From NCBI GenBank assembly GCA_015055725.1, contig SVHO01000005.1:76-64075 (forward strand): a stretch of 64,000 nucleotides of DNA, given 5' to 3'. Below the pieces are notes generated by a model. That model had not been told where the DNA came from, did not search any database, and was given only the letters and a program-made list of their open reading frames with translations. Source of the DNA: Clostridiales bacterium (GTDB lineage Bacteria; Bacillota; Clostridia; Christensenellales; Borkfalkiaceae). The position numbers and the translations under genes were made by a program. Shown piece after piece: positions 1 to 64,000 of the stretch. Positions within the stretch are counted from its first letter, which is position 1; each line of letters begins with the position of its first letter.

Positions 1-307
1 AAACCGGCCCTAACGACGGTTCACGAAGTGCAACTATAACGTTTTTACCTATCTTTTTAAGCCCGTCTGACAAACCTATAGTAGTGGTCGTTTTGCCTTC
101 ACCAGCAGGGGTTGGCGTTATAGCGGTCACCAAAATAAGTTTACCGTTTTTGCGGTCATTTTCCTTTAATAACGAAAGGTCTACTTTTGCTTTGTAGTTG
201 CCGTATTGCTCAAGATATTTGTTGTCAACACCCGCACGTTTTGCAATATCTAAAATGTGTTCTGGCTTTACGCTTTGCGCAATTTCAATATCACTTTTAT
301 AACCCAT
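1..307 (-). CDS. fhs: formate--tetrahydrofolate ligase, N-terminal part (gene runs off the left edge)
   Basis: Minus-strand ORF starting at ATG 305-307. Translation is [27 protein letters not shown]...[20 protein letters not shown], with the FTHFS N-terminus and the [10 protein letters not shown] loop. AGGAG RBS upstream, and only 20 nt after the purL stop. Confidence 0.85.
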
Positions 308-327
308 AATAAAATCTCCTAAAATTT

Positions 328-3300
328 TTATTTAAAGTATTTAACGGCCGATTCAAACATCTTGATATCATATTCACCGTAAACGTTTTTATAAAGTCCG
401 TTGCCTGTTCTTTCAGAGTGACCCATTTTACCGAACACCCTACCGTCAGGCGAAGTTATACCTTCAATAGCATAAACTGAATTGTTGGGGTTATACCTAA
501 TATCGTAAGTAGGCGCACCCGTTTGGTCAACGTATTGCGTAGCAACTTGACCGTTTGCGATAAGTTGATTTAACAACTCTTCTTTAATAATAAATCTACC
601 TTCACCGTGTGAAATAGGAACGGTGTAAACGTCACCAACGTTAGTACCCATAAGCCAAGGCGACTTATTAGAAGCAACGCGCGTTCTAACAAGCATTGAT
701 TGGTGACGAGCAATAGTGTTAAAGGTAAGCGTTGGCATATCTTCAGTCACTTGTTCTGTAATCTTTCCATAAGGAACTAAACCTAACTTAATAAGTGCTT
801 GGAAACCGTTGCAAATACCGCCCATAAGACCTTTCTTAACGTCTAAAAGTTCGGTCACGTTTTCTTTTATAGCTTTATTTCTAAAGAACGCGGTTATAAA
901 TTTACCCGAACCGTCAGGTTCGTCACCGCCAGAAAATCCACCAGGAACGAAAATAATTTGACTATCTTTAATTTTTTGAGCAAACGCATCAACTGATTCT
1001 TTAACGTCACAAATGTTTTTGATAACGAAAATATCTACGTCTGCACCCGCCCTTGCAAACGCCTTTTTAGTGTCGTATTCACAGTTTGTGCCTGGGAACA
1101 CGGGAACGAGAACGCGTGGTTTTGCGAACTTAGTTGGTGAGTAATCCCATTTGTTCGCGCTGTATTCGATAGCAGGAATTTCGCCTTTTGAAGTTTCAAC
1201 GTTATTACACTTAAACACGGGTTCAAGTTTGTTTTCATAATCGCAAAGCAAACTTTCAAGGCAGACGCTTTGACCTTTATATTTAAGCGCGTACTCTTTA
1301 GTAGTTTTACCAATAACCACCGCTTTATCAAGCGTTGCACCTTTTTCTAATTCGATAACGAACGCGCCGTAGTTATAACCGAAAACGTTTTCTAAATCAA
1401 TATCGTTAAATTCAAAGCCTATGCCGTTGCCGAACGCCATTTTCATAACTGCTTCTGCAACACCACCGTAAGTGACGGTATACATAGAAAGTATTTTTCC
1501 ACTATCGTTAAGTTTTTCAATCAAACGGAAATTTTCAATCAAATCTTTTGAATCGATAAGTCCGTTTTCAGTTTTCTTTGCTTTAAGCAAAACAACCGTG
1601 CTATCAACCTTTTTAAATTCAGGGGAAACAACTTTATCAAGTTTATCCGTTGTCACCGCAAACGAAACGAGCGTAGGCGGAACGTCAATATTTTCAAACG
1701 AGCCACTCATAGAGTCCTTTCCACCGATTGCAGAAAGTTTAAGTTCCCTTTGAGCGCGATAAGCACCTAAAAGTGCCGAACACGGTTTTCCCCAACGCGT
1801 TGCGTCTTTATTCGGTTTTTCAAAATACTCTTGGAAAGTTAAATAAGTGTCGTCAAAGGTTGCGCCCGTTGCGATAAGTTTACAAACACTTTCAATAACT
1901 GCGTAATACCCACCGAACAATGGACTTTTTTCGCTGACGAACGGATTATAACCCCAACTCATAAACGAACAAGTGTCAGTATCGGCATTTTCAACCGAAA
2001 CTTTGTTTACCATTGCTTGAATAGGCGTGCGTTGATTTTTTCCGCCAAACGGCATAAGAACGGTGCCTGCGCCGATGGTAGAGTCAAAGCGTTCTGAAAG
2101 TCCACGTTTTGAACAAACGTTAAGGTCAGTTGCAAGTTCTTTAATTCCTTTTTCAAAGTCGCAAGGGATAACCTTTTTATCCATAACTTGCTCTTTAATT
2201 TTAACTTGGGTTTTCTTTTCTGCACCGTTGCTGTTTAAGAATTCTCTTGAAATATCAACGATGGTTTTGCCTTTCCAAGTCATTTTAAGGCGAGCGTCGT
2301 CCGTGACGGTTGCAACGATTGTTGCTTCTAAGTTTTCACTAGTTGCAAGTTGCATAAACCTTTCAGCGTCTTTACTTTCAACAACAACAGCCATTCTTTC
2401 TTGTGATTCGCTTATTGCAAGTTCAGTTCCGTCAAGTCCGTCGTATTTTTTAGGAACTTTATCAAGTTCGATAAACAAGCCGTCGGCAAGTTCACCGATA
2501 GCAACGGAAACACCGCCTGCGCCAAAGTCATTACAACGCTTAATTAAGCGAGATGCTTCGGGGTTTCTAAACAATCTTTGTAATTTTCTTTCTTCGGGAG
2601 CATTACCCTTTTGAACTTCTGCACCACAAGAAGAAAGTGATTCTATATTATGAGATTTTGAAGAACCCGTTGCACCACCGCAACCGTCTCTACCCGTTCT
2701 TCCACCAAGAAGAATAACCACGTCACCCTTAGCAGGAACTTCACGGCGAACGTTTTGCGCAGGTGCACCTGCGATAACCGCACCGATTTCCATACGCTTA
2801 GCAACGTATCCTTCGTGATAAATTTCATCAACCATACCCGTTGCAAGACCGATTTGGTTGCCGTAAGAAGAATATCCGTTAGCGGCAGTCGTCACGATTT
2901 TTCTTTGGGGAAGTTTACCCTTTATAGTTTCAGAAAGCGGTTTTAACGGATTGCCTGCCCCCGTCACACGCATTGCGCCGTAAACGTAGCTTCTGCCCGA
3001 CAACGGGTCACGTATAGCACCGCCGATACAAGTTGCCGCACCGCCAAAAGGTTCAATTTCGGTGGGGTGGTTATGCGTTTCGTTTTTAAAGAGCAACAAC
3101 CAATCTTGTTCTTCACCGCCCACGTTAACCTTAATTTTAACCGTGCAAGCGTTTATTTCTTCTGAATCGTCTATTTTAGGGAGAGCGCCCGTCGCTTTAT
3201 GGTATCTCGTTGCAATGGTTGCAAGGTCCATAAGGTTTACGGGTTTAGTTCTACCAAGTTCTTTTCTGGTGTTAAGATAATCTTCGTAAATTTCTTGCGC

Positions 3301-4017
3301 AAGTTTATCTTCAAATTCAGCCTTTTCAATAGTGGTCAAAAAGGTTGTGTGACGACAATGGTCAGACCAATAAGTGTCAATCATTTTGATTTCAGTTATA
3401 GTTGGGTCTCTATCTTCGCTAATAAAATAAGCTTGCAAGAACTTTAAGTCGTCAATATCCATTGCAAGTCCTTTTTCTTTTAGAAATGCACTTAAACCGT
3501 CACTATCAAGTTTGTTAAAACCGATAAGAGTTTCAACGCTTTCTGGAACTGAATATTCTAAAGCCAAAGTTTCTTTTTCCGAAAGGTCGGCTTCCCTACA
3601 CTCTACAGGGTTGATAACGTATTTTTTTATAGCCAAAAGTTGTTCGTCTGAAAGAGTTCCGTAAATAGCGTAAACTTTTGCAGTTTTAACAACGGGGCGC
3701 GTTCCTGCTGAAAAGAGTTGAACGCATTGTGCAGCCGAATCTGCGCGTTGGTCAAATTGACCAGGGAGCGGTTCAACTGCAAAAACGTAATCAGCGCAAG
3801 GCAAACTCGTAAAAGTGTCGTCAATTTGGGGTTCTGAAAAAACCGAATTGATGCATTTATCAAATAAATCTTTTTCGATATCTTCAACGTCATAACGGTT
3901 GATAACCGAAAGTGATTTAACGCCGTTAATCTTTAAAAGGTTTTCAATTTCGCCTTTCAAAGCGTTTGCTTCGTTGGCGAATTCAGGTTTTTTTGCAACG
4001 TAAATTCTATAAACCAT
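328..4017 (-). CDS. purL: phosphoribosylformylglycinamidine (FGAM) synthase, single-chain large form
   Basis: 1229-aa ORF with AIRS-type motifs ([26 protein letters not shown]). C-terminal glutamine amidotransferase motifs GICNGFQ and HGEGRF. The start overlaps the purD stop (TAATG). Confidence 0.95.
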
Positions 4018-5288
4018 TATCTTTTTTCTCCGTATGCTTTTAATGCGCGCTTACCTATATCGCTACGGTAAAACGCGTTTGCAAAATGAATTTTAGAAAC
4101 TTTTTTATAAGCCTTTTTAATTGCGCCTTTAAGGGTAAAGGCAACGGCTGTCACACCCAAAACTCTTCCGCCGTTAGTTAAAAGTTTATCGCCGTCAAGT
4201 TTAGCGCCTGCAACGAAAACGTTTTTCCTGCTAGTGTTAAAGGTTATTTCATACCCCTTTTCATATTTTTCGGGATAGCCTTTGCTTGCCATAATAACGC
4301 AACAAGCCGATTTTTTCTTAAACTCAACTTTAATTTCGCTAAGTCTTTCTTCTGCAACCGCTTGCATAATTTCAAAAAGGTCGGTTTTAAGAAGTGGCAA
4401 CACCACTTGCGTTTCTGGGTCACCAAAACGGCAGTTATATTCAATAACCTTAGGACCTTTTGGCGTTAACATAAGTCCAAAATACAAGCATCCCTTAAAC
4501 GTTCTATTTTCACTGTTCATAGCGTTCATAGTGGGAATAAATATCTTTTCCATGCACTCTTTCGCTATATCTTCGGTATAATATGGGTTTGGCGCAACCG
4601 TTCCCATCCCCCCCGTGTTAAGTCCCTTATCGTCGTCAAGCGCACGCTTATGGTCCATTGAAGACACCATAGGAACTAACGTTTTACCGTCAGTAAACGA
4701 AAGAACTGAAACCTCTGGCCCAGTCAAAAATTCTTCAATAACGATATTAGAACCCGATTGACCGAACATTTTATCTTCCATCATACCTTTAACGGCTTTT
4801 TTCGCGTCGTCTAAATTTTCAGCAATAATAACGCCTTTTCCAAGCGCAAGGCCATCTGCCTTAATAACGATAGGCATATCACAAGTATCTAAGTAAGAAA
4901 GTGCCTTTTCCATATCCGAAAAAGTTTCATACTTTGCGGTGGGTATGCCGTATTTTTTCATTAAATTTTTAGAAAAAATCTTACTACCTTCAATTATTGC
5001 CGCTTGCTTGGTTGGTCCAAAACAAGGGATACCTTTATCGTTTAAGACGTTAACTGCACCGAGCACCAACGGGTCATCAGGTGCAACAACTGCAAAATCT
5101 ATTTTATTTTCAACTGCCCAATCAGCGATTTTATCAACGTCTTTAACGTTCATATCAACCGTAATGGCGTCGGCAGAAATACCGCCGTTGCCAGCGATTG
5201 CAAACAATTGAGTGATTTTTTTACTTTTTTTCAAACTTTGAATAATAGCGTGTTCTCTTCCGCCATTACCAACGACTAAAACTTTCAT
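4017..5288 (-). CDS. purD: phosphoribosylamine--glycine ligase (GAR synthetase)
   Basis: 423 aa. MKVLVVGNGGREHA N-terminus and the ATP-grasp core typical of PurD. Sits inside the pur operon. Confidence 0.95.
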   Translation of the reverse strand: MKVLVVGNGGREHAIIQSLKKSKKITQLFAIAGNGGISADAITVDMNVKDVDKIADWAVENKIDFAVVAPDDPLVLGAVNVLNDKGIPCFGPTKQAAIIEGSKIFSKNLMKKYGIPTAKYETFSDMEKALSYLDTCDMPIVIKADGLALGKGVIIAENLDDAKKAVKGMMEDKMFGQSGSNIVIEEFLTGPEVSVLSFTDGKTLVPMVSSMDHKRALDDDKGLNTGGMGTVAPNPYYTEDIAKECMEKIFIPTMNAMNSENRTFKGCLYFGLMLTPKGPKVIEYNCRFGDPETQVVLPLLKTDLFEIMQAVAEERLSEIKVEFKKKSACCVIMASKGYPEKYEKGYEITFNTSRKNVFVAGAKLDGDKLLTNGGRVLGVTAVAFTLKGAIKKAYKKVSKIHFANAFYRSDIGKRALKAYGEKR

Positions 5289-5305
5289 TTATAATCTCCA
5301 AAAAA

Positions 5306-6493
5306 TTAGTGGTGGAACAAACGCATGCCAGTAAACGACATAACGATATCGTTATCGTCACAAGCCTTAATAACCAAATCGTCACGAACCGAACCACCTG
5401 GTTCTGCTATATAACTAACACCGCTCTTAACCGCTCTTTCAATGTTATCGCTGAACGGGAAGAAAGCGTCAGAACCAAGAGCAACTCCTTTAATTTTAGA
5501 TAAGATTGCCTTTTTATCTTCTCTGGTAAAGAGCGCAGGCTTTTGTGTAAAATATTTTTGCCAAACGCCGTCAACGAGTAAATCTTCGCATTCGTCGGAA
5601 ATATAGATATCTATAACGTTGTTTCTATCCGGTCTACCAAGCGTGGGAAGGAAAGGAAGATTAAGCACTTTATCGCTTTGGCGTAAGAACCAGTTATCCG
5701 CTTTGCTACCAGCAAGGCGAGTACAATGAATTCTTGATTGTTGACCTGCACCTACACCGATTGCTTGACCGTTATGAGCAAAACAAACTGAGTTAGATTG
5801 AGTATATTTAAGAGTAATAAGCGCAACTATAAGGTCAATAACCGCACTTTCGGGGAATTGGTTTTTAGCAGTGACTATTTGTTTAGTGATGAGTTCACGG
5901 TCAATTTTGAAGTTGTTTCTACCTTGTTCAAAAGTAATGCCGAAAACTTGTTTAATTTCTTTTTCTTCAGGAACGTAATCGGGGTCGATTTGAACCACGT
6001 TATAAGTTCCGTTTCTCTTCGCTTTTAAGATTTCAAGTGCTTTTTCAGAATAAGAAGGAGCGATAACGCCGTCTGAAACTTCACGTTTAATAATTTTAGC
6101 AGTCACTTCGTCACATTCGTCTGAAAGAGCAATCCAGTCACCGAACGAACTCATTCTATCCGTTCCCCTTGCCCTTGCGTAAGCGCACGCGATAGGAGAA
6201 TCGTCAAGCCCTTCGATATCGTCTACAAAGCAAGCTTTCTTTTCAACGTCTGAAAGTTTGTTGCTAACTGCAGAACCTGCGGGGCTAACGTGCTTAAAAG
6301 AAGTTGCACAAGGCTTGCCCGTTGCTTCTTTAAGTTCTTTAACAAGTTGCCAAGAGTTAAAAGCGTCCAAAAAATTGATATAACCAGGTTTACCGTTTAA
6401 TATGGTCACGGGCAATTCTTTGCCGTTAGACATATAAATTTTTGCAGGTTTTTGATTTGGATTACAACCATATTTAAGTTCAAATTCTCTCAT
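5306..6493 (-). CDS. purH: AICAR formyltransferase (AICARFT half of PurH only; no MGS-like cyclohydrolase half)
   Basis: 395 aa beginning MREFELKYGCNPNQ, which resembles the C-terminal formyltransferase domain of bifunctional PurH. The length is about 200 aa short of full PurH. Confidence 0.85.
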   Translation of the reverse strand: MREFELKYGCNPNQKPAKIYMSNGKELPVTILNGKPGYINFLDAFNSWQLVKELKEATGKPCATSFKHVSPAGSAVSNKLSDVEKKACFVDDIEGLDDSPIACAYARARGTDRMSSFGDWIALSDECDEVTAKIIKREVSDGVIAPSYSEKALEILKAKRNGTYNVVQIDPDYVPEEKEIKQVFGITFEQGRNNFKIDRELITKQIVTAKNQFPESAVIDLIVALITLKYTQSNSVCFAHNGQAIGVGAGQQSRIHCTRLAGSKADNWFLRQSDKVLNLPFLPTLGRPDRNNVIDIYISDECEDLLVDGVWQKYFTQKPALFTREDKKAILSKIKGVALGSDAFFPFSDNIERAVKSGVSYIAEPGGSVRDDLVIKACDDNDIVMSFTGMRLFHH

Positions 6494-6502
6494 AATTTTC
6501 TC

Positions 6503-7234
6503 CTATTTATTTTTGTTAATAATATATTCTTGTGCCTTGCCGTCTTCTAAAGAAACAACCCTTATAAAGAGTGAAACTTTGTTATCTTGGTTAAGGTTTT
6601 CCCAAACTATATCTGCAAGTTCTTTTGCCGTGTTTGGCATTTCAACTCTTTCTGGTTCGCCGTAAAAAGAAGGGATAGGATTACCGTCGCACTCATAAGT
6701 GTGGATAAAGTGACCTAAACCGCTTATTGGCGTGTATGAATAAAAATACCTATCACAAACTTGTGGGTTGCCGTCAGAACTTTTCAAAATTGACATTTTA
6801 TACTTAAAGTCCCCTTCGCCGTAATTAAGAATAGCAGAAATTCTCGGGGTGTAATTTGGGTGGTCGGGTTCAAATTCGCGTGAGTGAAGTGATTTTTCAA
6901 ACGCATAGCCGTCGTCACCAAACTCTTTTATGTAATTAAACACGGTGTCCGTTTGGTCGCCGTTAGTGACAATATCGCTATTTTCACATTCCAAAAACGG
7001 ATTGTAAATAATAAGGCTTGGGTCAACTAATTTACTTTCGTCAAAAGCCTTTGTTCTCATACCGCCGTCAAACCTTTCAAATATACGGTTGCGACTGTTC
7101 GTGCTTCTGCCCATAATGAAATAAGCAATCATAGCGCTCTTGCCGTCTTGACTTTTGCCAACGATAATTCCCCTGCCGGGATAACTGTTAGTAGCAAGCA
7201 AATCTTTAATTTTGTTTAATCCTTTAACACTCAT
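6503..7234 (-). CDS. purO: IMP cyclohydrolase, archaeal PurO-like type
   Basis: 243 aa. SYPGRGIIVGKS...AYFIMGRSTNSRNR N-terminus is characteristic of the PurO/IMP_cyclohyd family. It lies directly upstream of the AICARFT-only gene. Confidence 0.8.
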   Translation of the reverse strand: MSVKGLNKIKDLLATNSYPGRGIIVGKSQDGKSAMIAYFIMGRSTNSRNRIFERFDGGMRTKAFDESKLVDPSLIIYNPFLECENSDIVTNGDQTDTVFNYIKEFGDDGYAFEKSLHSREFEPDHPNYTPRISAILNYGEGDFKYKMSILKSSDGNPQVCDRYFYSYTPISGLGHFIHTYECDGNPIPSFYGEPERVEMPNTAKELADIVWENLNQDNKVSLFIRVVSLEDGKAQEYIINKNK

Positions 7235-7235
7235 T

Positions 7236-7847
7236 CTATATTTCTCCTTTAATGACCATTTTACAAACTAATTCAAGTGAAGCGGGCAAAATTTTCCACT
7301 CCGCCTCTTGCATAACTCTTTTTTGCAAACTTTCAGGCGTATCTTTATCTTTAATTTTAACAGCCTTTTGCATAATAATTTTTCCGCCGTCTGGCACTTC
7401 GTTAACGAAATGCACGGTTGCACCCGTCACCTTAACGCCGTATTCAAGCGCTTTTTCGTGAACTTTAAGCCCATAAAAACCTTCACCGCAAAAACTTGGG
7501 ATAAGCGAAGGGTGAACGTTTATAATTCTATCCTTATACCTATCTGTGAAATCTTTTGAAAGTATGCACATAAACCCTGCGAGAACTATTACTTGTGCGC
7601 CTGCGCTTTCAAGTTCTTCAATAAGACCTTTTTCAAATTCCGCTTGGGTTTTACCTTTTTTGATAACGACCGCGGTGGGAATTTCCGCATCACTAGCGCG
7701 TTTTAGCGCGTAAGCACCTTCTTTGTTAGAAATAACCTTTACGATTTTTCCACTTTCTAACTTTCCTTCCGCGCAAAAATCTATGATGGCTTGTAAGTTC
7801 GTTCCGCCACCAGAAACTAAAACTGCAACCTTAATTGGATTTTTCAT
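7236..7847 (-). CDS. purN: phosphoribosylglycinamide formyltransferase
   Basis: The track start at 7928 is rejected. ATG 7847 follows an AAGGAGATTG RBS and gives [22 protein letters not shown]. The NVHPSLIP motif of GAR transformylase is present. Confidence 0.9.
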   Translation of the reverse strand: MKNPIKVAVLVSGGGTNLQAIIDFCAEGKLESGKIVKVISNKEGAYALKRASDAEIPTAVVIKKGKTQAEFEKGLIEELESAGAQVIVLAGFMCILSKDFTDRYKDRIINVHPSLIPSFCGEGFYGLKVHEKALEYGVKVTGATVHFVNEVPDGGKIIMQKAVKIKDKDTPESLQKRVMQEAEWKILPASLELVCKMVIKGEI

Positions 7848-8481
7848 TAGCAATCTCCTTTCCGTCACAATTTTTCTTTTTACCAATCGAAAGTTTTCCT
7901 TGAAGAACAGGAAGAAGCATTCCGCCAACCGCGTTGCCCGCGATAACTATTAAAATAAACAAAAATGCATCAAACGAAACTTGTGCGCTAATTCCAAAAT
8001 AAGCCATATTAGCGATAGAGTGTTCAAAACCACTTAGAATAAATACGGGAACGGCAAATAAAATTCCAACAATCGTTTTATTTTCACGATAAACGCTAAC
8101 TGCAACGTACATAAGAACACCGCAAAAGATTGCTCTTATAAAAGTTTGCCACCACTCTTGCGTAAGTTTTGATTCATACAAAACTTGTGCGCTTGCTTGA
8201 AGATTAGGAAGCGCAAGCCCAACCAAATATCCCAAAGCACAAGTCGCAATAGCGTTTCCTAAAAGCCCTAATAAAAGAGCGGAAACTTCTTCTTTGCCGT
8301 GCTTTTCAGGTATATAGCCAACTTTTCCCGTAAAGAGCGAAAGTCCTTTATAGCAAATGGTTAAAAGCGCAACGGCAAATAAAACTGCGCCAACAACTTT
8401 ACTAGTACAAGCGAGATAAACCGAACAACCGATAGTTATCATTAACCCAGCGGAAACGCCGTCTAAAATCTTTCTTAGCAT
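7831..8481 (-). CDS. formate/nitrite transporter (FNT) family channel, short form
   Basis: 216 aa, polytopic. Three FNT hallmark blocks are present: [25 protein letters not shown] and [12 protein letters not shown]. It overlaps the purM stop by 7 nt and the purN start by 17 nt. Confidence 0.75.
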
Positions 8482-9509
8482 AATTCAATTTTGTTTTCAG
8501 ACTTAATGATTTCGCCCATGATATACGCGCTTTCACCGTTAGCACGAAGAATTGAGAGTGCTTTGTCAGCATCTTCTTTTGCAACGACAACGCTCATACC
8601 AACACCCATATTGAAGGTATTGAACATATCCCTTTCACAAATACCGCCAGTTTTAGCAAGCATATCGAAAACAGGAAGGATTTTAACTGCAGCTTTCTCG
8701 ATTTTTGCGCCAAAACCTTCGGGAATACTTCTAGGAATATTTTCATAAAAGCCACCGCCTGTGATGTGAGAAATTGCTTTTACCTTAACCTTTTCAACTA
8801 AAGCCATAATGGGTTTAACGTAAATTCTAGTAGGCGTGAGCAACGTTTCGCCCAAACTCTTTCCGCCAAGTGCTTCAATCGGGGTTTTGATATCCGCCTT
8901 TTCAACGTCAAACACCTTTCTAACGAGTGAAAATCCGTTGCTGTGGACACCCGTTGAAGGAAGCGCGATAACAACGTCACCTTCTTTCATCTTTTTATTG
9001 TCTAAAATTTTCTTTTTATCTACCACGCCAACTGAAAAACCTGCAAGGTCATATTCATCAACGGGATAAAAGCCTGGCATTTCAGCAGTTTCGCCACCGA
9101 TAAGCGCGCAACCTGCTTGAACGCAACCTTCTGCAACGCCTTCAACGATAGAAGCAACTCTTTCAGGCACGTTCTTGCCAACTGCAATATAGTCAAGGAA
9201 GAATAATGGTTTAGCACCGCAACAAATAACGTCGTTAACACACATAGCAACGCAGTCGATACCAACCGTGTTGTGCTTATCCATTAAAAATGCAATTTTA
9301 AGTTTTGTTCCAACACCGTCCGTTCCACTAACTAAAACAGGATTTTTAACTTTTCCAAGTTCAAAAAGTCCGCCAAAACCACCGATATCAGAACAAACGC
9401 CCTTAGTCATCGTTCTTTTAATGTGGCTTTTCATAAGCTCAACTGCCTTGTATCCAGCGGTAATATCTACGCCCGCTTGCTTATAACTTTCACTATAACT
9501 TTTTTCCAT
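8475..9509 (-). CDS. purM: phosphoribosylformylglycinamidine cyclo-ligase (AIR synthetase)
   Basis: Start moved to ATG 9509 (GGAGAAAG RBS), giving [23 protein letters not shown] and the AIRS/AIRS_C pattern are present. Confidence 0.95.
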
Positions 9510-9531
9510 TTTGCTTTCTCCGTTTTTATAA

Positions 9532-10974
9532 TCAATTTCTTTTCGTATATTCTTCAATATTTATCTTGTTTTCATATTTACTGCCCGTGCTCTTTGGGGT
9601 TTCAGTGGGATAATTCCCGTCAAAGCACGCATAACAGAACCCGTTTTTGCCATCCATTAGCGCAATCTTTTTCATATCTTCGAGGTCTAAATAATTAAGA
9701 CTGTCAACCCCAACCATTTGCCTAATCTCTTCAATCGTGTGTTGATTTGCTATTAGCATTTCTTTATTGGGGACGTCCGTTCCGTAATAACAAGGGAACA
9801 AGAAGGGTGGTGAAGAAACCATAAAATGCACTTCGGTTGCACCTGCTTCACGCAAAAGTTTAACAACCCTTCCACTCGTCGTTCCGCGCACTATAGAATC
9901 GTCAACCATTACGACGCGTTTTCCTTTAACCACCGAAGAAATAGGGTTAAGTTTTTTTCTCACTTGGTCTTCCCTATCTTTTTGGTCGGGGAATATAAAC
10001 GTTCTACCAACGTATTTATTTTTCAAAAATCCAAGTTCATAAGGTATACCCGATTGCTTTGCATAACCGATAGCCGCATCGTTTCCAGAGTCAGGAACAC
10101 TTATAACGACGTCCGCTTCAACAGGATATTTTTTTGCAAGATATCTACCCATTTCAACCCTTGCTTCGTGAACCGAATAACCATCAACTATTGAATCTGG
10201 ACGCGCGTTGTATACGAACTCGAAAATACAAGAAGACATTTTTGCCTTATTACAATGGTCTTCAATAGAGCGAACACCCATACTGTCAAACACGATAACT
10301 TCACCTGGTTTAACGTCTCTAACAAGTTCCGCACCAACAGCGTCTAGCGCGCAACTTTCAGATGCAACCACGTAAGAGCCGTCTTCGGTGACACCATAGC
10401 ACAACGGCCTAAACCCGTTGGGGTCACGCGCGGCAATAAGTTTGGTGGGTGACATCAAAACTATGCAATAAGCACCTTTAAGTTTATTCATAGCATCAGC
10501 AACGGCACGCTCAATCGACGGTGCATTAAGCCTTGCTTTAATAATTTCGTAAGCGATAACTTCAGTGTCTGCCGTTGAGTGGAAAATAGAGCCTTGAAGT
10601 TCAAGTTCAGTTCTAAGTTCGTTTTTGTTTACTAAACTTCCGTTAAACCCTAACGCTAACGTTCCTTTAACGTGATTGACCACTAACGGTTGAGCGTTTG
10701 CGTGAGTGACCGAACCTTTAACACCCGCACGAACGTGCCCTACCGCAATTTTACCCGTACCGAAAGAAGCGAGCACTTCTTTGGTGAAAACGTCGCCAAC
10801 TAAGCCTAAATCTTTTTTGCCCGTAAACACCCCACCGTCGTTAACAACGATACCGCAACTGTCTTGCCCGCGGTGTTGAAGTGCGTAAAGCGCATAGTAG
10901 GTCATACTTGCAAGATTTCTCTCATATGACGAATAGATGCCGAAAACACCACATTCTTCTCGTATTTTTTCCAT
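9532..10974 (-). CDS. purF: amidophosphoribosyltransferase
   Basis: Start moved to ATG 10974 (GGAGGC RBS). [14 protein letters not shown] is a propeptide followed by the Ntn cysteine. PRTase loop [13 protein letters not shown] and C-terminal Cys ligands are present. Confidence 0.95.
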
Positions 10975-11066
10975 ATTTAAGCCTCCGTTAAATGCACATA
11001 AAATATAGAAAAGTGAAAGTAATTCGCCTTCACTTTTCATAAAGCACTTTGCTTTAATTATCAATC

Positions 11067-11558
11067 TTACTTATAACGCTGATTGATTTCTTTATCTTTT
11101 TCTAAAATACTCGTTTTCTTTTGGTCGCGCGCAGACTGAAGTTTTTCTGCAAGAGATTTATCTTCAACTGCAAGAATTTGAATTGCCAAAAGCCCTGCGT
11201 TTTCCGCCCCGTCAATCGCAACGGTTGCAACCGGAATGCCTGCTGGCATTTGAACGGTTGATAAAAGCGCGTCAATCCCTTCAAGCGCAGACGCTTTAAT
11301 TGGAATTCCAATAACAGGCAAAGTAGTGTTTGCTGCAATTGCACCTGCCAAGTGAGCAGCTTTCCCCGCCGCCGCTATAATAACGCCTATCCCGTTATCA
11401 CGTGCGCTCGCCGTAAACTCTTTTGCTTCAGCAGGCGTGCGATGCGCTGAGAAAATGTGAACTTCCGTTTCAACGCCGTAAGATTGCACCGTTGTTATGG
11501 CTTTCTCAACAACTTTAAGGTCACTATCACTACCCATAATTACCGCAACTTTTTTCAT
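11067..11558 (-). CDS. purE: 5-(carboxyamino)imidazole ribonucleotide mutase
   Basis: Start moved to ATG 11558 (AAGGAGATTG RBS), giving [24 protein letters not shown] motif is present. First gene after the leader. Confidence 0.93.
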
Positions 11559-11582
11559 TTCAATCTCCTTTAACACAAATAG

Positions 11583-11617
11583 AATATAAAAGGGCAGTTT
11601 GAAAAAACAAACTGCCC
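11583..11617 (-). terminator. intrinsic terminator that serves as the riboswitch expression platform
   Basis: Minus strand reads GGGCAGTTTG-TTTTTTC-AAACTGCCC followed by TTTTATATT. The 5' arm overlaps the conserved 3' block of the aptamer. Confidence 0.7.
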
Positions 11618-11685
11618 AGACGGTCGACAAAACTTATCGATTTTTTGCTTCCCACAGGTTAACCCTGCTTGTCCGTCAGTTGCAA
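11611..11685 (-). promoter_or_regulatory. ZTP (pfl-motif) riboswitch aptamer
   Basis: Minus strand reads UUGCA ACUGACGG ACAAG CAGGGUUAACCUG UGGGAAGCAA, then a 21-nt linker, then CCGUCUGGGCAG. This matches the two conserved ZTP blocks, and the pseudoknot pair (GACGG/CCGUC) is kept by compensatory changes. Confidence 0.75.
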
Positions 11686-11713
11686 AAAACGTTTAAATTC
11701 AGATAACGTAATC

Positions 11714-11743
11714 AGTATAACATTTCGTGACGGAAATTGTCAA
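11714..11743 (-). promoter_or_regulatory. sigma-A type promoter of the pur operon
   Basis: TTGACA (11738-11743), 18-nt spacer, TATACT (11714-19) on the minus strand. Confidence 0.55.
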
Positions 11744-11793
11744 ATATTTTTAACCTGCAATCGCAAACAAAAAATCTCTTTTAATAAAATTTT

Positions 11794-13254
11794 TTAACCT
11801 TTTTTCCAAGTGCGCGGGATAAACAATATGAGCATAGGGAAAATCTCAAGTCTACCTATCAACATAACGAAAGATAGAAGTATTTTCGACGGTGCCGAAT
11901 AAAACGCATAACTGAACATCGGCCCAACTTTATCAAACCCAGGGCCAACGTTGCCTATACATGCAAGCGTTGCCGAAAAGTTAGAAAACAAGTTGCTTTT
12001 AGGGTCCAAAGAAAGAATTAGCGTTGAAAGTACCACTATTATCGCCCAAAGGATAAAGTACGTTCTAACGTTTCTTTCAGTGTTTTTATCCAAAACTTCC
12101 CCTTCAAACTTAGTGGTCACGACTGCGCGCGGGTGTATAAGCCTTTTAAAGTCAGACGTGCTTGACTTGCAGAGAATTACTAAACGCGCAACCTTTATTC
12201 CACCACCAGTAGAGCCACCGCATGACCCCACGATAGTTAAAATCATAAGCACGGCTCTTGAGAATTCAGGCCATGCGTCAAAGTTAGCAGAAGTAAGCCC
12301 CGTGGTTGAACCTATCGATGCAACTTGGAAAAAAGAATGCTTTAAGGCTTCACCAAACGTCGAATAAATTTCAGACGCGCTAACTAACAAGTTAATTGTT
12401 ATCGTCACGGTTGCAACTAAAATGATTACAATAAACGCGCGCACTTCTTCAATAGCGAAAGCCTTTGCAACACTGCCGATTAAAATTAAATAAAAAGCGT
12501 TAAAGTTTATCGAAAAAATAAACATAAATATTGCAAGCACGATTTGAACGTATGAAGAATAACTCATAGCGCTGTCACTTCTTATTCCAAAACCGCCGGT
12601 TCCCGCCGTAGAAAAAGACATTAAAAAACTGTCTAATAACGGCATTTTACCGCACAATAAAAACACAACTTGGACGAGCGTTAAGGTGATGTAAATCCCG
12701 TAAAGTATCCTAGCGGTAAAGCGCAACTTACTTGCCAACTTTCCAACTGACGGACCAGGTGATTCAGTGCGAAAAACGTGCATTACTCCCGCGTTATTCG
12801 CAGGCATTATGGCAAGCACGAAAACGAGTATACCCATACCGCCTATCCAATGTGTGAAAAGTCTCCAAAACATCAATGCTTTGGGCATGCTTTCAATTTG
12901 TTGAGAAGTCAAAATAGACGCGCCAGTAGTAGTAAAACCTGAAACGGTTTCAAAAACAGCGTCTATGTAATTTGGAATTACACCGCCTATAACGAAAGGA
13001 ACTGCCCCAACTAAGGATAAAAAAATCCAAGAAAGTGCTACTATAACGAAACCTTCTTTTGCGTATAAAGACGTATCTTTAGCTTTTAAAAAAGTTAAAG
13101 GCGCGCCAATCGCAATTAAACACAAAATAGGCACTAAAAACGAAATAAAATTATTTTCTTGATAAATAACTCCCACGAGCATTGGAAACATCATAAGCAC
13201 CGCTTCTATCAAAAGCGTTTTTCCAAGCAATGAAAGCACGACCTTATAATTCAT
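11794..13254 (-). CDS. trkH: TrkH/KtrB-family potassium uptake membrane subunit
   Basis: 486 aa, polytopic. Repeated pore-loop motifs (TTTGAS, TAGTGGFG, STTGLT, GGSTGGGIK) are typical of the TrkH family. Adjacent to trkA. Confidence 0.9.
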   Translation of the reverse strand: MNYKVVLSLLGKTLLIEAVLMMFPMLVGVIYQENNFISFLVPILCLIAIGAPLTFLKAKDTSLYAKEGFVIVALSWIFLSLVGAVPFVIGGVIPNYIDAVFETVSGFTTTGASILTSQQIESMPKALMFWRLFTHWIGGMGILVFVLAIMPANNAGVMHVFRTESPGPSVGKLASKLRFTARILYGIYITLTLVQVVFLLCGKMPLLDSFLMSFSTAGTGGFGIRSDSAMSYSSYVQIVLAIFMFIFSINFNAFYLILIGSVAKAFAIEEVRAFIVIILVATVTITINLLVSASEIYSTFGEALKHSFFQVASIGSTTGLTSANFDAWPEFSRAVLMILTIVGSCGGSTGGGIKVARLVILCKSSTSDFKRLIHPRAVVTTKFEGEVLDKNTERNVRTYFILWAIIVVLSTLILSLDPKSNLFSNFSATLACIGNVGPGFDKVGPMFSYAFYSAPSKILLSFVMLIGRLEIFPMLILFIPRTWKKG

Positions 13255-13256
13255 AT

Positions 13257-14609
13257 CTACCTTAAAATTTGTGATAGTTCGGTTATGTTTCTAATAGCCG
13301 TCACAACAATTACCTTATCACCTTTTCGTAATTTTGTTTCGCCAGAAGGCAAAACGAATTGATTATCTCTAACTATTCCGCCAAGCAAAATCCCGTTCTT
13401 AACGCCCAAATCTTTAATAGCAACGTCAATCTTAGGGAAATCGTTTCCAACGGTAAATTCTAACGCTTCCGCCTTGTCGCTAAGTTTATATAGCGTGTTA
13501 ATTCCGTTTCCAGTAAACGCTTGATGCGCGCGAACGAAACGCACTATTTCATTTGCGATAACTTTTCTTGGCGAAACGACCGTGTCAAGTCCCAATTGTT
13601 TAACCATATTGTGAACGGATGGACGGTCAACTTTAGTTATAACTTTACTTACGCCTTGCTCTTTTGCGTATAAAGATATAATAACGTTCTCTTCGTCTAT
13701 TCCAGTAAGGGCAACGCACGCATCACTATCTTTTAATTTTTCTTCTTCAAGCACTTCTTGTTCCGTTCCGTCACACAATAAAATAGTTGCAGACGGCAAA
13801 CTTCCGCTAAGTTCGTTAGCGCGCGCTTCGTCTTTTTCTATAATCTTAACGCTTACGCCGGAAGAAATGAGTTGCTTTGCCAAATAATAAGCAATTTTTC
13901 CGCCACCAATAATAAACACTGATTTTGAACGGCGCTTAAAAATTTGCAACTTTTTTGTAAAGTTTGCAAGCGAATTTTCTGATGCAATAAGGTAAACGAT
14001 ATCCCCTGCTTTTATAACGAAATCACCGCGCGGAATAAAAACTTCGTTTTCACGCGCTATCATAGCGAAAAGAAAATCGTTTCCATATTCAGCAGAAATA
14101 TCTTTTATCTGCTTATCTATCATCGGGTTGCCGTTTAGCACGGTAAATTCAACCATGTTTGCACCACCGTCTGCAAAACTTTCAACGCTATTTGCTGATG
14201 GAAATTTAAGCACTTGGCAAATTTCTTTTGCCGTTTCAAGTTCAGGGTTAAAAGAATAGTCCAACCCTAAATCGTCACGCATGTTTTCCATTTCTTTAAA
14301 ATACTCTGGGTCTCGAACGCGTGCTATAGTGCTTTTTGCACCGAGTTTTCTTGCTAAAACGCAACACAAGATATTCTTTTCGTCTTGAGCGGTACAAGCA
14401 ATAACGAAATCGGCTTTGTCAACGCCTGCGTCTAATAAAACGCTTCGCTCAATTCCTCCGCCAGTCACACCGTTAACGTCATAACGGTTAACCACTTCTT
14501 GCACCCTTTCGGAACTGATATCCACAACGACTATATCGTGATTTTCGTTTATAAGATTGGCAACTAAGGTTTCCCCAACTTTGCCCACGCCTATTATAAC
14601 TAAATTCAT
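13257..14609 (-). CDS. trkA: Trk system NAD-binding peripheral subunit
   Basis: 450 aa with two RCK_N Rossmann folds (MNLVIIGVGKVG and VFIIGGGKIAYYLA), each followed by an RCK_C segment. Confidence 0.9.
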   Translation of the reverse strand: MNLVIIGVGKVGETLVANLINENHDIVVVDISSERVQEVVNRYDVNGVTGGGIERSVLLDAGVDKADFVIACTAQDEKNILCCVLARKLGAKSTIARVRDPEYFKEMENMRDDLGLDYSFNPELETAKEICQVLKFPSANSVESFADGGANMVEFTVLNGNPMIDKQIKDISAEYGNDFLFAMIARENEVFIPRGDFVIKAGDIVYLIASENSLANFTKKLQIFKRRSKSVFIIGGGKIAYYLAKQLISSGVSVKIIEKDEARANELSGSLPSATILLCDGTEQEVLEEEKLKDSDACVALTGIDEENVIISLYAKEQGVSKVITKVDRPSVHNMVKQLGLDTVVSPRKVIANEIVRFVRAHQAFTGNGINTLYKLSDKAEALEFTVGNDFPKIDVAIKDLGVKNGILLGGIVRDNQFVLPSGETKLRKGDKVIVVTAIRNITELSQILR

Positions 14610-14664
14610 ATTCTTTCCTTTTTGTCGTCCAAGTTTTAAGCACTTAAGTGTTTAAACTTGTTAT

Positions 14665-14693
14665 ATTATACCAAAAAAAAATTTTTTTTACAA
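14665..14693 (-). promoter_or_regulatory. promoter of trkA-trkH
   Basis: Minus strand: TTGTAA, 17-nt spacer, extended -10 TGGTATAAT. Confidence 0.5.
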
Positions 14694-14827
14694 CTATTTT
14701 ATAACAGCGTATAAATTCGCTTGTTTTACACTTACAATTTTGTCTTACCAATTTTATAGTTTTCTTCTTTTCATATTTCCTTCTACCTTGTTTTTTAACC
14801 TTTTAGTTTTTTATCCCTTTATAATAC

Positions 14828-14856
14828 TTGAATAAACTGAGTTTTTGTTGTATAAT
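14828..14856 (+). promoter_or_regulatory. promoter of the O-antigen-ligase-like gene
   Basis: TTGAAT, 17-nt spacer, TATAAT. The -10 ends only 9 nt before ATG 14866. Confidence 0.5.
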
Positions 14857-14865
14857 ATCACTGTT

Positions 14866-16296
14866 ATGGAAAAAACTCATGATAAATCAATAATTAAAAA
14901 CGGCGCTCTATTAAACGCCTTGACAAATTTCTTTTACAGCAAGTATTACCCCGTTTACGTTGCCCTTTTTTCCGTTCTTTTCTACACGGCAAAAACGCCC
15001 GTAATCAGTTTGGTTTTTTACATACTTCTCGCATGTTTAGCTCTTTTATTTTTTAGAGACTTAACGCCGTTTATGCCTTTACCGGTAATGCTTATGATGT
15101 CTTTTTCAGACTTATCATTTTTCGGCAATCCATTTTGCTTATGTTTGATAGGTCTTTGCGCGATTTGTCTTATCGCACACTTTATTCTATACCCCATCAA
15201 AAAGTTTAAATTTGGAAAACTTTTTCTTCCAATTTGTTTAGTAAGCGTTGCACTTTTTGCAGGTGGTCTTTTTTCGCCTTACCTTAGCGGTTATGCGCGT
15301 GGGCTTGCTTCTTCTTTAACTGTTGGCCCAATGATTTTATTAGAATACCTTTTATTCACAAATTACTTTTGTCCACCTGATAATTTTGACTATAAAGAAC
15401 ACTTTATATTTATAATTGCCGTCGCTGGTTGTTTAATTTCAGCCGATATGCTCGTTCACGAATACTTAGTTTCTTTTAACAAAAAAATAATGTACCAGAT
15501 GGGTTTTGGCAACACCAACATAATGGGCGCGGCGTTACTCGTCACAATCCCTGCTTGTTGGTATTTCGTCTGTGTAAAACGCAAAATGCTTGTGCCTTTT
15601 ATCGCTCTTATATTTAACTATTTGGCCGTTTATCTAACTAATAGCGACGGTGCTCTAGGCGTTGCCGGTGCGTGCATACCCGTTTTAGCTACAATCGGTT
15701 ATATTAAAGCAGACGAATATCACAAGAAAACGTTTATTAAATGGGGACTTATTCTTTGTGGCGTTGCCGTTCTCGGATTACTTATAATTTCTTTTAAGGT
15801 TGACCTTTACGAATTTGTTTTAGCGTTTTTAAACAAAGTATCGACGGACAACGGTCGTACACCTTTATACATACTTGCTATTGAAATGTTTTCTAAATAT
15901 CCTATTTTTGGAATTGGTCTTGGTTATTTCGATCCATCATTAAATAATACAGGTAATCTTAATAACGTTGTTGCTCTTATTTTTAGTTTTCACTCAACCT
16001 TTTTCCACATAATAGCAACGATGGGAATTTTAGGGATTATAACTTACGCAATTTATTACGTTGCTCGCTATAAAATAATTCTTAAAAAAGACGGAATATT
16101 TAACGTGACCACTTATCTATCTTTTTCAATGCTTCAAGTTTACGGAATGATAGATACGTGTGAATTCCACGCTTTGCCAATTTTAATTTTCTTAACTTTA
16201 TTTTTCGTTATAACCGAACGTAGCAACAATGAAAAAGGCAACGACCAAGCGTTGCCTTTAACGAGAAAAGATATAAAATTTTCAAAACTAATTTAA
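14866..16296 (+). CDS. O-antigen ligase/polymerase-like (Wzy_C-type) polytopic membrane protein
   Basis: About 12 predicted TM segments, with a loop followed by SFHSTFFHIIATMGILGI, as in O-antigen ligase-like proteins. ATG 14866 is preferred over the track's TTG at 14845. No RBS is visible for either start. Confidence 0.55.
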   Translation: MEKTHDKSIIKNGALLNALTNFFYSKYYPVYVALFSVLFYTAKTPVISLVFYILLACLALLFFRDLTPFMPLPVMLMMSFSDLSFFGNPFCLCLIGLCAICLIAHFILYPIKKFKFGKLFLPICLVSVALFAGGLFSPYLSGYARGLASSLTVGPMILLEYLLFTNYFCPPDNFDYKEHFIFIIAVAGCLISADMLVHEYLVSFNKKIMYQMGFGNTNIMGAALLVTIPACWYFVCVKRKMLVPFIALIFNYLAVYLTNSDGALGVAGACIPVLATIGYIKADEYHKKTFIKWGLILCGVAVLGLLIISFKVDLYEFVLAFLNKVSTDNGRTPLYILAIEMFSKYPIFGIGLGYFDPSLNNTGNLNNVVALIFSFHSTFFHIIATMGILGIITYAIYYVARYKIILKKDGIFNVTTYLSFSMLQVYGMIDTCEFHALPILIFLTLFFVITERSNNEKGNDQALPLTRKDIKFSKLI

Positions 16297-18119
16297 TTGC
16301 GCCTATCAATGACGTAAGTAGGAACAAGTTGGTGAACCAAATCTTTCATTCCGTCCGATTCACTGCTTGCAAAATTCAATAATTCTTCAAGTTTTTCAAA
16401 CAACTTGCTATCAATTTCCAAAGGTTTACCTATGGAAATTTTTTCATTTTCAGTCTTTTTTAAGCCTTCTTCAGCCATAAGCCTTTCTTCGTAAAGTTTT
16501 TCACCAGGACGAAGCCCCGTGACTTTAACGTCTATATCCTTAAATGGCTCATACCCCGAAAGTTTAATCATGTTGATAGCAAGGTCGTAAATTCTAACTT
16601 GTTCACCCATATCAAGAACGAAAATTTCACCGCCGTTAGCATATGCGCCTGCTTGTAAAACCAAACTAACCGCCTCAGGAATAGTCATAAAATAGCGAAC
16701 TATATCTTTGTGTGTGACGGTGAGTGGTCCACCTTCTTTGATTTGACGCTTAAATAGTGGAATAACCGAACCATTAGAGCCTAAAACGTTTCCAAAACGA
16801 ACGGCAACGTAATCAGTTTTATATTTTTTGTCCATAGACTGAACTATCATTTCACAAATGCGCTTGGTTGCCCCCATTATATTAGTTGGGTTAACCGCTT
16901 TATCGGTGGATATAAGAATAAATCTTTCAGCGCCGTATTCTCCTGCGTATTTTGCAACGTTTAGCGTTCCACCGACGTTGTTTTTAACTGCTTCGTTGGG
17001 GCTTGTTTCCATAAGTGGAACGTGTTTATGCGCAGCCGCGTGGAAAACGATTTGCGGTTTATACTTTTTAAACACGTCGTCCATCTTATTTTTATCACGA
17101 ACGCTTGCGATAAGAACGGTCAAATTAAGATTAGGTAATTTTCTAATAAGTTCTTGCTCTATATCGTAAGCATTATTTTCATAAATATCTAAAATTATAA
17201 GTTTTGCAGGGTTATGCATTGCAATTTGACGGCAAAGCTCACTACCGATAGAGCCACCGCCACCCGTGACCATAACAACCTTGCCTTCGATATAACCCAT
17301 AATCTCACTGAGATTTACCTTAACTTGTTCTCTGCCGAGCAAGTCGGTTATGCTAACGGGTTTAATGTCTGAAACTGAAACTTGACCCGTCGTTAACTGG
17401 TAAATACCGGGGATAATTTTTACTTTACAATTAGTCTTTTGACACTCGTTTGCAATTCTGCTAATCTCTTTTTTGTTTACGCTTGGCATAGCGATAATGA
17501 TTTCTGAGACGCCGTATTTTTCCGCATACTCTCTAACTTCACTCGTCTTGCCACATACTTTAACGCCGTTTATATAACGATTAATTTTATTAGGGTCATC
17601 GTCTAAAACGCAAACGGGGCGCATGTTATACTTTTCAGAAGTTTTCATTTCGCGAATAAGCATATCGCCTGCACTTCCCGCGCCTATAATCATAACGCGT
17701 TTTTCTTCTTTATTCATCTTGTGCCACTTGCCTGCGTTTTTAAACGTTTCGATTATCTTAAACCAAAAACGGCTTATGACGGTAGTGAATAAAACAGCAA
17801 CTGAAAGGATAATAGCCCACTCTTTAACGAGCACAACGCTTATCCAACTCACAAGCATATTATACACAGCCATAACGACTGAGGCGCAAACTATCCTAAT
17901 CATATCAGATAGCCCTGCGTACCTAACTAAAATGGAATAAATTTTAAGTCCAAAATTAAGCGAAATTAAAAGAATAACGCCTATAACCATATAAGGCCAA
18001 GTTTGAACTAAACTTTCGCTAACGCTTCTTCTAAGCAACACTATTGAAAGCAAGTATGCCAAAATATAGCAAGCGCAATCGAAAAATAAAAGAATGAACG
18101 TTTTAATCTTTCTGCTCAT
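16293..18119 (-). CDS. membrane-anchored nucleotide-sugar 4,6-dehydratase/epimerase (CapD/PglF/WbpM family)
   Basis: N-terminal TM helices, two Rossmann motifs (IIGAGSAG and VTGGGGSIGSEL) and the SDR catalytic region, matching CapD-like polysaccharide biosynthesis proteins. Start taken at MSRKIKTF. Confidence 0.85.
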   Translation of the reverse strand: MSRKIKTFILLFFDCACYILAYLLSIVLLRRSVSESLVQTWPYMVIGVILLISLNFGLKIYSILVRYAGLSDMIRIVCASVVMAVYNMLVSWISVVLVKEWAIILSVAVLFTTVISRFWFKIIETFKNAGKWHKMNKEEKRVMIIGAGSAGDMLIREMKTSEKYNMRPVCVLDDDPNKINRYINGVKVCGKTSEVREYAEKYGVSEIIIAMPSVNKKEISRIANECQKTNCKVKIIPGIYQLTTGQVSVSDIKPVSITDLLGREQVKVNLSEIMGYIEGKVVMVTGGGGSIGSELCRQIAMHNPAKLIILDIYENNAYDIEQELIRKLPNLNLTVLIASVRDKNKMDDVFKKYKPQIVFHAAAHKHVPLMETSPNEAVKNNVGGTLNVAKYAGEYGAERFILISTDKAVNPTNIMGATKRICEMIVQSMDKKYKTDYVAVRFGNVLGSNGSVIPLFKRQIKEGGPLTVTHKDIVRYFMTIPEAVSLVLQAGAYANGGEIFVLDMGEQVRIYDLAINMIKLSGYEPFKDIDVKVTGLRPGEKLYEERLMAEEGLKKTENEKISIGKPLEIDSKLFEKLEELLNFASSESDGMKDLVHQLVPTYVIDRRN

Positions 18120-19929
18120 TTGTTTCCCCCAAAGCATTTGTGATAATTTCCGTAATCTTATCTATTGTTAAGCCGTTTTTTTGCATTTGTTCTTCAACAC
18201 TTCCGTGTGCAACGAAACGGTCTTTAACACCTAAATTTATAACCTTTACAGGTATTTGTTTATTAGCATAATAACCACAAACAGTTGAGCCAAAACCACC
18301 GATAACGCTATTTTCTTCTAACGTTATAATTAAAGTGTTTTTAATTTGCTCTAACGTTTTTTCGCAAAGCGGTTTAACCGTTCTTGCATTCACAACAAAA
18401 ATTCCGTGAATTTTATCCGCAACGTCAAGCGCAAGTTGTAGCATACGCGGACCAACTGCAAGCAAGGTGACTTTATCGCCATTTTTAATTATTTCCCAAG
18501 GATTATCTTTAACACTTAAAACTTCACGCTCACACATAGCGTTTTTAGGATATCGGATTGCGCAAGGACAACCAAGTTCTAACGCGTAATCAATCATTAA
18601 CTCTAATTCTTTAAGCGTGGTTGGTGCAAAAATTTTAATATTTGGCACGTGCGTTAGATAACTTAAGTCAAACACCCCTTGATGTGTTTTTCCGTCACCG
18701 CCGACAAACCCCGCCCTATCCATACAGAAAATCACGGGTAAATTTTGCATGCACACGTCGTGAACAATTTGGTCGTAAGCGCGTTGTAAAAAAGTTGAAT
18801 AAACGCAAACGATAGGTTTAAGCCCCCCTGCCGCCATACCTGCGGAATAGGTGACTGCAAATTCTTCAGCAATACCTACGTCGTAAAAATTTTGAAAGTT
18901 TTGCTTTTCAACCGCGCAAAGACCAGTTCCGTCTTTCATCCCAGCGGTCACGGCAACGACTGTTTTATCATTTTCGATAACTTTATTGAGTTTTTCGCCA
19001 AGCGTATTTGCAAAACTTCCCGTTTCACACGTTAAGTTTGCGCCAACGCCGTGATAAACGTCTGCATGCTCTTCTGCCTTATCGAAACCTTTACCTTTGG
19101 TTGTTTTAACGTGCAAAAAAACTGCTTTATGTTGAGCGGTATACTTTACGCTTTTTAAGATTTTTATAAGTTCACCAACGTCGTTCCCGTTAGCAACGCC
19201 AACGTACTTAAAGCCGTGTTTTTCAAAATAATCGCTCTTATTGAAAAGACGCTTAAAAAAATCTCTAACTGAAATTAGCCAACGCGTGATAAAAGACGAC
19301 CCAAAGATTTTGACAAACCGTCTTTTGCTTGCCACGTATCCTTTGCCCGCCGTCTTTTTGGAAATAAAACGGTAAAACCCGTTTTTGTTTTTAGATATTG
19401 ACATTCCGTTATCGTTAAGGATAACGATATATTTGTTGGGTTTTGAATTGCTTGCTGAAAGGGCTTCAAGATTAAGCCCGTTAGCAATCGCGCCGTCCCC
19501 AACGACGTTTATAACAAAATAGTCTTCGCCCTTATTGTCGCGCGCCGAACAAAAACCAAGCCCTGCTGAAATTGCAGTGCCTGCATGCCCTGCACCAAAC
19601 GCATCAAACTCGCTTTCATTTCTATCGGGAAAACCCGAAATTCCGTCCCCCGTTCTAATCGTGTCAAAACTATCTTTTCTGCCTGAAAGCAACTTATGGG
19701 CATAGCATTGATGCCCTACGTCAAAAATCAATTTATCTTTTGGAAAATCAAAAGTATAATAAAGTGCCAAAGTAGTTTCAACAATGCCTAAATTAGAGGC
19801 TAAGTGACCACCGTTTTTACTAGTCGTTTGTATAATTTGAGTGCGGAGAGTTTGCGCCAATTCTTCAAGTTCTTTTTTATTAAGTTTTTTAATATCAAAC
19901 GGCACGTCGATTTTATCTAAAATATTCAT
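18103..19929 (-). CDS. dxs: 1-deoxy-D-xylulose-5-phosphate synthase
   Basis: MNILDKIDVPFDIKKL...GGHLASNLGIVETTLALYY...DVGHQCYAHKLLSGR, with the ThDP motif GDGAI...NDN. ATG 19929 has a GGAG RBS 5 nt upstream. Confidence 0.95.
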   Translation of the reverse strand: MNILDKIDVPFDIKKLNKKELEELAQTLRTQIIQTTSKNGGHLASNLGIVETTLALYYTFDFPKDKLIFDVGHQCYAHKLLSGRKDSFDTIRTGDGISGFPDRNESEFDAFGAGHAGTAISAGLGFCSARDNKGEDYFVINVVGDGAIANGLNLEALSASNSKPNKYIVILNDNGMSISKNKNGFYRFISKKTAGKGYVASKRRFVKIFGSSFITRWLISVRDFFKRLFNKSDYFEKHGFKYVGVANGNDVGELIKILKSVKYTAQHKAVFLHVKTTKGKGFDKAEEHADVYHGVGANLTCETGSFANTLGEKLNKVIENDKTVVAVTAGMKDGTGLCAVEKQNFQNFYDVGIAEEFAVTYSAGMAAGGLKPIVCVYSTFLQRAYDQIVHDVCMQNLPVIFCMDRAGFVGGDGKTHQGVFDLSYLTHVPNIKIFAPTTLKELELMIDYALELGCPCAIRYPKNAMCEREVLSVKDNPWEIIKNGDKVTLLAVGPRMLQLALDVADKIHGIFVVNARTVKPLCEKTLEQIKNTLIITLEENSVIGGFGSTVCGYYANKQIPVKVINLGVKDRFVAHGSVEEQMQKNGLTIDKITEIITNALGETNEQKD

Positions 19930-20151
19930 TCCCACTCCACGTCATATAACTATACCAAACATTAGTATAATACAAATAAACAAAAAAGTCAATATATGTG
20001 CGCAATTTTAACACCTTTTTAACTCTTTTTTGCTTGATTTTGTTGTTTTTTACGCACACCGTATGGGGTGCAAGAGCTATTCGACATAATTCTGCTTGAC
20101 TAAACTTAGTATCGGGTGTAAAATGTATAAAAAAGTTTAGGCGGTTAAAAT

Positions 20152-21378
20152 ATGCTTACAGGTAAAGTGTTAAACGAATATGCAAAGCTAGTGCTTAAAA
20201 TAGGCGTGAATTTACAAAAAGGACAAGGACTTGAAATAATTTGCCCCGTAGAAAAGCGCACGGTTGCGCACGTTTTGACAAAGACGGCATATCAACTAGG
20301 CGCGAAAATAGTTAACGTGCGTTGGACAGACCAAACGGTTGACAAAATGACGTTTACTTATGCTGACGAAAAAACTTTAACAGAAGTTCCCAAATGGTTA
20401 GTTGATAGTAAAAACTATTTAGTTGAAAATAATTTTTGTTATATCGCCGTGTCTAGCGAAGACCCTTCTGCCTTTAAAAAAATACCCGCTCAAAAAATAG
20501 CAGTTTATTCAAAAGCGCGCTCAAAAGCGCTTAAAAAGTTTTCAGACACGGTTATGGCAAACGGCATAAGGTGGTGCGTTATATCCGTTCCCACGCTTGC
20601 TTGGGCAAAGCAAGTTTTTCCAAATGAGAAAAATCCTGAAAAAACGTTATCTCTCGCCATAGCAAAAACTATGCGCCTTGATACTGAAAACCCAACAGAA
20701 GAGTGGACCAAACACGTTGAAACGTTAGATAAAAGAGCGGAATTTTTAAACCAAACTCAGTTTGAATATTTAATTTTTGAAAATTCTATAGGCACGGATT
20801 TAAAAGTTGGGCTTGCCGACGACCACGTTTGGCTTTCTGCCAAAGAAATTGCAAAAGACGGCTTGCCTTTCGTTGCCAACATGCCCACCGAAGAAGTTTT
20901 CACCGCCCCACATAGACTTAAAGTTGACGGGGTTTTAAAATCGGCAATGCCCCTTTGTGAAAACGGGCAAATAATAGACGACTTTTCTATAACTTTCAAA
21001 GATGGAAAAATTACGGATTTTTGTGCGAAAAAGGGTTATGAAACGTTAAAGCAACTTATAAACACGGATAGTGGAACGGCTCGTCTTGGAGAAGTTGCGC
21101 TTATAGGCAAAAATTCGCCTATTGCTAAAAGCGGAATATTGTTTTATAACACGTTGTTTGATGAAAATGCAAGTTGCCATTTAGCAATTGGCAAAGCCTA
21201 CCCAACCACCATTAAAAACGGAAACAACCTTTCTGTTAAAGAACTTTTAGAAAAGGGTGCAAACGATTCGGTTGAACACGTTGACTTTATGATAGGAACA
21301 AAAGACCTTAGCGTTCGCGGAATTAAAAAAGACGGAACGGAAATCGTTTTATTTAAAGACGGAGAGTGGAATATTTAA
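20152..21378 (+). CDS. aminopeptidase, M29 (PepS/AmpS) family
   Basis: 408 aa. LNEYAKLVLKIGVNLQKGQ N-terminus and EVFTAP and FDENASCHLAIG motifs are typical of thermophilic-metalloprotease (M29) aminopeptidases. Confidence 0.8.
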   Translation: MLTGKVLNEYAKLVLKIGVNLQKGQGLEIICPVEKRTVAHVLTKTAYQLGAKIVNVRWTDQTVDKMTFTYADEKTLTEVPKWLVDSKNYLVENNFCYIAVSSEDPSAFKKIPAQKIAVYSKARSKALKKFSDTVMANGIRWCVISVPTLAWAKQVFPNEKNPEKTLSLAIAKTMRLDTENPTEEWTKHVETLDKRAEFLNQTQFEYLIFENSIGTDLKVGLADDHVWLSAKEIAKDGLPFVANMPTEEVFTAPHRLKVDGVLKSAMPLCENGQIIDDFSITFKDGKITDFCAKKGYETLKQLINTDSGTARLGEVALIGKNSPIAKSGILFYNTLFDENASCHLAIGKAYPTTIKNGNNLSVKELLEKGANDSVEHVDFMIGTKDLSVRGIKKDGTEIVLFKDGEWNI

Positions 21379-21390
21379 CAAAGGAATAAT

Positions 21391-22131
21391 ATGTATAATT
21401 TTTTTATTACACCAGAAAATATTTTAGATAATAAAGCGACTATAAGCGGAAAAGACTATAACCATATCTTAAACGTTTTGCGCCTTAAAGTTGGCGACCA
21501 GATTTTAATTAGTGCAAACGATAAAAGTCATCTTTGCAAAATTGATAGTTTTGACGAACAGAATGTCTTTTGTGAAATCATTGAAAAAGATTATCAAGAC
21601 ACCAACTTGCCCATAGAAATTTATCTATTTCAAGGTCTTCCTAAAAGCGATAAGATGGAACTTATAATTCAAAAAGCGGTTGAACTTGGCGCGCATGCAG
21701 TTATTCCAGTTCAAACAGAGCGAAGCGTTGTAAAAATAGAGCCTAAAAAAATTAAAGCAAAAACTGAAAGGTGGCAAGCGATTGCAGAAAGCGCGGGCAA
21801 ACAAAGTAAGCGCACTTCTATCCCCAAGATATACGACACTTTGTCCTTTACCGACGCGCTTGACAAAGCAAAAACCTTAGACCTTTTTATATTGCCCTAT
21901 GAAAACGCTCACGGTATGCAAGACACCAAAGACGCACTTAGCAAAATTAAAAGTGGAATGAAGGTTGGCGTTATGATTGGAAGTGAAGGTGGGTTTAGCC
22001 AAAAAGAAATAGACCTTGCTTTAACAATCGGTGCAAAAACAATCTCACTTGGGAAAAGAATATTGCGAACGGAAACGGCCTCAATAACCGCTCTATCAAT
22101 GTTAATGCTATATGCCGAAACGTTTTTATAA
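21391..22131 (+). CDS. rsmE: 16S rRNA (uracil1498-N3)-methyltransferase
   Basis: 246 aa. HILNVLRLKVGD PUA-like N-terminus and the C-terminal SPOUT knot (IGSEGGFSQKEI...LGKRILRTETA). Confidence 0.88.
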   Translation: MYNFFITPENILDNKATISGKDYNHILNVLRLKVGDQILISANDKSHLCKIDSFDEQNVFCEIIEKDYQDTNLPIEIYLFQGLPKSDKMELIIQKAVELGAHAVIPVQTERSVVKIEPKKIKAKTERWQAIAESAGKQSKRTSIPKIYDTLSFTDALDKAKTLDLFILPYENAHGMQDTKDALSKIKSGMKVGVMIGSEGGFSQKEIDLALTIGAKTISLGKRILRTETASITALSMLMLYAETFL

Positions 22132-22142
22132 AAAAATATAAT

Positions 22143-22170
22143 GCCTTGACAACTTGTCAAGGCGTTTTTT
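22143..22170. terminator. bidirectional intrinsic terminator between convergent genes
   Basis: GCCTTGACA-ACT-TGTCAAGGC followed by a T-run, with an A/T-run on the other side. Confidence 0.6.
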
Positions 22171-22184
22171 ATTCGTTATATCTA

Positions 22185-22559
22185 TCAATTCTTTTTCACG
22201 TTTACCGCGATTATGCCTGATACTCCGCCAACGATTAAGCCGAAAAGTAAATCTATGAAAAACTCTTTCCCAAAATGCACGCTTGCACTAATAAAGGCAA
22301 ATAAAACGTAAGTAATAACTGTTGCAAGCACACCGATTATTATTCCTTTAACAAGCCCTAACTTACCGCGAATGCTCGTCGCCACACCCAAAAACACCGA
22401 AAGAACTTTTATAAATTGATTTACGCTTTTTATCACGCCCGTATTAAGCATTGCGCTTTTAACCACAAACGCAAAAATCAATACCCCAACTAGCGTTATT
22501 ATAACTGACGTTGCAACCCCTTTTACAACCGAAAGAGTTGCGCTATCTTGCTTTTCCAT
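22185..22559 (-). CDS. small integral membrane protein, function unknown
   Basis: ATG 22559 after an AGGGGG RBS. About 124 aa with 4 hydrophobic segments. No family assigned by eye. Confidence 0.55.
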   Translation of the reverse strand: MEKQDSATLSVVKGVATSVIITLVGVLIFAFVVKSAMLNTGVIKSVNQFIKVLSVFLGVATSIRGKLGLVKGIIIGVLATVITYVLFAFISASVHFGKEFFIDLLFGLIVGGVSGIIAVNVKKN

Positions 22560-22625
22560 AACAAAAACCCCCTGCACTACTTTTTAAAATAGTATGCAAG
22601 GGGTTGATTTTCTATAACTTAAAAC

Positions 22626-23105
22626 TTATGCGTTTTCTTCAGTTGTTTTCTTTTTTCTCGTTTTCTTTGCGGGTGCAGGTGCGCTTTCTTTGCTTTCTTC
22701 AACCTTTTCTACTACGGGTTCAGCCTTAACTTCTTCCTTAACTTCTTCTTTCACAGGTGCGGGAACGGCGTTGCCTTGTGCAGGAGCGGTTTGGTAAATT
22801 GCGCCTTTATCAAACTTAATATAAGATTTGTTTTCTTCAAGACCGGTTTCTAAAACGAAGGTGTTTTCAGCGTCGTTAATTTGAGCGACGAAACCACAAA
22901 TACCGCCGATAGTTTTAACTCTATCACCGATTTTTAAAGCGTTAACCATATCTTGCGCTTCTTTTTGTTTTTTCTTATTCGTGCGTGATTGCCATATAAA
23001 TAAACCTATAATAGCGATAAGCAAAACGCCCATAATAATGTAAGTGCCTAAAGGACTGCTCTTAGGCGTTTCCGAAGTGTTTTCAAGTAAGTTCCAAATA
23101 AACAT
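22626..23105 (-). CDS. yajC: preprotein translocase subunit YajC with a Lys/Glu/Val-rich C-terminal tail
   Basis: Single TM helix followed by KKKQKEAQDMVNALKIGDRVKTIGGICGFV, the YajC signature. Conserved position after tgt. Confidence 0.85.
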   Translation of the reverse strand: MFIWNLLENTSETPKSSPLGTYIIMGVLLIAIIGLFIWQSRTNKKKQKEAQDMVNALKIGDRVKTIGGICGFVAQINDAENTFVLETGLEENKSYIKFDKGAIYQTAPAQGNAVPAPVKEEVKEEVKAEPVVEKVEESKESAPAPAKKTRKKKTTEENA

Positions 23106-23216
23106 ATTTAATTTCTCCTTATATTCAGATATTTAACTTTCTCAGTATATTTTATAACTTTTAGCAAATAAAATCAAGCGAATTAGCCGAATATTCCATT
23201 TTGATATTTTAAACGG

Positions 23217-24359
<1,143 letters not shown>

Positions 24360-24460
24360 TTAGAAGTTGTTGCGTACAGTTTGAAACTGTACGCAACTAT
24401 TTTTAAGTGTTTTTTGTCTTTAAGGTCAAAACATTAAGTATAAAGGAAGCATAACGAAGT

Positions 24461-25483
24461 TTATAAAATCATACACGCATCGCCGAAAGAAAAGAAACGA
24501 TATTTCTCTTGCACGGCAAGGTTATAAAGTTCTAATATTTTCTCTCTTGTGGATAAAGATGAAACTAACATTAAAAGAGTTGATTTAGGCAAGTGAAAAT
24601 TGGTTATTAAAGCGTCAACACACTTAAACTTATACGGTGGATAAATAAAAATTTCCGTGTTTCCCTTGGTTGCAGTTAAAAAACCGTCTTGGTCGGCAAC
24701 GCTTTCTAAGGTGCGTACACTCGTCGTACCGACGGCAATAATGCGCCTACCTTCTTTTTTAGCCTTATTTATAACGTCGCAAGCGTGTTGGTCAACTTCA
24801 TAATATTCAGAGTGCATATGGTGTTCTAAAATATCTTCGCTTTTGACGGGGCGGAAAGTTCCAAGCCCAACGTGCAACAAAACGTCAACTATTTCAACAC
24901 CCATAGCCTTAATTTCTTCAATCAAATTATCGGTAAAATGCAAGCCTGCCGTTGGCGCGGCGGCTGAGCCGTCAACTTTTGCGTATACCGTTTGATAGCG
25001 CTCTTTATCGTTGAGTTTTTCGGTTATGTAAGGTGGCAACGGCATTTCCCCTATGCGAGAAATAACGTCTTCAAAAACGCCGTCGTAAAAAAACTTAACG
25101 CGCCTGCTCCCTGATTGTTCAATAGTTTCAATAACTTCAAGCGAAAGTTCTTGGTTGAAAACTAACTTTGCGCCAGGCTTTGCCTTTTTTCCAGGCTTAA
25201 CTAAAACTTCCCACTCGTTGAGATTAAAACGCTTTAATAAAAGAACTTCAACCTTTCCACCGTTAGGCGTATAGCCAAACATTCTTGCAGGTAAAACGCG
25301 CGTGTTGTTTCTAACCAAAACGTCACCCTTTTTCAAAAACTGCTTTATATCGTAAAAATGCTTATGGTAAACTTTATCTAATTGTCTATCATATACGAGC
25401 AAACGTGAACTATCTCTTGGTGTCACGGGGGTTTGCGCTATAAGTTCTGGTGGTAATTGGTAATCAAAATCACTTGTTTTCAT
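24461..25483 (-). CDS. queA: S-adenosylmethionine:tRNA ribosyltransferase-isomerase
   Basis: [20 protein letters not shown]-terminus. ATG 25483 is preferred to the track's TTG at 25495. Overlaps the ruvB end. Confidence 0.93.
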
Positions 25484-26519
25484 CTTGTCTTTCAAATATT
25501 GAATATTGTTCCATTTTACTTTCAGGCATTTTTAAGCCTATATGTTCATATCCACGGCGCAAAAGAACTCTGCCACGCGGAGTGCGTGCAATAAACCCAA
25601 GTTGCAATAAATACGGCTCGTAAACGTCTTCAATAGTGTTGCCGTCTTCGTTAATTGTTGCGGCAAGCGTGTCAAGTCCACACGGTCCGCCCCCGAATTT
25701 TTCCGCCATAGATTTAAGTAATTTTACGTCAATAGCATCAAGCCCCAATTCGTCTATTTCAAGCATACGGAGCGCGCCTTGCGCGTCAGAAAGCATAATC
25801 ACGTCATGCCCTTTAACGACAGAATAATCCCTAACCCTGCGTAAAAGTCTATTTGCAATTCTTGGCGTTCCGCGACTGCGCTTTGCAATTTCAACGCCTG
25901 CCTGATGTTCGATTTTCAAGCCAAGCATTTTTGATGCGCGTTCAACGATTTCAGTTAATTCTTGCTCTGAATAAGTTTCCAAACGACAAATAACGCCAAA
26001 CCTATCGCGTAATGGTGAAGATAGCATACCCGCTTTCGTGGTTGCGCCAATAAGCGTAAACTTAGGCAAAGGCAACTGCACGTTTTTAGCAGACGGCCCT
26101 TTCCCTATTATAAAGTCAAGAGTATAATCTTCCATCGCGGGATAAAGGATTTCTTCAACGTTGTGGTTTAGGCGATGAATTTCGTCTATAAACAAAACGT
26201 CCCGCTCGTTAAGGTTGGTTAAAATTGCGGCAAGGTCACCAGCGCGTTCTATGGCAGGTCCACTTGTAATTTTAATTTGCGTGCCGAGTTCGTTTGCGAT
26301 AATGTGCGCAAGCGTGGTTTTCCCTAAGCCTGCAGGTCCGTATAAAAGAACGTGGTCAAGTGCATCTTCACGCATTTTAGAAGCGGCAATACTAACCGCA
26401 AGATTATCTTTAACCTTTTCTTGCCCAACGTATCCTTCCATTGACTTGGGGCGCAAAACGTTTTCTATATCCGTATCAGTTTCACTATACGTGCTTGTCA
26501 CTAATCTTTCTTCTTCCAT
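25470..26519 (-). CDS. ruvB: Holliday junction branch-migration helicase
   Basis: 349 aa. [16 protein letters not shown], Walker [10 protein letters not shown] and Walker B-like LFIDEIHRL. Confidence 0.95.
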
Positions 26520-26525
26520 AATATC

Positions 26526-27122
26526 CTACTTTATATGTTTTATCGCGTAAGAAATAAGTTGCTCTATGGTAGACGCACCACTTTCTTTTGCTTGTTTAAC
26601 CGCCTTAACGCACTCTTGTTTTGTAAACCCTAAACTCATAAGAGCAATAATCGCGTCTTGGTTATCTTCTTCAAACGTTTCTTGAACAGGCGCACTTTTA
26701 AGGGTAAGTTCGCCGTTTTCATCCGCGGTAATCTTTTCGCGTAGTTCTAATATAATACGCTCGGCAGTCTTTTTCCCAAGCCCCTTAATTGTTGATAAAC
26801 CTTTAACGTCAGACGTGGCGATTTTAACCGCAAGGTCTGAAAGGTTCATGTTAGATAAAACGGTTATTCCCATTTTTGGGCCGACGCCTGAAACGGAAAT
26901 AAGTTTTAAGAACATATTTTTTTCTTCACGGCTAATAAATCCGTAAAGAGAAACCCCGTCTTCCCTAACGGCAAGATAAGTATAAACTTCACCTTTTTTT
27001 TCCGCAAGAAGTTTTTGGTAAACTGATGCCGAACAAATGACTTCATAACCTATCCCGTTGTTTTCAAGCAAAACGACACCGCCGTCCGCAAATAGCACGT
27101 TCCCTTTAATATAACCAATCAT
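26526..27122 (-). CDS. ruvA: Holliday junction DNA-binding subunit
   Basis: 198 aa. MIGYIKG... followed by HhH motifs (LISVSGVGPKMG, IKGLGKKTAERI). Confidence 0.9.
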   Translation of the reverse strand: MIGYIKGNVLFADGGVVLLENNGIGYEVICSASVYQKLLAEKKGEVYTYLAVREDGVSLYGFISREEKNMFLKLISVSGVGPKMGITVLSNMNLSDLAVKIATSDVKGLSTIKGLGKKTAERIILELREKITADENGELTLKSAPVQETFEEDNQDAIIALMSLGFTKQECVKAVKQAKESGASTIEQLISYAIKHIK

Positions 27123-27129
27123 AATTCAC

Positions 27130-27630
27130 CTATATACTGAAAAGTCCGCCAAGTTTATTAGTTTGCGCATGGCAAAGCGCAACGGCAAGCGCGTCAGCCG
27201 CGTCGTCTGGGCGCGGAATTGCTTTAAGCCTTAAAGTTGTTTTAACCATTTGTTGAATTTGATTTTTATCCGCCCTGCCATAGCCCGTAAGTGCTTGTTT
27301 GATTTGCAAAGGCGTATATTCAAAAAGTTTACCGCACTCTTTAATGGCGGTTAATAAAATTACACCCCTTGCATGCGCAACGTTAATACCCGTCTTAACG
27401 TTTTTTGCAAAAAAAAGTTCTTCAACCGCAATTTCTTTAGGCTTAAATTTATCTATAATTTGTTTAACGCCCTTTTCAAGCATAGCAAGTCTAACGGCAA
27501 GGTTTTCTTCTTTTGGTGTGGAAACTATGCCGTAATCAATCATCTCTGGTTTAGAGCGTTTATCAGTTGAAATTACCCCGTATCCAAGCGTTGCTATTCC
27601 AGGGTCAAAGCCTACTATAATCATACGCAT
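27130..27630 (-). CDS. ruvC: crossover junction endodeoxyribonuclease
   Basis: 166 aa. IIVGFDPGIATLGYGVI, with E in AVEELFF and DAADALAVALCH as catalytic acidic residues. Confidence 0.9.
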   Translation of the reverse strand: MRMIIVGFDPGIATLGYGVISTDKRSKPEMIDYGIVSTPKEENLAVRLAMLEKGVKQIIDKFKPKEIAVEELFFAKNVKTGINVAHARGVILLTAIKECGKLFEYTPLQIKQALTGYGRADKNQIQQMVKTTLRLKAIPRPDDAADALAVALCHAQTNKLGGLFSI

Positions 27631-27721
27631 TTATTTTACTTAATTTTTTAAAAAAAGTCAATAAAAAGCGGATATTAAAGCGCTCTATTATAAATTAAAC
27701 TAAAAACCAAACAAAAAGCCG

Positions 27722-27759
27722 TAAAAAAATAAAAGGCTAACGAACTTTGTTCATTAGCC
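27722..27759 (-). terminator. intrinsic terminator after the MFS gene
   Basis: Minus strand: GGCTAATGAACAAAGTTCGTTAGCC followed by TTTTATTTTTTT. Confidence 0.6.
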
Positions 27760-27778
27760 ATATCTATCTTGTTTTTAT

Positions 27779-28981
27779 TTAGTTAGGGCGTTTGCCAAAC
27801 TTTTTAACGAGTAGAATAAGCCCTAAAATCATTATTGTTGGGAAAATGGTTGCAACCAGTAAACCGGTTTTTAAATTGCCACCAACGCACTCTGCAATTG
27901 CACCAACCATTGCAGGACTTATCGTTGCGCCTAAATCCCCTGCTAACGCCAAAAAGGCAAACATTGCCGTTCCCCCTTTAGGACATTTTTGCGAAGAAAT
28001 GCTTATTGTTCCCGGCCACATAATACCAACCGCCAAACCACAAAGCGCGCACCCTATTAGCCCTATAATCGAAATCGTTGATAAAGACGCCAACAAATAA
28101 CAACCAACACACGCTAAACCGCAAACGAGCATAACTTTTGGCAAGTCTACCTTTTGACTAAATTTTCCGTAAAACACGCGCGCTACGCCCATAAACACGG
28201 CAAATAAACAAGGACCTGCTAAGTCACCGATTATTTTGGAAACGCCAAGCGCGGATTCTGTAAAAGCCGATGCCCATTGAGTCATAGTCGTTTCAGATGC
28301 GCCCGCGCATACCATAAGTATAATCATTAGCCAAAATAAAGGAAGCCTTAACAAACTGCCTACGCTCATTTTTTCCCCGTCTTCAACTAAACGCTCTATC
28401 GGGCAAGACATAAAGTTAAATGTGTTTATAAAGGGCACAATAGCCCATATAATAGTTAATATTTTCCAATATGCCGTGCCAAATATTGCGAAAAAAATCG
28501 TAGAACCTAAAATTACGCCTACCGCGCCCCAACAGTAAAAAGAGTGCAATAAACTCATAACGCCTGCCTTATTTTCAAAAGGGCACGCTTCGACGATAGG
28601 GCTAACCAAAACTTCAATAAGACCACTACCTATCGCGTATAGCACGACTGAAATAATAATGCCAATAAAGGGATTTGGCATTAAATCAGGTAAAAATGCC
28701 ATAAGGATTAGTCCCACAGCAGAAACTAATTGCGACGTGACAACGCAAGTGCGATATCCGATTTTATCGGCAAATTTAGTTGCAACCAAGTCGACGAGCA
28801 GTTGCGTTAAATAAAATATCATTGGAATAAGCGCAATCATTTCGAGTGAAATTGCATAAGTTCCCTTAAAAGTTAAAAACAAAAGAGGGGTAAAATTTGA
28901 CGATATCGCCTGCGTTATAAACCCAAGATAACAAGAAATTAACGTTTTTTTATAATTTTTTGCCTTTTCCATAACGTGCAT
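27779..28981 (-). CDS. MFS transporter, substrate unknown
   Basis: About 12 TM segments. Start chosen at ATG 28981 (MHVMEKAK), which has AGGAAG 6 nt upstream. Confidence 0.75.
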   Translation of the reverse strand: MHVMEKAKNYKKTLISCYLGFITQAISSNFTPLLFLTFKGTYAISLEMIALIPMIFYLTQLLVDLVATKFADKIGYRTCVVTSQLVSAVGLILMAFLPDLMPNPFIGIIISVVLYAIGSGLIEVLVSPIVEACPFENKAGVMSLLHSFYCWGAVGVILGSTIFFAIFGTAYWKILTIIWAIVPFINTFNFMSCPIERLVEDGEKMSVGSLLRLPLFWLMIILMVCAGASETTMTQWASAFTESALGVSKIIGDLAGPCLFAVFMGVARVFYGKFSQKVDLPKVMLVCGLACVGCYLLASLSTISIIGLIGCALCGLAVGIMWPGTISISSQKCPKGGTAMFAFLALAGDLGATISPAMVGAIAECVGGNLKTGLLVATIFPTIMILGLILLVKKFGKRPN

Positions 28982-29051
28982 CTTTAACTTCCTATTGATT
29001 ATCCAGTTAATTATAATAAATAAAAAATTAAATTGCAAGTCGTTTTATAAG

Positions 29052-29087
29052 TATAAATAAAAACTCGACTTTTAATCAGCCGAGTTT
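29052..29087 (-). terminator. intrinsic terminator after the 83-aa gene
   Basis: Minus strand: AAACTCG-GCTGATTAAAAGT-CGAGTTT followed by TTATTTAT. Confidence 0.5.
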
Positions 29088-29099
29088 TCTTTTAGATTT

Positions 29100-29351
29100 T
29101 TAATTTTCGCCTTTTGCTTTTTTAATGCGTTCTTCAGCAACTGCTTTTCTTTCGTTTGCCTTTTTAATTTGTTCTTCACGTTCTTCTTGCATTTTTGCTT
29201 GGCGCGCCTTAGGGCTCATCTTTGCTTCTTCCCATTGTGCCTTTGATTCTGCTTTTGCAGCGGCAAAATTTGCCTTGTCTACTTCGTGTTGTGCTTTCGC
29301 GCTTGCCTTCATATCGGCAAAAGCGTCTTTAAAAAACTTTTTGATTCCCAT
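29100..29351 (-). CDS. small Lys/Ala/Glu-rich helical protein, function unknown
   Basis: 83 aa with an RBS (AAGGAGAATTTAACG before the ATG) and its own terminator. Monocistronic. Predicted to be an all-helical charged repeat. The antisense ORF 29125..29382 is rejected. Confidence 0.6.
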   Translation of the reverse strand: MGIKKFFKDAFADMKASAKAQHEVDKANFAAAKAESKAQWEEAKMSPKARQAKMQEEREEQIKKANERKAVAEERIKKAKGEN

Positions 29352-29475
29352 CGTTAAATTCTCCTTAAATATTTTTAATTAACTTTGTACCCATATTATA
29401 CGAAAACGATGTTTATCTTTTTATAAAATTGTGTAAATCGTTTGATAACGTTTTGTAAAGATTTTGTAAAACGCA

Positions 29476-29508
29476 AAATAAAAAATTCGGCATTTTTACC
29501 GCCGAATT
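29476..29508 (-). terminator. intrinsic terminator ending the ABC operon
   Basis: Minus strand: AATTCGGC-GGTAAAAAT-GCCGAATT followed by TTTTATTTT. Confidence 0.6.
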
Positions 29509-29513
29509 TATAT

Positions 29514-30329
29514 TTATACTAAACTTGTTTTCTTTAATATCGCGTTGCTTATTGCACCCATACCAAAAGCAAAACCCACACTACCAGCGCAACATAAAAT
29601 TATGTGAATTATCGTCGCATCAAGTGGACTTGCAATAGATATAACCATAAATAAAAACATACCAATTCCAAGTGATAAGCATATAGCAAGCCAAGATTTT
29701 TGCTTACCTATAACGCTCATCGTTAAAAATATTGAAACAAAAATAGGCACTAATAACACTTTTGAAATGATAGAGCAAATTAAAGTAAATGCGTTAAAAC
29801 CAACCATCTTAAACGATAGTCCAGATGCCCCGCCACCGATTATAGAGCCTAAAACGAACGCTAAAATCATTAAACCGCCACCAATAGAACTAACGATAGT
29901 TTTAGAGATAACGTAATCAGTCTTTTTTGCGCGAACTGTAAAAAGGTTTTTAGCATAACCGCTTCTAAAATCGTCACAGACGAAAACACACACGAGAACG
30001 CCAACGGCAAAATACATCATATTGATATTGCACATAGACACGATATCCATGCTCATTCCCGCTTGCTCACTGCCACCCGTCGCGCTTACAGAACCAAGTA
30101 TTTGCCAAACGTAATCAAAGCCGTGCATAACTGTTTCCGCCCCCGTTTGTGGGTTTGTGCTAACAGTTCCGTCCATCATTGTGGTCATAACCAAAATTAA
30201 AATGGGAACGACGAGTGCAATTCCAACCATTATATAAAAGAAGGGACTGATAAACAATCTTCTCGTATCAACTTTAAGCATGCTATTAAGTCTTTTAGAA
30301 AAAGTGTTTTTTGAAAAAGTCTTTTCCAT
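29514..30329 (-). CDS. ABC-2 type permease (paralog 1)
   Basis: 271 aa, 6 TM. N-terminus KRLNSMLKVDTRRLFISPFFYI is shared with paralog 2. The TAATATG junction with the upstream ATPase is the same as in pair 2. Confidence 0.8.
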   Translation of the reverse strand: MEKTFSKNTFSKRLNSMLKVDTRRLFISPFFYIMVGIALVVPILILVMTTMMDGTVSTNPQTGAETVMHGFDYVWQILGSVSATGGSEQAGMSMDIVSMCNINMMYFAVGVLVCVFVCDDFRSGYAKNLFTVRAKKTDYVISKTIVSSIGGGLMILAFVLGSIIGGGASGLSFKMVGFNAFTLICSIISKVLLVPIFVSIFLTMSVIGKQKSWLAICLSLGIGMFLFMVISIASPLDATIIHIILCCAGSVGFAFGMGAISNAILKKTSLV

Positions 30330-30330
30330 A

Positions 30331-31233
30331 TTAATTTGCTCCTTTGCCTTTCATAAGGTCGATATAATATTCTTCCAAGCCGATTTTATCCCTTTTAACT
30401 TGGTTAACGGTCACGCCGTGTTGATAAAGATAAGAAACGATTTCTTCAGGGGTTGTTTGGTCGTAAACGCGCAAAAATCCCTTTTCATCTTGTTCTACGC
30501 GCAAATATTTGCGCATTAAAAGTGCTTTTGTATCTTCAATCTTGTTTGCCCCAATCAAAATATAAGTTCTGCAACTTTTTTCAAGTTGTTCCGCCGTCAT
30601 TTCAGCAATCATTTTGCCACCGCGAACAATTCCATAATGCGTTGCAATCTTTTCAAGTTCGCCTAAAATATGTGACGATACGACTATGGTTGTTCCCCTT
30701 TTTGACAAGTCTACCAAAACTTCTCTCATAATGCGCATTCCGTCTGCATCAAGCCCGTTAATCGGCTCGTCTAACACGAGCAAATGTGGATTGCCTAAAA
30801 GCGCCATCGCTATTCCGATACGCTGTTTCATACCGAGAGAACAGTTTTTATATTTATTGCCTGCCGAACCTTCCATACGAACGAGCGTTAAAACTTTTCT
30901 AATTTCGTTCTCTGGGTTTTCTATATTCAAATTAAACGCTTGAATCATCATATTGTTCCAAACGGTCATATTTGGAAAGCAACCGGGGTTTTCAATCAAA
31001 ACTCCAACCCCAGCGCGAACGTCAATATCGGTGTGGTCTTTGCCGTAAAGTTTAACACTTCCACCACTTGCGTGGATTAAACCGCAAATAATCTTTTCCG
31101 TTGTGGATTTTCCACTTCCATTTTCCCCGATAAAGCCGTAAATACTGCCAACGGGAACGGTCATATTTAAGCCTTTAAGTGCTTGTTTTTCGCCAAAATT
31201 TTTAGTTAAATTTCTTATTTCAATCGCGTTCAT
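30331..31233 (-). CDS. ABC transporter ATP-binding protein (paralog 1)
   Basis: Walker A GENGSGKST, signature LGMKQR, Walker B LLVLDEPINGLD, H-loop SSHIL. C-terminal extension of about 90 aa. Confidence 0.9.
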   Translation of the reverse strand: MNAIEIRNLTKNFGEKQALKGLNMTVPVGSIYGFIGENGSGKSTTEKIICGLIHASGGSVKLYGKDHTDIDVRAGVGVLIENPGCFPNMTVWNNMMIQAFNLNIENPENEIRKVLTLVRMEGSAGNKYKNCSLGMKQRIGIAMALLGNPHLLVLDEPINGLDADGMRIMREVLVDLSKRGTTIVVSSHILGELEKIATHYGIVRGGKMIAEMTAEQLEKSCRTYILIGANKIEDTKALLMRKYLRVEQDEKGFLRVYDQTTPEEIVSYLYQHGVTVNQVKRDKIGLEEYYIDLMKGKGAN

Positions 31234-31244
31234 TTTTTCACCCC

Positions 31245-32087
31245 TTAATACACGTCACTCTTATTCAAAATATGAGAGCCCGCTATGATATAAATAACCG
31301 CCCAAGCAACTGATACGAGAATACAAGTTATAAACGCGCCAAAACCACTTGTCAAACAAGCGTTAACGGATGCACCGTAAAGAAAAACGTTTAAGAACGA
31401 ACTTGGAAGCGAAAGTGCTTCAACGATAGATGCAACGCCTATAATCAAAATTCCCGTTCCAAAGAAAAAGGAAGATGCCACCGAAATCCCGAAATATCTT
31501 CTAAATATAACGTTAAGGAAAGTAAATAACCCTGACCAACCAAGGCTTAAAATCATCTTTCCAAAAATAGCAACGAAAAGCGAGCCTACGTTAACGTTAG
31601 TTTTATACCCTGCAATAAGTCCACCTATCGTTCCGCCGATAAAATAAGTTAAGCACATGCAAACGATAGCAAAAGCACAAGAAAGAGTTTTAGAAATCAT
31701 ATAATCTTCTTTTTTAGCGTGCGTTGTAAAAAGTTGTTTAACGTATCCACTTTTATAATCGTGCCCGATAAAAATTGAAACCATTATTCCGCCGAAAATG
31801 AAAACCATATTCATATTAGCGTAATCTGAAATGCTTTTAATAACGTATAACGGCTCTGTAGAAGCAATAATTTGCCAAACGTTAGAATAAAGTGGTTCCA
31901 TAACGTTTCCGTTTTGGTCTGGCATCATAGTTAGGCAAGAAACCATTGCGGGAATAATTGCGGAAATCGCTAAAAAAATATAAAACAAAGGCGTGTGAAA
32001 CAATCGATAAAAATCCACCCCGAGCATACCCTTTAACCTTTTTTTGAAAGTGGGTGATTCAAATTTTAGTTCTTTTACGTTTTCCAT
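31245..32087 (-). CDS. ABC-2 type permease (paralog 2)
   Basis: Start at ATG 32087 (AAGGAG RBS, TAATATG junction). 6 TM. KRLKGMLGVDFYRLFHTPLFYI N-terminus. Confidence 0.8.
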   Translation of the reverse strand: MENVKELKFESPTFKKRLKGMLGVDFYRLFHTPLFYIFLAISAIIPAMVSCLTMMPDQNGNVMEPLYSNVWQIIASTEPLYVIKSISDYANMNMVFIFGGIMVSIFIGHDYKSGYVKQLFTTHAKKEDYMISKTLSCAFAIVCMCLTYFIGGTIGGLIAGYKTNVNVGSLFVAIFGKMILSLGWSGLFTFLNVIFRRYFGISVASSFFFGTGILIIGVASIVEALSLPSSFLNVFLYGASVNACLTSGFGAFITCILVSVAWAVIYIIAGSHILNKSDVY

Positions 32088-32088
32088 A

Positions 32089-32991
32089 TTATTCACTCTC
32101 CTTACCACTCATAAGTTGAATATAATATTCTTCTAAACCGATTTTGTTCTTTTTAATTTCGCTAATAACAAAACCTTTTTCAATTAAATATTCAACGATT
32201 TGTTCAACCTCGTTTACGTCGTAAACGCGAATATATTCACCTTCTAAACGAACGGACTTATACTTTTCTTTTAAGGCTTTTAAAGCCCCTGCCATATCGG
32301 CAGTTTTAAGCGAAGTGAAAACCTTTGCTCTGTTTTCCATTTCTTTTGCAGAAAGTTCCATAATCATTTTGCCTTGACGGATAATACCGTAATGAGTTGC
32401 AATCTTTTCAAGTTCACCTAAAATGTGTGATGAAATTAAAACGGTACAGCCGTAAGTTTTGGTTATATCAACTAAAATTTCTCTCATAATGCGCATGCCG
32501 TCAGTATCAAGTCCGTTAATCGGCTCGTCTAAAATAAGCAGAGCAGGATTACCCAAAAGAGCCATAGCGATGCCGATTCTTTGTTTCATGCCGAGAGAAC
32601 AAGTTTTGAACTTAATAAACTTGCTGTCTTGCATGCGCACGATTTTTAGCACGCGGTCAATTTCTTCTTCACGGTTATCAAGCCCTAAGTTAATTGCTTG
32701 CATCATTAAGTTTTGATACACGCTTGAAGAAGGAAAACAGCCTGCGTTTTCAATAAGTGCGCCAACTCTAACGCGCACGCCCGCATCAGTATAATCTTTG
32801 CCAAATAACTTTATTTCCCCAGCGTCTTTAACAAGGTGTCCACAAATAAGTTTTTCCGTTGTGGATTTCCCACTTCCGTTTTCCCCGATAAAGCCGTAAA
32901 TACTGCCAACGGGAACGGTCATATTCAAATTGTTTACGGCATACATACCGCGAAAACTTTTTGAAAGTCCTCTTATTTCAATAGCGTTCAT
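32089..32991 (-). CDS. ABC transporter ATP-binding protein (paralog 2)
   Basis: Same motif set as paralog 1 and roughly 60 percent identical by eye. First gene of the operon. Confidence 0.9.
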   Translation of the reverse strand: MNAIEIRGLSKSFRGMYAVNNLNMTVPVGSIYGFIGENGSGKSTTEKLICGHLVKDAGEIKLFGKDYTDAGVRVRVGALIENAGCFPSSSVYQNLMMQAINLGLDNREEEIDRVLKIVRMQDSKFIKFKTCSLGMKQRIGIAMALLGNPALLILDEPINGLDTDGMRIMREILVDITKTYGCTVLISSHILGELEKIATHYGIIRQGKMIMELSAKEMENRAKVFTSLKTADMAGALKALKEKYKSVRLEGEYIRVYDVNEVEQIVEYLIEKGFVISEIKKNKIGLEEYYIQLMSGKESE

Positions 32992-33081
32992 AAAAATACT
33001 CCTTATTTTTATCTACGGTAATATTATATAAATCAAATGTTTAAGTTTCGCAATCTTTATGTTTCAATAATGTAATAATTT

Positions 33082-33098
33082 TGTTAATGAAATGTTAA
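33082..33098 (-). promoter_or_regulatory. direct repeat TTAACA-N5-TTAACA, candidate OmpR-family regulator site upstream of the ABC operon
   Basis: Minus strand TTAACATTTCATTAACA, about 55-75 nt upstream of a TATAAT (33023-28) that has only a poor -35. It is 15/17 identical to a motif in the TCS promoter. Confidence 0.4.
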
Positions 33099-33126
33099 AA
33101 CGGCTATACAACAAACATAGCCGTTT
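33093..33126 (-). terminator. intrinsic terminator ending the two-component operon
   Basis: Minus strand: AAACGGCTAT-GTTTGTTGT-ATAGCCGTTT followed by TAACATT. Confidence 0.55.
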
Positions 33127-33149
33127 TTCCTTTACTTTAAGTTTTATTT

Positions 33150-33542
33150 TTAATTTATGTTTTCGCCTTGGTTTAAGAGTTCTTCTGAAAGGCGCAAAAT
33201 TTCTTCGCCGTAAGTCTCTTTATATTTTTTAAGCACCATTTTATAAACGGGATAAGCAATAGCCATAGGCACGCTACCTATAACCATTAATGCGATTCCC
33301 CAACCGAAAATACCCCACTCTAAAATCATAGTTAACCCAAAACCGAAAATCAAACACCCGATAACACCTAAACAAAGAGACCAAATAATAGCCGTGTTTT
33401 TGACAATCATATCTAATTTGCGAAGACGCTCTAATTTAGTTTCACTTTGCTCTACGGGTGAATATTTTCTGCGAATACTGTCTATTTCTTTTCTTTCTTC
33501 TTCAGTTGGTGCAGTATACTTAAAATTAAATTTATTGCTCAT
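33150..33542 (-). CDS. small two-TM membrane protein, function unknown
   Basis: 130 aa. Charged N-terminus (YTAPTEEERKEIDSIRRKY), a TM hairpin and a charged C-terminus. Overlaps the upstream gene by 11 nt. Confidence 0.65.
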   Translation of the reverse strand: MSNKFNFKYTAPTEEERKEIDSIRRKYSPVEQSETKLERLRKLDMIVKNTAIIWSLCLGVIGCLIFGFGLTMILEWGIFGWGIALMVIGSVPMAIAYPVYKMVLKKYKETYGEEILRLSEELLNQGENIN

Positions 33543-34476
33543 TTTCTTCTTTTTCCTTTTGAATTTCTTTCATTCTTTTGTTTGCCGAAACAATCATATA
33601 AATCCCGATTGCAATTGATAATACACTCACCACGCTACCCGTTAACGTGTTCATTAATGATATACTTATTTCCCCCTCGTTAAACATCGTTAAAAGTGCA
33701 GTTTGTAATGCCAAAATAGAAACTAACGCGTCCACAAGATTTATATTTCTAATCGCCCTAACCGTTAAATCCGTTTGTTTATGCGCTTTAATAAGACTTA
33801 TAATTGACATAGTTATTTTATAAAAAGCGTACGCAGCAAAGGCAAAAATCGTCCATCCAATATAGGTAAAGTGCGCGTCGGAAAAAATCATTTGCGCAAT
33901 TGCAGAAGATAATGCAAGGTTTAATATAAGCGTTATAATTCCGCTGTTTCTATAAACTTTTGCCTTAGTGTATTCATCATATTGCCTTTTTGCCCTTTTG
34001 CCAAACCTATTTTTATGATAAGTTAAAACACCACCGCGAAGAAGTGCAAGCGCAATATAAAAAGTAGCTAAAGCCCCGTACCAAATAGAGCGGTTTACTA
34101 TACCCATATACGCGTTAAACGCACTAAAAAGCAAACTAATCGCAAACGAACCTATTGCAAATATAACCGTTCTAAACCCAAAATCCCTTAAAACTAAGCG
34201 AGTGAATTCATAAGACTCTAATAAGGCTATAATGCGTTTTTTCATTTTTGGAAATAGCGGAATTATTAAATAAACGCTATAAGCAAGCGAAAGCCCTGCT
34301 ATTCCAAAAAGAACGTAAGCAACTATTGAAAGCAGAGTATTTTCAAACCCTAAAATTACTATAAATATTGAAAGCGTTGCACTTAAAAAGGTCGTAATAA
34401 AGGTGATAACTTTTGCCCAAGTGGGTGGATTTAATATGCTCTTCCATAAGGCGCGAAACTCAATTTTCATAAACAC
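33532..34476 (-). CDS. polytopic membrane protein (about 6 TM), function unknown
   Basis: 314 aa. Overlaps the kinase stop by 17 nt, so it is probably translationally coupled. Confidence 0.65.
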   Translation of the reverse strand: MFMKIEFRALWKSILNPPTWAKVITFITTFLSATLSIFIVILGFENTLLSIVAYVLFGIAGLSLAYSVYLIIPLFPKMKKRIIALLESYEFTRLVLRDFGFRTVIFAIGSFAISLLFSAFNAYMGIVNRSIWYGALATFYIALALLRGGVLTYHKNRFGKRAKRQYDEYTKAKVYRNSGIITLILNLALSSAIAQMIFSDAHFTYIGWTIFAFAAYAFYKITMSIISLIKAHKQTDLTVRAIRNINLVDALVSILALQTALLTMFNEGEISISLMNTLTGSVVSVLSIAIGIYMIVSANKRMKEIQKEKEENEQ

Positions 34477-35518
34477 AGCCCTTTAATAAAATTTTAAACA
34501 TACTTCCTTTATCAATTTCGCTTTGCACGGAAATTTCTCCGCCTAAAATATCTATAACTTTTTTAACGAGCGTAAGTCCTAAGCCGTTGCCTTCTGTTGA
34601 ACGCGAAGCATCACCTTGATAAAACTTTTCAAATATTTTTGCGCCCACCTCACTCGTCATTCCACAACCAGTATCAGAAACGCTTATCTCAACGTTTTTT
34701 TGCTTACGTTTAAGGCTAATGCTTATCTTTCCACCTTCAGATGAAAACTTTATTGCGTTTGAAATAAGATTGTTCCACGCAATTTCAAGCAAGGTTTTAG
34801 ATGAGAAAATAAAAACGTCGTCAAAATCACAATCGAGTGTAAGATTTTTGTTTTCAATTAAAGTTTCAAATTCAACAACGCTATCGGCAAGTGCTTCTGT
34901 TAATGAAAAAACCTCGTGCTTTTCTTGAATTTCTTGATGTTCAAGTTTGTTAAGCCTTAAAACGTTGGTTATTAAATCTGTTATACGCTTTGAGGCGTTT
35001 ATAAGCGTTTTTGCGTATTCTCTTCTTTTTTCACCGCTTAAAGTATCGTCTTGAAGGAGTGTTGCATAGTTTTGAATAACTGCAAGCGGAGTTTTTATCT
35101 CGTGCGAAACGTTTGAAATAAAATCGGTTTTTAAAACTTCGTTTTTTTGAAGTTCGGTTGCCATTTTATTTAAGTTTTCCATAATCAAATCATACTCGTT
35201 ATACTTGCCGTATTCGTGCGTGATTTGAAGTTTAGTGTTAAAATCACCCTGCGCAATCTTTTCAGTTGCCTGTAATATCTTTTTGGTGGGTTTATCAACC
35301 ATTATCTTTCTTCTGACCCAATCAAAAACCGTGCATATAGTTGATAAAATTATAATTTCAATTAAAATTAAAAGTGCGATAAGTGATAGATTTGACGTTT
35401 TTTTAGTTATATAATCATAACACAAAATTGCAATTTGCATTATAAATGCTGTAAGTATAAAAAAGGAAACGATACCTACCCAATTTATCCTAACCGAACG
35501 CGCCTTGTTTTTTTTCAT
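34460..35518 (-). CDS. sensor histidine kinase, intramembrane-sensing type
   Basis: Two TM helices separated by a loop of about 10 aa. HAMP-like linker, H-box SHEIKTPL, and the N/G1/G2 boxes of HATPase_c (NLISNAIKF, DTGCGM, GNGLGL). Confidence 0.9.
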   Translation of the reverse strand: MKKNKARSVRINWVGIVSFFILTAFIMQIAILCYDYITKKTSNLSLIALLILIEIIILSTICTVFDWVRRKIMVDKPTKKILQATEKIAQGDFNTKLQITHEYGKYNEYDLIMENLNKMATELQKNEVLKTDFISNVSHEIKTPLAVIQNYATLLQDDTLSGEKRREYAKTLINASKRITDLITNVLRLNKLEHQEIQEKHEVFSLTEALADSVVEFETLIENKNLTLDCDFDDVFIFSSKTLLEIAWNNLISNAIKFSSEGGKISISLKRKQKNVEISVSDTGCGMTSEVGAKIFEKFYQGDASRSTEGNGLGLTLVKKVIDILGGEISVQSEIDKGSMFKILLKGCVYEN

Positions 35519-36186
35519 TTTAGAACCACCTTATATCCAAGACCGTGAACGGTTGCAATTTCAAAGCCGTCACAACAAGCAGTCTTTTCGCGAAGTTTTG
35601 CCATGTACACGTCAACCGTGCGAGATGTTGTTGAAGAATCGTAATCCCAAAACTCTGCCATAAGCGCAGAACGAGTAAACGTCTTTTTAGGATATGAAAG
35701 CATTTTGAATAAAATGTCAAACTCTCTAACGGTGAGCGCAATTTCTTCACCGTCAATTAATGCCGTGCGTTCTTCAACGTTCATCGAAAAGTTGCCAAGC
35801 GTTATCTCTTTTTCCGCTTCGATTTTTGCTCGCCTTAAAATCGCTTTAATGGTCATAAGCAAAATATCCATATCGAAAGGCTTAGTCACGTATTCATCAA
35901 TGCCAATATTATACCCTAACATTTTTGAAGGCTTGTCGTCTTTAGCCGTCATAAAAATAATAGGCGTTGTTTTATCAGTTGCGCGCACGCTTTCTGCAAG
36001 TTCAAAACCGTTCATTTTCGGCATCATAATATCTGTTAAAAGAAGGTCACATTTTTCTTCGTTCATCTTTTCAAGCGCATCTACCCCGTCAACGCACGAA
36101 GTCACTTCATACCCTGCGTTTCTAAGGCTAGAACAAACAAAGCGGTTTAAGTCAACGTCGTCTTCAACCACGAATATTTTAATCAT
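35515..36186 (-). CDS. OmpR/PhoB-family response regulator
   Basis: Receiver domain (VVEDD...DLLLTDIMMP...K) plus a winged-helix Trans_reg_C domain (LTVREFDILFKML...VDVYMAKLREK...GLGYKV). Confidence 0.92.
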   Translation of the reverse strand: MIKIFVVEDDVDLNRFVCSSLRNAGYEVTSCVDGVDALEKMNEEKCDLLLTDIMMPKMNGFELAESVRATDKTTPIIFMTAKDDKPSKMLGYNIGIDEYVTKPFDMDILLMTIKAILRRAKIEAEKEITLGNFSMNVEERTALIDGEEIALTVREFDILFKMLSYPKKTFTRSALMAEFWDYDSSTTSRTVDVYMAKLREKTACCDGFEIATVHGLGYKVVLK

Positions 36187-36221
36187 AATAACTCTCCTTT
36201 TGTCTATATTTTAACACCTGT

Positions 36222-36250
36222 ATTATAACAAATTGTTTATAAAATGTTAA
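36222..36250 (-). promoter_or_regulatory. promoter of the two-component operon, containing the second copy of the 17-nt motif
   Basis: Minus strand: TTAACA, 17-nt spacer, extended -10 TGTTATAAT. The -35 plus spacer reads TTAACATTTTATAAACA (36234-36250). Confidence 0.5.
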
Positions 36251-36288
36251 GGAATTGTAAAAGTATGCTCAAAAAAACAGTTTTCATA

Positions 36289-36320
36289 ACAAAAAAGAAC
36301 TTGGATTTGACCCAAGTTCT
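36289..36320 (-). terminator. intrinsic terminator after the protease gene
   Basis: Minus strand: AGAACTTGG-GTCAAAT-CCAAGTTCT followed by TTTTTTG. Confidence 0.65.
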
Positions 36321-36341
36321 AATTGTTTAGTGTAAAATAAA

Positions 36342-37637
36342 CTAATTTGTTTGCTCGGGTATATTATAACCCGTGTTGCAAAAGATAGATTGTTTTGACA
36401 AATAAATTTGCCTTTCATATTTAACGTTATCACGATAGAAAGTGACGTTAAACGAATCGCCAAGTCTTAAATAAGTTCTCAAAACGCAAAGCGCGTCTGA
36501 CAAATCGCTTCCCGTTGAAATTTGCTTTGAGTAATCCAAAGAAGAACAACTAATCCTAACTATTTTATCGCCTTCTTTCAAAACTCCGTATGAGTTGTTG
36601 TTTTCTATAACGGAAGAAATTACGTTAGTTTGATAATATTGACCACTTGCGTTATCGAAAGCAACTTGGACTGATATACCCATTTCCCAACTGCCGGATA
36701 TGTATCCAAAGTTTTTGCCTTCAAAATTTTGATAAGTGCCTATAAGTTGAGTTATAGCATCAACAAATCCACCGTCTTCAGAATAGGTTAGTTTATATGG
36801 TATAGCATAATTCACGCCGTCTAACGTTTCACTGCCCGCGCTAGTTATAGCAACTAATTCACCGTATAAATTAAACAAACCGCCACCAGAATTCCCGTGA
36901 TTTATTTGAACGTCAATTTGCATAACCGTCATATATCCAACGCTGTTAATGCCTACAAACCTATCAAGATAACTAACCACGCCCGCAGAAACGGTCATAG
37001 GAAGTGAGCCACCGGGATTACCGATTGCAAACACGTCTTCCCCACGCTTAATAGAATAACTTTCGGGTGGCAGAACGGAGCAAATTATTTGGTCTTTTGA
37101 AACCCCGCTACCCGTTATATCAAGTTTAAGAACGGCAATATCAGCAAGTTTATCACCGCCAATAAGCGTCACTTCGCCAGTTTGAGAAGAACTGCTTATC
37201 GCGCCCGTAAACTTAAACTTATCGTTATAATCGTCATCATTATAATTGCGTGAATTCATATCTGGAACGTAAACGGAGATATTACCCTTAGAATCAACAA
37301 CGTGATGGCAAGTTATAACGTAAAAAACGTTATCCGTGTTGTTTCCGTTATCAATAATAACGCCAGAACCCCAAGAAGTGCCCGTTTCACTCGTAACCGT
37401 TTGGTATTCCATTTTAATTGCAACAACTGAACGCTCAACTTTGCTAACCGCGTCAACACGAGACATAAGTACCCTATCGGTAGTATTTTTATCAAGTATA
37501 ACGTCTTTTGAAACGGCAACCGAATCGGGATATTCCGGAACGAACGCTTGTGGTGTAAATAACCAACATCCACTTATTGAAATGCTTAAAACTAAAAGCG
37601 CGATTATTGAAGTTATTCTAACAAATAGTTTTTTCAT
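36342..37637 (-). CDS. trypsin-like serine protease (S1C, HtrA/DegP-like) lipoprotein with a PDZ-like C-terminus
   Basis: Canonical lipobox ISGC. Catalytic triad contexts ITCHHVV, DIAVLKL and GNSGGGLF. AAGGGAG RBS. Confidence 0.85.
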   Translation of the reverse strand: MKKLFVRITSIIALLVLSISISGCWLFTPQAFVPEYPDSVAVSKDVILDKNTTDRVLMSRVDAVSKVERSVVAIKMEYQTVTSETGTSWGSGVIIDNGNNTDNVFYVITCHHVVDSKGNISVYVPDMNSRNYNDDDYNDKFKFTGAISSSSQTGEVTLIGGDKLADIAVLKLDITGSGVSKDQIICSVLPPESYSIKRGEDVFAIGNPGGSLPMTVSAGVVSYLDRFVGINSVGYMTVMQIDVQINHGNSGGGLFNLYGELVAITSAGSETLDGVNYAIPYKLTYSEDGGFVDAITQLIGTYQNFEGKNFGYISGSWEMGISVQVAFDNASGQYYQTNVISSVIENNNSYGVLKEGDKIVRISCSSLDYSKQISTGSDLSDALCVLRTYLRLGDSFNVTFYRDNVKYERQIYLSKQSIFCNTGYNIPEQTN

Positions 37638-37800
37638 AATATACTCCCTTATTCGTTAATATCATTTTACCATATTTTTACTCAAAATTTACCTAATTTA
37701 ACAAAAAAAACTTAAAATTTTTGTTTTTAAAATTTTTACATATATATATTAAACAAAAAACAATTGCTAATTATTGCATAAACAAGAAAAAATATCAAAA

Positions 37801-37826
37801 AGGGCGCATAAAATACGCCCTTTTTA
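37801..37826. terminator. bidirectional hairpin terminator
   Basis: AGGGCG-CATAAAATA-CGCCCT flanked by an A-run and a T-run. Confidence 0.5.
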
Positions 37827-37930
37827 CTCCGCTTTAATTTTAGCGGAGTAAAAAAGTTTTTAACTGCCGTCTAAAATTTACAGCGAAAATATTTTAACGG
37901 CAGTATTAAATATCGGTAATCTTTGCGGAT

Positions 37931-37990
37931 AATAAATTAAAAAATCACCTTACCGCCGACAAAATAGAGTATAGGCAAACAAGGTGATTT
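37931..37990 (-). terminator. long-loop hairpin plus U-run after yebC
   Basis: Minus strand: AAATCACCTT, a 27-nt loop, AAGGTGATTT, then TTTAATTTATT. Confidence 0.4.
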
Positions 37991-38018
37991 TATACAAAAA
38001 TTTAATTTTATTAAAAAA

Positions 38019-38756
38019 TTATTCTTCTTCCTCTTCTGGAAGGTCTACGTTGTGATAAACGTTTTGAACGTCGTCAAGGTCTTCAAGCGCAGAAACTAAT
38101 CTTTCAAATTTAGCAAGGTCGTCACCCGTTAAAGTGATTTTGTTTTGGGGAACCATTTCAACTTGCGCTTCAAAGAAGTTAAGTCCCTTTTCTTCAAGAT
38201 ATTTTCTAACCGAAGAAAAGTTTGCTGGCGCAGTGTGAACAACGAAAGCATCGTCTTCAGCAATAAAATCGTCAGCACCTGCGTCAAGTGCGTATTCCAT
38301 AACGGTGTCTTCATCTAAATCGGGTGTTCTTTCAATAACGATAACGCCCATATTAGTAAAGGTAAAAGAAACGCAACCTGCGTTGCCAAGTGAACCGCCG
38401 TGTTTACGCATAGCCGTGCGCACGTAATCAACCGTACGGTTTTTGTTATCCGTTAAAGCGTTGATAATAACCGCGCTACCTGCAGGGCCGTATCCTTCAT
38501 AAGTTAATTCTTCATAGTTATCACTTGATAATTCGCCCGATGCCTTTGCGATACATCTCTTAATGTTTTCGTTAGGCATATTAACAGCCTTTGCTTTAGC
38601 AATAGCATCTGCAAGTTTACTGTTAGTTTCAGGATCGGGATTAGATTTTGCAGCGACTGAAATTTCCCTACCAACTTTTGTAAAAATTTTACCTTTTGCC
38701 GCGTCGGTTTTAGCCTTTTTTGCAGCGATATTCGCAGCATGTGAATGTCCTGACAT
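38019..38756 (-). CDS. yebC: YebC/PmpR-family DNA-binding regulator
   Basis: 245 aa. MSGHSHAANIAAKKAKTDAAKGKIFTK is the diagnostic N-terminus. Confidence 0.92.
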   Translation of the reverse strand: MSGHSHAANIAAKKAKTDAAKGKIFTKVGREISVAAKSNPDPETNSKLADAIAKAKAVNMPNENIKRCIAKASGELSSDNYEELTYEGYGPAGSAVIINALTDNKNRTVDYVRTAMRKHGGSLGNAGCVSFTFTNMGVIVIERTPDLDEDTVMEYALDAGADDFIAEDDAFVVHTAPANFSSVRKYLEEKGLNFFEAQVEMVPQNKITLTGDDLAKFERLVSALEDLDDVQNVYHNVDLPEEEEE

Positions 38757-38768
38757 ATTTAACTCTCC

Positions 38769-39521
38769 TTAAATTTTCAAATCTTTAATAACGTCACTTT
38801 TTAACAAGTACATCAAAAGCCCTGCGCTAACTGATGCGTTCAAACTTTCAACCCCGTTTTGCATTGGAATACTAACGGTATAACGGGCGCGCGCTTTGAT
38901 TTCATCACAAACACCGTGCCCCTCGTTGCCGATACACAAACAAAAATCGCCTTTCGCCTTGTGCAAAAACGCATTTTCCCCACACATATCCGCAACGTAA
39001 ACGGGAAGGTCAATAACTGAAAGCAAATCACTTAATTTACCACGCGTTATTTTAACGCGGAAAACACCGCTCATGCTACTGCGCACCGCTTTTGGTGAAT
39101 AAGGGTCGGCACATTCTTCAGTTAAATAAATTTCCCCGTACCCTGAAGCCGCCGCCGTTCTTATAATCGCGCCGACGTTTGAAGGGTCTGCAACTCCGTC
39201 AAGCAACAAACAACTGTTTTTTGGCGAACAAAGTTCAACCTTTGGTTTTTCAACCACGGCAATTAAACCTTGCGGGTTAACTTCACTGCTAATAGAGCGG
39301 AAAATTTCGTCACTAACACACTCAACTCTTCCCGAAAAGCCATTAACCGTTTCAAGCCCCTTTTCCGTTCCGATAACCGTTCGAATTGGAAGATTAAGGG
39401 AGATTGCTTCTGCAACGATTTTTGTGCCTTCAACAAGGTAAAGCCCAAGTTTATCGCGATATTTTTTATCCGCAAGAGAGCGAATTTCTTTTAAAAGTGG
39501 GTTTTGTTTAGACGTTATCAT
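38769..39521 (-). CDS. TrmH/SpoU-family RNA 2'-O-methyltransferase
   Basis: 250 aa. SPOUT motifs LLLDGVADPSNVGAIIRTA, LCIGNEGHGV and IPMQNGVESLNASVSAG. Confidence 0.85.
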   Translation of the reverse strand: MITSKQNPLLKEIRSLADKKYRDKLGLYLVEGTKIVAEAISLNLPIRTVIGTEKGLETVNGFSGRVECVSDEIFRSISSEVNPQGLIAVVEKPKVELCSPKNSCLLLDGVADPSNVGAIIRTAAASGYGEIYLTEECADPYSPKAVRSSMSGVFRVKITRGKLSDLLSVIDLPVYVADMCGENAFLHKAKGDFCLCIGNEGHGVCDEIKARARYTVSIPMQNGVESLNASVSAGLLMYLLKSDVIKDLKI

Positions 39522-39574
39522 TTTAATCGAAATAAAGCCTATCTTTATAAAGGTAGGCTTTAAGACTGTTTATA

Positions 39575-39925
39575 TTAGATGTTTGCTTTTGCTTTTTCGC
39601 AAATAGCGGTGAAAGCAGTTGCGTCTGAAACAGCAATTTCAGCAAGAACTTTTCTGTTAAGTTCAATGCCAGCTTTCTTCAAGCCGAACATCAATTTGCT
39701 GTATGAAAGACCGTTCATTCTTGCAGCAGCGTTAATTCTTGCAATCCACAAGGTACGGAAATCTCTTTTCTTTGCCTTTCTGCCGATATAAGCGTATTTT
39801 TGCGCCTTCATAACGGCTTCACGTGCAACTCTATATCTTTTGCTTCTGCCACCAAAATAGCCTTTAGCAAGTTTTAATATTTTTCTACGCTTTTTAACAG
39901 CGTTAACTCCTCTTTTAATACGCAT
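39575..39925 (-). CDS. rplT: 50S ribosomal protein L20
   Basis: 116 aa. [25 protein letters not shown]. Confidence 0.97.
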
Positions 39926-39942
39926 AACTAAAATCTCCTTTC

Positions 39943-40140
39943 TTACTTATTGTAGATGAGCGTTTGAATAGTCTTTTGCTGAGTAGCATCGACGTAAGCG
40001 CCGTCACACAAATTGTTCTTTCTCTTTCTGTCTTTTTTGGTAAGGATGTGGTTTTTACCAGAGCAAGCTCTTTTAATCTTACCGGTTGCGGTCACTCTAA
40101 AACGTTTTTTAGCCGCACTTTTAGTTTTCATTTTAGGCAT
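39943..40140 (-). CDS. rpmI: 50S ribosomal protein L35
   Basis: 65 aa. [24 protein letters not shown]. Confidence 0.97.
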
Positions 40141-40174
40141 AAATATATCCTCCGTTGATTTTTTATAATTTTAA

Positions 40175-40687
40175 TTACGCTTTTGCGGGTGCAAGCATCA
40201 TCCAAATGTTTCTGCCTTCCGTAAGCGGTTGTTTTTCCATAACTCCGCAATCTTTAACAAGTTCAAAAAATCTTTTCATAACGTCAATTGCAAGTTCAGC
40301 GTGTGCCATTTGCCTACCGCGAAGCCTAATGGAAACTTTAACCTTATTGCCTGCCGTTAAGAACTTTTGAGTTTGTTTTGCTTTAATGTTTAAATCACCC
40401 ACGTCAATCGTCATTGAAAGACCAACTTCTTTAATTTCAACAACTTTTTGATTCTTCTTGGCTTCTTTTGCTTTCTTTTTTTGCTCAAACAAATACTTGC
40501 CGTAATTCATAATCTTGCAAACGGGTGGGTTTGCGTTGGGTGAAATCTTAACTAAATCTTGACCTGCTTCTTCTGCAATTCTCAATGCTTCACGAGATGA
40601 AACGATTCCTAATTGTTCGCCGGTTTCACCGATAAGGCGAACTTCTTTATCGCGAATTTCCGCATTGATTTGATGTTCTTTTTTAAT
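40175..40687 (-). CDS. infC: translation initiation factor IF-3 (probable AUU start)
   Basis: IF-3 homology begins at IKKEHQINAEIRDKEVRLIG. ATT at 40685-40687 lies 9 nt after GAGAGG. The 32-codon N-terminal extension from the track lies within the leader. Confidence 0.9.
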   Translation of the reverse strand: MKKEHQINAEIRDKEVRLIGETGEQLGIVSSREALRIAEEAGQDLVKISPNANPPVCKIMNYGKYLFEQKKKAKEAKKNQKVVEIKEVGLSMTIDVGDLNIKAKQTQKFLTAGNKVKVSIRLRGRQMAHAELAIDVMKRFFELVKDCGVMEKQPLTEGRNIWMMLAPAKA

Positions 40688-40741
40688 GGTTTTATACCTC
40701 TCAATAATATTTTTCAGTAAGGGAAAACCCTTTGAAATACA

Positions 40742-40866
40742 TAAAAACGGGTCGCTCAATACAAAGCGACCCGAAAAATACATAATCTACCACAAAAAAC
40801 TGTGTCAACGTATCGAACCGAGCAACATAAATGCGCCGGTGAGAAGGGTCACTTCTTCTTTAAGCC
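40742..40866 (-). promoter_or_regulatory. infC operon leader with attenuator hairpin (L20-leader-like)
   Basis: About 180-nt 5' UTR. It holds the terminator-like hairpin GGGTCGCT-TTGTATTG-AGCGACCC followed by GTTTTTAT, about 55 nt before the AUU start. In Firmicutes, L20-mediated attenuation sits at this position. Confidence 0.5.
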
Positions 40867-40871
40867 TTAAT

Positions 40872-40900
40872 ATAATACAACATTTAACCGCGCTTGTCAA
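40872..40900 (-). promoter_or_regulatory. promoter of infC-rpmI-rplT
   Basis: Minus strand: TTGACA, 17-nt spacer, TATTAT. Confidence 0.6.
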
Positions 40901-40934
40901 CGGTTTTAAGGGTAAAAAACTAATTTTTATCCTT

Positions 40935-42026
40935 TTATTCTTCTTTTCCTTCAACAACTGAGTTAGTTGCAAATCTTCTAACCGATTCAATCGCATTGGT
41001 GCAAGATTCCAAGGTATCGTAAGCTTCACCTATGCAGATAACCGATTTTTGCGCGTTGCGGAGTTTATAATAAAATCTGCCGAATTTATCTTTATCAATA
41101 ATAAAATTGCCTTCAGCCGAATTCTTTTTCACCGAAGCGATTGCGTTAACCGCGCTTTTTTCAAGCGCAACTTCTTCTGTTGCAAGCATAAGTTGACCGT
41201 TGCTTGCGTAAAGTTTAGCAGAATAATTGCCGTCTGCAGTTTTTTCCACACGCCATTTTCCGCGCGCACCTTTTTTGGCGTCCGTTTGAGCGGGAACGTA
41301 ATCAATATAGTGCGTGCCTTCAACTAATTCGTCAACGACGGTTGACTCTTTTGCTATGCGCTTAACCGATTCAACAGCCTTTAAGCATCTATCTTTTGAC
41401 TTATAAATTTCACCAACGCATAAAAGCCTGTTATTTGCTGTTTTAAGTTTATAATAATAATTGCCGTTTTTATCTTGATATACAACGAATTTGCCGTTGT
41501 CAACACCCCTGATAATAGTTGCGATGCCACCCCTTGCGCCTTCTTCCGTGGTATAAATTTCACTTGAAAGCATAATTTCACCGTTAGACGCTAAGAGTTT
41601 AGACAAATATTCGCCGTGCCCCTTAAATTCAACGACCCACTTTCCGAATTTCTTTTTAGGTTGCTTTTCTTCTTCAACAACCTTTTTAGCGGGTGCTTTT
41701 TTAACGGGTTTTTTCTCTTCAACTTTAATTTCTGTTGTAGGTTGCTCGATAGCCTTTTTCGTTTCAACAGGTTGCTCTAAAACAACTTCTTCTTTTACCT
41801 CAAGTGCTTTTTCTTCAACAATAGGTTTATCTTCAACTTTAACTTCAACCTTTTGCGCCTTTTTCTTTTTGTTTTTAATAACTGCGCGAATAATCAAAAA
41901 AGTTATCAATCCAACAAAAAGAATAACTAAGCCAAGCCCTATCCAAGCCACAGTGTAGAAAGGAATAGAAGTTAAATCAGAAAGATACGTGCAAATCTTA
42001 GCAATAAATTCTTTAATTTTATCCAT
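40935..42026 (-). CDS. membrane-anchored protein with four YegP/DUF1508 repeats
   Basis: N-terminal TM helix and a Lys/Glu/Val/Pro-rich spacer of about 75 aa. Four repeats of the DUF1508 pattern follow (W..E.......Y..KL.A.NG....SSE.Y....... and variants, e.g. NGNYYYKLKTANNRLLCVGEIYKSKDRC). Confidence 0.75.
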   Translation of the reverse strand: MDKIKEFIAKICTYLSDLTSIPFYTVAWIGLGLVILFVGLITFLIIRAVIKNKKKKAQKVEVKVEDKPIVEEKALEVKEEVVLEQPVETKKAIEQPTTEIKVEEKKPVKKAPAKKVVEEEKQPKKKFGKWVVEFKGHGEYLSKLLASNGEIMLSSEIYTTEEGARGGIATIIRGVDNGKFVVYQDKNGNYYYKLKTANNRLLCVGEIYKSKDRCLKAVESVKRIAKESTVVDELVEGTHYIDYVPAQTDAKKGARGKWRVEKTADGNYSAKLYASNGQLMLATEEVALEKSAVNAIASVKKNSAEGNFIIDKDKFGRFYYKLRNAQKSVICIGEAYDTLESCTNAIESVRRFATNSVVEGKEE

Positions 42027-42160
42027 AGTTTATCTCCTTTACGTTCTTTAAATATAATATTAGCACACTTTTACCAAAAGTGCAATATAAAAACCAAATT
42101 TTTAACTAGATAAGATAAAAGCGCGAATTAGTCCGCGCAGTTTATCAAAGCCTTTTATTT

Positions 42161-43009
42161 CTATTTATTTTCGCCGTCGTTAAAATAAAGAATACCCAAA
42201 GTGTTTCCACCACAATGGCTTGAAATGGTGCAACCTGCAAAAGATTGATAAATATTCTTAAATCCTGCATGTTCACACCATTCCCTTGCTTGAGCAATCA
42301 TTTCAGGCGTTGCAGACGAATAAGTGATAAAAACTTTATCAAGGTCTGGCGTGTTAAATTCGTTTAGCGTTTCTTCACAATATTTTCCAATAACTTTGCC
42401 CATAGGTCCACGGTATTTTTTATCCGAACCCATTTTCCCGTTTTTCACGACTATTCTTGGGCGAATTTTCAAAATGTTTGCGCCGAGCAATGCAAGCGCG
42501 TTGCATCTTCCGCCCTTATATAAATAATCAAGCCTTTCAACAACGAAACTTACTTGTAATTTTTCTTTTCTTTGCTCAACTTTATCAGCAATTTCTTTTG
42601 CTGATAAACCTTGAAGAGCAAGTTCCCTTGCGTAAAGCGCTAATAAACCGATACCCGTTGACAAACTTAAACTATCTATAACGAAAACGTTTTCAACGTC
42701 TTTAGATGCGTTTATTGCGTTTTGGCATGAACAAGAAAGCCCGCTTGATAAACAAATATGAACAACAGCGTCGTATTCCTTTTTTAAACTTTCAAAATAT
42801 TCGGTATATTCATATTGATTTATTGCGTTAGTTTTTGGCAAAACACCCGTTTTATTAACGTATTCAAAAATTTCGGTTGTGGTTATCTCACCGTCTTTAT
42901 AAACTTGGTCGCCTAAAATAATTTGATAAGGGATAACTTTAATATCGTATTGTTCTAATAATTCTTTAGTTAAATCGTTAGTAGACTCAACTGAAACTGC
43001 TATTTTCAT
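42161..43009 (-). CDS. DegV-family fatty-acid-binding protein
   Basis: Start at MKIAVSVESTNDL (ATG 43009). DegV pattern throughout. Confidence 0.85.
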   Translation of the reverse strand: MKIAVSVESTNDLTKELLEQYDIKVIPYQIILGDQVYKDGEITTTEIFEYVNKTGVLPKTNAINQYEYTEYFESLKKEYDAVVHICLSSGLSCSCQNAINASKDVENVFVIDSLSLSTGIGLLALYARELALQGLSAKEIADKVEQRKEKLQVSFVVERLDYLYKGGRCNALALLGANILKIRPRIVVKNGKMGSDKKYRGPMGKVIGKYCEETLNEFNTPDLDKVFITYSSATPEMIAQAREWCEHAGFKNIYQSFAGCTISSHCGGNTLGILYFNDGENK

Positions 43010-43227
43010 AATAAAAACTTCAAACTCCGAGTATAATTTCAAAATAATTTTTAACTATTTTATCATATTTTGAACTATATTTCAACCAAATAATGAGACA
43101 ATTATCGCTTATTTTTGCGAGCGCATAAAAATTTTTCAAATAAAATACTTGCTTTAATTATATAAATGAGTTATCATATTTGTATTGACAAGTAAAAATT
43201 AAGTTTTACGGCTATTAGGAGTACAAA

Positions 43228-44565
43228 ATGGACAAAATTAGCGGAAAAATAGTTTCAGACACTATATCTTTTTCGGAATTTAAAAAATACGACGGGCAAA
43301 TAGTTTCAATCCGTGGATACGTTCACCGCATACGTGAAATGACGGGTTTTTCATTCGTTATTATTAGAACGGCAAGAGACACGATTCAATGCGTTTACGC
43401 ACCAGAATTTTCAGATTACCGTTGGGACGAAAAAATTTGCGAAGAAGCGTGCGTTAAAGTTAAAGGTAAAGTCGTTTCAAGCAAAGATGCTAAGGGCAAC
43501 GATAGATATGAACTTCAAATACACGATATAAAAATTCTTTCTCTCCCTGCGGATAGATTGCCTATCGTTATCAATAAAAAGCAACTTGATAACATTGGTC
43601 TTTCAACCGTTTTAGACTTACGCCCCGTTTCAATGCGCAACCCAAAAGAGCGTGCAATTTTTAAGTTGCAAGAAGGCATTGCCCGTGGTTTTAGGGAATA
43701 TTTAATGAAAGAAGGGTTCACCGAAATCCGCTCACCAAAAATCGTTTTTGCTGGTGCGGAAGGTGGAACGAATATATTTAAGTTGGATTATTTTGGCAAG
43801 CAAGTTTACCTTGCGCAATCTCCCCAACTTTATAAGCAAGCACTTGTTGGCGTTTACGAACGCGTGTTTGAAATTGCGCCCGTTTTCCGTGCAGAGCATC
43901 ACGACACGTCTCGCCACCTTAACGAATACACTTCTATGGACTTTGAAATGGGCTTTATAAACAGTTATGAAGACATTATGAATATGGAAGTTGGCGTTCT
44001 TAAATATATTATGAACTTGCTCAAGACCGAATATAGTGAAGAAGTTGAACTTTTGCACGCGGATATCCCTGAAATTAACGAAGTTCCCGTTATGAAGTTT
44101 ATGGACGCAAAAGAATTGCTTATGACAAAGTTTAAATATAAACCGCAAGATATGAAAGACTTTGACCCTGCAGAAGAAGAACTTTTAGGCAAATACGCTA
44201 AAAAAGAACTTGGCAGTGACTTCATATTCATAACGCACTATCCGTCAAAGAAACGCCCCTTCTATACCAAAGACGACCCAACCGACCCAGAATACACACT
44301 CTCTTTTGACCTTTTGTTTAGGGGTATGGAAATAACTTCTGGCGGACAAAGAATAAACGATTATCACGAACAAGTTGAAAAAATGATTAAACTTGGCATG
44401 AACCCAGAAGAGTTTGACACTTACCTTATGCTTCATAAATACGGTGCACCACCACACGGCGGATTAGGTATCGGACTTGAAAGACTCACGATGCACATGC
44501 TCGGCGCTAAAAACGTTAGAGAAGCAACTATGTTCCCCCGCGACATCAACCGTGTAACCCCCTAA
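43228..44565 (+). CDS. aspS: aspartate--tRNA ligase, archaeal/eukaryal type 2
   Basis: 445 aa. OB-fold N-terminus and class IIb motifs (FRAEHHDTSRHLNEYTSMDFE, GGQRINDY, GLGIGLERL). The length and the HHDT-RHLNE block favour type-2 AspRS over AsnRS. Confidence 0.8.
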   Translation: MDKISGKIVSDTISFSEFKKYDGQIVSIRGYVHRIREMTGFSFVIIRTARDTIQCVYAPEFSDYRWDEKICEEACVKVKGKVVSSKDAKGNDRYELQIHDIKILSLPADRLPIVINKKQLDNIGLSTVLDLRPVSMRNPKERAIFKLQEGIARGFREYLMKEGFTEIRSPKIVFAGAEGGTNIFKLDYFGKQVYLAQSPQLYKQALVGVYERVFEIAPVFRAEHHDTSRHLNEYTSMDFEMGFINSYEDIMNMEVGVLKYIMNLLKTEYSEEVELLHADIPEINEVPVMKFMDAKELLMTKFKYKPQDMKDFDPAEEELLGKYAKKELGSDFIFITHYPSKKRPFYTKDDPTDPEYTLSFDLLFRGMEITSGGQRINDYHEQVEKMIKLGMNPEEFDTYLMLHKYGAPPHGGLGIGLERLTMHMLGAKNVREATMFPRDINRVTP

Positions 44566-44589
44566 AATAAATACAAAAAAATCTTTAAT

Positions 44590-44627
44590 TAAAAAACACC
44601 TTTGGAAATTTCCAAAGGTGTTTTCGT
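44590..44627. terminator. bidirectional terminator between aspS and the giant-protein operon
   Basis: Perfect 14-bp palindrome AACACCTTTGGAAA/TTTCCAAAGGTGTT flanked by an A-run and a T-run. Confidence 0.75.
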
Positions 44628-44640
44628 TTGTTAAATTTTA

Positions 44641-47600
44641 TTATTTGATTGTAATGGTTGAATCTGACATTGCAATTATTTCAAAATATGAAACACCGCC
44701 ATCCATAGTGATAGTTAAAGAGTAAGTTTGGCTTCCATATAACGTATAGTCAACTTCTGACATTTGTCTATATTTGCCATTGTCTTCCATACCGTTAGTA
44801 GACTTAACGAAGAAAGTTCCGTCGGTACGGATATCAATCCAATAAGTGTTGCCTTCAACGTCTGTATAAGTGTAAGTGATAAATTCTACAGGTTGGTCAA
44901 CGCTTGGAACGTCACTTCCACCCATATTAGGGGTGATAGTTCTGCTTGCTCTATCAATTATATATTCTCCACCTGCACAAGCGATTGTTTGCGCGTCAAC
45001 AACAACGTATGCAGATTTAGCCATAAACGGTCCGTTATAAATAATTGCAATTCCGTCTTCACCCAATTCAAAAGAGCCGAGATTCATACCGTCAACAACG
45101 TATGCATAATATCCAGCCATTTCTTTATGTTCAGGAACGACTTGAATATTTGAAACGTCAAAAGAATCCATAATCATGAAATATCCTTGAGCGATATCAA
45201 GCATAACGGTGTATCCTTTACCATCGTTGACGCCTAAATAAACTTGACCCATTTGACCAGGCATAATCATAGCAGAAATTTGCGTGCCACTTTCTTGATT
45301 GCCCATAGCAGTTGTATAAACGAATCCATTTTCATTAATAACGAGTGAAGAGCCGTCTTCCATCATAGAGATATAAGAACCAAACGCACTTTCAACGTCA
45401 TAACTCATTTCAGGATATTCAGCTGACGGACCGTCATTACCGCCCATATTTTGTGCAATAAACGAATTGGTTTCGGGGTCGTAAGTAAATTCAAGGCCAT
45501 CAGCTGCGCCCATCATTTCATCCATATAAAGGATAATTCCGGTATCGGTGAGCGAATATCTGCCCATCATACAAACTTTACCAACGCTGAGTTTTGCAAC
45601 TCCGTTATTGCAAAGGATAAGTGACATTTCCATAGGAGCATAGTCCATATTTACGTTGTAAGTTCCTGCAATTTGAGTAAATTCGTCAGATACCTTAAAA
45701 TCAGAACCGTCAAACATAGCGTCAAAATCAACTTCATCACCATAAATGCTTAAAAGAATTTGAGAATATTCGCCCGTTCTAACTTCAATTCCCCTATACA
45801 TTTTGTAATAAGGGCCAGAATAAGATTGGTCGTTAATATTTACGGTTGCAGTGCCATTTGTAAATTCAACGGTGCCCATAACGTATTTATTTTCATAACT
45901 TTCGTCATAACCAACTATGTTGAATTTGCCTTCAATTTCAATATCGCTAACCACAACGTAAACGTCAACACTTCCGCTAACCATATCAGATTTTTCCACA
46001 GGTCTGGTCAAAGCGTAGTCGTAATACAATTCGCCCATTTCAACGTAAGCACCGGCAATTTCGTCTTTCATGTTGTTCATTACGTGTTCGTATAAGTATT
46101 CATCTTGTGAAATATGAATTTGAGTATAACTATCGTAAGGAACGTATTGTCCGCCCATATCGTATAACACGTAAAGGTTATAATACGTTGATTGTGTTTC
46201 TCCACCACCCATATTTGTATCAACGGTGATTTCAATTCTATCGTATCCTTCAACGTAGAAGTCGTAATAATTTTTAGTTATATCGCCGTGTTGTTCACTG
46301 TAAATATTAGTCACCATTTCGGTTTCAAAGCCGAAAGACCTTAAAGCGTTCCAGATTATATTGTCGTATGGCGCGCCGTCGTCTTCATTCATTGGCATTC
46401 TAGCAATCTCTTCACCTCTGGTGTTTAGAACAACGATATAAACGTTTGCTTCATAATCTTCGCTTCCGCCATTATTTGCTGGTTCCCAAATACCTTTATC
46501 GTTAAGGATGAAATCTTGTGGTCTGCCAAACAAATATAAGGTCACACCGGTGTCATTAAGTTCATAATCATTATACATAATAATGCCTGCAAGTTCCATT
46601 TCCCAAACGCCGTTATCATAGAAAAAAGCAGAAACTAAACCAGGTCCGTCAGTAATTAAAACTTGTTTTTCACCTTGTATTTCTTTAAGCTCTTCTACCG
46701 TTTCATAGTTAGAGCCGTCAAAGAAATAGTTTAATATATACATTCCTTCATATTGATAGAAAGTGAATTGAACGAATGTGTCAACGGTAGCAATAATACT
46801 ACCACTCATATTTACGTAAGTTGCATTATATTTCTTATCGCCGTAAACGATTTGAACTTCTTCGCCACTAAAAGATAGTTTACCAACAGCAACGTTTTTA
46901 CCGTAGTCGTCCCTTTCGTAAAGGTCGTATTCACCGTCGATTGATGAAGTTTTTGCTATAACGTAAATAGTGATGTTTTCCTTAAACGTGTCGTTTTCAA
47001 CAACGGGGTTGCTAAATCCTTGGTCATAGAAAGCAACTACGTCCATTCCACTAAAATATTCTATAACGTATTCATTTATAAGCACCCCTTCTCTAACGTT
47101 GACAGGCACCGTAGCCATGTTTGAAAGTTCACCGTTAACTTCCATATAAACTTCAAACGTCACGGAGATTTCTTTTACTTCTTCGTTTCCGTTAGATATA
47201 GTCACGTAAACGCAAACGATATCGTTAGCATTAATGGTAAGGTTGCTTGCAAGTTCTTCGCTTTCATAACGTCCGTATACGTTTGAACTTACGCCATTAT
47301 AAGCCGTAATATTATATTGCCTTTCTAATTTTTCAAACAAAGGTTGGCAAACTTCCCCATAGGTTTGCCCTTGTTTAGCCCTCGTCTCTACACTGTGGAA
47401 CTTGTTGCCATCTTGGTCGTAAACCATAATAGTTAACGAATAGGTATCAACCGTGCCACTTCCCCCACCGATATTTTCAAGTGAAGAAAGTTCGCCAACT
47501 AAATACATTTGAATATATTGACAGTCTTTAACGTTAATTGAGCCGTCGTTATTGATATCGCAAACGTAAATTAAATCGTCACCCAAACTTACGTTTTCAA

Positions 47601-48219
47601 TTATGTATCTTTGGAGTTGAATTAAGTCTTGCAAATTGATATAGCCGTTAAAGTCAACGTCACCTTTAAGGTTTGTTTGTTCTTGCTTAGCTGAAACGTA
47701 AATATCACCAAAATAGATGCCATAATTTACGTCGTTTGCTTTGTCATCAACGAAAAAAGTCTCAATATCGCTACCATGAGAAAAACTCGTGATAAAATCG
47801 CCTCCATGGTTTAACTCAAAGTCAACGTACATTAAATCAACGTTTCCAGCATAGCTGTAAGCAGATGAATATATAACGTTAAACCCTGTATCCGTGTAAA
47901 CAAAACTAAAACTATCAGTTTCGTTTTTAGACATCTCTTCACTTACACGAACGTTAGTGACTCTAAGTGATTGGGGAACGTCTATACTTATTTGGTAAGA
48001 CGCTATACCGCTCGTTTCGGCATAAATCCTTGCCGTATGAACCGTATTTAAATCACTTTCAATGTTCATAGTGTCAGAATAAACGTTCACGTATGAACTG
48101 GTTGTTTCCGTTGTAGAATAATCCGCAGCGGAAACGGTTGCTATAGCGCCACCCAACGCGCTAAACGAAAGCACGAGAGCAACGACTAATGAAAAAAGTC
48201 TTTTCTTAAAATTTTCCAT
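44641..48219 (-). CDS. giant secreted protein 3: cohesin-like module, then dockerin, then about 940 aa of unknown modules
   Basis: Start at ATG 48219 (AGGAG plus 7 nt). Signal peptide ends ...ATVSA-ADY. Two-segment dockerin GDVDFNGYINLQDLIQLQRYI / CDINNDGSINVKDCQYIQMYL at nt 47494-47664. A cohesin-like beta pattern lies at nt 47689-48093. The remaining modules are separated by N(M/I/N)GG linkers. Confidence 0.8.
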   Translation of the reverse strand: MENFKKRLFSLVVALVLSFSALGGAIATVSAADYSTTETTSSYVNVYSDTMNIESDLNTVHTARIYAETSGIASYQISIDVPQSLRVTNVRVSEEMSKNETDSFSFVYTDTGFNVIYSSAYSYAGNVDLMYVDFELNHGGDFITSFSHGSDIETFFVDDKANDVNYGIYFGDIYVSAKQEQTNLKGDVDFNGYINLQDLIQLQRYIIENVSLGDDLIYVCDINNDGSINVKDCQYIQMYLVGELSSLENIGGGSGTVDTYSLTIMVYDQDGNKFHSVETRAKQGQTYGEVCQPLFEKLERQYNITAYNGVSSNVYGRYESEELASNLTINANDIVCVYVTISNGNEEVKEISVTFEVYMEVNGELSNMATVPVNVREGVLINEYVIEYFSGMDVVAFYDQGFSNPVVENDTFKENITIYVIAKTSSIDGEYDLYERDDYGKNVAVGKLSFSGEEVQIVYGDKKYNATYVNMSGSIIATVDTFVQFTFYQYEGMYILNYFFDGSNYETVEELKEIQGEKQVLITDGPGLVSAFFYDNGVWEMELAGIIMYNDYELNDTGVTLYLFGRPQDFILNDKGIWEPANNGGSEDYEANVYIVVLNTRGEEIARMPMNEDDGAPYDNIIWNALRSFGFETEMVTNIYSEQHGDITKNYYDFYVEGYDRIEITVDTNMGGGETQSTYYNLYVLYDMGGQYVPYDSYTQIHISQDEYLYEHVMNNMKDEIAGAYVEMGELYYDYALTRPVEKSDMVSGSVDVYVVVSDIEIEGKFNIVGYDESYENKYVMGTVEFTNGTATVNINDQSYSGPYYKMYRGIEVRTGEYSQILLSIYGDEVDFDAMFDGSDFKVSDEFTQIAGTYNVNMDYAPMEMSLILCNNGVAKLSVGKVCMMGRYSLTDTGIILYMDEMMGAADGLEFTYDPETNSFIAQNMGGNDGPSAEYPEMSYDVESAFGSYISMMEDGSSLVINENGFVYTTAMGNQESGTQISAMIMPGQMGQVYLGVNDGKGYTVMLDIAQGYFMIMDSFDVSNIQVVPEHKEMAGYYAYVVDGMNLGSFELGEDGIAIIYNGPFMAKSAYVVVDAQTIACAGGEYIIDRASRTITPNMGGSDVPSVDQPVEFITYTYTDVEGNTYWIDIRTDGTFFVKSTNGMEDNGKYRQMSEVDYTLYGSQTYSLTITMDGGVSYFEIIAMSDSTITIK

Positions 48220-48257
48220 TTTACTTCTCCTTTTTGAATTTTTCATATTTGACTTTT

Positions 48258-51200
48258 TTATTTTTCAACGTAGTCTATCACGAAATCGGTTTGTACGATT
48301 TGACCGTCTTCATTGATAACGTACATTTCTTCTATAATAACGTTTAGTTTTGCCATATCAAAACTGTTTGCATCAAACAAGAACGTCATAATATGCGTTT
48401 GTTCGGTGGTATTTTCACCCTTTGACCAAACGAACTTAACGAACTGTCCGTTATTGTAAGCATATGAATATTCGTCCGTGTAAGCACCGCCAAACGCCAT
48501 ATCATTAAAGTCAATTCTGCCTAAAAGACCTGCAAAGTTAACTTTACCTTTAATTTCAACGTCAACTTGAACGTTGCCCCTTCCGTCGTTAGAAACGTTA
48601 ACTACCACGTTATTGTCTTTAAGTTCGATAGTAGTTATATTTCCGTCAATTCTAACGTCTTCACTCGGCATAATTTCAGGTGCGTTTTGCCAACCGCTAA
48701 ACACTTGGTTTTCACTAAGCTCAGGCGCATCTATTAAAGTGATTTGTTCGCCTTCAAGAACTTTATCGGTATAATAAATTTGACCGTCAACGTAATAGTT
48801 AACTTGATAGAATTTCTTTATAACCGCATCAATTCTAACGTCTTCGCTCGGCATAAGTTCAGGTGCTTTGCCCCACGCAACGAAGAAGATATTTTCATCT
48901 AAATCGTCAGGTGCGCCGATTAAAGTGATTTCGTCGCCTTCAAGAACTTTCTCAGTGTAATATATAGAACCTGCAACGAAGTATGAAACTTCAAAATATC
49001 TCTTGATTATCGCGTTAACAACGATATCTTCTTCTGGCATAATTTCAGGCGCTTTTTCCCACGCAACGAAGAAGATGTTTTCATCTATATCGCTTGGCGC
49101 ATCAATTAAAGTTATTTTATCACCGGCAAGAACTTTATCCGTGTGACACAAACTGCCGTTTACGTAATAACTAATTTGGTAATATACCCTAATAATTGCG
49201 TCTACTCTTACTGATTGTTCGGGCATTATTTCTGGAACTTCAGTCCAACCACCAAAGTATAAGTTTTCATCTAAGTTGCTCGGCTTACCAATTAAAGTTA
49301 TCTTATCGCCTGCAAGAACTTTATCCGTGTGGTATAAATCACCGTTCACGAAATAGTTAACTTGATAATAATTTTTAACTATAGCGTCAACTCTAACTGC
49401 ACGTTCAGGCATAATTTCAGGAACTTCAGTCCAACCAACGAAGTATAAGTTTTCGTCTAAATCACTTGGCTCACCAATTAAAACGATTTCTTCACCTTCA
49501 AGAACTTTATCCGTTAAATATAGATTTCCTTCTACATAATAGTTAAGTTGATAATATCTCTTAATAACCGCGTCAACTCTAACGTTGTTCTTGGGCATAG
49601 TTTGTGGTGCGGAAGACCATTCAACGAAGCAGATATATTCGTCTATGTCCGTAGGAGCATCTATTAAAACGATTTCATCGCCTTCCTTAATTTGAACGCT
49701 TTGATAAATCACGCCGTCAACGTAATATGAAAGTGTGAAATATTGCAACTTATAAGTCGTTGCAAACACAACGAGACTTTGTGCAGGCATAATTTCAGGA
49801 ACTTCAGACCAGCCTGAGAATATAACGTCTTCATCATCGTAAGTGGGTTGGTCAATCAAAATAATTTGAGTGTTATATTCAACTGATTGAGTTTTATAAA
49901 GCATACCGTTTACGTAATAATAAACGTTATAAGACAACGGGCTAAATTGCGCGTATACGTTAGTTTGTGCTTTTATAGGCGTTGCGTAATCGAAAACGCT
50001 TTGGTCTTCGTTAGTCCAACCGACGAACTTATAACCCATTTTTTCAGGAGTGCCCACGATTGACGCCCTTAAACCATAATTTACTTGTTGAATAGCAACA
50101 ACGTTTTCGCCGTTATAGAAAGTCACGGTGAACGTTTTAATCTTGTAAACGGCAGATATTGTCATATCTTTGGTTATCTTTTCATAATTTGCGTTCCAAC
50201 CGTCAAAAATATAGCCTTCTCTTTCGGTGTCGGTTGGTGCAACTGCGTCTTTAAGATAAGTGACTAATTGAACGTCCGTTTTATCGCCATATTCAAAAGT
50301 GACTTTATAAGTGTTAATTTCAAAGACTGCGTTAACGGTTAAATCACCTTTAACTTCAACAAACGATTTATCCCAACCCTTAAAGGTGTAGCCTTCTTTA
50401 ACGGGATTTGCAGGTGCTATTGCGCTTGCGTCTTCGCTAACGACTTGTTCTTTGCCGTAAAGAACGCCGTCAACCCTAAATTCTACCGTGTAGGTGACTG
50501 CAGGTTTTACTTCCCACTTAGCGTAAAGCATAAAATCCGTCGTGACACCAAGTGAAAAGTCATAAGGCAAGGTGAACTCTTTATCTAAATACCAGCCGAT
50601 GAAAACGTGATTTTCTTTATCGTAAAGTTTTAACGGCGCGGTTTCTCCGTATTTCAATTCTACGTTATCAATTATTTGAAACGAGCCTTTTTCAACTTCT
50701 TCCCTATAAGTGACTTCGTAAGTTCTTTGTTCGTAATTAGTGAAGAGTATGGTATCTTGCGTTATGTTTTTATAATGCTGACCAATAGTTTCACCGTCGC
50801 TCCAACCCAAGAAGTCATAACCTTCTTTTTCAGCGAGAACGGGCACTTTTGCATCTTTGCCATATTCAACGTATTGAATAGCACCAACTCTCTTGCTACC
50901 GTTATAGAAGATAACAACGAACGTTTGAGCGCGGAATTTTGCGGTGACAACGATATCTTTATCAATATTTTTAAATCCGATATCCCAACCGTCAAATTCT
51001 TTGCCTTCGGGAATTCTAATCTTATCTAAATCGGGTTCTTTTGCGTTTTGACCATATTTAACCGTTTGAACTTCTATTTCACCCTCATCATCAACGAAAG
51101 TGACGGTGTAAGACATAATAGAGAATATAGGATAAACGTCTAAATCGCGCGTGACTGACGAAAAGTCTTGTGTCCAACGCAAGAATTCATAACCTTCTCT

Positions 51201-52190
51201 ATAAGGGTCACCTGGAACGATTGCGCCTTGCCCTTCTTCAACTAATTGAGTTCCGCCGTATTGAGTGCCGTCGTAATTAAAAAATCTTACGCTATACTTT
51301 GGTTTTTCAATAGGAATAAATTTAGCAAACAAATCAACGTCTTTATCAATCGCACTATAAAAATCAAACATTGACGTTGCCTCTAAACTTTCATACCAAC
51401 CTATAAAGATATAATTTTCTTTACTTGGCGCAGTCGTTGGGAAACTTGCATATTCGCCGTAAGCAACCGTTTGCACGTCGTGCACGTCTTGGTCAACGTA
51501 GAAAGAAACTTGATATTCGTCAGGTTGATATTCAACGAAAATTTCAGTATCTTGCGTTATTTCTTCAACTTCACCTTTATACCCTATAGCCGTGTAATGC
51601 TCAACGTTAAATTCGCTAAGGTCGGGAAGATTTGCATTTTGCCCGTGAACGACTTCTTTTGTAAATAAAACTTGGTCGTCAAGTCCGTAAACGGTGACGG
51701 TATAAGTTTTATCTTCTAAGATTGCGTTTACGGAAAGGTTTTCGTTAACACCTGTAATATCAACGTTTTCCCAACCGACAAAACGTTTGCCCTCAGGGCA
51801 TTCTACCGTTGCAGGAGCAATCGCGTTTTCCCCTTCGATAACTTTTTGAGTGTTAACGACAATGCCGTCAACCAAAAATTTCACTTCAAAAATTTTCAAA
51901 GGAACGTCCCAGTCGGCAATCAGTATTAAATCTTCTTTAATTCGAGTTCTAAACGAGAATTTTTCTCCGTTAAGCGTCCAATGCTTAAACAATGCGCCGT
52001 CTTTTGTGGGCGTTGCAGGAACGGATAAATAATCTCCGTCAGCCACTTCAACCTCTAAATACGTTTCAGTTTCGCTAAGCATAAATAAAACTGTATGTTC
52101 TTCTTGTGCAGATGCGCTAAAAGGCGCAACTGCAAAGCAAGGTATTAGAAGTGCCAACAATATGGTTAAAAACAAAAATTTCTTTTTCAC
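48258..52190 (-). CDS. giant secreted protein 2: Listeria-Bacteroides (Flg_new) repeats, seven 62-aa repeats, C-terminal cohesin-like module
   Basis: GTG start after a GGGAGG RBS. Signal peptide ends ...FSASA-QEE. About 11 repeats of type Y.V.F......Q.V..G..A..P..P..EGY.F.GW. The C-terminal 124 aa (nt 48261-48632) reads VQVDVEIKGKVNFAGLLGRIDF...FVKFVWS...IMTFLF. Confidence 0.8.
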   Translation of the reverse strand: MKKKFLFLTILLALLIPCFAVAPFSASAQEEHTVLFMLSETETYLEVEVADGDYLSVPATPTKDGALFKHWTLNGEKFSFRTRIKEDLILIADWDVPLKIFEVKFLVDGIVVNTQKVIEGENAIAPATVECPEGKRFVGWENVDITGVNENLSVNAILEDKTYTVTVYGLDDQVLFTKEVVHGQNANLPDLSEFNVEHYTAIGYKGEVEEITQDTEIFVEYQPDEYQVSFYVDQDVHDVQTVAYGEYASFPTTAPSKENYIFIGWYESLEATSMFDFYSAIDKDVDLFAKFIPIEKPKYSVRFFNYDGTQYGGTQLVEEGQGAIVPGDPYREGYEFLRWTQDFSSVTRDLDVYPIFSIMSYTVTFVDDEGEIEVQTVKYGQNAKEPDLDKIRIPEGKEFDGWDIGFKNIDKDIVVTAKFRAQTFVVIFYNGSKRVGAIQYVEYGKDAKVPVLAEKEGYDFLGWSDGETIGQHYKNITQDTILFTNYEQRTYEVTYREEVEKGSFQIIDNVELKYGETAPLKLYDKENHVFIGWYLDKEFTLPYDFSLGVTTDFMLYAKWEVKPAVTYTVEFRVDGVLYGKEQVVSEDASAIAPANPVKEGYTFKGWDKSFVEVKGDLTVNAVFEINTYKVTFEYGDKTDVQLVTYLKDAVAPTDTEREGYIFDGWNANYEKITKDMTISAVYKIKTFTVTFYNGENVVAIQQVNYGLRASIVGTPEKMGYKFVGWTNEDQSVFDYATPIKAQTNVYAQFSPLSYNVYYYVNGMLYKTQSVEYNTQIILIDQPTYDDEDVIFSGWSEVPEIMPAQSLVVFATTYKLQYFTLSYYVDGVIYQSVQIKEGDEIVLIDAPTDIDEYICFVEWSSAPQTMPKNNVRVDAVIKRYYQLNYYVEGNLYLTDKVLEGEEIVLIGEPSDLDENLYFVGWTEVPEIMPERAVRVDAIVKNYYQVNYFVNGDLYHTDKVLAGDKITLIGKPSNLDENLYFGGWTEVPEIMPEQSVRVDAIIRVYYQISYYVNGSLCHTDKVLAGDKITLIDAPSDIDENIFFVAWEKAPEIMPEEDIVVNAIIKRYFEVSYFVAGSIYYTEKVLEGDEITLIGAPDDLDENIFFVAWGKAPELMPSEDVRIDAVIKKFYQVNYYVDGQIYYTDKVLEGEQITLIDAPELSENQVFSGWQNAPEIMPSEDVRIDGNITTIELKDNNVVVNVSNDGRGNVQVDVEIKGKVNFAGLLGRIDFNDMAFGGAYTDEYSYAYNNGQFVKFVWSKGENTTEQTHIMTFLFDANSFDMAKLNVIIEEMYVINEDGQIVQTDFVIDYVEK
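48633..49935 (-). repeat. seven tandem coding repeats of about 186 bp (60-63 aa) in giant gene 2
   Basis: Units such as YYQVNYFVNGDLYHTDKVLAGDKITLIGKPSNLDENLYFGGWTEVPEIMPEQSVRVDAIIR recur 7 times with 50-80 percent identity by eye. Confidence 0.8.
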
Positions 52191-52208
52191 TTTTATTTCC
52201 TCCCTTTA

Positions 52209-55200
52209 TTATTGATTTAAAACTTTTGCGTAAAGTTCAATATCTTCGGTGATAGGCGTCGTTTCAAACACAAACGGAACGTCACTATCTTTTAAGCACC
52301 AGTAATATTCGTCGCCGTAAGGCGCGGGTTCGATTGCGTAATAATTTTTAGCAACGACTTGAATATTACCATAAACGTTTTCGTTAGGGTCGTAGAAGGT
52401 GACTGTATACATATCTGCAAGTTTTCTATATTTTGCAGTAAGCGTTATGCCTTCTTCCGTTATCGGTGTTGAGAAGTCAAACGGTGTTTCTTCGTCGTCA
52501 AGATACCAATACATAAACACGCTACCAGGTTTTGACGGAGTGTTTGGAATACTTACGCATGCGCCGTATTCAACCTTAACTTCAAGAAGTTGATTTGAAA
52601 CGCCGTCGTTAAAGAACACTATTCTCTTTTGAGTTAAATATACCGCGCGGACGTCTAAATCTTTAGTTATGCTATCGATATTGTGGCTCCAACCGCTAAA
52701 CTCTTTACCTTCAATAGTGGGAATAAGAGATAATTCGGGGGCTTGTGAGCGCGCGCTCTTTAAGTATTCAACTTGAATTGTTTGACCTATTTGAACAGTG
52801 CCGTCAACGTTAAAGAATCTAACGTTATACTTTTTAGCCTTATATATAGCCACAACGGTTATATCTTCTCTAACGTTATCAAACGCTTTATCCCAACCAA
52901 CGAAGTCATACCCCGTGATAACGGGTGCGTTAGGTTCGATTGCAGAGTTGCCTTCAATAACCGTTTGTTTACTTATCAAAGTGCCGTTTGGGGTTGCAAA
53001 TTCAACTTGGTATTCTTCAACAACTATAATTTCAAATTTAGCGTAAATAGTGGTATCTTTCTTTATAGGTTGATTAAAGTTGAAAACGTTTTCAAAGTTT
53101 TCGTCAGCATACCAGTTAATGAAACTATAACCTGCTTTGCTTGGCGTAATCGGAACGGAAAGCGTGGTGTTATATTCAACGTTATCTACCGTAATTAAAG
53201 CTTCTTTGCTATCTCCGTCAACAAACGTTGCCGTGAAAACGTGCACTTGGTAAACTGCGGTAACGATAAGGTCTTTTTTAACTTCATCAAATTCCGTATC
53301 CCATTTAACGAAGGTATAACCTTCTTTGTCAAGGTCGGTAGGAGCAGTTGCGGAGTTTCCAAATTCAACCGTTTGTTTTTCTCCCATTTGAGAACCGTCA
53401 CTATCCTTAAATATAACGGTGAACGTTTTAATTTCGAAAATTGCGTATACTTCTAAGTCGTTTTCAATTTTATTAAACGCTTTATCCCAACCAACGAAAG
53501 TGTATCCTTCTTTCACAGGGTCTGCTGGTGCCGTTGCACTGCCACCTTTAACGACTGATTGTTCGTCAATAAGTTTTTCGCTTTGTTTATCAATAAATTT
53601 AACCGTACGTATTTCAGCAGGTTTTTCTTTCCATATAGCCAAAACATCTTCATCTTGAATTATTTTAGAATCAAAGTCAAATTCAACGTCTTGATCGTTA
53701 AAGTAAACCCATTTAACCCATAAATAATCGTCTGCAGTAGGCGTTGTCGGCTTAATTGCACTCGCCATATATTTTACGCTTTGGGTTTCATAAACGTTTT
53801 CATCAATCTTTTCATTTGCAATATAGAAAGTCACTTTGTAAGAGTTTACCGTATAAGATGCGGTGATGGTTAAATTGCTATTTATACCTTCTTCTCTATC
53901 GAAATCGGTTATAGCACCCGTCTTTTCGTCTATAATCACCCAACCCGCAAAGGTGTGCCCTTCTTTTTCGGGGTCTGCGGGCAAGTGCGGAACGGTTTGC
54001 CCTTCTTCAATAGATTGAACGCCACTTAGTTCAGCGCCGTTATCATTTACGAATATAACGCTATACATAGTCACTCTCTTTTCCGTTCTTGCGTAAAGAT
54101 TTAAATCTTTGGTCACGTTTGCAGTTGCGTCGTAAAGAGTTTTAAACGTAGGGTCGGTATACCAACCGATAAAATTATAATTATCTTTTTCATATGTATA
54201 AAGCGTGACGGGTGTGTTATAATCAACCTTTTCAAAGTGAACTCTTTCATAGCCGTCGTAAAAACTTACTTCACGTTTTTCCGCTTCAAAGCGCGCTTCA
54301 ATCACGCAATCGTTTGCAGGCATATTAAACGTGTAATTAGGCGTTTCACAAACGTTTTCATTATCAACGAACCAGCCGACGAAGTCATATCCAACTTTTT
54401 CAGTTGCCGTGAGCGAAATGCTATCGGCATAATTGACTTTACGGCCACTAATCTTTCCGTTATTTTCTTTAACACTACCCATATTTTCATCTTTAGAACT
54501 GAAAGAAAGCGTGTAAGTGTTAACGGTAAATTGTGCCTCCAAGGTAATTTCACTTGCAGACATATCGAAAGTATACGTTGCCGAAGTGCTTACCCTTTGC
54601 GTGCCTTTATACCAACCGTCAAAGGTATAACCCGTGTTAGCAGTTGCAGTTATGGTCACAGATTGACCGAACAAAACGTCACTACCACTTGCAATAGAAC
54701 TTGAAACCGTTCCTTTTGTATCACTTTCAGATGAATAGTTAAGTTTATAACTATTAGTTTCAAATTGTGCTTCTAAGGTAAGCGCGTTTGCAGGCATATC
54801 GAAAGTATACGTTGCAGACGTGTTAACGATTTCCGTGCCGTTATGCCAACCCTTAAAAGTATAACCCGTGTTAGCAGTTGCAGTTAAAGTGATAGATTGA
54901 CCGAATAAAACGTCGCTATCGTTTGCCGTTTGGCTACTAACCGTACCTTTTGCCGTGCTTTCAGAACTAAACTTAAGTTTATAACTATTAGTGCTAAAAT
55001 GTGCTTCTAAGGTAATTGCGCTTGCCTTCATATCGAAGGTATACGTTGCAGACGTGTTAATAATTTCCGTGCCGTTATACCAACCAACGAAGGTATAACC
55101 TGCATTAGCGGTTGCTGTTATGGTCACAGATTGACCGAACAAAACGTCGCTACCACTTGCAATAGAACTTGAAACCGTTCCTTTTGCATCACTTTCAGAT

Positions 55201-56024
55201 GAATAGTTAAGTTTATAACTATTAGTTTCAAATTGTGCTTCTAAGGTAAGCGCGTTTGCAGGCATATCGAAAGTGTACGTTGCAGACGTGTTAACGATTT
55301 CCGTGCCGTCATGCCAACCCTTAAACGTATAACCTGTGTTAGAAGTTGCAGTTATCGTCACAGATTTACCGAACAAAACGTCACTACCACTAGCGATAGA
55401 ACTTGAAACCGTTCCTTTTGCATCACTTTCAGATGAATAGTTAAGTTTATAACTATTAGTTTCAAATTGCGCTTGCAAGGTAAGCGCGTTTGCAGGCATA
55501 TCGAAAGTATACGTTGCAGACGTGTTAACGATTTCCGTGCCGTTATGCCAACCAACGAAGGAATAGCCTGCGTTTGCAGTTGCAGTTATCGTCACCGACT
55601 GGCCGAAAGAAACGTTGCTACCACTAGCGATAGAACTTGAAACTGTTCCTTTTGCCGTATCTTCCGAACTGTAGTTAAGCGCAAAAGTGTCTAAAACGAA
55701 TTTAGCGGTATAATCCACGTCAGCCGTAAGTTTAACGGTAAGTGGGTTATCGTTTGAAGATTTTGCGCCGTCAAGATACCAGCCGTCAAAAACGTAGCCG
55801 GTGTTTGCGGTTGCAGTGAGAGTAAACTCGCTCCCCTTGTTATACTTATTGCCTGAAGAAACGTCTTGCCCGTTTTTATCAACGCAAGAAACCACGCCGT
55901 AAGCCGTGTTTTCGGTTGCAAAAGATAAGGTGTATTTTTTTGCGGGCTTACTGCACGCAAAAGAAAACGAGCAAACTAAAGCAACAATCATAAGTAAGGT
56001 TAATAAAAGTTTAGATTTTTTCAC
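52209..56024 (-). CDS. giant surface protein 1 (possible lipoprotein): divergent InlB-B-type repeats plus Listeria-Bacteroides repeats
   Basis: GTG start after an AAGGAG RBS. Signal peptide has Cys24 (FSFAC-SKP, a non-canonical lipobox). About seven repeats of roughly 78 aa, GTVSS....G..V.FG.SVTITAT.N.GY.F.GW, are followed by about ten Flg_new repeats. Confidence 0.8.
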   Translation of the reverse strand: MKKSKLLLTLLMIVALVCSFSFACSKPAKKYTLSFATENTAYGVVSCVDKNGQDVSSGNKYNKGSEFTLTATANTGYVFDGWYLDGAKSSNDNPLTVKLTADVDYTAKFVLDTFALNYSSEDTAKGTVSSSIASGSNVSFGQSVTITATANAGYSFVGWHNGTEIVNTSATYTFDMPANALTLQAQFETNSYKLNYSSESDAKGTVSSSIASGSDVLFGKSVTITATSNTGYTFKGWHDGTEIVNTSATYTFDMPANALTLEAQFETNSYKLNYSSESDAKGTVSSSIASGSDVLFGQSVTITATANAGYTFVGWYNGTEIINTSATYTFDMKASAITLEAHFSTNSYKLKFSSESTAKGTVSSQTANDSDVLFGQSITLTATANTGYTFKGWHNGTEIVNTSATYTFDMPANALTLEAQFETNSYKLNYSSESDTKGTVSSSIASGSDVLFGQSVTITATANTGYTFDGWYKGTQRVSTSATYTFDMSASEITLEAQFTVNTYTLSFSSKDENMGSVKENNGKISGRKVNYADSISLTATEKVGYDFVGWFVDNENVCETPNYTFNMPANDCVIEARFEAEKREVSFYDGYERVHFEKVDYNTPVTLYTYEKDNYNFIGWYTDPTFKTLYDATANVTKDLNLYARTEKRVTMYSVIFVNDNGAELSGVQSIEEGQTVPHLPADPEKEGHTFAGWVIIDEKTGAITDFDREEGINSNLTITASYTVNSYKVTFYIANEKIDENVYETQSVKYMASAIKPTTPTADDYLWVKWVYFNDQDVEFDFDSKIIQDEDVLAIWKEKPAEIRTVKFIDKQSEKLIDEQSVVKGGSATAPADPVKEGYTFVGWDKAFNKIENDLEVYAIFEIKTFTVIFKDSDGSQMGEKQTVEFGNSATAPTDLDKEGYTFVKWDTEFDEVKKDLIVTAVYQVHVFTATFVDGDSKEALITVDNVEYNTTLSVPITPSKAGYSFINWYADENFENVFNFNQPIKKDTTIYAKFEIIVVEEYQVEFATPNGTLISKQTVIEGNSAIEPNAPVITGYDFVGWDKAFDNVREDITVVAIYKAKKYNVRFFNVDGTVQIGQTIQVEYLKSARSQAPELSLIPTIEGKEFSGWSHNIDSITKDLDVRAVYLTQKRIVFFNDGVSNQLLEVKVEYGACVSIPNTPSKPGSVFMYWYLDDEETPFDFSTPITEEGITLTAKYRKLADMYTVTFYDPNENVYGNIQVVAKNYYAIEPAPYGDEYYWCLKDSDVPFVFETTPITEDIELYAKVLNQ
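54516..55685 (-). repeat. five tandem 234-bp (78-aa) coding repeats, several near-identical at DNA level, in giant gene 1
   Basis: Protein residues 114-503 form five 78-aa units (YKLNYSSESDAKGTVSSSIASGSDVLFG.SVTITAT.N.GYTF.GW..GTEIVNTSATYTFDMPANALTLEAQFETNS). DNA blocks such as gcaggcatatcgaaagt(a/g)tacgttgcagacgtgttaacgatttccgtgcc recur at multiples of 234 bp. Confidence 0.85.
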
Positions 56025-56204
56025 TTTAATTTCTCCTTAATAAAAGTCAATTTAAAAACAAAAAACCAAATATTTATCATTAGCACAAGCGAAGAAGAAA
56101 AATATTTGATTAAACTTTTAATCCACCAAAGGAAGTTCAACGTTTTTTCAAAACGTTGAAAGGCATGCCTTTCATTTTTAAAACCGATATTTATTTACAT
56201 ATAT

Positions 56205-56233
56205 ATTTTATTACAAAAATATATATAAGTCAA
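56205..56233 (-). promoter_or_regulatory. promoter of the giant-protein operon
   Basis: Minus strand: TTGACT, 17-nt spacer, TAAAAT. It leaves a leader of about 175 nt. Confidence 0.5.
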
Positions 56234-56318
56234 GTGTTGAAAATAAATAAGAAAAATTTTTAACTCCAACTTATTCCAAAATTAGCCGTAGTTATATAAA
56301 CTTTTACAAGCATATCGT

Positions 56319-56346
56319 TTGACTTAAAGATAATTTTTGTTATAAT
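56319..56346 (+). promoter_or_regulatory. promoter of ppiB
   Basis: TTGACT, 16-nt spacer, extended -10 TGTTATAAT. Confidence 0.6.
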
Positions 56347-56374
56347 AAATAAAAAACGTTTAGGAGAGATATAA

Positions 56375-56881
56375 ATGGATAAAGTATGTTTTGAATTTGA
56401 AAACGGCAAAAAAATCAACCTTGAATTATATAGGGAACACGCACCCCTATCGGTTGAAAACTTTTTGGATTTAGTTAAGAGTGGTTTTTACGACGGATTG
56501 TGTTTTCACCGCATAATCGAAGGTTTTATGATACAAGGCGGTGGCTTTGAATGGAAAAACGGGTTGGTTAATAAAGAAGCGCCAAAAACGATAAAAGGCG
56601 AATTTATTTCAAACGGCGTAAACAACACGTTAAAACACGAAGCAGGCGTTATTTCAATGGCAAGAACAATGTTTCCAAACTCAGCGTCGTCACAATTTTT
56701 CATTTGTGTGGACACACACCCACATCTTGACGGGCAATACGCAGGCTTTGGAAAAACGTGTGATGAAGAGAGCTTAAAAGTTGCCATAGAACTATCTAAA
56801 GTTGCAACCACTTACGTTAACGGTTATGCAGACGTTCCTGTAGAACCCGTTGTGATTAAAAAAGCATACGTAATCGAATAA
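56375..56881 (+). CDS. ppiB: cyclophilin-type peptidyl-prolyl cis-trans isomerase
   Basis: 168 aa. FHRIIEGFMIQGG and SMARTMFPNSASSQFFI motifs. AGGAGAG RBS. Confidence 0.93.
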   Translation: MDKVCFEFENGKKINLELYREHAPLSVENFLDLVKSGFYDGLCFHRIIEGFMIQGGGFEWKNGLVNKEAPKTIKGEFISNGVNNTLKHEAGVISMARTMFPNSASSQFFICVDTHPHLDGQYAGFGKTCDEESLKVAIELSKVATTYVNGYADVPVEPVVIKKAYVIE

Positions 56882-56901
56882 TATAATAAATTTAAAATTA
56901 T

Positions 56902-56940
56902 ACGCCCCACGGCAAATATCTGCCGTGGGGCGTTCTTTAT
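56902..56940. terminator. bidirectional terminator between ppiB and the MFS gene
   Basis: ACGCCCCACGGCA-AATATC-TGCCGTGGGGCGT followed by TCTTTAT. Confidence 0.75.
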
Positions 56941-56949
56941 CGAATATTT

Positions 56950-58239
56950 TTAATTTTGCCCTTCTGCGCCGTCTGGGTCAAGGGATAATTCTATTTGTGA
57001 AAGAGTGCGTTTTTTCTTATTGTTAATCGCTTTAACCAAAGCACAACTAAACGCAACTAAAACGACCAAAATTGCAAGCCCTAAAAATAACGCGAAAGCG
57101 GGTTTCCACCCAAAAGCGTCAGCCATTGCGCCGAGCACAACTGAAGATAGTGTGCTTCCAACGTAGCACAAACCGTTTATAATGCCCGCAACGAAACCTG
57201 AATTGGCTTTATCGCGCAGTTCAAGTGGAAGCATACTCGTGACAATATTGTTTGCGCCACTCATAAGCAAAGCGGTAAATGCAAGCGCAAACAACACCAC
57301 GTACCAAAGCGAACTATCGAACAACAAGACAACGATTAACATCATAATAGTTGCAAGAACGAATAACGCGCCCATAAGAACGGTGTAATCTTTAATTTTT
57401 TTATTGAGTGCAATAACGAAAGCCGTGCCAAAAATAGTTAAAACGGGTAAAAGCAAGGTGACTAAAATAGATAAACTTTGGTCAAGCCCGAATTGGTCGA
57501 ACATAATTTTAGGCACCCAACCGACCAAACCGTCTTTCATAAGGTTAAGAATAATTCCAAAAAAGCCGAAAACTATAAAGAAGTAAATAACCGCAGGGTG
57601 CATCTTAGCTTTTGATTTAACCTTTTGCTTTTGCTTATCGTTATTTTCTTCTTTTACTGTTTCGTTTTGATTTTTAAGGGTGATTTTTCCGTATAAGAAA
57701 AACCATAAAATTGCAGAAACAGTCATAGCAACCGCGCCTGCAAGGAAAGAAAACTTAAATCCGTTAAACGTTGCAAAGAGCGCGCTAAGTCCGTAAGAGA
57801 TAAACGTACCCATGCTAACGGGAGTGCTCATAACGATAATTGATAACCTAATATATTTGCCATCTAAATTTTTTGAAAGGGTCATAAGAAGTGAAGACCA
57901 TAAAACCGATTGAGCTATACCGTTAATGAGCCACAAAAACTTAATCAAGTGAAAAGGAACGCCTAAGAAAACTAAGAAGTTTATAATAGACGCTATAATA
58001 AGCGCACCGCTTAAAACGTATCTCACGTTATAATGCTTACACAAAAAGCCGTTAACAATTTGCCCTGCCCCGTAAACGAAAAAGAAAAAAGACGTTGCAA
58101 GCCCAACTTCCGTGTTAGTTGCGCCGTAAAAAATAGCAATTGGTAATTGATTAGAGTTATAACTAAGCCTACCCATATACGACGTGACGTATAAAAGCCA
58201 GCACATAGCGATAAGACCAAGCGATTGTTTTCTAGTCAT
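56950..58239 (-). CDS. MFS transporter, substrate unknown
   Basis: 429 aa, 12 TM. A central Lys-rich loop and a YMGRLSY motif near TM1. Confidence 0.75.
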   Translation of the reverse strand: MTRKQSLGLIAMCWLLYVTSYMGRLSYNSNQLPIAIFYGATNTEVGLATSFFFFVYGAGQIVNGFLCKHYNVRYVLSGALIIASIINFLVFLGVPFHLIKFLWLINGIAQSVLWSSLLMTLSKNLDGKYIRLSIIVMSTPVSMGTFISYGLSALFATFNGFKFSFLAGAVAMTVSAILWFFLYGKITLKNQNETVKEENNDKQKQKVKSKAKMHPAVIYFFIVFGFFGIILNLMKDGLVGWVPKIMFDQFGLDQSLSILVTLLLPVLTIFGTAFVIALNKKIKDYTVLMGALFVLATIMMLIVVLLFDSSLWYVVLFALAFTALLMSGANNIVTSMLPLELRDKANSGFVAGIINGLCYVGSTLSSVVLGAMADAFGWKPAFALFLGLAILVVLVAFSCALVKAINNKKKRTLSQIELSLDPDGAEGQN

Positions 58240-58345
58240 AATCCACCCCTAAAATAACTAAATAGAATTTTATCACTTTACGTATAATTTTGCAACTTTT
58301 TGAAAGACAAAAAAAGACGAATAAAATTAAAAAAAGTATGACCAA

Positions 58346-58383
58346 ATAAAAAAACCCGCGCCCCACCAAAAGTGGAGCGCGGG
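58346..58383 (-). terminator. intrinsic terminator after the 665-aa (668-aa in the ORF track) gene
   Basis: Minus strand: CCCGCGCTCCAC-TTTT-GGTGGGGCGCGGG followed by TTTTTTTATTT. Confidence 0.75.
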
Positions 58384-58405
58384 AATTATAAACTATCGTT
58401 TCTCT

Positions 58406-60403
58406 TTAAACTTGCTTAAACGTGTTGTAAACCTTGGTTAAGGATTGAGCGGTGACAGGTTGACCACCAATCGTATCAATAAGAAGTGCTGCAGTACAAT
58501 CGAAGATTGTGATATTAACGTGCGTCACGTCTTTAAACTCAGTCCATGTGCCCGTGGTTTCTGTCCATTCAGAACTTACCGTTGAATCTTGCATACTAGT
58601 CGGGCAAAGATTTACTGCAGTAGGTGCTTTATTAATATCAGTAGTATATCTTAAGAACACTTCACTGTTGACAATCGATACACCCATCATTTCGTAAAAA
58701 TACTTATCTTCGTTCATAAGATATTGATTGCCGTTAGGGTGAATTAAGCTACCTATAGGTCTTTCAGAGTGGCCATAATCTGCCCAACCATAAGTCATAG
58801 TATATTTTCTGATTACAGAACCAGAAACGCCATATAGTTTAGACCATTTAGCAGGTCTCATACCCATATGCATATGAGCAAAATTGCTAGCATAAGTTTG
58901 ATTTTCTACTGAAAAATAAACGTACACGAAATTATTTGCATCATTAACGTCTTCAATCTTCATTTTAATATTTTTAGCAGACTTAGTGACGTTTTTATTT
59001 ACTGCAAAACGAATCAAATCAGTTGTTCCATCCGTTAAAGGAACGTTCTCAACAAACGTGTTAACAACAGGGCCAGCAGTTATTTCAATTGCATTTGTAG
59101 CGATATCGCTATCCGCAGAACCTTTTGCAACAAATTTAGAACATTCAACCACGTGTTCATAAGAATAAGTCACACCATAACTATCGGTATAATTGATAAG
59201 TACGGTTTCATCACCCATAGCGTTAGTTGCTTTTCCACCATTTCTTAAATAAATATAAGAAGCATGCCCATAATTAGAACCAGGCACTAACCAAGAAGTT
59301 TCATCATAATCTTTAACGGTGTATACTGTTTCTGCTTGAGCACTAGTGTTTTCATCGTCAGTCCAATAATTTAAGCCCCTCAAAGAAATAAATTGCCCTT
59401 TGCCAGAAGCATAATCTTTAGCAACAAAAGTTTCTAATTTAAAAGTCGGAACGGCATTGAGTTTCACGCCGTGACGTTTAATTGTTAAGTCACCTAAATC
59501 AATTTCTTTAGAGCCTATGGAAAACCCAAGTTCATACACACCTGATTTAAGGAAAGTATATTTGTTTTCTTCAGCATTAAATCCAATGCAGTCATAATCA
59601 ACAAGGTCATCTTTAGTTAAAACAAGTTTAACACCTGCTGTAAGAGTTTTGTTGTTGCTGGGGTTCTTAACGGTTGCGGTTGCAACAAACTCATCTCCAC
59701 GATACGCAACGCCGTTTTCAATTGCGTTGCCATCAACAGCCAAGTCTATGTCCGAATATTTCTCAGTCACACTGTCAACCACGTCAACGAGATAATCTTT
59801 AACTGCTTTTTGTGCGGGAATATCTTCTTCAAATTCAGCGGTTGCTAAATGCTTAGATGCAACTTCAAATATGTTCTTTTGTGAATATCCCTTTGCATAG
59901 AAATATTCGTTGCCAATTTTATAATACGCTTTTGCCGTAAATCCACGCGCAAAGTTGCTTTCTTTAATATTTATAAAAGACGCGCACAAAACGTATTCTG
60001 TTTCATCGCCGTCATCATCATAGTCGTTAAGGTCGATAACAGGGGTATTAACACCTTTAGCAAAATATTTTTGTGCGGGATTTTCTTCATCATATTCAGG
60101 CAAATCACTGTTGCCAAAGCGCAAATCTTCAACGTTGCTAATCCAATCGGTAGGAACTAAAATAATACCGAATTCAATACCATCAATATTTTTCAACTTA
60201 TCATAGTCATCTGAACCGATTGTTGCAGCAAATCTAATGCCGTTAGGCCCGCTTTGACGAACTTGAACGGCGCTTGCCATTTCAAAAGTTGTCACTTCGT
60301 TAGAAGCGTAAGCGTTGCCAACACCAAGCATTGCAATTGACATACAAAATGCGAAAACAAGCGTTAAAATAGTTAGCGAAATTTTTGTAAATCTTTTACT
60401 CAT
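58406..60403 (-). CDS. secreted protein of unknown function (665 aa from ATG 60403; 668 aa from the track ATG 60412)
   Basis: Signal peptide ends ...GVGNAYA-SNE. Beta-rich and Asp/Asn/Tyr-rich, with no catalytic motif recognised. AGGAG lies 11 nt before ATG 60403 and only 2 nt before ATG 60412, so the start is ambiguous. Confidence 0.7.
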   Translation of the reverse strand: MSKRFTKISLTILTLVFAFCMSIAMLGVGNAYASNEVTTFEMASAVQVRQSGPNGIRFAATIGSDDYDKLKNIDGIEFGIILVPTDWISNVEDLRFGNSDLPEYDEENPAQKYFAKGVNTPVIDLNDYDDDGDETEYVLCASFINIKESNFARGFTAKAYYKIGNEYFYAKGYSQKNIFEVASKHLATAEFEEDIPAQKAVKDYLVDVVDSVTEKYSDIDLAVDGNAIENGVAYRGDEFVATATVKNPSNNKTLTAGVKLVLTKDDLVDYDCIGFNAEENKYTFLKSGVYELGFSIGSKEIDLGDLTIKRHGVKLNAVPTFKLETFVAKDYASGKGQFISLRGLNYWTDDENTSAQAETVYTVKDYDETSWLVPGSNYGHASYIYLRNGGKATNAMGDETVLINYTDSYGVTYSYEHVVECSKFVAKGSADSDIATNAIEITAGPVVNTFVENVPLTDGTTDLIRFAVNKNVTKSAKNIKMKIEDVNDANNFVYVYFSVENQTYASNFAHMHMGMRPAKWSKLYGVSGSVIRKYTMTYGWADYGHSERPIGSLIHPNGNQYLMNEDKYFYEMMGVSIVNSEVFLRYTTDINKAPTAVNLCPTSMQDSTVSSEWTETTGTWTEFKDVTHVNITIFDCTAALLIDTIGGQPVTAQSLTKVYNTFKQV

Positions 60404-60452
60404 TTTTACCATTTCTCCTTTTTTTAGAGTATTGTTTTAAGCAAAGTCTTGC

Positions 60453-60572
60453 TTAGAACATTCCGTCTCCATCAGCGCCGAACACGTCACCAATTTGACC
60501 ACCGCTCATTGAGAGCACACATTCGTTTGCAAATTCATCAACTTGAATTTGTGGACTAACGTATAGTTTCAT
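60453..60572 (-). CDS. unannotated 39-aa peptide with a double-glycine-type leader pattern
   Basis: Not in the ORF track (under 60 aa). AAGGAGG RBS lies 7 nt before the ATG. Translation: MKLYVSPQIQVDEFANECVLSMSGG-QIGDVFGADGDGMF. It has its own promoter at 60636-60665 and is co-oriented with the secreted-protein gene 40 nt downstream. Confidence 0.55.
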   Translation of the reverse strand: MKLYVSPQIQVDEFANECVLSMSGGQIGDVFGADGDGMF

Positions 60573-60635
60573 ATTTAATCCTCCTTTATACCACCTACTC
60601 AATGATATACACAAAGTGTAATATACTACTGTAAT

Positions 60636-60665
60636 ATTTTACCCCCTGTTAACTAGTTTTGTCAA
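60636..60665 (-). promoter_or_regulatory. promoter of the peptide / secreted-protein unit
   Basis: Minus strand: TTGACA, 18-nt spacer, TAAAAT. This gives a leader of about 55 nt to ATG 60572. Confidence 0.55.
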
Positions 60666-60668
60666 TGC

Positions 60669-60716
60669 CAAAAATTACGATATTTTACCTATTCTATGTC
60701 AAAAATTACGATATTT
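60669..60716 (-). repeat. two 17-nt direct repeats (AAATATCGTAATTTTTG) spaced 31 bp apart and abutting the -35
   Basis: Plus-strand caaaaattacgatattt occurs at 60669-60685 and at 60700-60716, with identical copies. Each contains the imperfect palindrome AAAT..CG..ATTT. Confidence 0.8.
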
Positions 60717-60737
60717 AATTAAAGTACGACAAATAGC

Positions 60738-60769
60738 AAAAAACGCTTAATCTTTTTAGATTAAACGCT
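60738..60769 (-). terminator. intrinsic terminator after the YtxH-like gene
   Basis: Minus-strand RNA AGCGUUUAAUCU-AAAA-AGAUUAAGCGUU forms a 12-bp stem including two G-U pairs, followed by UUUUG. Confidence 0.65.
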
Positions 60770-60786
60770 CTTTGTTTTTTGATAAA

Positions 60787-60948
60787 TTACTTTTTATTGC
60801 TATTTGATTCCTTGCTTAACTCTTCAACTTTTTGCTTGACTTGTTCTTGCCCGTCTTTAACCATTTGTCTTGCCTTTGCCGAGTTGGTTGCGATAACCGC
60901 ACCACCGATTACGCCAAGGAGCATACCGCATAAAAATTTATCGTCCAT
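60787..60948 (-). CDS. small YtxH-like membrane-anchored protein
   Basis: ATG 60948 after a GGGGGAA RBS. 53 aa: MDDKFLCGMLLGVIGGAVIATNSAKARQMV... has a Gly-zipper helix and a charged helix. The track's N-terminal extension to 61017 is rejected. Confidence 0.55.
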   Translation of the reverse strand: MDDKFLCGMLLGVIGGAVIATNSAKARQMVKDGQEQVKQKVEELSKESNSNKK

Positions 60949-61057
60949 AATTCCCCCTTTACCCGCGTTATTATTATGCGCGCTTTTTGTCGAATTATAC
61001 GAAAAAAATAAAAGCACCGTTAAAAGCGCTTTTATCCGTTTTTATTTAATTTTTATT

Positions 61058-61450
61058 TTAGTCTTGGTCGGGTTCTAAACTTTGCGCTTCTTCAGCAAGT
61101 TCGTCCTCTTCCATAACTCTGCAGAATTCATCAAACACTTCGTCTAAAAGTGCGTCGTCTTCTACGGGAAGAAGGTCAGCAGTTTCTTCGTCGTCACCAG
61201 AAAGTTCAAATATAATAAGGTCGTCTTCTTCAATGCCGTCAATCTCTTCAGCAGGTTCAAATGCCGAATAATATTTACCCTTATATTCAATAGTTTTAAT
61301 AAAATAAAACTTTAATTTCTTTCCGTCTTCAGTGGTGAGTTCAACAATTTCGTCACAACCGCAATCACAATCGTGTTCTTCACAGCCACATTCACATTTA
61401 TGTTCGTGTTCTTCACAACCGCAGTTGCATTTCTTTTCTTTTTCGCTCAT
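61058..61450 (-). CDS. DUF1292 (UPF0473) family protein with a Cys/His-rich N-terminal extension
   Basis: The core ELTTEDGKKLKFYFIKTIEYKGKYYSAFEP...DDALLDEVFDEF fits the DUF1292 pattern. It is in the conserved position after ruvX. The N-terminus is KKCNCGCEEHEHKCECGCEEHDCDCGCDE. Confidence 0.75.
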   Translation of the reverse strand: MSEKEKKCNCGCEEHEHKCECGCEEHDCDCGCDEIVELTTEDGKKLKFYFIKTIEYKGKYYSAFEPAEEIDGIEEDDLIIFELSGDDEETADLLPVEDDALLDEVFDEFCRVMEEDELAEEAQSLEPDQD

Positions 61451-61462
61451 AATATTCTCCTT

Positions 61463-61888
61463 TTATTTATGCGTTTTGTTTTTATCGTTTAAAAATCCTT
61501 GTAGAATAGTTGCCGCTGCCAAACTGTCAACGAACTGTTTGCGCTCTTCCCTGCTTTTACCTTGGCTAATAAGCGTTTCTTCGGCTTCGCAAGTGGAACA
61601 CCTTTCGTCAACCGTGAAAACTTCAACGTTTAGGCGTTCTTTAAGTTTTTCGATAAAGAATTGCGCCTTTTGCGTTTGAACGGATGGCGTTCCGTCAAAA
61701 TTAACGGGCAAACCACACACCAACGCAGTTGCACTCTTTTCAGAAACGTATTTACAAATGCGTTCTAAATCCGTTTTCAAGTTTTTTCTATGATAAGTTT
61801 CCACTGGCAAAGAATAACTGTTAAACGGGTCCGAAACGGCAATCCCTATTCTTTTATCGCCTATATCTAAGCACAAAAATCTTTCCAC
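61463..61888 (-). CDS. ruvX: Holliday-junction-resolvase-like pre-16S rRNA nuclease (YqgF)
   Basis: 141 aa. FLCLDIGDKRIGIAVSD N-terminus and a DERCST motif. Confidence 0.9.
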   Translation of the reverse strand: MERFLCLDIGDKRIGIAVSDPFNSYSLPVETYHRKNLKTDLERICKYVSEKSATALVCGLPVNFDGTPSVQTQKAQFFIEKLKERLNVEVFTVDERCSTCEAEETLISQGKSREERKQFVDSLAAATILQGFLNDKNKTHK

Positions 61889-61965
61889 TTTTTTATTTTA
61901 CCACACTTTGCGTTTAAAATGCAAGGATTTTTCTAAATCACTTGGGTTTGTTCTTTTTTATACGC

Positions 61966-61990
61966 TAAAAGCCACTTGTTTGCAAGTGGC
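61966..61990 (-). terminator. intrinsic terminator after rpmF
   Basis: Minus strand: GCCACTTG-CAAA-CAAGTGGC followed by TTTTAGCG. Confidence 0.6.
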
Positions 61991-62027
61991 CTTAAACTTC
62001 TTTTATGAAACAAACTTTTTTGCGCAA

Positions 62028-62222
62028 TTAGTCTTTCTTTTCCTTTTTGGAAACGTCTATTACTTGCTTGCCGTCATAATAACCACATTTTGGGCAGACT
62101 TTGTGAGACGCTTTAAGCTCGTGGCATTGGGGGCATTCAGAAAGATTGGGGGTTTCCAACTTCCATTGTGCATATCTAGTATTTGTTCTTTGTTTAGACG
62201 TTTTACTTTTTTGTACTGCCAT
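62028..62222 (-). CDS. rpmF: 50S ribosomal protein L32
   Basis: 64 aa. MAVQKSKTSKQRTNTR... with a CPQC...CPKC zinc ribbon. Confidence 0.95.
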   Translation of the reverse strand: MAVQKSKTSKQRTNTRYAQWKLETPNLSECPQCHELKASHKVCPKCGYYDGKQVIDVSKKEKKD

Positions 62223-62240
62223 TTTACTGTACCTTCCCTA

Positions 62241-62681
62241 TTATTTTTTACATTTGCATTCGCCGTCGTTTAGGTTTGTTCCGCAACCTACGCATATCCC
62301 TTTACAATCTTCGTCACAAAGGAAACTGACGGGAATATTCATTGCTATCACGTCGTCAACGATTACGGATAAATCAACCGTGTCGTTTTTTAACGAATAA
62401 CCGTCTTCATTATCGTGTTCAAGCGCTTCGGCAAACTCTGCCAAAAACTCTTGCTCAGCATCTTTTAAACATCTCGTGCATTCGCCTCTTAATTTAAAGA
62501 CAACTTCGCCTTCTACGTAGCAACTATGCTCACCTGTTAGCGTCACCGTGCCGTTAACCTTAACCGCACCGTCTATCTCTGCCGACGGAATGTCAACGAG
62601 TTCTTTTTGCGGAAAATATTCAAAGAAAAAATCACTGCTATCTTTTCCACTTCTTTTAAGTTTTCTAAGGTCTAAAATCAT
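62241..62681 (-). CDS. yceD: DUF177 / YceD-family protein (large-subunit rRNA accumulation)
   Basis: C-terminal CDEDCKGICVGCGTNLNDGECKC motif and the conserved position upstream of rpmF. ATG 62681 is chosen because the track ATG at 62705 lies only 4 nt after the -10. Confidence 0.8.
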   Translation of the reverse strand: MILDLRKLKRSGKDSSDFFFEYFPQKELVDIPSAEIDGAVKVNGTVTLTGEHSCYVEGEVVFKLRGECTRCLKDAEQEFLAEFAEALEHDNEDGYSLKNDTVDLSVIVDDVIAMNIPVSFLCDEDCKGICVGCGTNLNDGECKCKK

Positions 62682-62708
62682 ATTATACCCAACCTTACAA
62701 GCCATACA

Positions 62709-62737
62709 AGTATATACTATTTATAGCCTATTGTCAA
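62709..62737 (-). promoter_or_regulatory. promoter of yceD-rpmF
   Basis: Minus strand: TTGACA, 17-nt spacer, TATACT. Confidence 0.6.
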
Positions 62738-62772
62738 CTTTTTTTACGCATTTTTATGCGGAAAAACTCAAA

Positions 62773-63969
62773 CTACTTGTTTTCGGTAAGCGTTTTTGTT
62801 TCCCTTGCGATAGAAAGTTCTTCGTTGGTGGGAAGAACGATAATTTTTACCTTGCTGTCTTCTGCGTTCAAATAGCCGATTCCAGAATCGTATTCTTCGT
62901 TCTTCTTTGCGTCGAATTTTGCACCGCAGAATTCCATTCCTTCCATAACTAAACCACGGATACGGGGTGAGTGTTCACCTATACCACCTGTAAACACAAC
63001 TGCGTCAACACCGCCCAAAACTGCAATATAACTTCCAACGTATTTTTTAACTCTGTAAGCAAGCATTTCAAGTGCGAGCAACGCTTTTTTGTCACCCTTT
63101 GCAACTGCTGCTTCTAAGTCTCTAAGGTCGCTTGAAATTCCACTAACGCCTAAAACACCGCATTTTTTGTTAAGGTAATTAACAACTTCTTCGGGTTTAA
63201 GGTTAAGTTTTTCTCTCAAATAATCAACTGCAGCGGGGTCAATATCACCACTACGTGTTCCCATAACCAAACCTTCAAGCGGTGTAAAGCCCATTGAAGT
63301 GTCTTGGCACTTGCCGTCTTTAACGGCAGAAATTGAAGAACCGTTTCCTAAGTGACAAATAACCATTTTTGCATTGGGGTTGCCGAGCAATTTGCCCGTT
63401 TCTTGACTAACGAATTTGTGTGAAGTTCCGTGGAAACCATACTTTCTAATCTTAAATTCATCATATACTTCGTAAGGTATGCCGTACATATATGCTTTTT
63501 GGGGCATCGTTGAGTGGAAAGTGGTGTCGAAAACGGCAACCATAGGAACGCCTTTCATAACTTCACGGCAACTCTTAATGCAAGCGATATTGCCAGGCAT
63601 ATGAAGTGGACCGAAAACAGCGTTCTTTTCACATATAGCGATAACTTCGTCATCAATAACCACTGAAGAGTGGAAATCTTCTGCAGAGTGAAGAACCCTG
63701 TGCCCTACTGCGCTTATTTCGTCAATACTTTTAAGTGCGCCGTTTTCTTTATCGAGCATAGCTTTAAGAACGAGTTCCATCGCTTCTTTGTGGGTAGGCA
63801 TATCTTGTTCTATAACGAGCTTCCTATCGTCGAAAGTTTTTTGAGTTAAAATACCGCCCTTAAAGGTTATGCGTTCGCAAACACCTTTTAAGATTACGCT
63901 TTCATCTTCCATATTGATGAGTTGGTATTTAAGTGAAGAACTACCTGCGTTAATAACTAAAATTTTCAT
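62773..63969 (-). CDS. ackA: acetate kinase
   Basis: 398 aa. MKILVINAGSSSLKYQL, GHRVLH, FDTTFH and HLGNGSS motifs. Confidence 0.95.
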   Translation of the reverse strand: MKILVINAGSSSLKYQLINMEDESVILKGVCERITFKGGILTQKTFDDRKLVIEQDMPTHKEAMELVLKAMLDKENGALKSIDEISAVGHRVLHSAEDFHSSVVIDDEVIAICEKNAVFGPLHMPGNIACIKSCREVMKGVPMVAVFDTTFHSTMPQKAYMYGIPYEVYDEFKIRKYGFHGTSHKFVSQETGKLLGNPNAKMVICHLGNGSSISAVKDGKCQDTSMGFTPLEGLVMGTRSGDIDPAAVDYLREKLNLKPEEVVNYLNKKCGVLGVSGISSDLRDLEAAVAKGDKKALLALEMLAYRVKKYVGSYIAVLGGVDAVVFTGGIGEHSPRIRGLVMEGMEFCGAKFDAKKNEEYDSGIGYLNAEDSKVKIIVLPTNEELSIARETKTLTENK

Positions 63970-64000
63970 TTTATAGACCTTTCCTTTTATGATTATTTTG

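Follow-up and report, generated by a model that had tools for sequence, protein, structure and literature searches.

Three consecutive genes on the minus strand of the window (the whole 64-kb stretch of DNA analysed) encode very large, predicted secreted proteins, and raise the question of whether these proteins are joined by cohesin and dockerin modules and, if so, into what kind of assembly. The reading that we favor, with a probability of roughly 55%, is a self-contained, enzyme-free cohesin–dockerin surface cassette, in which the dockerin of protein 3 would sit in the cohesin of protein 2. The features on which this reading is built are collected in Table 1.

ORF analysis returned the same starts, lengths, and spacings of the three co-directional genes as the sequence-only reading, with 18 nt between genes 1 and 2, and 38 nt between genes 2 and 3. 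GGAG-type ribosome-binding sites are found upstream of GTG 56024 (gene 1) and ATG 48219 (gene 3). ATG 48219 is also favored over another potential start of gene 3, the upstream ATG 48246, by orthologue alignment and by an identical 1192-aa protein already present in databases under the label "hypothetical protein". One promoter and one bidirectional terminator had been proposed for the operon; candidate sites for each are present, as consensus matches only. A single promoter common to the three genes is no more than plausible, because the candidate is a consensus match and sites of this kind abound across the region (56 versus ~36 expected in the consensus scan). The hairpin, which has T-runs on both strands, is a candidate terminator common to gene 3 and a convergent gene (43228–44565) that matches tRNA-synt_2, i.e., a class II (D/K/N) aminoacyl-tRNA synthetase gene.

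Table 1. Features of the three-gene locus (window positions).
Feature	Position	Strand	Description	Basis
Gene 1	52209..56024	-	1271-aa predicted lipoprotein; Flg_new_2 (InlB B-repeat type) and Flg_new (Listeria-Bacteroides) repeats only	ORF, Pfam
Gene 2	48258..52190	-	1310 aa; signal peptide, Flg_new array, seven 62-aa repeats, C-terminal cohesin	ORF, Pfam
Gene 3	44641..48219	-	1192 aa; signal peptide, cohesin, dockerin, SLENIGGG linker, 940-aa orphan tail	ORF
Promoter candidate	56205..56233	-	σ70-like TTGACT-17-TAAAAT, ~180 nt upstream of gene 1	Consensus scan, 10/12 matches
Palindromic hairpin	44593..44624		Perfect 14-bp stem flanked by A-run and T-run; candidate bidirectional terminator	Terminator scan
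Protein 1 signal peptide	55953..56024	-	Lipobox-like ...SFSFAC/SKP (Cys24)	From sequence by eye
Protein 1 DNA tandem array	54528..55655	-	234 nt (78 aa), 4.8 copies, 82% identity; encodes Flg_new_2 repeats	Tandem Repeats Finder
Protein 2 signal peptide	52107..52190	-	Predicted	From sequence by eye
Protein 2 tandem 62-aa repeats	48639..49931	-	Seven, residues 754–1184	Repeat-built HMM (7 strong copies); 186-nt DNA tandem repeat (Tandem Repeats Finder)
Protein 2 cohesin	48261..48632	-	C-terminal, divergent, residues ~1187–1310; family motif FVWSxGxNxTE	AlphaFold2, Foldseek, profile search, hhalign
Protein 3 signal peptide	48127..48219	-	Predicted, ...ATVSA/ADY	From sequence by eye
Protein 3 cohesin	47692..48093	-	N-terminal, divergent, residues ~43–176	AlphaFold2, Foldseek, hhalign
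Protein 3 dockerin	47500..47667	-	Residues 185–240; Ca-binding loops DVDFNGYINLQD and DINNDGSINVKD	Pfam Dockerin_1
Protein 3 linker	47461..47484	-	Near-invariant SLENIGGG, C-terminal of dockerin	Orthologue alignment
Protein 3 orphan tail	44644..47460	-	Residues 254–1192; beta-rich modules with N(N/M)GG linkers between	

The textbook two-segment dockerin previously recognized by eye in protein 3 scored above the Dockerin_1 gathering cut-off of 22.9 (30.1 bits for the full-length protein, 33.2 bits for a sub-fragment), and in a sequence search of the PDB it matched type I dockerins of known structure (3ul4_B and 4dh2_B, E 1e-7). Direct reading of both loops gave D or N at positions 1, 3, 5, 9, and 12. 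The linker that follows was found at all loci, with L247, E248, and G252 invariant in the orthologue alignment. The signal peptide of protein 3 is likewise conserved among aligned orthologues; in the AlphaFold2 model, residues 2–22 form a helix of low pLDDT.

The Pfam Cohesin model, named in the sequence-only reading as a check, failed on both cohesin-like segments even at E ≤ 10 (the Dockerin_1, Flg_new, and Flg_new_2 models matched other parts of the three proteins); PDB sequence searches with the two segments also returned no match. The modules could be identified only by structure prediction and profile–profile comparison. In the case of protein 3, block-mean pLDDT of the AlphaFold2 model over the module was mostly 77–91, with a single dip to 68, and all top 23 PDB fold matches found by Foldseek were cohesins, with 6kgf_A (E 1.3e-8) and 2xdh (target-normalised TM 0.79) in the lead. 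Comparison with canonical cohesins using hhalign gave a probability of 86.1% (E 5e-6, residues 52–175). The protein 2 module, modeled from a 35-sequence alignment at pLDDT 93.6 and pTM 0.84, had cohesins 2jh2, 2w1n, 5k39, 2vo8, and 2xdh as its best folds, the matches being moderate (E 1e-5 to 1e-3, TM 0.5–0.64) and interleaved with CBM2 and chitin-binding domains.

The profile of the protein 2 cohesin family, searched exhaustively against 1.84 billion proteins, reached scaffoldins with Pfam-verified cohesins at E 7e-12 to 1e-7. The 291 proteins matched at E ≤ 1e-3 included the Pfam-confirmed multi-cohesin proteins P0173, P0193, P0207, P0212, and P0217; among 108 shorter matches, Pfam Cohesin was present in 28, Dockerin_1 in 8, and SLH in 6. 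With hhalign, the probability of a match to canonical cohesins was 97.1% (E 5.5e-11), the canonical alignment itself matching solved cohesins at ~1e-12. Judged by predicted fold and sequence profiles, both segments are real, divergent cohesins. They are very unlike each other (27.7% by hhalign), which makes it unlikely that a single dockerin serves both equally.

The rest of the three proteins consists of repeats and sequence outside known families. Pfam detected only Flg_new_2 (9 stretches, 347.6 bits) and Flg_new (15 stretches, 329.7 bits) in protein 1, as would follow from its description as an array of InlB-B-type and Listeria-Bacteroides repeats only. In protein 2, one Flg_new_2 stretch and 11 stretches of Flg_new were detected, the latter agreeing with the ~11 Listeria-Bacteroides repeats counted earlier, and the seven 62-aa repeats were recovered both by an HMM and as a DNA repeat. 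The same HMM weakly matched other Flg_new units of protein 2 (residues 101–158, 226–268, and 567–609); by sequence, the 62-aa repeats are a divergent Flg_new subtype. The ~940 residues behind the dockerin, noted before as having no recognizable family, gave no match in Pfam, NCBIfam, or PDB sequence searches, and fragment BLAST revealed internal repeats (397–563 with 732–899, and 836–965 with 1020–1143). Tails in the family vary from 400 to 2400 aa; those of distant members cannot be aligned with the window's tail and have no Pfam domains either. No glycoside hydrolase, CBM, SLH, or LPXTG family scored above Pfam cut-offs in the three proteins, the same absence that had been read from the sequence by eye.

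That protein 1 is lipid-anchored via Cys24, previously a suggestion, gained support. The lipobox of the window's protein departs from the canonical pattern at positions −3 and −2, and [LVIFA][ASVG][GAS]C with S, G, A, or D as the next residue occupies the equivalent place in 8/8 protein-1-like orthologues examined. Protein 2 probably loses its signal peptide through signal peptidase I cleavage behind ASA (residue 28). Its orthologues have ordinary signal peptides ending in AxA-type sites, with no recognizable anchor found, and the Cys18 of protein 2 is not a conserved feature of the family.

The cassette is conserved and moves as a unit between unrelated neighborhoods. Among 15 independent loci in MAGs of uncultured ruminant-gut Clostridia, an HMM check found 14 in which a protein-2-type cohesin gene directly precedes a protein-3-type gene, which begins with signal peptide, cohesin, and dockerin; 20–212 nt separate the end of the cohesin gene from the beginning of the head-profile match. 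All nine look-ups that started from relatives of protein 2 or protein 3 (P0023, P0024, P0028, P0041, P0064, P0073, P0053, P0077, and P0046) showed this gene order, with unrelated neighbors. Exactly one dockerin is encoded per locus. In a comparison of 14 cassettes it is the best-conserved part, with a mean identity of 44.6% (57.9% for its second segment plus linker) compared to ~24–26% for the cohesins.

Cognate cohesin and dockerin partners encoded by neighboring genes are a known pattern, as in the R. flavefaciens sca and C. thermocellum cipA-olpB clusters. The case for docking of protein 3 on protein 2 is strengthened because the two genes are paired in nearly every locus amid unrelated flanks, with one dockerin per locus. 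The exception, locus L010, counts against it, as do the dissimilarity of the two cohesins and the failure to find an anchor on protein 2 orthologues. Protein 1 would be a lipid-anchored stalk of Flg_new_2/Flg_new repeats, and protein 2 a secreted Flg_new stalk with a single divergent cohesin at its distal end. The Ca-loaded dockerin of secreted protein 3 would plug non-covalently into this cohesin, and the long, fast-evolving, domain-less tail behind the compact cohesin–dockerin head would thereby be displayed at the stalk tip as an adhesin or ligand-binding end. Protein 2 may be retained on the cell via protein 1. In two-gene versions (L008, L011, and L012) the lipobox is on the cohesin-bearing protein itself, which fits an order of membrane anchor, terminal cohesin, and docked protein. 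The cassette is most likely a non-enzymatic, adhesin-like, Ca-dependent surface assembly. The cohesin of protein 3, left free, might take the dockerin of another protein 3 copy, extending the chain, or a partner encoded elsewhere; with two very different cohesins and one dockerin, one cohesin needs either self-polymerisation or such a partner.

Self-association, in which the dockerin of protein 3 recognizes the cohesin of the same protein, is a rather unlikely alternative. Binding in trans would give head-to-tail multimers or fibres, binding in cis a closed clasp, and the protein 2 cohesin would only prime the chain or bind something else. Cohesin and dockerin are fused through a short spacer (~8–10 residues) in every family member, and locus L010 has a protein-3-like gene alone, with no adjoining protein-2-type cohesin gene. 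There is also precedent: the Amy4 dockerin of R. bromii binds the protein's own cohesin, and multimerisation was proposed (PMC4611034), while fibre-like structures were suggested for monovalent cohesin-plus-dockerin adaptors (bioRxiv 10.64898/2026.02.05.704116). The R. bromii amylosome resembles the cassette as a cohesin–dockerin system of non-cellulolytic gut Clostridia with both modules in one protein, Amy4, and the window dockerin matches those of the solved Amy16 and Amy10 structures; however, the amylosome is built of GH13 amylases and starch-binding proteins, and the cassette lacks modules for catalysis or starch binding. Self-association leaves the 14/15 gene pairing unexplained, and the way module identities correlate over 14 cassettes does not tell the possible binding partners apart.

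Still less probable is that the cassette supplies the scaffoldins of a genome-wide cellulosome- or amylosome-like system, with enzymes or other proteins that carry dockerins and come from elsewhere in the genome occupying the spare cohesin or both. The excess of cohesins over dockerins would agree with this, as would the occurrence of profile relatives of the protein 2 module in classical proteins that bear multiple cohesins, a dockerin, SLH, or LPXTG. Whole cellulosomes hidden by divergent cohesins are documented in Ruminococcus: "group 4–6" cohesins of R. callidus-like cellulosomes, invisible to sequence models, were recovered by AlphaFold and structure search (bioRxiv 10.64898/2026.02.05.704116). 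Both cassette cohesins resemble these in detectability; those cellulosomes, unlike the cassette, have eight scaffoldins, dockerin-bearing glycoside hydrolases, and LPXTG anchoring. Yet no further dockerin, cohesin, or dockerin-bearing enzyme was found in the 64-kb window or within ~10 kb around the fetched loci, and the cassette's travel as a unit also speaks against a larger network. R. flavefaciens ScaC-type monovalent adaptor scaffoldins likewise carry one cohesin and one dockerin per secreted protein, its anchoring scaffoldins provide a partner with a terminal cohesin from a gene alongside, and its cohesins 4uyp, 5n5p, 5m2s, and 2zf9 are among the protein 3 fold matches. The cassette differs in its N-terminal cohesin–dockerin pair followed by an orphan tail, seemingly lipoprotein-based rather than sortase/LPXTG anchoring, lack of dockerin-bearing enzymes or CBMs nearby, and cohesins that escape the Pfam model.

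That the modules are merely structural or carbohydrate-binding beta-sandwiches (e.g., a CBM2-like wall or glycan binder ending protein 2, with the dockerin a Ca-binding stabiliser that has no cohesin partner) would account for the mixed Foldseek matches, the failed Pfam Cohesin search, and protein 2's need for some means of retention, but is very improbable, since sequence profiles tie the protein 2 module to verified cohesins and not CBMs, Pfam scans show no CBM family, and the strict pairing with a dockerin gene is as expected of a cohesin.

Use of such modules outside plant-cell-wall degradation is known from Clostridium perfringens glycoside hydrolase/toxin pairs and the Archaeoglobus fulgidus cohesin. 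C. perfringens cohesin-like 2jh2, 2w1n, and 2vo8 and A. fulgidus 2xdh are among the best folds for the protein 2 module, 2xdh ranking high for protein 3 too. The C. perfringens pairs join enzymes, whereas the cassette partners are non-enzymatic repeat proteins in a dedicated three-gene unit. Scaffoldin-like Ruminococcus proteins have been drawn with Flg (Listeria-Bacteroides) domains (bioRxiv 10.64898/2026.02.05.704116). Proteins 1 and 2 are long arrays of the same repeats as Listeria internalin B-repeat/Flg_new surface proteins; partial NCBIfam matches to internalins A and H cover the repeat region only, far under cut-offs. In contrast to Listeria internalins, proteins 1 and 2 lack an LRR domain as well as an LPXTG or GW anchor, and the array ends in a cohesin.

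The cassette comprises three ORFs read from the same strand and separated by gaps of 18 nt (genes 1 and 2) and 38 nt (genes 2 and 3); its starts, sizes, and gaps are those assigned by the sequence-only reading. GGAG-type ribosome-binding sites lie upstream of GTG 56024 and of ATG 48219. A longer gene 3 ORF starting at ATG 48246 has no GGAG-type site, and the alignment of gene 3 orthologues begins at the position of ATG 48219. Exact copies of all three proteins (E7347_02145, E7347_02140, and E7347_02135) are found in public databases, where they originate from a metagenome-assembled "Clostridiales bacterium" and are each labelled "hypothetical protein". The flanks of the cassette in the window are housekeeping genes, coding for a class II (D/K/N) aminoacyl-tRNA synthetase, DegV, IF-3, cyclophilin, MFS transporters, the pur gene products, DXS, and TrkAH.

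Coordinates of the cassette, of associated features of the window, and of features in other loci compared
Feature	Position	Strand	Remarks
Cassette	44641-56024	minus	three co-directional ORFs
Gene 1	52209-56024	minus	GTG start, 1271 aa
Gene 2	48258-52190	minus	GTG start, 1310 aa
Gene 3	44641-48219	minus	ATG start, 1192 aa
234-nt tandem array	54528-55655		inside gene 1; 4.8 copies, 82%
186-nt tandem array	48733-49583		inside gene 2; 4.6 copies, 72%; DNA form of the 62-aa repeats
Promoter-like site	56233-56205	minus	consensus match only; such sites plentiful in AT-rich region
Candidate leader	56025-56204	minus	adjacent hairpins 56136-56160 and 56157-56174
Perfect palindromic hairpin	44593-44624		T-runs on both strands; consensus match only
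Second dockerin segment and linker motif	47461-47559	minus	inside gene 3
Orphan secreted protein	58406-60412	minus	668 aa
DUF1508-repeat protein	40935-42026	minus	363 aa
Two-gene version, locus L008	5189-9964
Two-gene version, locus L011	7468-9765
Two-gene version, locus L012	646-5871
P0026/P0027 (protein-3-like proteins), locus L008	9974-14179
Lone cohesin-dockerin gene, locus L010	8481-13643		1721 aa
Cassette and adjoining genes, locus L006	1-3918 and 21752-22963

Nine look-ups, started from relatives of proteins 2 or 3, all gave the same gene order (a Flg_new_2/Flg_new protein, then a Flg_new protein with a C-terminal cohesin, then a dockerin protein), each time with unrelated neighbours around the cassette. 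When GTDB species genomes were scanned with an alignment of the protein 3 head, i.e., its N-terminal cohesin and dockerin, seven more loci emerged, from sheep-colon, roe-deer-colon, and other Eubacteriales and Christensenellaceae MAGs. An HMM check placed a protein-2-type cohesin gene directly before the head gene in 14 of 15 independent loci, the cohesin gene ending 20-212 nt ahead of the point where the head profile begins to match; in these 14 loci, the product of the downstream gene starts with a signal peptide, a cohesin, a dockerin, and the sequence SLENIGGG. Exactly one dockerin was found per locus. We conclude that the operon forms a cassette that is both conserved and mobile. The sole exception, locus L010, has a lone gene for a protein-3-like cohesin-dockerin protein, and the ~3 kb upstream of it contain neither a clean ORF nor a protein-2-type cohesin. 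In locus L006, the cassette adjoins MukB/JetD-like (Wadjet-type) genes and a phage-type integrase, which hints that it sits in a mobile or defence island of that genome.

Cohesin-like modules had been proposed at the C-terminus of protein 2 and at the N-terminus of protein 3. The Pfam Cohesin model (PF00963) matched neither segment, even at E ≤ 10, and among 35 members of the protein 2 cohesin family it reached E 0.03 in one. PDB sequence searches, whether queried with single sequences or family profiles, returned dockerins alone or no match, and no cohesin for either module. Sub-cut-off Pfam and NCBIfam matches on these segments (PASTA, PrpR_N, DOT1, and End_beta_barrel) were set aside as repeat noise. 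The proposal was borne out not by Pfam but by structure prediction and profile comparison.

A homologue search with full-length protein 2 yielded ~50 orthologue clusters, each ending in the C-terminal module. A 35-sequence alignment of the module (A2), with the motif FVWSxGxNxTE, gave an AlphaFold model (pLDDT 93.6) that is nearly all β-strand, in keeping with the nine-stranded β jelly-roll of solved cohesins. Its best PDB fold matches were cohesins (C. perfringens 2jh2, 2w1n, and 2vo8; type II 5k39 and 2bm3; A. fulgidus 2xdh), with moderate scores (TM 0.5-0.64) and with CBM2/chitin-binding domains interspersed. The question was settled by running the A2 profile exhaustively over 1.84 billion proteins. 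Apart from the orthologues, the profile matched Pfam-verified cohesin repeats in the database relatives P0173, P0193, P0207, P0212, and P0217 with library-wide E of 7e-12 to 1e-7, including five Pfam Cohesin domains in P0173 and four in P0217; among 108 shorter matches, Pfam detected Cohesin in 28, Dockerin_1 in 8, and SLH in 6. An alignment of 14 Pfam-verified cohesin repeats (A5) matched solved cohesins at E ~1e-12 and, in hhalign, matched A2 at 97.1% (E 5.5e-11), with the caveat that the A5 repeats were drawn from matches of the same A2 profile. A CBM2 or chitin-binding domain was rejected on the strength of the A2 search and the hhalign comparison, and the C-terminal module of protein 2 is a divergent cohesin. 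Three other A2 matches, P0169, P0176, and P0196, are small proteins terminating in either an LPXTG anchor or a dockerin; their cohesin-like stretches, too, are missed by Pfam. Cohesins of the A2 type that escape Pfam are therefore also present in classical anchoring or adaptor architectures. P0176, encoded on a 1.6-kb contig, has two such stretches and one dockerin.

A word-indexed homologue search with protein 3 returned six clusters only, with the head common to all. An AlphaFold2 model of residues 1-260, based on a 5-sequence alignment and of moderate confidence (block-mean pLDDT of the cohesin mostly 77-91), predicts a β-sandwich at residues 43-176, followed by a three-helix dockerin. The top 23 Foldseek matches of the sandwich in the PDB comprised nothing but cohesins (types I, II, and III and the archaeal one; best E 1.3e-8, best target-normalised TM 0.79), and hhalign of A5 with the head gave 86.1% and E 5e-6 over 124 columns (residues 52-175). 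Judged by predicted fold and profile-profile homology, the N-terminal module of protein 3 is a cohesin. Direct BLAST revealed no similarity between the two modules, and because hhalign of their alignments gave just 27.7%, the cohesins of proteins 2 and 3 are of different types rather than close paralogues.

The two-segment dockerin recognised earlier in protein 3 (residues 185-240) passed the gathering score of Dockerin_1 (PF00404), with 30.1 and 33.2 bits against a cut-off of 22.9, and is the only Pfam domain of the protein to do so. In both canonical Ca-binding loops, DVDFNGYINLQD and DINNDGSINVKD, D or N occupies positions 1, 3, 5, 9, and 12; in keeping with an F-hand layout, where each loop is followed by a helix, three helices were modelled at residues 196-208, 214-220, and 230-240, and the sequence matched solved type I dockerins at E ~1e-7. 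Across 14 cassettes, the dockerin had the highest mean identity of all parts (44.6%, with 57.9% for the second segment plus linker), compared with ~24-26% for the cohesins. Mirror-tree correlations of the dockerin with each cohesin in the same cassettes were all positive, and do not discriminate between partners. In protein-3-like proteins, the first dockerin segment is variable and the second nearly invariant: the motif DINNDGxINxxDCQYIQMYLVGxxxSLENIGGG, conserved Cys included, is kept almost unchanged in the window and in all protein-3-like loci. The asymmetry may reflect a single binding mode via helix 3.

The repeat arrays claimed for proteins 1 and 2 were recovered by Pfam, with multiple repeats above the cut-off in both. 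Protein 1 matched Flg_new (PF09479) with 329.7 bits in 15 stretches and Flg_new_2 (PF18998) with 347.6 bits in 9 stretches; the corresponding values for protein 2 were 269.1 bits in 11 stretches and 52.6 bits in one stretch. An NCBIfam scan of the three proteins added internalin repeat matches alone, all sub-threshold. The seven 62-aa repeats described in protein 2 are real (residues 754-1184), and since they weakly match its other Flg_new units, they represent a divergent Flg_new subtype. Genes 1 and 2 both hold long DNA tandem arrays; orthologues differ in repeat number, with lengths of 995-1552 aa, and the length of the stalk is thus evolutionarily plastic.

As to anchoring, the signal peptide of protein 1 ends in ...SFSFAC|S, where positions -3 and -2 are atypical of the lipobox [LVI][ASTVI][GAS]C. 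A lipobox Cys ends the signal peptide in all eight protein-1-like proteins, and seven orthologues have more canonical boxes at the aligned position (LVSC, FVGC, AISC, LVGC, LSAC, IASC, and AVAC), which speaks for a possible lipid attachment at Cys24 of protein 1 in the window, despite the atypical box (SFAC) of its own. Protein 2 could also be taken for a lipoprotein, as LIPC is kept in close relatives; this was rejected as a general feature because many orthologues lack the Cys, which is not conserved, and have AxA signal-peptidase-I sites. In three divergent two-gene versions of the cassette (L008, L011, and L012), there is no separate upstream gene of the protein 1 type, and the lipobox is on the protein that ends in the cohesin (LFSC|K, LIAC|D, and LTMC|N, respectively). 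These versions suggest an evolutionary split, or fusion, of anchor and cohesin stalk, and suggest an ancestral lipoprotein ending in a cohesin, which in the window clade was divided into protein 1 and the cohesin-tipped stalk protein 2.

A cellulosome or amylosome would combine dockerin-bearing carbohydrate-active enzymes with a CBM scaffoldin, and neither was found within the window and locus flanks, which the enzyme and CBM search covered. No GH, CBM, PL, or CE family was detected in proteins 1-3, in the scanned window neighbours, or in eight protein-3-like relatives. Pfam likewise found no LPXTG/Gram_pos_anchor or SLH in the three proteins, protein 2 ending in its cohesin, so the absence of glycoside hydrolase, CBM, SLH, and LPXTG elements noted from sequence alone holds.

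From residue 254 to its C-terminus at residue 1192 (...DSTITIK), protein 3 has no Pfam or NCBIfam match and no credible PDB sequence match; this tail contains internal repeats with N(N/M)GG linkers between them. In each of eight divergent protein-3-like proteins (700-2700 aa), the dockerin was the only domain detected, and the tails are shuffled between close relatives and unalignable between distant ones. The picture is of a conserved, putatively docking head with a variable and probably exposed tail. Such a combination was also considered as a polymorphic toxin, which is unlikely, because there is no conserved immunity-like gene downstream and the neighbours are housekeeping genes. The tails of P0026 and P0027, two protein-3-like relatives, have nothing in common with the window tail and carry paired CxxC…CxxC motifs (e.g., CMQSGYEAVYCTSC…CVHCG), which may form extracellular zinc-ribbon-like knots.

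The best-supported reading of the cassette is a self-contained, non-enzymatic cohesin-dockerin assembly. We infer that the dockerin of protein 3 would insert into the cohesin at the C-terminus of protein 2, with the long Flg_new stalk presenting the variable protein 3 tail near a putative lipoprotein base. With two unlike cohesins to a single dockerin, the cassette would leave one cohesin unsatisfied, which could serve either self-association of protein 3 or additional dockerin proteins elsewhere in the genome. Self-association has a precedent in R. bromii Amy4, whose dockerin binds its own cohesin (PMC4611034), and monovalent adaptors have been proposed to build fibres (bioRxiv 10.64898/2026.02.05.704116). 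A bolder reading, which we consider improbable, is an enzyme-free polymerisation machine: the protein 2 cohesin would prime a head-to-tail chain in which each protein 3 is held, through its dockerin, by the cohesin of the one that follows. The product would be a surface fibre (a "cohesin-dockerin pilus"), held together non-covalently and dependent on Ca, bristling with hypervariable orphan tails and rooted via lipoprotein and Flg_new stalk, not via sortase or SLH.

The component families of the proposed non-enzymatic assembly (dockerin, cohesin, and Flg_new) are already known, as are non-cellulosomal cohesin-dockerin systems and sequence-cryptic cohesins (PMC4611034; bioRxiv 10.64898/2026.02.05.704116). 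What is new is the arrangement: a conserved cassette of three (or two) genes that lacks any enzyme or CBM, a scaffold that is a Flg_new array with a cohesin tip, an N-terminal cohesin-dockerin head joined to a hypervariable orphan tail, and, apparently, lipoprotein anchoring. Literature searches for such a cassette found no description. Cohesin-dockerin pairs are usually taken as cellulosome or amylosome markers; here they form a dedicated three-gene unit with no enzyme, which recurs in varied genomic neighbourhoods of many uncultured ruminant-gut Clostridia and has both cohesins missed by the standard Pfam model. Should the docking prove real, censuses by sequence would count too few cohesins and hence too few non-cellulosomal cohesin-dockerin assemblies, these bacteria would have a lipoprotein-rooted, sortase-independent way of displaying very large variable proteins, and protein engineering would gain new orthogonal cohesin-dockerin pairs. 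In this poorly known gut lineage, the long and variable orphan tails are candidate mediators of adhesion to the host, to particles, or between cells.

Several minor features of the region were also recorded. If the candidate promoter is real, the operon has a leader of ~180 nt with adjacent hairpins; an Rfam search of the operon and leader gave no match. Past the cyclophilin and MFS transporter genes, some 2.4 kb upstream of the cassette, another gene codes for an orphan secreted protein, which has a clear signal peptide (…GNAYA|S) but belongs to no Pfam family. A further window gene codes for a protein with four DUF1508 repeats, and its adjacency to DegV/IF-3 is kept in the syntenic locus L001.

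What the first reader, a model, noticed from the sequence alone, without database searches (positions are those of the whole stretch)
60453..60572. Unannotated 39-codon ORF with a consensus RBS and a double-glycine-type leader: candidate secreted signalling or bacteriocin-like peptide
The ORF is below the 60-aa cutoff of the track. It has the best RBS in the window (AAGGAGG, 7 nt from the ATG), its own TTGACA-18-TAAAAT promoter, and a small hairpin (AAGCAA-GACU-UUGCUU) that overlaps its stop codon by 1 nt. The peptide is MKLYVSPQIQVDEFANECVLSMSGG-QIGDVFGADGDGMF. Counting back from Gly24-Gly25, hydrophobic residues fall at -4 (M), -7 (V), -12 (F) and -15 (V), with acidic residues at -9, -13 and -14. 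That is the spacing of double-glycine leaders cleaved by C39-peptidase ABC exporters. Cleavage would release a 14-residue, strongly anionic, Gly/Asp-rich core. No exporter, modification enzyme or cognate regulator is encoded nearby, which is the main weakness. The only operon partner is the unknown secreted protein of 665 aa (668 aa from ATG 60412).
Basis: partly seen in the sequence, partly recalled or inferred. Interest (0 to 1): 0.65.

Follow-up and report, generated by a model that had tools for sequence, protein, structure and literature searches.

The report
Conserved microprotein paired with surface-protein domain
The 39-codon ORF is a real, conserved gene from a large, unnamed family of small acidic peptides in gut and rumen Clostridia; it is not a double-glycine bacteriocin, and its gene always lies next to the end of a surface-protein gene that encodes one particular unannotated domain.

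Summary
The ORF, its AAGGAGG ribosome-binding site, the promoter-like site and the stop-codon hairpin are all present as described. It is coding: every homologue of the downstream 665-aa protein (down to 27% identity) has a 39-43-aa ORF just upstream. dN/dS against a paralogous copy is 0.19.

The double-glycine/C39 reading fails. Gly-Gly at positions 24-25 occurs in only 5 of 47 relatives, no curated GG-leader model matches, and the 64-kb window encodes no C39 exporter.

The peptide belongs to a family with no Pfam or NCBIfam model and more than 150 distinct members. It has a constant N-terminus, MKxYxxPxΦxΦ..F..(E)D(V/I)Φ(T)xS23, followed by a hypervariable acidic tail rich in Trp/Phe. The YxxPxΦ motif and the Thr two residues before Ser23 match leaders bound by RiPP recognition elements, but no maturation genes are linked.

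In 45 of 47 adjacent proteins, an unannotated domain ("X" here, "Y" elsewhere) sits at the protein end nearest the peptide gene.

Best reading (confidence about 0.4): a leader-plus-tail microprotein that is the cognate partner of that surface-protein domain. Where and how they meet is inferred, not shown.

The parts
60737..60774 (-). Intrinsic terminator of the upstream gene. It marks the 5' boundary of the peptide's transcription unit.
   Evidence: 17-bp stem followed by a T-run.
60662..60716 (.). Two 24-nt direct repeats (60662-60685 and 60693-60716), 92% identical and 31 nt apart. The proximal copy overlaps the -35 hexamer. Candidate operator for an unknown regulator.
   Evidence: the repeat finder family D1. 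Its function was not tested.
60636..60665 (-). Sigma-70-like promoter, TTGACA-18-TAAAAT.
   Evidence: 11 of 12 consensus matches. This is a consensus match only, with no expression data.
60580..60586 (-). Shine-Dalgarno sequence AAGGAGG, 7 nt before the ATG.
   Evidence: the only AAGGAGG in the window. The same strong SD is present in all orthologous loci.
60507..60572 (-). Codons 1-22 of the peptide: the constant, leader-like part (MKLYVSPQIQVDEFANECVLSM). It carries the family motif M-K-x-Y-x-x-P-x-Φ-x-Φ..F..E.VΦ.
   Evidence: M1, Y4 and P7 are invariant, K2 nearly so, and positions 9, 11, 14, 19 and 20 are hydrophobic across 47 + 105 relatives.
60456..60506 (-). Codons 23-39: the conserved Ser23 and the acidic tail SGGQIGDVFGADGDGMF, holding the clade motif I-x-D-V-F-G and the C-terminal Met-Phe.
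   Evidence: Ser is found in 44 of 47 and 104 of 105 relatives, although the search pattern also allowed T, R, C and W. The tail is hypervariable across the superfamily but conserved within the clade.
60453..60455 (-). Stop codon TAA of the peptide ORF.
60439..60454 (-). Small hairpin (6-7 bp stem, 4-nt loop) overlapping the stop codon by 2 nt. Probably incidental.
   Evidence: z = -2.3. There is no T-run, and it is absent from the paralogous loci.
58406..60403 (-). Gene for the secreted 665-aa multi-beta-sandwich protein. It is 668 aa if read from ATG 60412. ATG 60403 fits the SD AAGGAG at 60420-60415 and the MSKK/MSKR starts of the homologues.
   Evidence: AF2 model has pLDDT 69.5 and is a string of beta-sandwich domains; Foldseek hits are S-layer, cadherin and Ig-like chains only. 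No Pfam domain.
60305..60412 (-). Signal peptide or N-terminal anchor of the large protein (MVKMSKRFTKISLTILTLVFAFCMSIAMLGVGNAYA).
   Evidence: Read directly from the sequence. Helix at residues 6-36 in the model.
59741..60301 (-). 'Domain X' (residues 38-224): an unannotated beta-sandwich plus helical hairpin. This is the part that co-occurs with the peptide family.
   Evidence: jackhmmer finds it in 33 neighbours of family peptides. It lies at the protein end nearest the peptide gene in 45 of 47 cases when counted with domain Y. No relative in Pfam or, by sequence, in the PDB.
58355..58383 (-). Strong intrinsic terminator that ends the two-gene operon.
   Evidence: 13-bp stem with 10 G-C pairs plus a T-run.

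Best explanation
The ORF encodes a 39-aa acidic microprotein with no fold of its own. It is made from a two-gene operon together with a secreted 665-aa multi-beta-sandwich protein, and it is a member of a large, so far unnamed family in gut and rumen Clostridia.

The peptide has two parts.
- **Residues 1-22** are a constant docking element of the leader type. It carries YxxPxΦ plus a small or Thr residue two positions before an almost invariant Ser23. This is the kind of motif that RiPP recognition elements bind by beta-strand addition.
- **Residues 23-39** are a variable acidic tail (here SGGQIGDVFGADGDGMF) with an Asp-x-Phe/Trp motif and a C-terminal aromatic residue.

I propose that the tail is the cognate partner of the unannotated 'domain X' that follows the signal peptide of the downstream protein. 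The constant N-terminus would be recognised by shared machinery encoded elsewhere, which removes it at or near Ser23 and exports the tail. The peptide would then meet domain X outside the cell.

**Shown:** coding conservation, the family and its architecture, the bicistronic unit, and the gene-order rule with domains X and Y.

**Inferred:** physical binding, leader removal, export, and the compartment where peptide and domain meet.
For: 1. **Coding and pairing with the downstream protein.** All eight clusters of homologues of the downstream protein (27-51% identity) have a 39-43-aa ORF immediately upstream. This includes a paralogous pair in the same genome. dN/dS is 0.19. All copies have an AAGGAGG SD.
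2. **A real family.** There are 14 close clusters and 9 remote ones from a profile search of 1.84 billion proteins. Positions that were not in the search patterns are conserved: S23 in 104 of 105, Thr at -2 in 58 of 105, E/D17-D18 and F/L14.
3. **Link to secreted proteins.** Adjacent same-strand ORFs have signal-peptide-like N-termini in 28 of 37 cases against 32 of 127 elsewhere in the loci, and in 50 of 80 against 43 of 156.
4. **Gene-order rule.** Domain X or Y is N-terminal in 24 of 25 proteins encoded downstream of the peptide. It is C-terminal in 21 of 22 encoded upstream. Distant clade members P0028, P0030 and P0036 also sit 33-53 nt upstream of domain-X proteins whose remaining domains differ.
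5. **Peptide alone is unstructured.** AF2 gives pLDDT 57 and no secondary structure.
6. **Never fused.** No larger protein carrying the peptide was found in the 1.84-billion library. The long hits there are FG-GAP-like repeats.
7. **Leader motif.** It equals the [Y/W]xxPx[L/V/I/F/A] element bound by discrete RREs (PMC13381572). Thr(-2) is the lasso leader hallmark (PMC10368454). One weak relative, in L042, sits between an NTP_transf_5 gene and a radical SAM gene.
8. **Operon boundaries.** The operon is bounded by terminators on both sides.
Against: - No binding, processing or export has been shown. No complex prediction was possible with the tools.
- The peptide has no Sec signal and its partner domain is extracellular. 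A separate export route has to be assumed, and no exporter, peptidase or RRE recurs near any of about 150 loci.
- Some family members are not next to surface proteins. One subfamily lies between hydF and nadE.
- Domains X and Y were detected in only 47 of the loci with assessable neighbours. Other neighbours carry other, unclassified terminal segments.
- Within the window's clade the tail is about as conserved as the leader. Co-divergence with the partner could therefore be plain co-inheritance.
- Ascertainment was by DNA patterns that required a strong SD and the N-terminal motif. Many contigs are short, and some loci are near-duplicates.
- The signal-peptide call is a crude home-made heuristic.
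Confidence: 0.4

Rival explanations
1. It is a cytoplasmic accessory microprotein. The whole 39-aa peptide stays in the cell and binds the nascent terminal domain X (or Y) of its neighbour before export. It would act as a holdase, an anti-folding factor or a targeting factor. The constant N-terminus would contact a common cytosolic component, and no leader would be cleaved.
For: - The peptide has no export signal, and its longest hydrophobic run is at most 6 residues.
- Spacing typical of translational coupling is seen: -38 to +53 nt downstream, and a mode of 12-15 nt upstream. This suggests production in step with the neighbour.
- The gene-order rule places the peptide's synthesis beside the mRNA end that encodes the domain.
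- No exporter or peptidase is linked in any locus.
Against: - When domain X directly follows a signal peptide it would be exported early, leaving little time for a cytosolic partner.
- The sharp contrast between a constant head and a hypervariable tail, and tandem copies with different tails (L181), look like leader/core peptides.
- No precedent of this size is known to me (own knowledge).
- Members occur in housekeeping contexts.
Confidence: 0.2
2. It is a precursor of an RRE-dependent RiPP, or of an exported signalling or antimicrobial peptide, whose maturation genes lie elsewhere in the genome. The product would act independently of the neighbouring protein. The adjacency would then reflect co-regulation with glycan-use and surface-protein loci rather than binding.
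For: - The YxxPxΦ motif and Thr at -2 before a conserved small residue are present. These are the features RREs and lasso-type leader peptidases use (PMC13381572; PMC10368454).
- The tails are hypervariable, there are several copies per genome (L001 and L002 in one assembly), and tandem copies occur.
- L042 is a relative inside a cluster of NTP_transf_5 and radical SAM genes within a capsule locus.
- Stand-alone members exist.
Against: - It does not explain the 45-of-47 rule tying the peptide gene to the protein end that holds domain X or Y.
- It does not explain the 12-15-nt coupling either.
- No RRE, cyclase, leader peptidase or exporter occurs in the 64-kb window, and none recurs elsewhere.
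- The lasso ring criterion is not met: an acid at core positions 7-9 occurs in 66 of 108, against 54-76 in control windows.
- The tail has almost no Cys and no repeated Ser/Thr pattern.
Confidence: 0.17
3. The peptide has a double-glycine leader that is cut after Gly24-Gly25 by a C39-peptidase ABC exporter. That would release QIGDVFGADGDGMF as a bacteriocin-like or signalling peptide.
For: In the window's peptide alone, GG is present and hydrophobic residues fall at -4, -7, -12 and -15. The leader is non-hydrophobic and acidic, like GG leaders. Gly is the commonest residue after Ser23 (40 of 105).
Against: - GG occurs in 5 of 47 and 5 of 105 relatives. G[GAS] anywhere in residues 19-30 occurs in 11 of 47.
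- Orthologues of the same operon have NGS, SNG or SNF at this site.
- No GG-leader, ComC, Nif11 or NHLP model matches at E <= 10.
- No C39 exporter is in the window or recurs in related loci.
- The invariant residues Y4 and P7 are not part of the GG-leader consensus.
Confidence: 0.03
4. It is a cis-acting regulatory leader ORF. Translation or stalling on the small ORF would control transcription or translation of the downstream gene, and the peptide itself would have no function in trans.
For: In the window it is the first ORF of the operon, 40-49 nt ahead of the next start, and a small hairpin sits at its stop codon.
Against: - In most family members the ORF lies downstream of its large neighbour, and sometimes it is the last gene.
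- The hairpin is not conserved. The spacer is A-rich and unstructured, and nothing sequesters the downstream SD.
- Rfam finds no leader or riboswitch here.
- The strongest conservation is at the N-terminus, not at the C-terminal residues that would sit in the ribosome tunnel.
Confidence: 0.05

Closest known systems
Leader peptides bound by RiPP recognition elements (lasso peptides; linear polyphosphorylated peptides, LPPs, of Bacillota)
   Same: The N-terminal [Y/W]xxPx[L/V/I/F/A] motif is shared. So are a Thr two residues before a conserved small residue, a constant head with a variable tail, the small size, the lack of a Sec signal, and the occurrence in Bacillota. LPP precursors likewise carry a conserved Ser just after the leader (YxxPxVLxHQxIxFETxxS; PMC13381572).
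   Different: - Tyr lies 19 residues before Ser23, against -15 to -17 in lasso peptides and LPPs.
- The register of the rest of the motif differs from LPP.
- No RRE, B2 or SipW-like peptidase, cyclase, kinase or pump is linked in about 150 loci.
- No ring-forming acid is preferred at core positions 7-9.
- The genes are tied to surface-protein genes rather than to a biosynthetic cluster.
Double-glycine leader peptides exported by C39-peptidase ABC transporters (class II bacteriocins, ComC/BlpC, Nif11/NHLP peptides)
   Same: Both have a non-hydrophobic, acidic leader of about 23 residues with spaced hydrophobic positions. In both, several unlinked precursor genes could share one exporter. The window's copy happens to have Gly-Gly.
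   Different: The Gly-Gly is not conserved. The invariant residues (Y4, P7, S23) are foreign to that consensus. No model matches and no C39 exporter was found.
Peptide-receptor cassettes with linked specificity (agrD with agrB/agrC, comC with comD)
   Same: A small variable peptide gene is kept next to the gene segment for the domain thought to recognise it. The arrangement favours co-inheritance of matching pairs.
   Different: The partner here is a terminal beta-sandwich domain of large surface proteins at glycan-use loci, not a histidine kinase. No AgrB-like processing gene is present. Binding is only inferred.
Small targeting or partner proteins encoded beside large exported proteins (for example the Lap partners of LXG effectors in type VII secretion); comparison from my own knowledge
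   Same: A small ORF is tightly coupled to the gene of a large exported protein and pairs with its terminal domain.
   Different: Those partners are helical proteins of about 100 aa that serve a type VII system. Here the large proteins have ordinary Sec-type signal peptides, and the peptide is 32-50 aa and predicted to be unstructured.

Membership tests
Double-glycine leader / C39-PCAT substrate | G-G (or G-A, G-S) at the cleavage site, conserved among homologues | tested here: not met
   GG at positions 24-25 occurs in 5 of 47 and 5 of 105 relatives. Orthologues have NGS, SNG or SNF.
Double-glycine leader / C39-PCAT substrate | Leader consensus: hydrophobic residues at -4, -7, -12 and -15, and an acidic residue at -8 | tested here: inconclusive
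   The window peptive has M, V, F and V at those positions, but Cys at -8 and Glu at -9. The register is meaningless in relatives that lack GG.
Double-glycine leader / C39-PCAT substrate | A C39-peptidase ABC exporter in the locus or genome | tested here: not met
   None is in the 64-kb window, and none recurs in related loci. The rest of the genome could not be searched.
Double-glycine leader / C39-PCAT substrate | Match to curated GG-leader, bacteriocin or pheromone models | tested here: not met
   Pfam and NCBIfam give no hit at E <= 10 for 11 family members.
RRE-dependent RiPP leader (lasso / LPP type) | [Y/W]xxPx[L/V/I/F/A] motif in the leader | tested here: met
   Y4 and P7 are invariant, and position 9 is L, I, V, M or F in 47 of 47. 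The motif was part of the search patterns used. It is independently invariant in the 24 sequences found by protein searches.
RRE-dependent RiPP leader (lasso / LPP type) | Thr at the penultimate leader position, before a small first core residue | tested here: met
   Thr lies two residues before Ser23 in 58 of 105 and 13 of 47 relatives. Ser23 itself occurs in 104 of 105. The window copy has Ser at that position. The cleavage site itself is not shown.
RRE-dependent RiPP leader (lasso / LPP type) | Linked genes for an RRE (PqqD-like), a leader peptidase and a modifying enzyme | tested here: not met
   They are absent from the window and from neighbours in about 150 loci. The only exception is the weak relative in L042.
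Lasso peptide | Asp or Glu at core position 7, 8 or 9 to close the macrolactam ring | tested here: not met
   An acid at positions 7-9 occurs in 66 of 108, against 54-76 in control windows. The Asp of the D-x-F motif ranges over positions 3-13.
Regulatory leader peptide (attenuation or translational arrest) | Lies upstream of the regulated gene, with alternative RNA structures or a sequestered ribosome-binding site | tested here: not met
   Most members lie downstream of their neighbour. The spacer is unstructured, the hairpin is not conserved, and Rfam finds nothing.
Sec-dependent or Agr/RRNPP-type pheromone precursor | N-terminal signal peptide or amphipathic membrane-targeting helix, with an adjacent regulator or processing gene | tested here: not met
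   The longest hydrophobic run is at most 6 residues and the net charge is about -5. No AgrB or RRNPP regulator was seen in the neighbourhoods. An AraC regulator is present in one subfamily only.

The most novel reading that the evidence does not exclude
Gut and rumen Clostridia may carry a previously unrecognised two-part surface-protein module. One part is a leader-bearing microprotein with a hypervariable acidic, aromatic tail. The other is a terminal beta-sandwich domain (X or Y) that can be grafted onto either end of many surface proteins, including glycan-locus proteins and Flg_new, beta-helix and CBM proteins. The tail would be the specific ligand of the domain in trans. This would amount to a peptide-coded system for assembling, anchoring or switching surface proteins, served by export and processing machinery that has not been identified.
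Probability: 0.3. Interest if true: 0.85.

Novelty: new variant of a known kind. Interest (0 to 1): 0.68.

Why it matters
Small ORFs below annotation cut-offs are the least explored part of gut-microbiome genomes. This one opens onto a family with more than 150 distinct members in human-gut and rumen Clostridia. No Pfam or NCBIfam model covers it, and the papers searched do not mention it.

Its gene-order rule links it to two equally unannotated terminal domains of large surface proteins, many of them in polysaccharide-use loci. If the pairing is physical, it would explain how these bacteria assemble, retain or regulate surface proteins that lack known anchors. It would also give a peptide-domain pair that could be used as a tool.

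If the peptides are instead RiPP-like products with remote maturation genes, they would be a large class that cluster-based genome mining cannot see.

Either way, the hypotheses can be tested directly with one peptide and one domain of 187 residues.

Tried and rejected
- **Rfam.** Scanning 56-64 kb gave only a sub-threshold His_leader hit elsewhere. There is no riboswitch or leader RNA here.
- **Pfam and NCBIfam.** Neither the peptide nor ten diverse relatives match anything.
- **Protein search with the 39-aa peptide.** I used the 53-aa TTG-extended frame and an alignment headed by a 43-aa member instead.
- **The search for related loci.** I replaced them with my own degenerate DNA patterns.
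- **Lasso-peptide reading (Ser23 as residue 1, Asp29 as residue 7).** Rejected, because the acid shows no positional preference across the family.
- **Attenuator or arrest-peptide reading.** Rejected; see the rival explanations.
- **Read-through or fusion with the upstream ORF.** Rejected. The gaps of 9-29 nt show no three-base periodicity, and no fused proteins were found.
- **Phage origin.** The pattern gave no hit in 2.9 million viral contigs.
- **AF2 of the peptide alone.** No structure was predicted.
- **Foldseek with the 668-aa model.** Only generic Ig, cadherin and S-layer beta-sandwich strings came up, with TM-scores of 0.10-0.16. No function could be assigned.
- **PDB sequence searches with domains X and Y.** Nothing was found.
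- **Similarity of the tail to FG-GAP-like propeller repeats (P0024, P0029).** Treated as a short-motif resemblance only.
- **Literature searches.** Motif strings and topic terms found no description of the family.
- **P0035 context.** The contig was too short to be informative.
Full report
**1.

On the minus strand, 60572..60453 encodes MKLYVSPQIQVDEFANECVLSMSGGQIGDVFGADGDGMF.

- AAGGAGG lies 7 nt before the ATG. It is the only AAGGAGG in the 64-kb window on either strand.
- TTGACA-18-TAAAAT matches the sigma-70 consensus at 11 of 12 positions, at 60665..60636.
- The hairpin AAGCAA-GACU-UUGCUU exists (z = -2.3). It overlaps the stop codon by two bases rather than one.
- An intrinsic terminator lies upstream at 60774..60737. 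A strong one at 58383..58355 follows the large gene. Together they delimit a two-gene operon.
- The large gene more likely starts at ATG 60403 (665 aa) than at 60412. This follows from the position of its AAGGAG and from the MSKK/MSKR starts of its homologues.

**2. The ORF is a gene**

The downstream protein has only eight homologous clusters among 5.8 billion proteins, at 27-51% identity. Every one of their loci has a 39-43-aa ORF directly upstream. This includes a paralogous copy in the same assembly that carries the near-identical locus (L001 and L002).

Against that paralogue the peptide is 72% identical. dN/dS is 0.19, and 18 of 31 nucleotide differences fall on third codon positions. 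All copies keep an AAGGAGG-type SD. Rfam finds no RNA element in the region.

**3. The double-glycine reading fails on comparison**

- Orthologues read ...DVLANGSQIGDVF......DVILSSNGLIEAPF... and ...NVMYASNFTQE... at the supposed cleavage site.
- Across 47 relatives, GG occupies positions 24-25 in 5. All five belong to the window's own clade.
- In an independent metagenome set the figure is 5 of 105.
- No Pfam or NCBIfam model matches the peptide or ten diverse relatives, even at E <= 10. That includes the models for GG-leader bacteriocins and pheromones.
- I annotated all but three short (130-198 aa) of the non-shadow ORFs of at least 120 aa in the window with Pfam. The content is housekeeping: purine synthesis, Trk, DXS, queuosine, RuvB, IF3 and others. 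There are also two ABC-2 exporters with a two-component system, an HtrA-like protease, a dockerin protein and two giant Flg_new proteins.
- The window holds no C39 exporter, radical SAM enzyme or RRE.

**4. What the peptide belongs to**

Several searches recovered relatives.

| Search | Result |
|---|---|
| Profile search of the clustered protein collection | 14 close clusters |
| Profile search of 1.84 billion representatives | 9 remote small proteins of 39-55 aa |
| DNA pattern (SD + MKxYxxPxΦxΦ + DxF) in one genome per GTDB species | 50 loci, 33 with a family peptide, nearly all MAGs of gut or rumen Clostridia |
| First pattern in 2.9 million viral contigs | Nothing |

The family consensus is M-K-(K/N)-Y-x-x-P-(E)-[L/I/M/V]-(E)-[I/V/F/L]-x-x-[F/L]-x-x-(E)-D-[V/I]-[I/L/M]-(T)-(A/T)-S-(G). 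A tail of 8-63 residues (median 20) follows.

Positions that were not imposed by the patterns are conserved. Ser23 occurs in 104 of 105 where S, T, R, C or W were allowed. Thr lies two residues before it in 58 of 105.

The tail has these properties:
- It is hypervariable and strongly acidic, with a mean charge of -3.9.
- It is almost free of Cys.
- It contains [D/E]-x(0-2)-[W/F] in 74 of 105.
- The last aromatic residue is usually within three residues of the C-terminus.

The window's I-G-D-V-F-G...M-F is the local version of this pattern. One contig, L181, has two tandem copies with the same head and different tails. AF2 predicts no structure for the peptide alone (pLDDT 57).

**5. Resemblance to RRE-bound leaders**

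[Y/W]xxPx[L/V/I/F/A] is the element that discrete RiPP recognition elements bind in lasso peptides. It also occurs in the recently described linear polyphosphorylated peptides of Bacillota, whose consensus is YxxPxVLxHQxIxFETxxS (PMC13381572). A Thr at the penultimate leader position is the lasso hallmark (PMC10368454).

The family meets both features. It fails two other tests.
- Linked maturation genes are absent. The one exception is a weak relative in L042, which lies between an NTP_transf_5 gene and a radical SAM gene in a capsule locus.
- There is no preferred acidic residue at core positions 7-9. The count is 66 of 108, against 54-76 in control windows.

I therefore treat 'works like an RRE-type leader' as a lead, and 'is a lasso peptide or LPP' as not supported.

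**6. The context gives the strongest result**

*Neighbours are secreted proteins.* Same-strand neighbours of family peptides have signal-peptide-like N-termini far more often than other ORFs of the same loci.
- Genome set: 28 of 37 against 32 of 127, p = 4e-8.
- Metagenome set: 50 of 80 against 43 of 156, p = 3e-7.

These figures rest on a crude heuristic.

*Position of the peptide gene.* In the window's clade the peptide gene lies between 38 nt of overlap with the next start and 53 nt upstream of it. In most of the superfamily it lies 9-29 nt downstream of a large gene. The mode is 12-15 nt and there is no three-base periodicity.

*Domain X.* The first 300 or so residues of the window's protein are shared with a 1232-aa protein that is otherwise different. 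That protein (32% identity, E = 6e-35) also follows a family peptide. An iterative search seeded with residues 38-225 found this domain in 33 neighbours. I call it domain X. In the AF2 model it is a beta-sandwich plus a helical hairpin. It has no match in Pfam or, by sequence, in the PDB.

*Domain Y.* A second unannotated domain of about 115 residues, often duplicated in tandem, was found in 14 more neighbours.

*The rule.* In 45 of 47 adjacent proteins, the domain sits at the protein end next to the peptide gene.
- It is N-terminal, just after the signal peptide, in 24 of 25 proteins encoded downstream of the peptide.
- It is C-terminal in 21 of 22 proteins encoded upstream.
- Counting only proteins of at least 400 residues, my own tally from the table gives 27 of 29.

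*Further support.* The remote clade members P0028 and P0030 also precede domain-X proteins. The remaining parts of these proteins are varied: Flg_new repeats in 10 of 60, and CBM77, beta-helix, Big_2, cohesin-like and NlpC/P60-like segments. Many loci are glycan-use clusters with ABC sugar permeases, large solute-binding lipoproteins, DUF4838, GH31, GH26 and CE15.

*Fusions.* The peptide was never found fused to a larger protein.

**7. Interpretation**

The peptide gene and the DNA for domain X or Y behave as one cassette that can be attached to either end of a surface-protein gene. This is what one expects when two products must match each other.

The constant head, shared across partners of type X, type Y and other types, points to a common recognition step. 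The variable tail points to partner-specific contact.

I therefore favour a leader-plus-tail microprotein whose tail is the cognate partner of the adjacent domain. Removal of the head at or near Ser23 and export by unlinked machinery are inferred steps (confidence about 0.4).

The main rival keeps the pairing but places it in the cytoplasm, with the whole peptide acting as an accessory factor before export (0.2). A RiPP or signal peptide that acts independently of its neighbour (0.17) explains the head but not the gene-order rule. A cis-regulatory leader ORF (0.05) and the GG/C39 model (0.03) are contradicted by the family data.

**8. Caveats**

- There is no expression, processing or binding evidence.
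- A complex prediction was not possible with the tools.
- Relatives were ascertained with patterns that demand a strong SD and the N-terminal motif.
- Many contigs are short and some loci are near-duplicates.
- E-values for domains X and Y refer to a small custom set of neighbour ORFs, although the scores are high (1e-11 to 1e-77).
- Domains X and Y account for only part of the neighbours.
- At least one subfamily sits in a housekeeping context between hydF and nadE.

**9. Novelty**

The kind of object, a small leader-bearing peptide, is known. This family, its size, its lack of linked maturation genes and its strict pairing with unannotated terminal domains of surface proteins are not covered by Pfam or NCBIfam. 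The papers searched do not mention them either.

Noticed in passing
window 60662-60685 and 60693-60716: Two 24-nt direct repeats (AAATATCGTAATTTTTG[G/A]CAT[T/A]GA on the minus strand), 31 nt apart. The proximal copy overlaps the -35 hexamer of the peptide operon and looks like a tandem operator. A related AATATCGTG lies upstream of the -35 in L012 and L016, which have an AraC-type regulator next door.
   Followed up: partly
window 29514-36186 (-): Two consecutive pairs of ABC_tran and ABC2_membrane_4 genes, a DUF2975 membrane protein, and an OmpR-type response regulator with its histidine kinase. The layout resembles modules for sensing or resisting antimicrobial peptides. It lies 24 kb from the peptide and has no C39 domain.
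   Followed up: partly
window 44641-56024 (-): Three giant secreted proteins in a row: a 1201-aa protein with a type I dockerin, and proteins of 1310 aa and 1271 aa packed with Listeria-Bacteroides (Flg_new) repeats. Flg_new proteins are frequent neighbours of family peptides elsewhere, but no second family peptide was found in this window.
   Followed up: partly
window 61058-61450 (-): The DUF1292 protein has an unusual N-terminal Cys/His/Glu-rich stretch (KKCNCGCEEHEHKCECGCEEHDCDCGCDE). It may bind metal.
   Followed up: no
L042 5675-7998: Inside a capsule-synthesis locus, an NTP_transf_5 (PF14907) gene is followed by a 67-aa peptide with a YxxP leader and a Gly/Phe/Trp-rich tail (…GGFFGGGFGNWFGGFFGRRNRR), and then by a radical SAM gene. 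This looks like an undescribed RiPP cluster of the kind discussed in PMC13381572.
   Followed up: partly
L181 741-863 and 1181-1300: Two family peptides in tandem share almost the same head (MKKYE[M/A]P[A/E]LELKVFALEDVIA) but have unrelated tails. One tail contains two Cys.
   Followed up: no
L179 (also L080, L146, L168): A subfamily ending in ...GDNETPIIPGK sits between hydF (after hydG) and a glutamine-dependent NAD synthetase gene, with an ABC-2 exporter further downstream. No surface protein is adjacent, so not all members obey the pairing rule.
   Followed up: partly
P0024, P0029: The family profile also hits the repeat units of FG-GAP-like beta-propeller proteins (…YLKASNTEAGDQFG.SV.ISGDT…). 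These share the pattern Φ-Φ-x-A-S-x(4-5)-D-x-F-G with the peptide. This may be chance, or it may hint at the strand-loop-strand shape the peptide adopts when bound.
   Followed up: no
window 56812-56938 (+): A weak Rfam match to the His_leader family (25.7 bits against a gathering score of 49; E = 0.66). Most likely chance.
   Followed up: no
window 40935-42026 (-): A 363-aa protein made of four DUF1508 repeats.
   Followed up: no
L083, L084, L105, L161, L173, L194 (C-termini of proteins upstream of family peptides): Several upstream neighbours that lack domains X and Y end in a similar beta-rich segment (…G.SY.[FV]TV.…). This suggests at least a third peptide-associated terminal domain type.
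   Followed up: no
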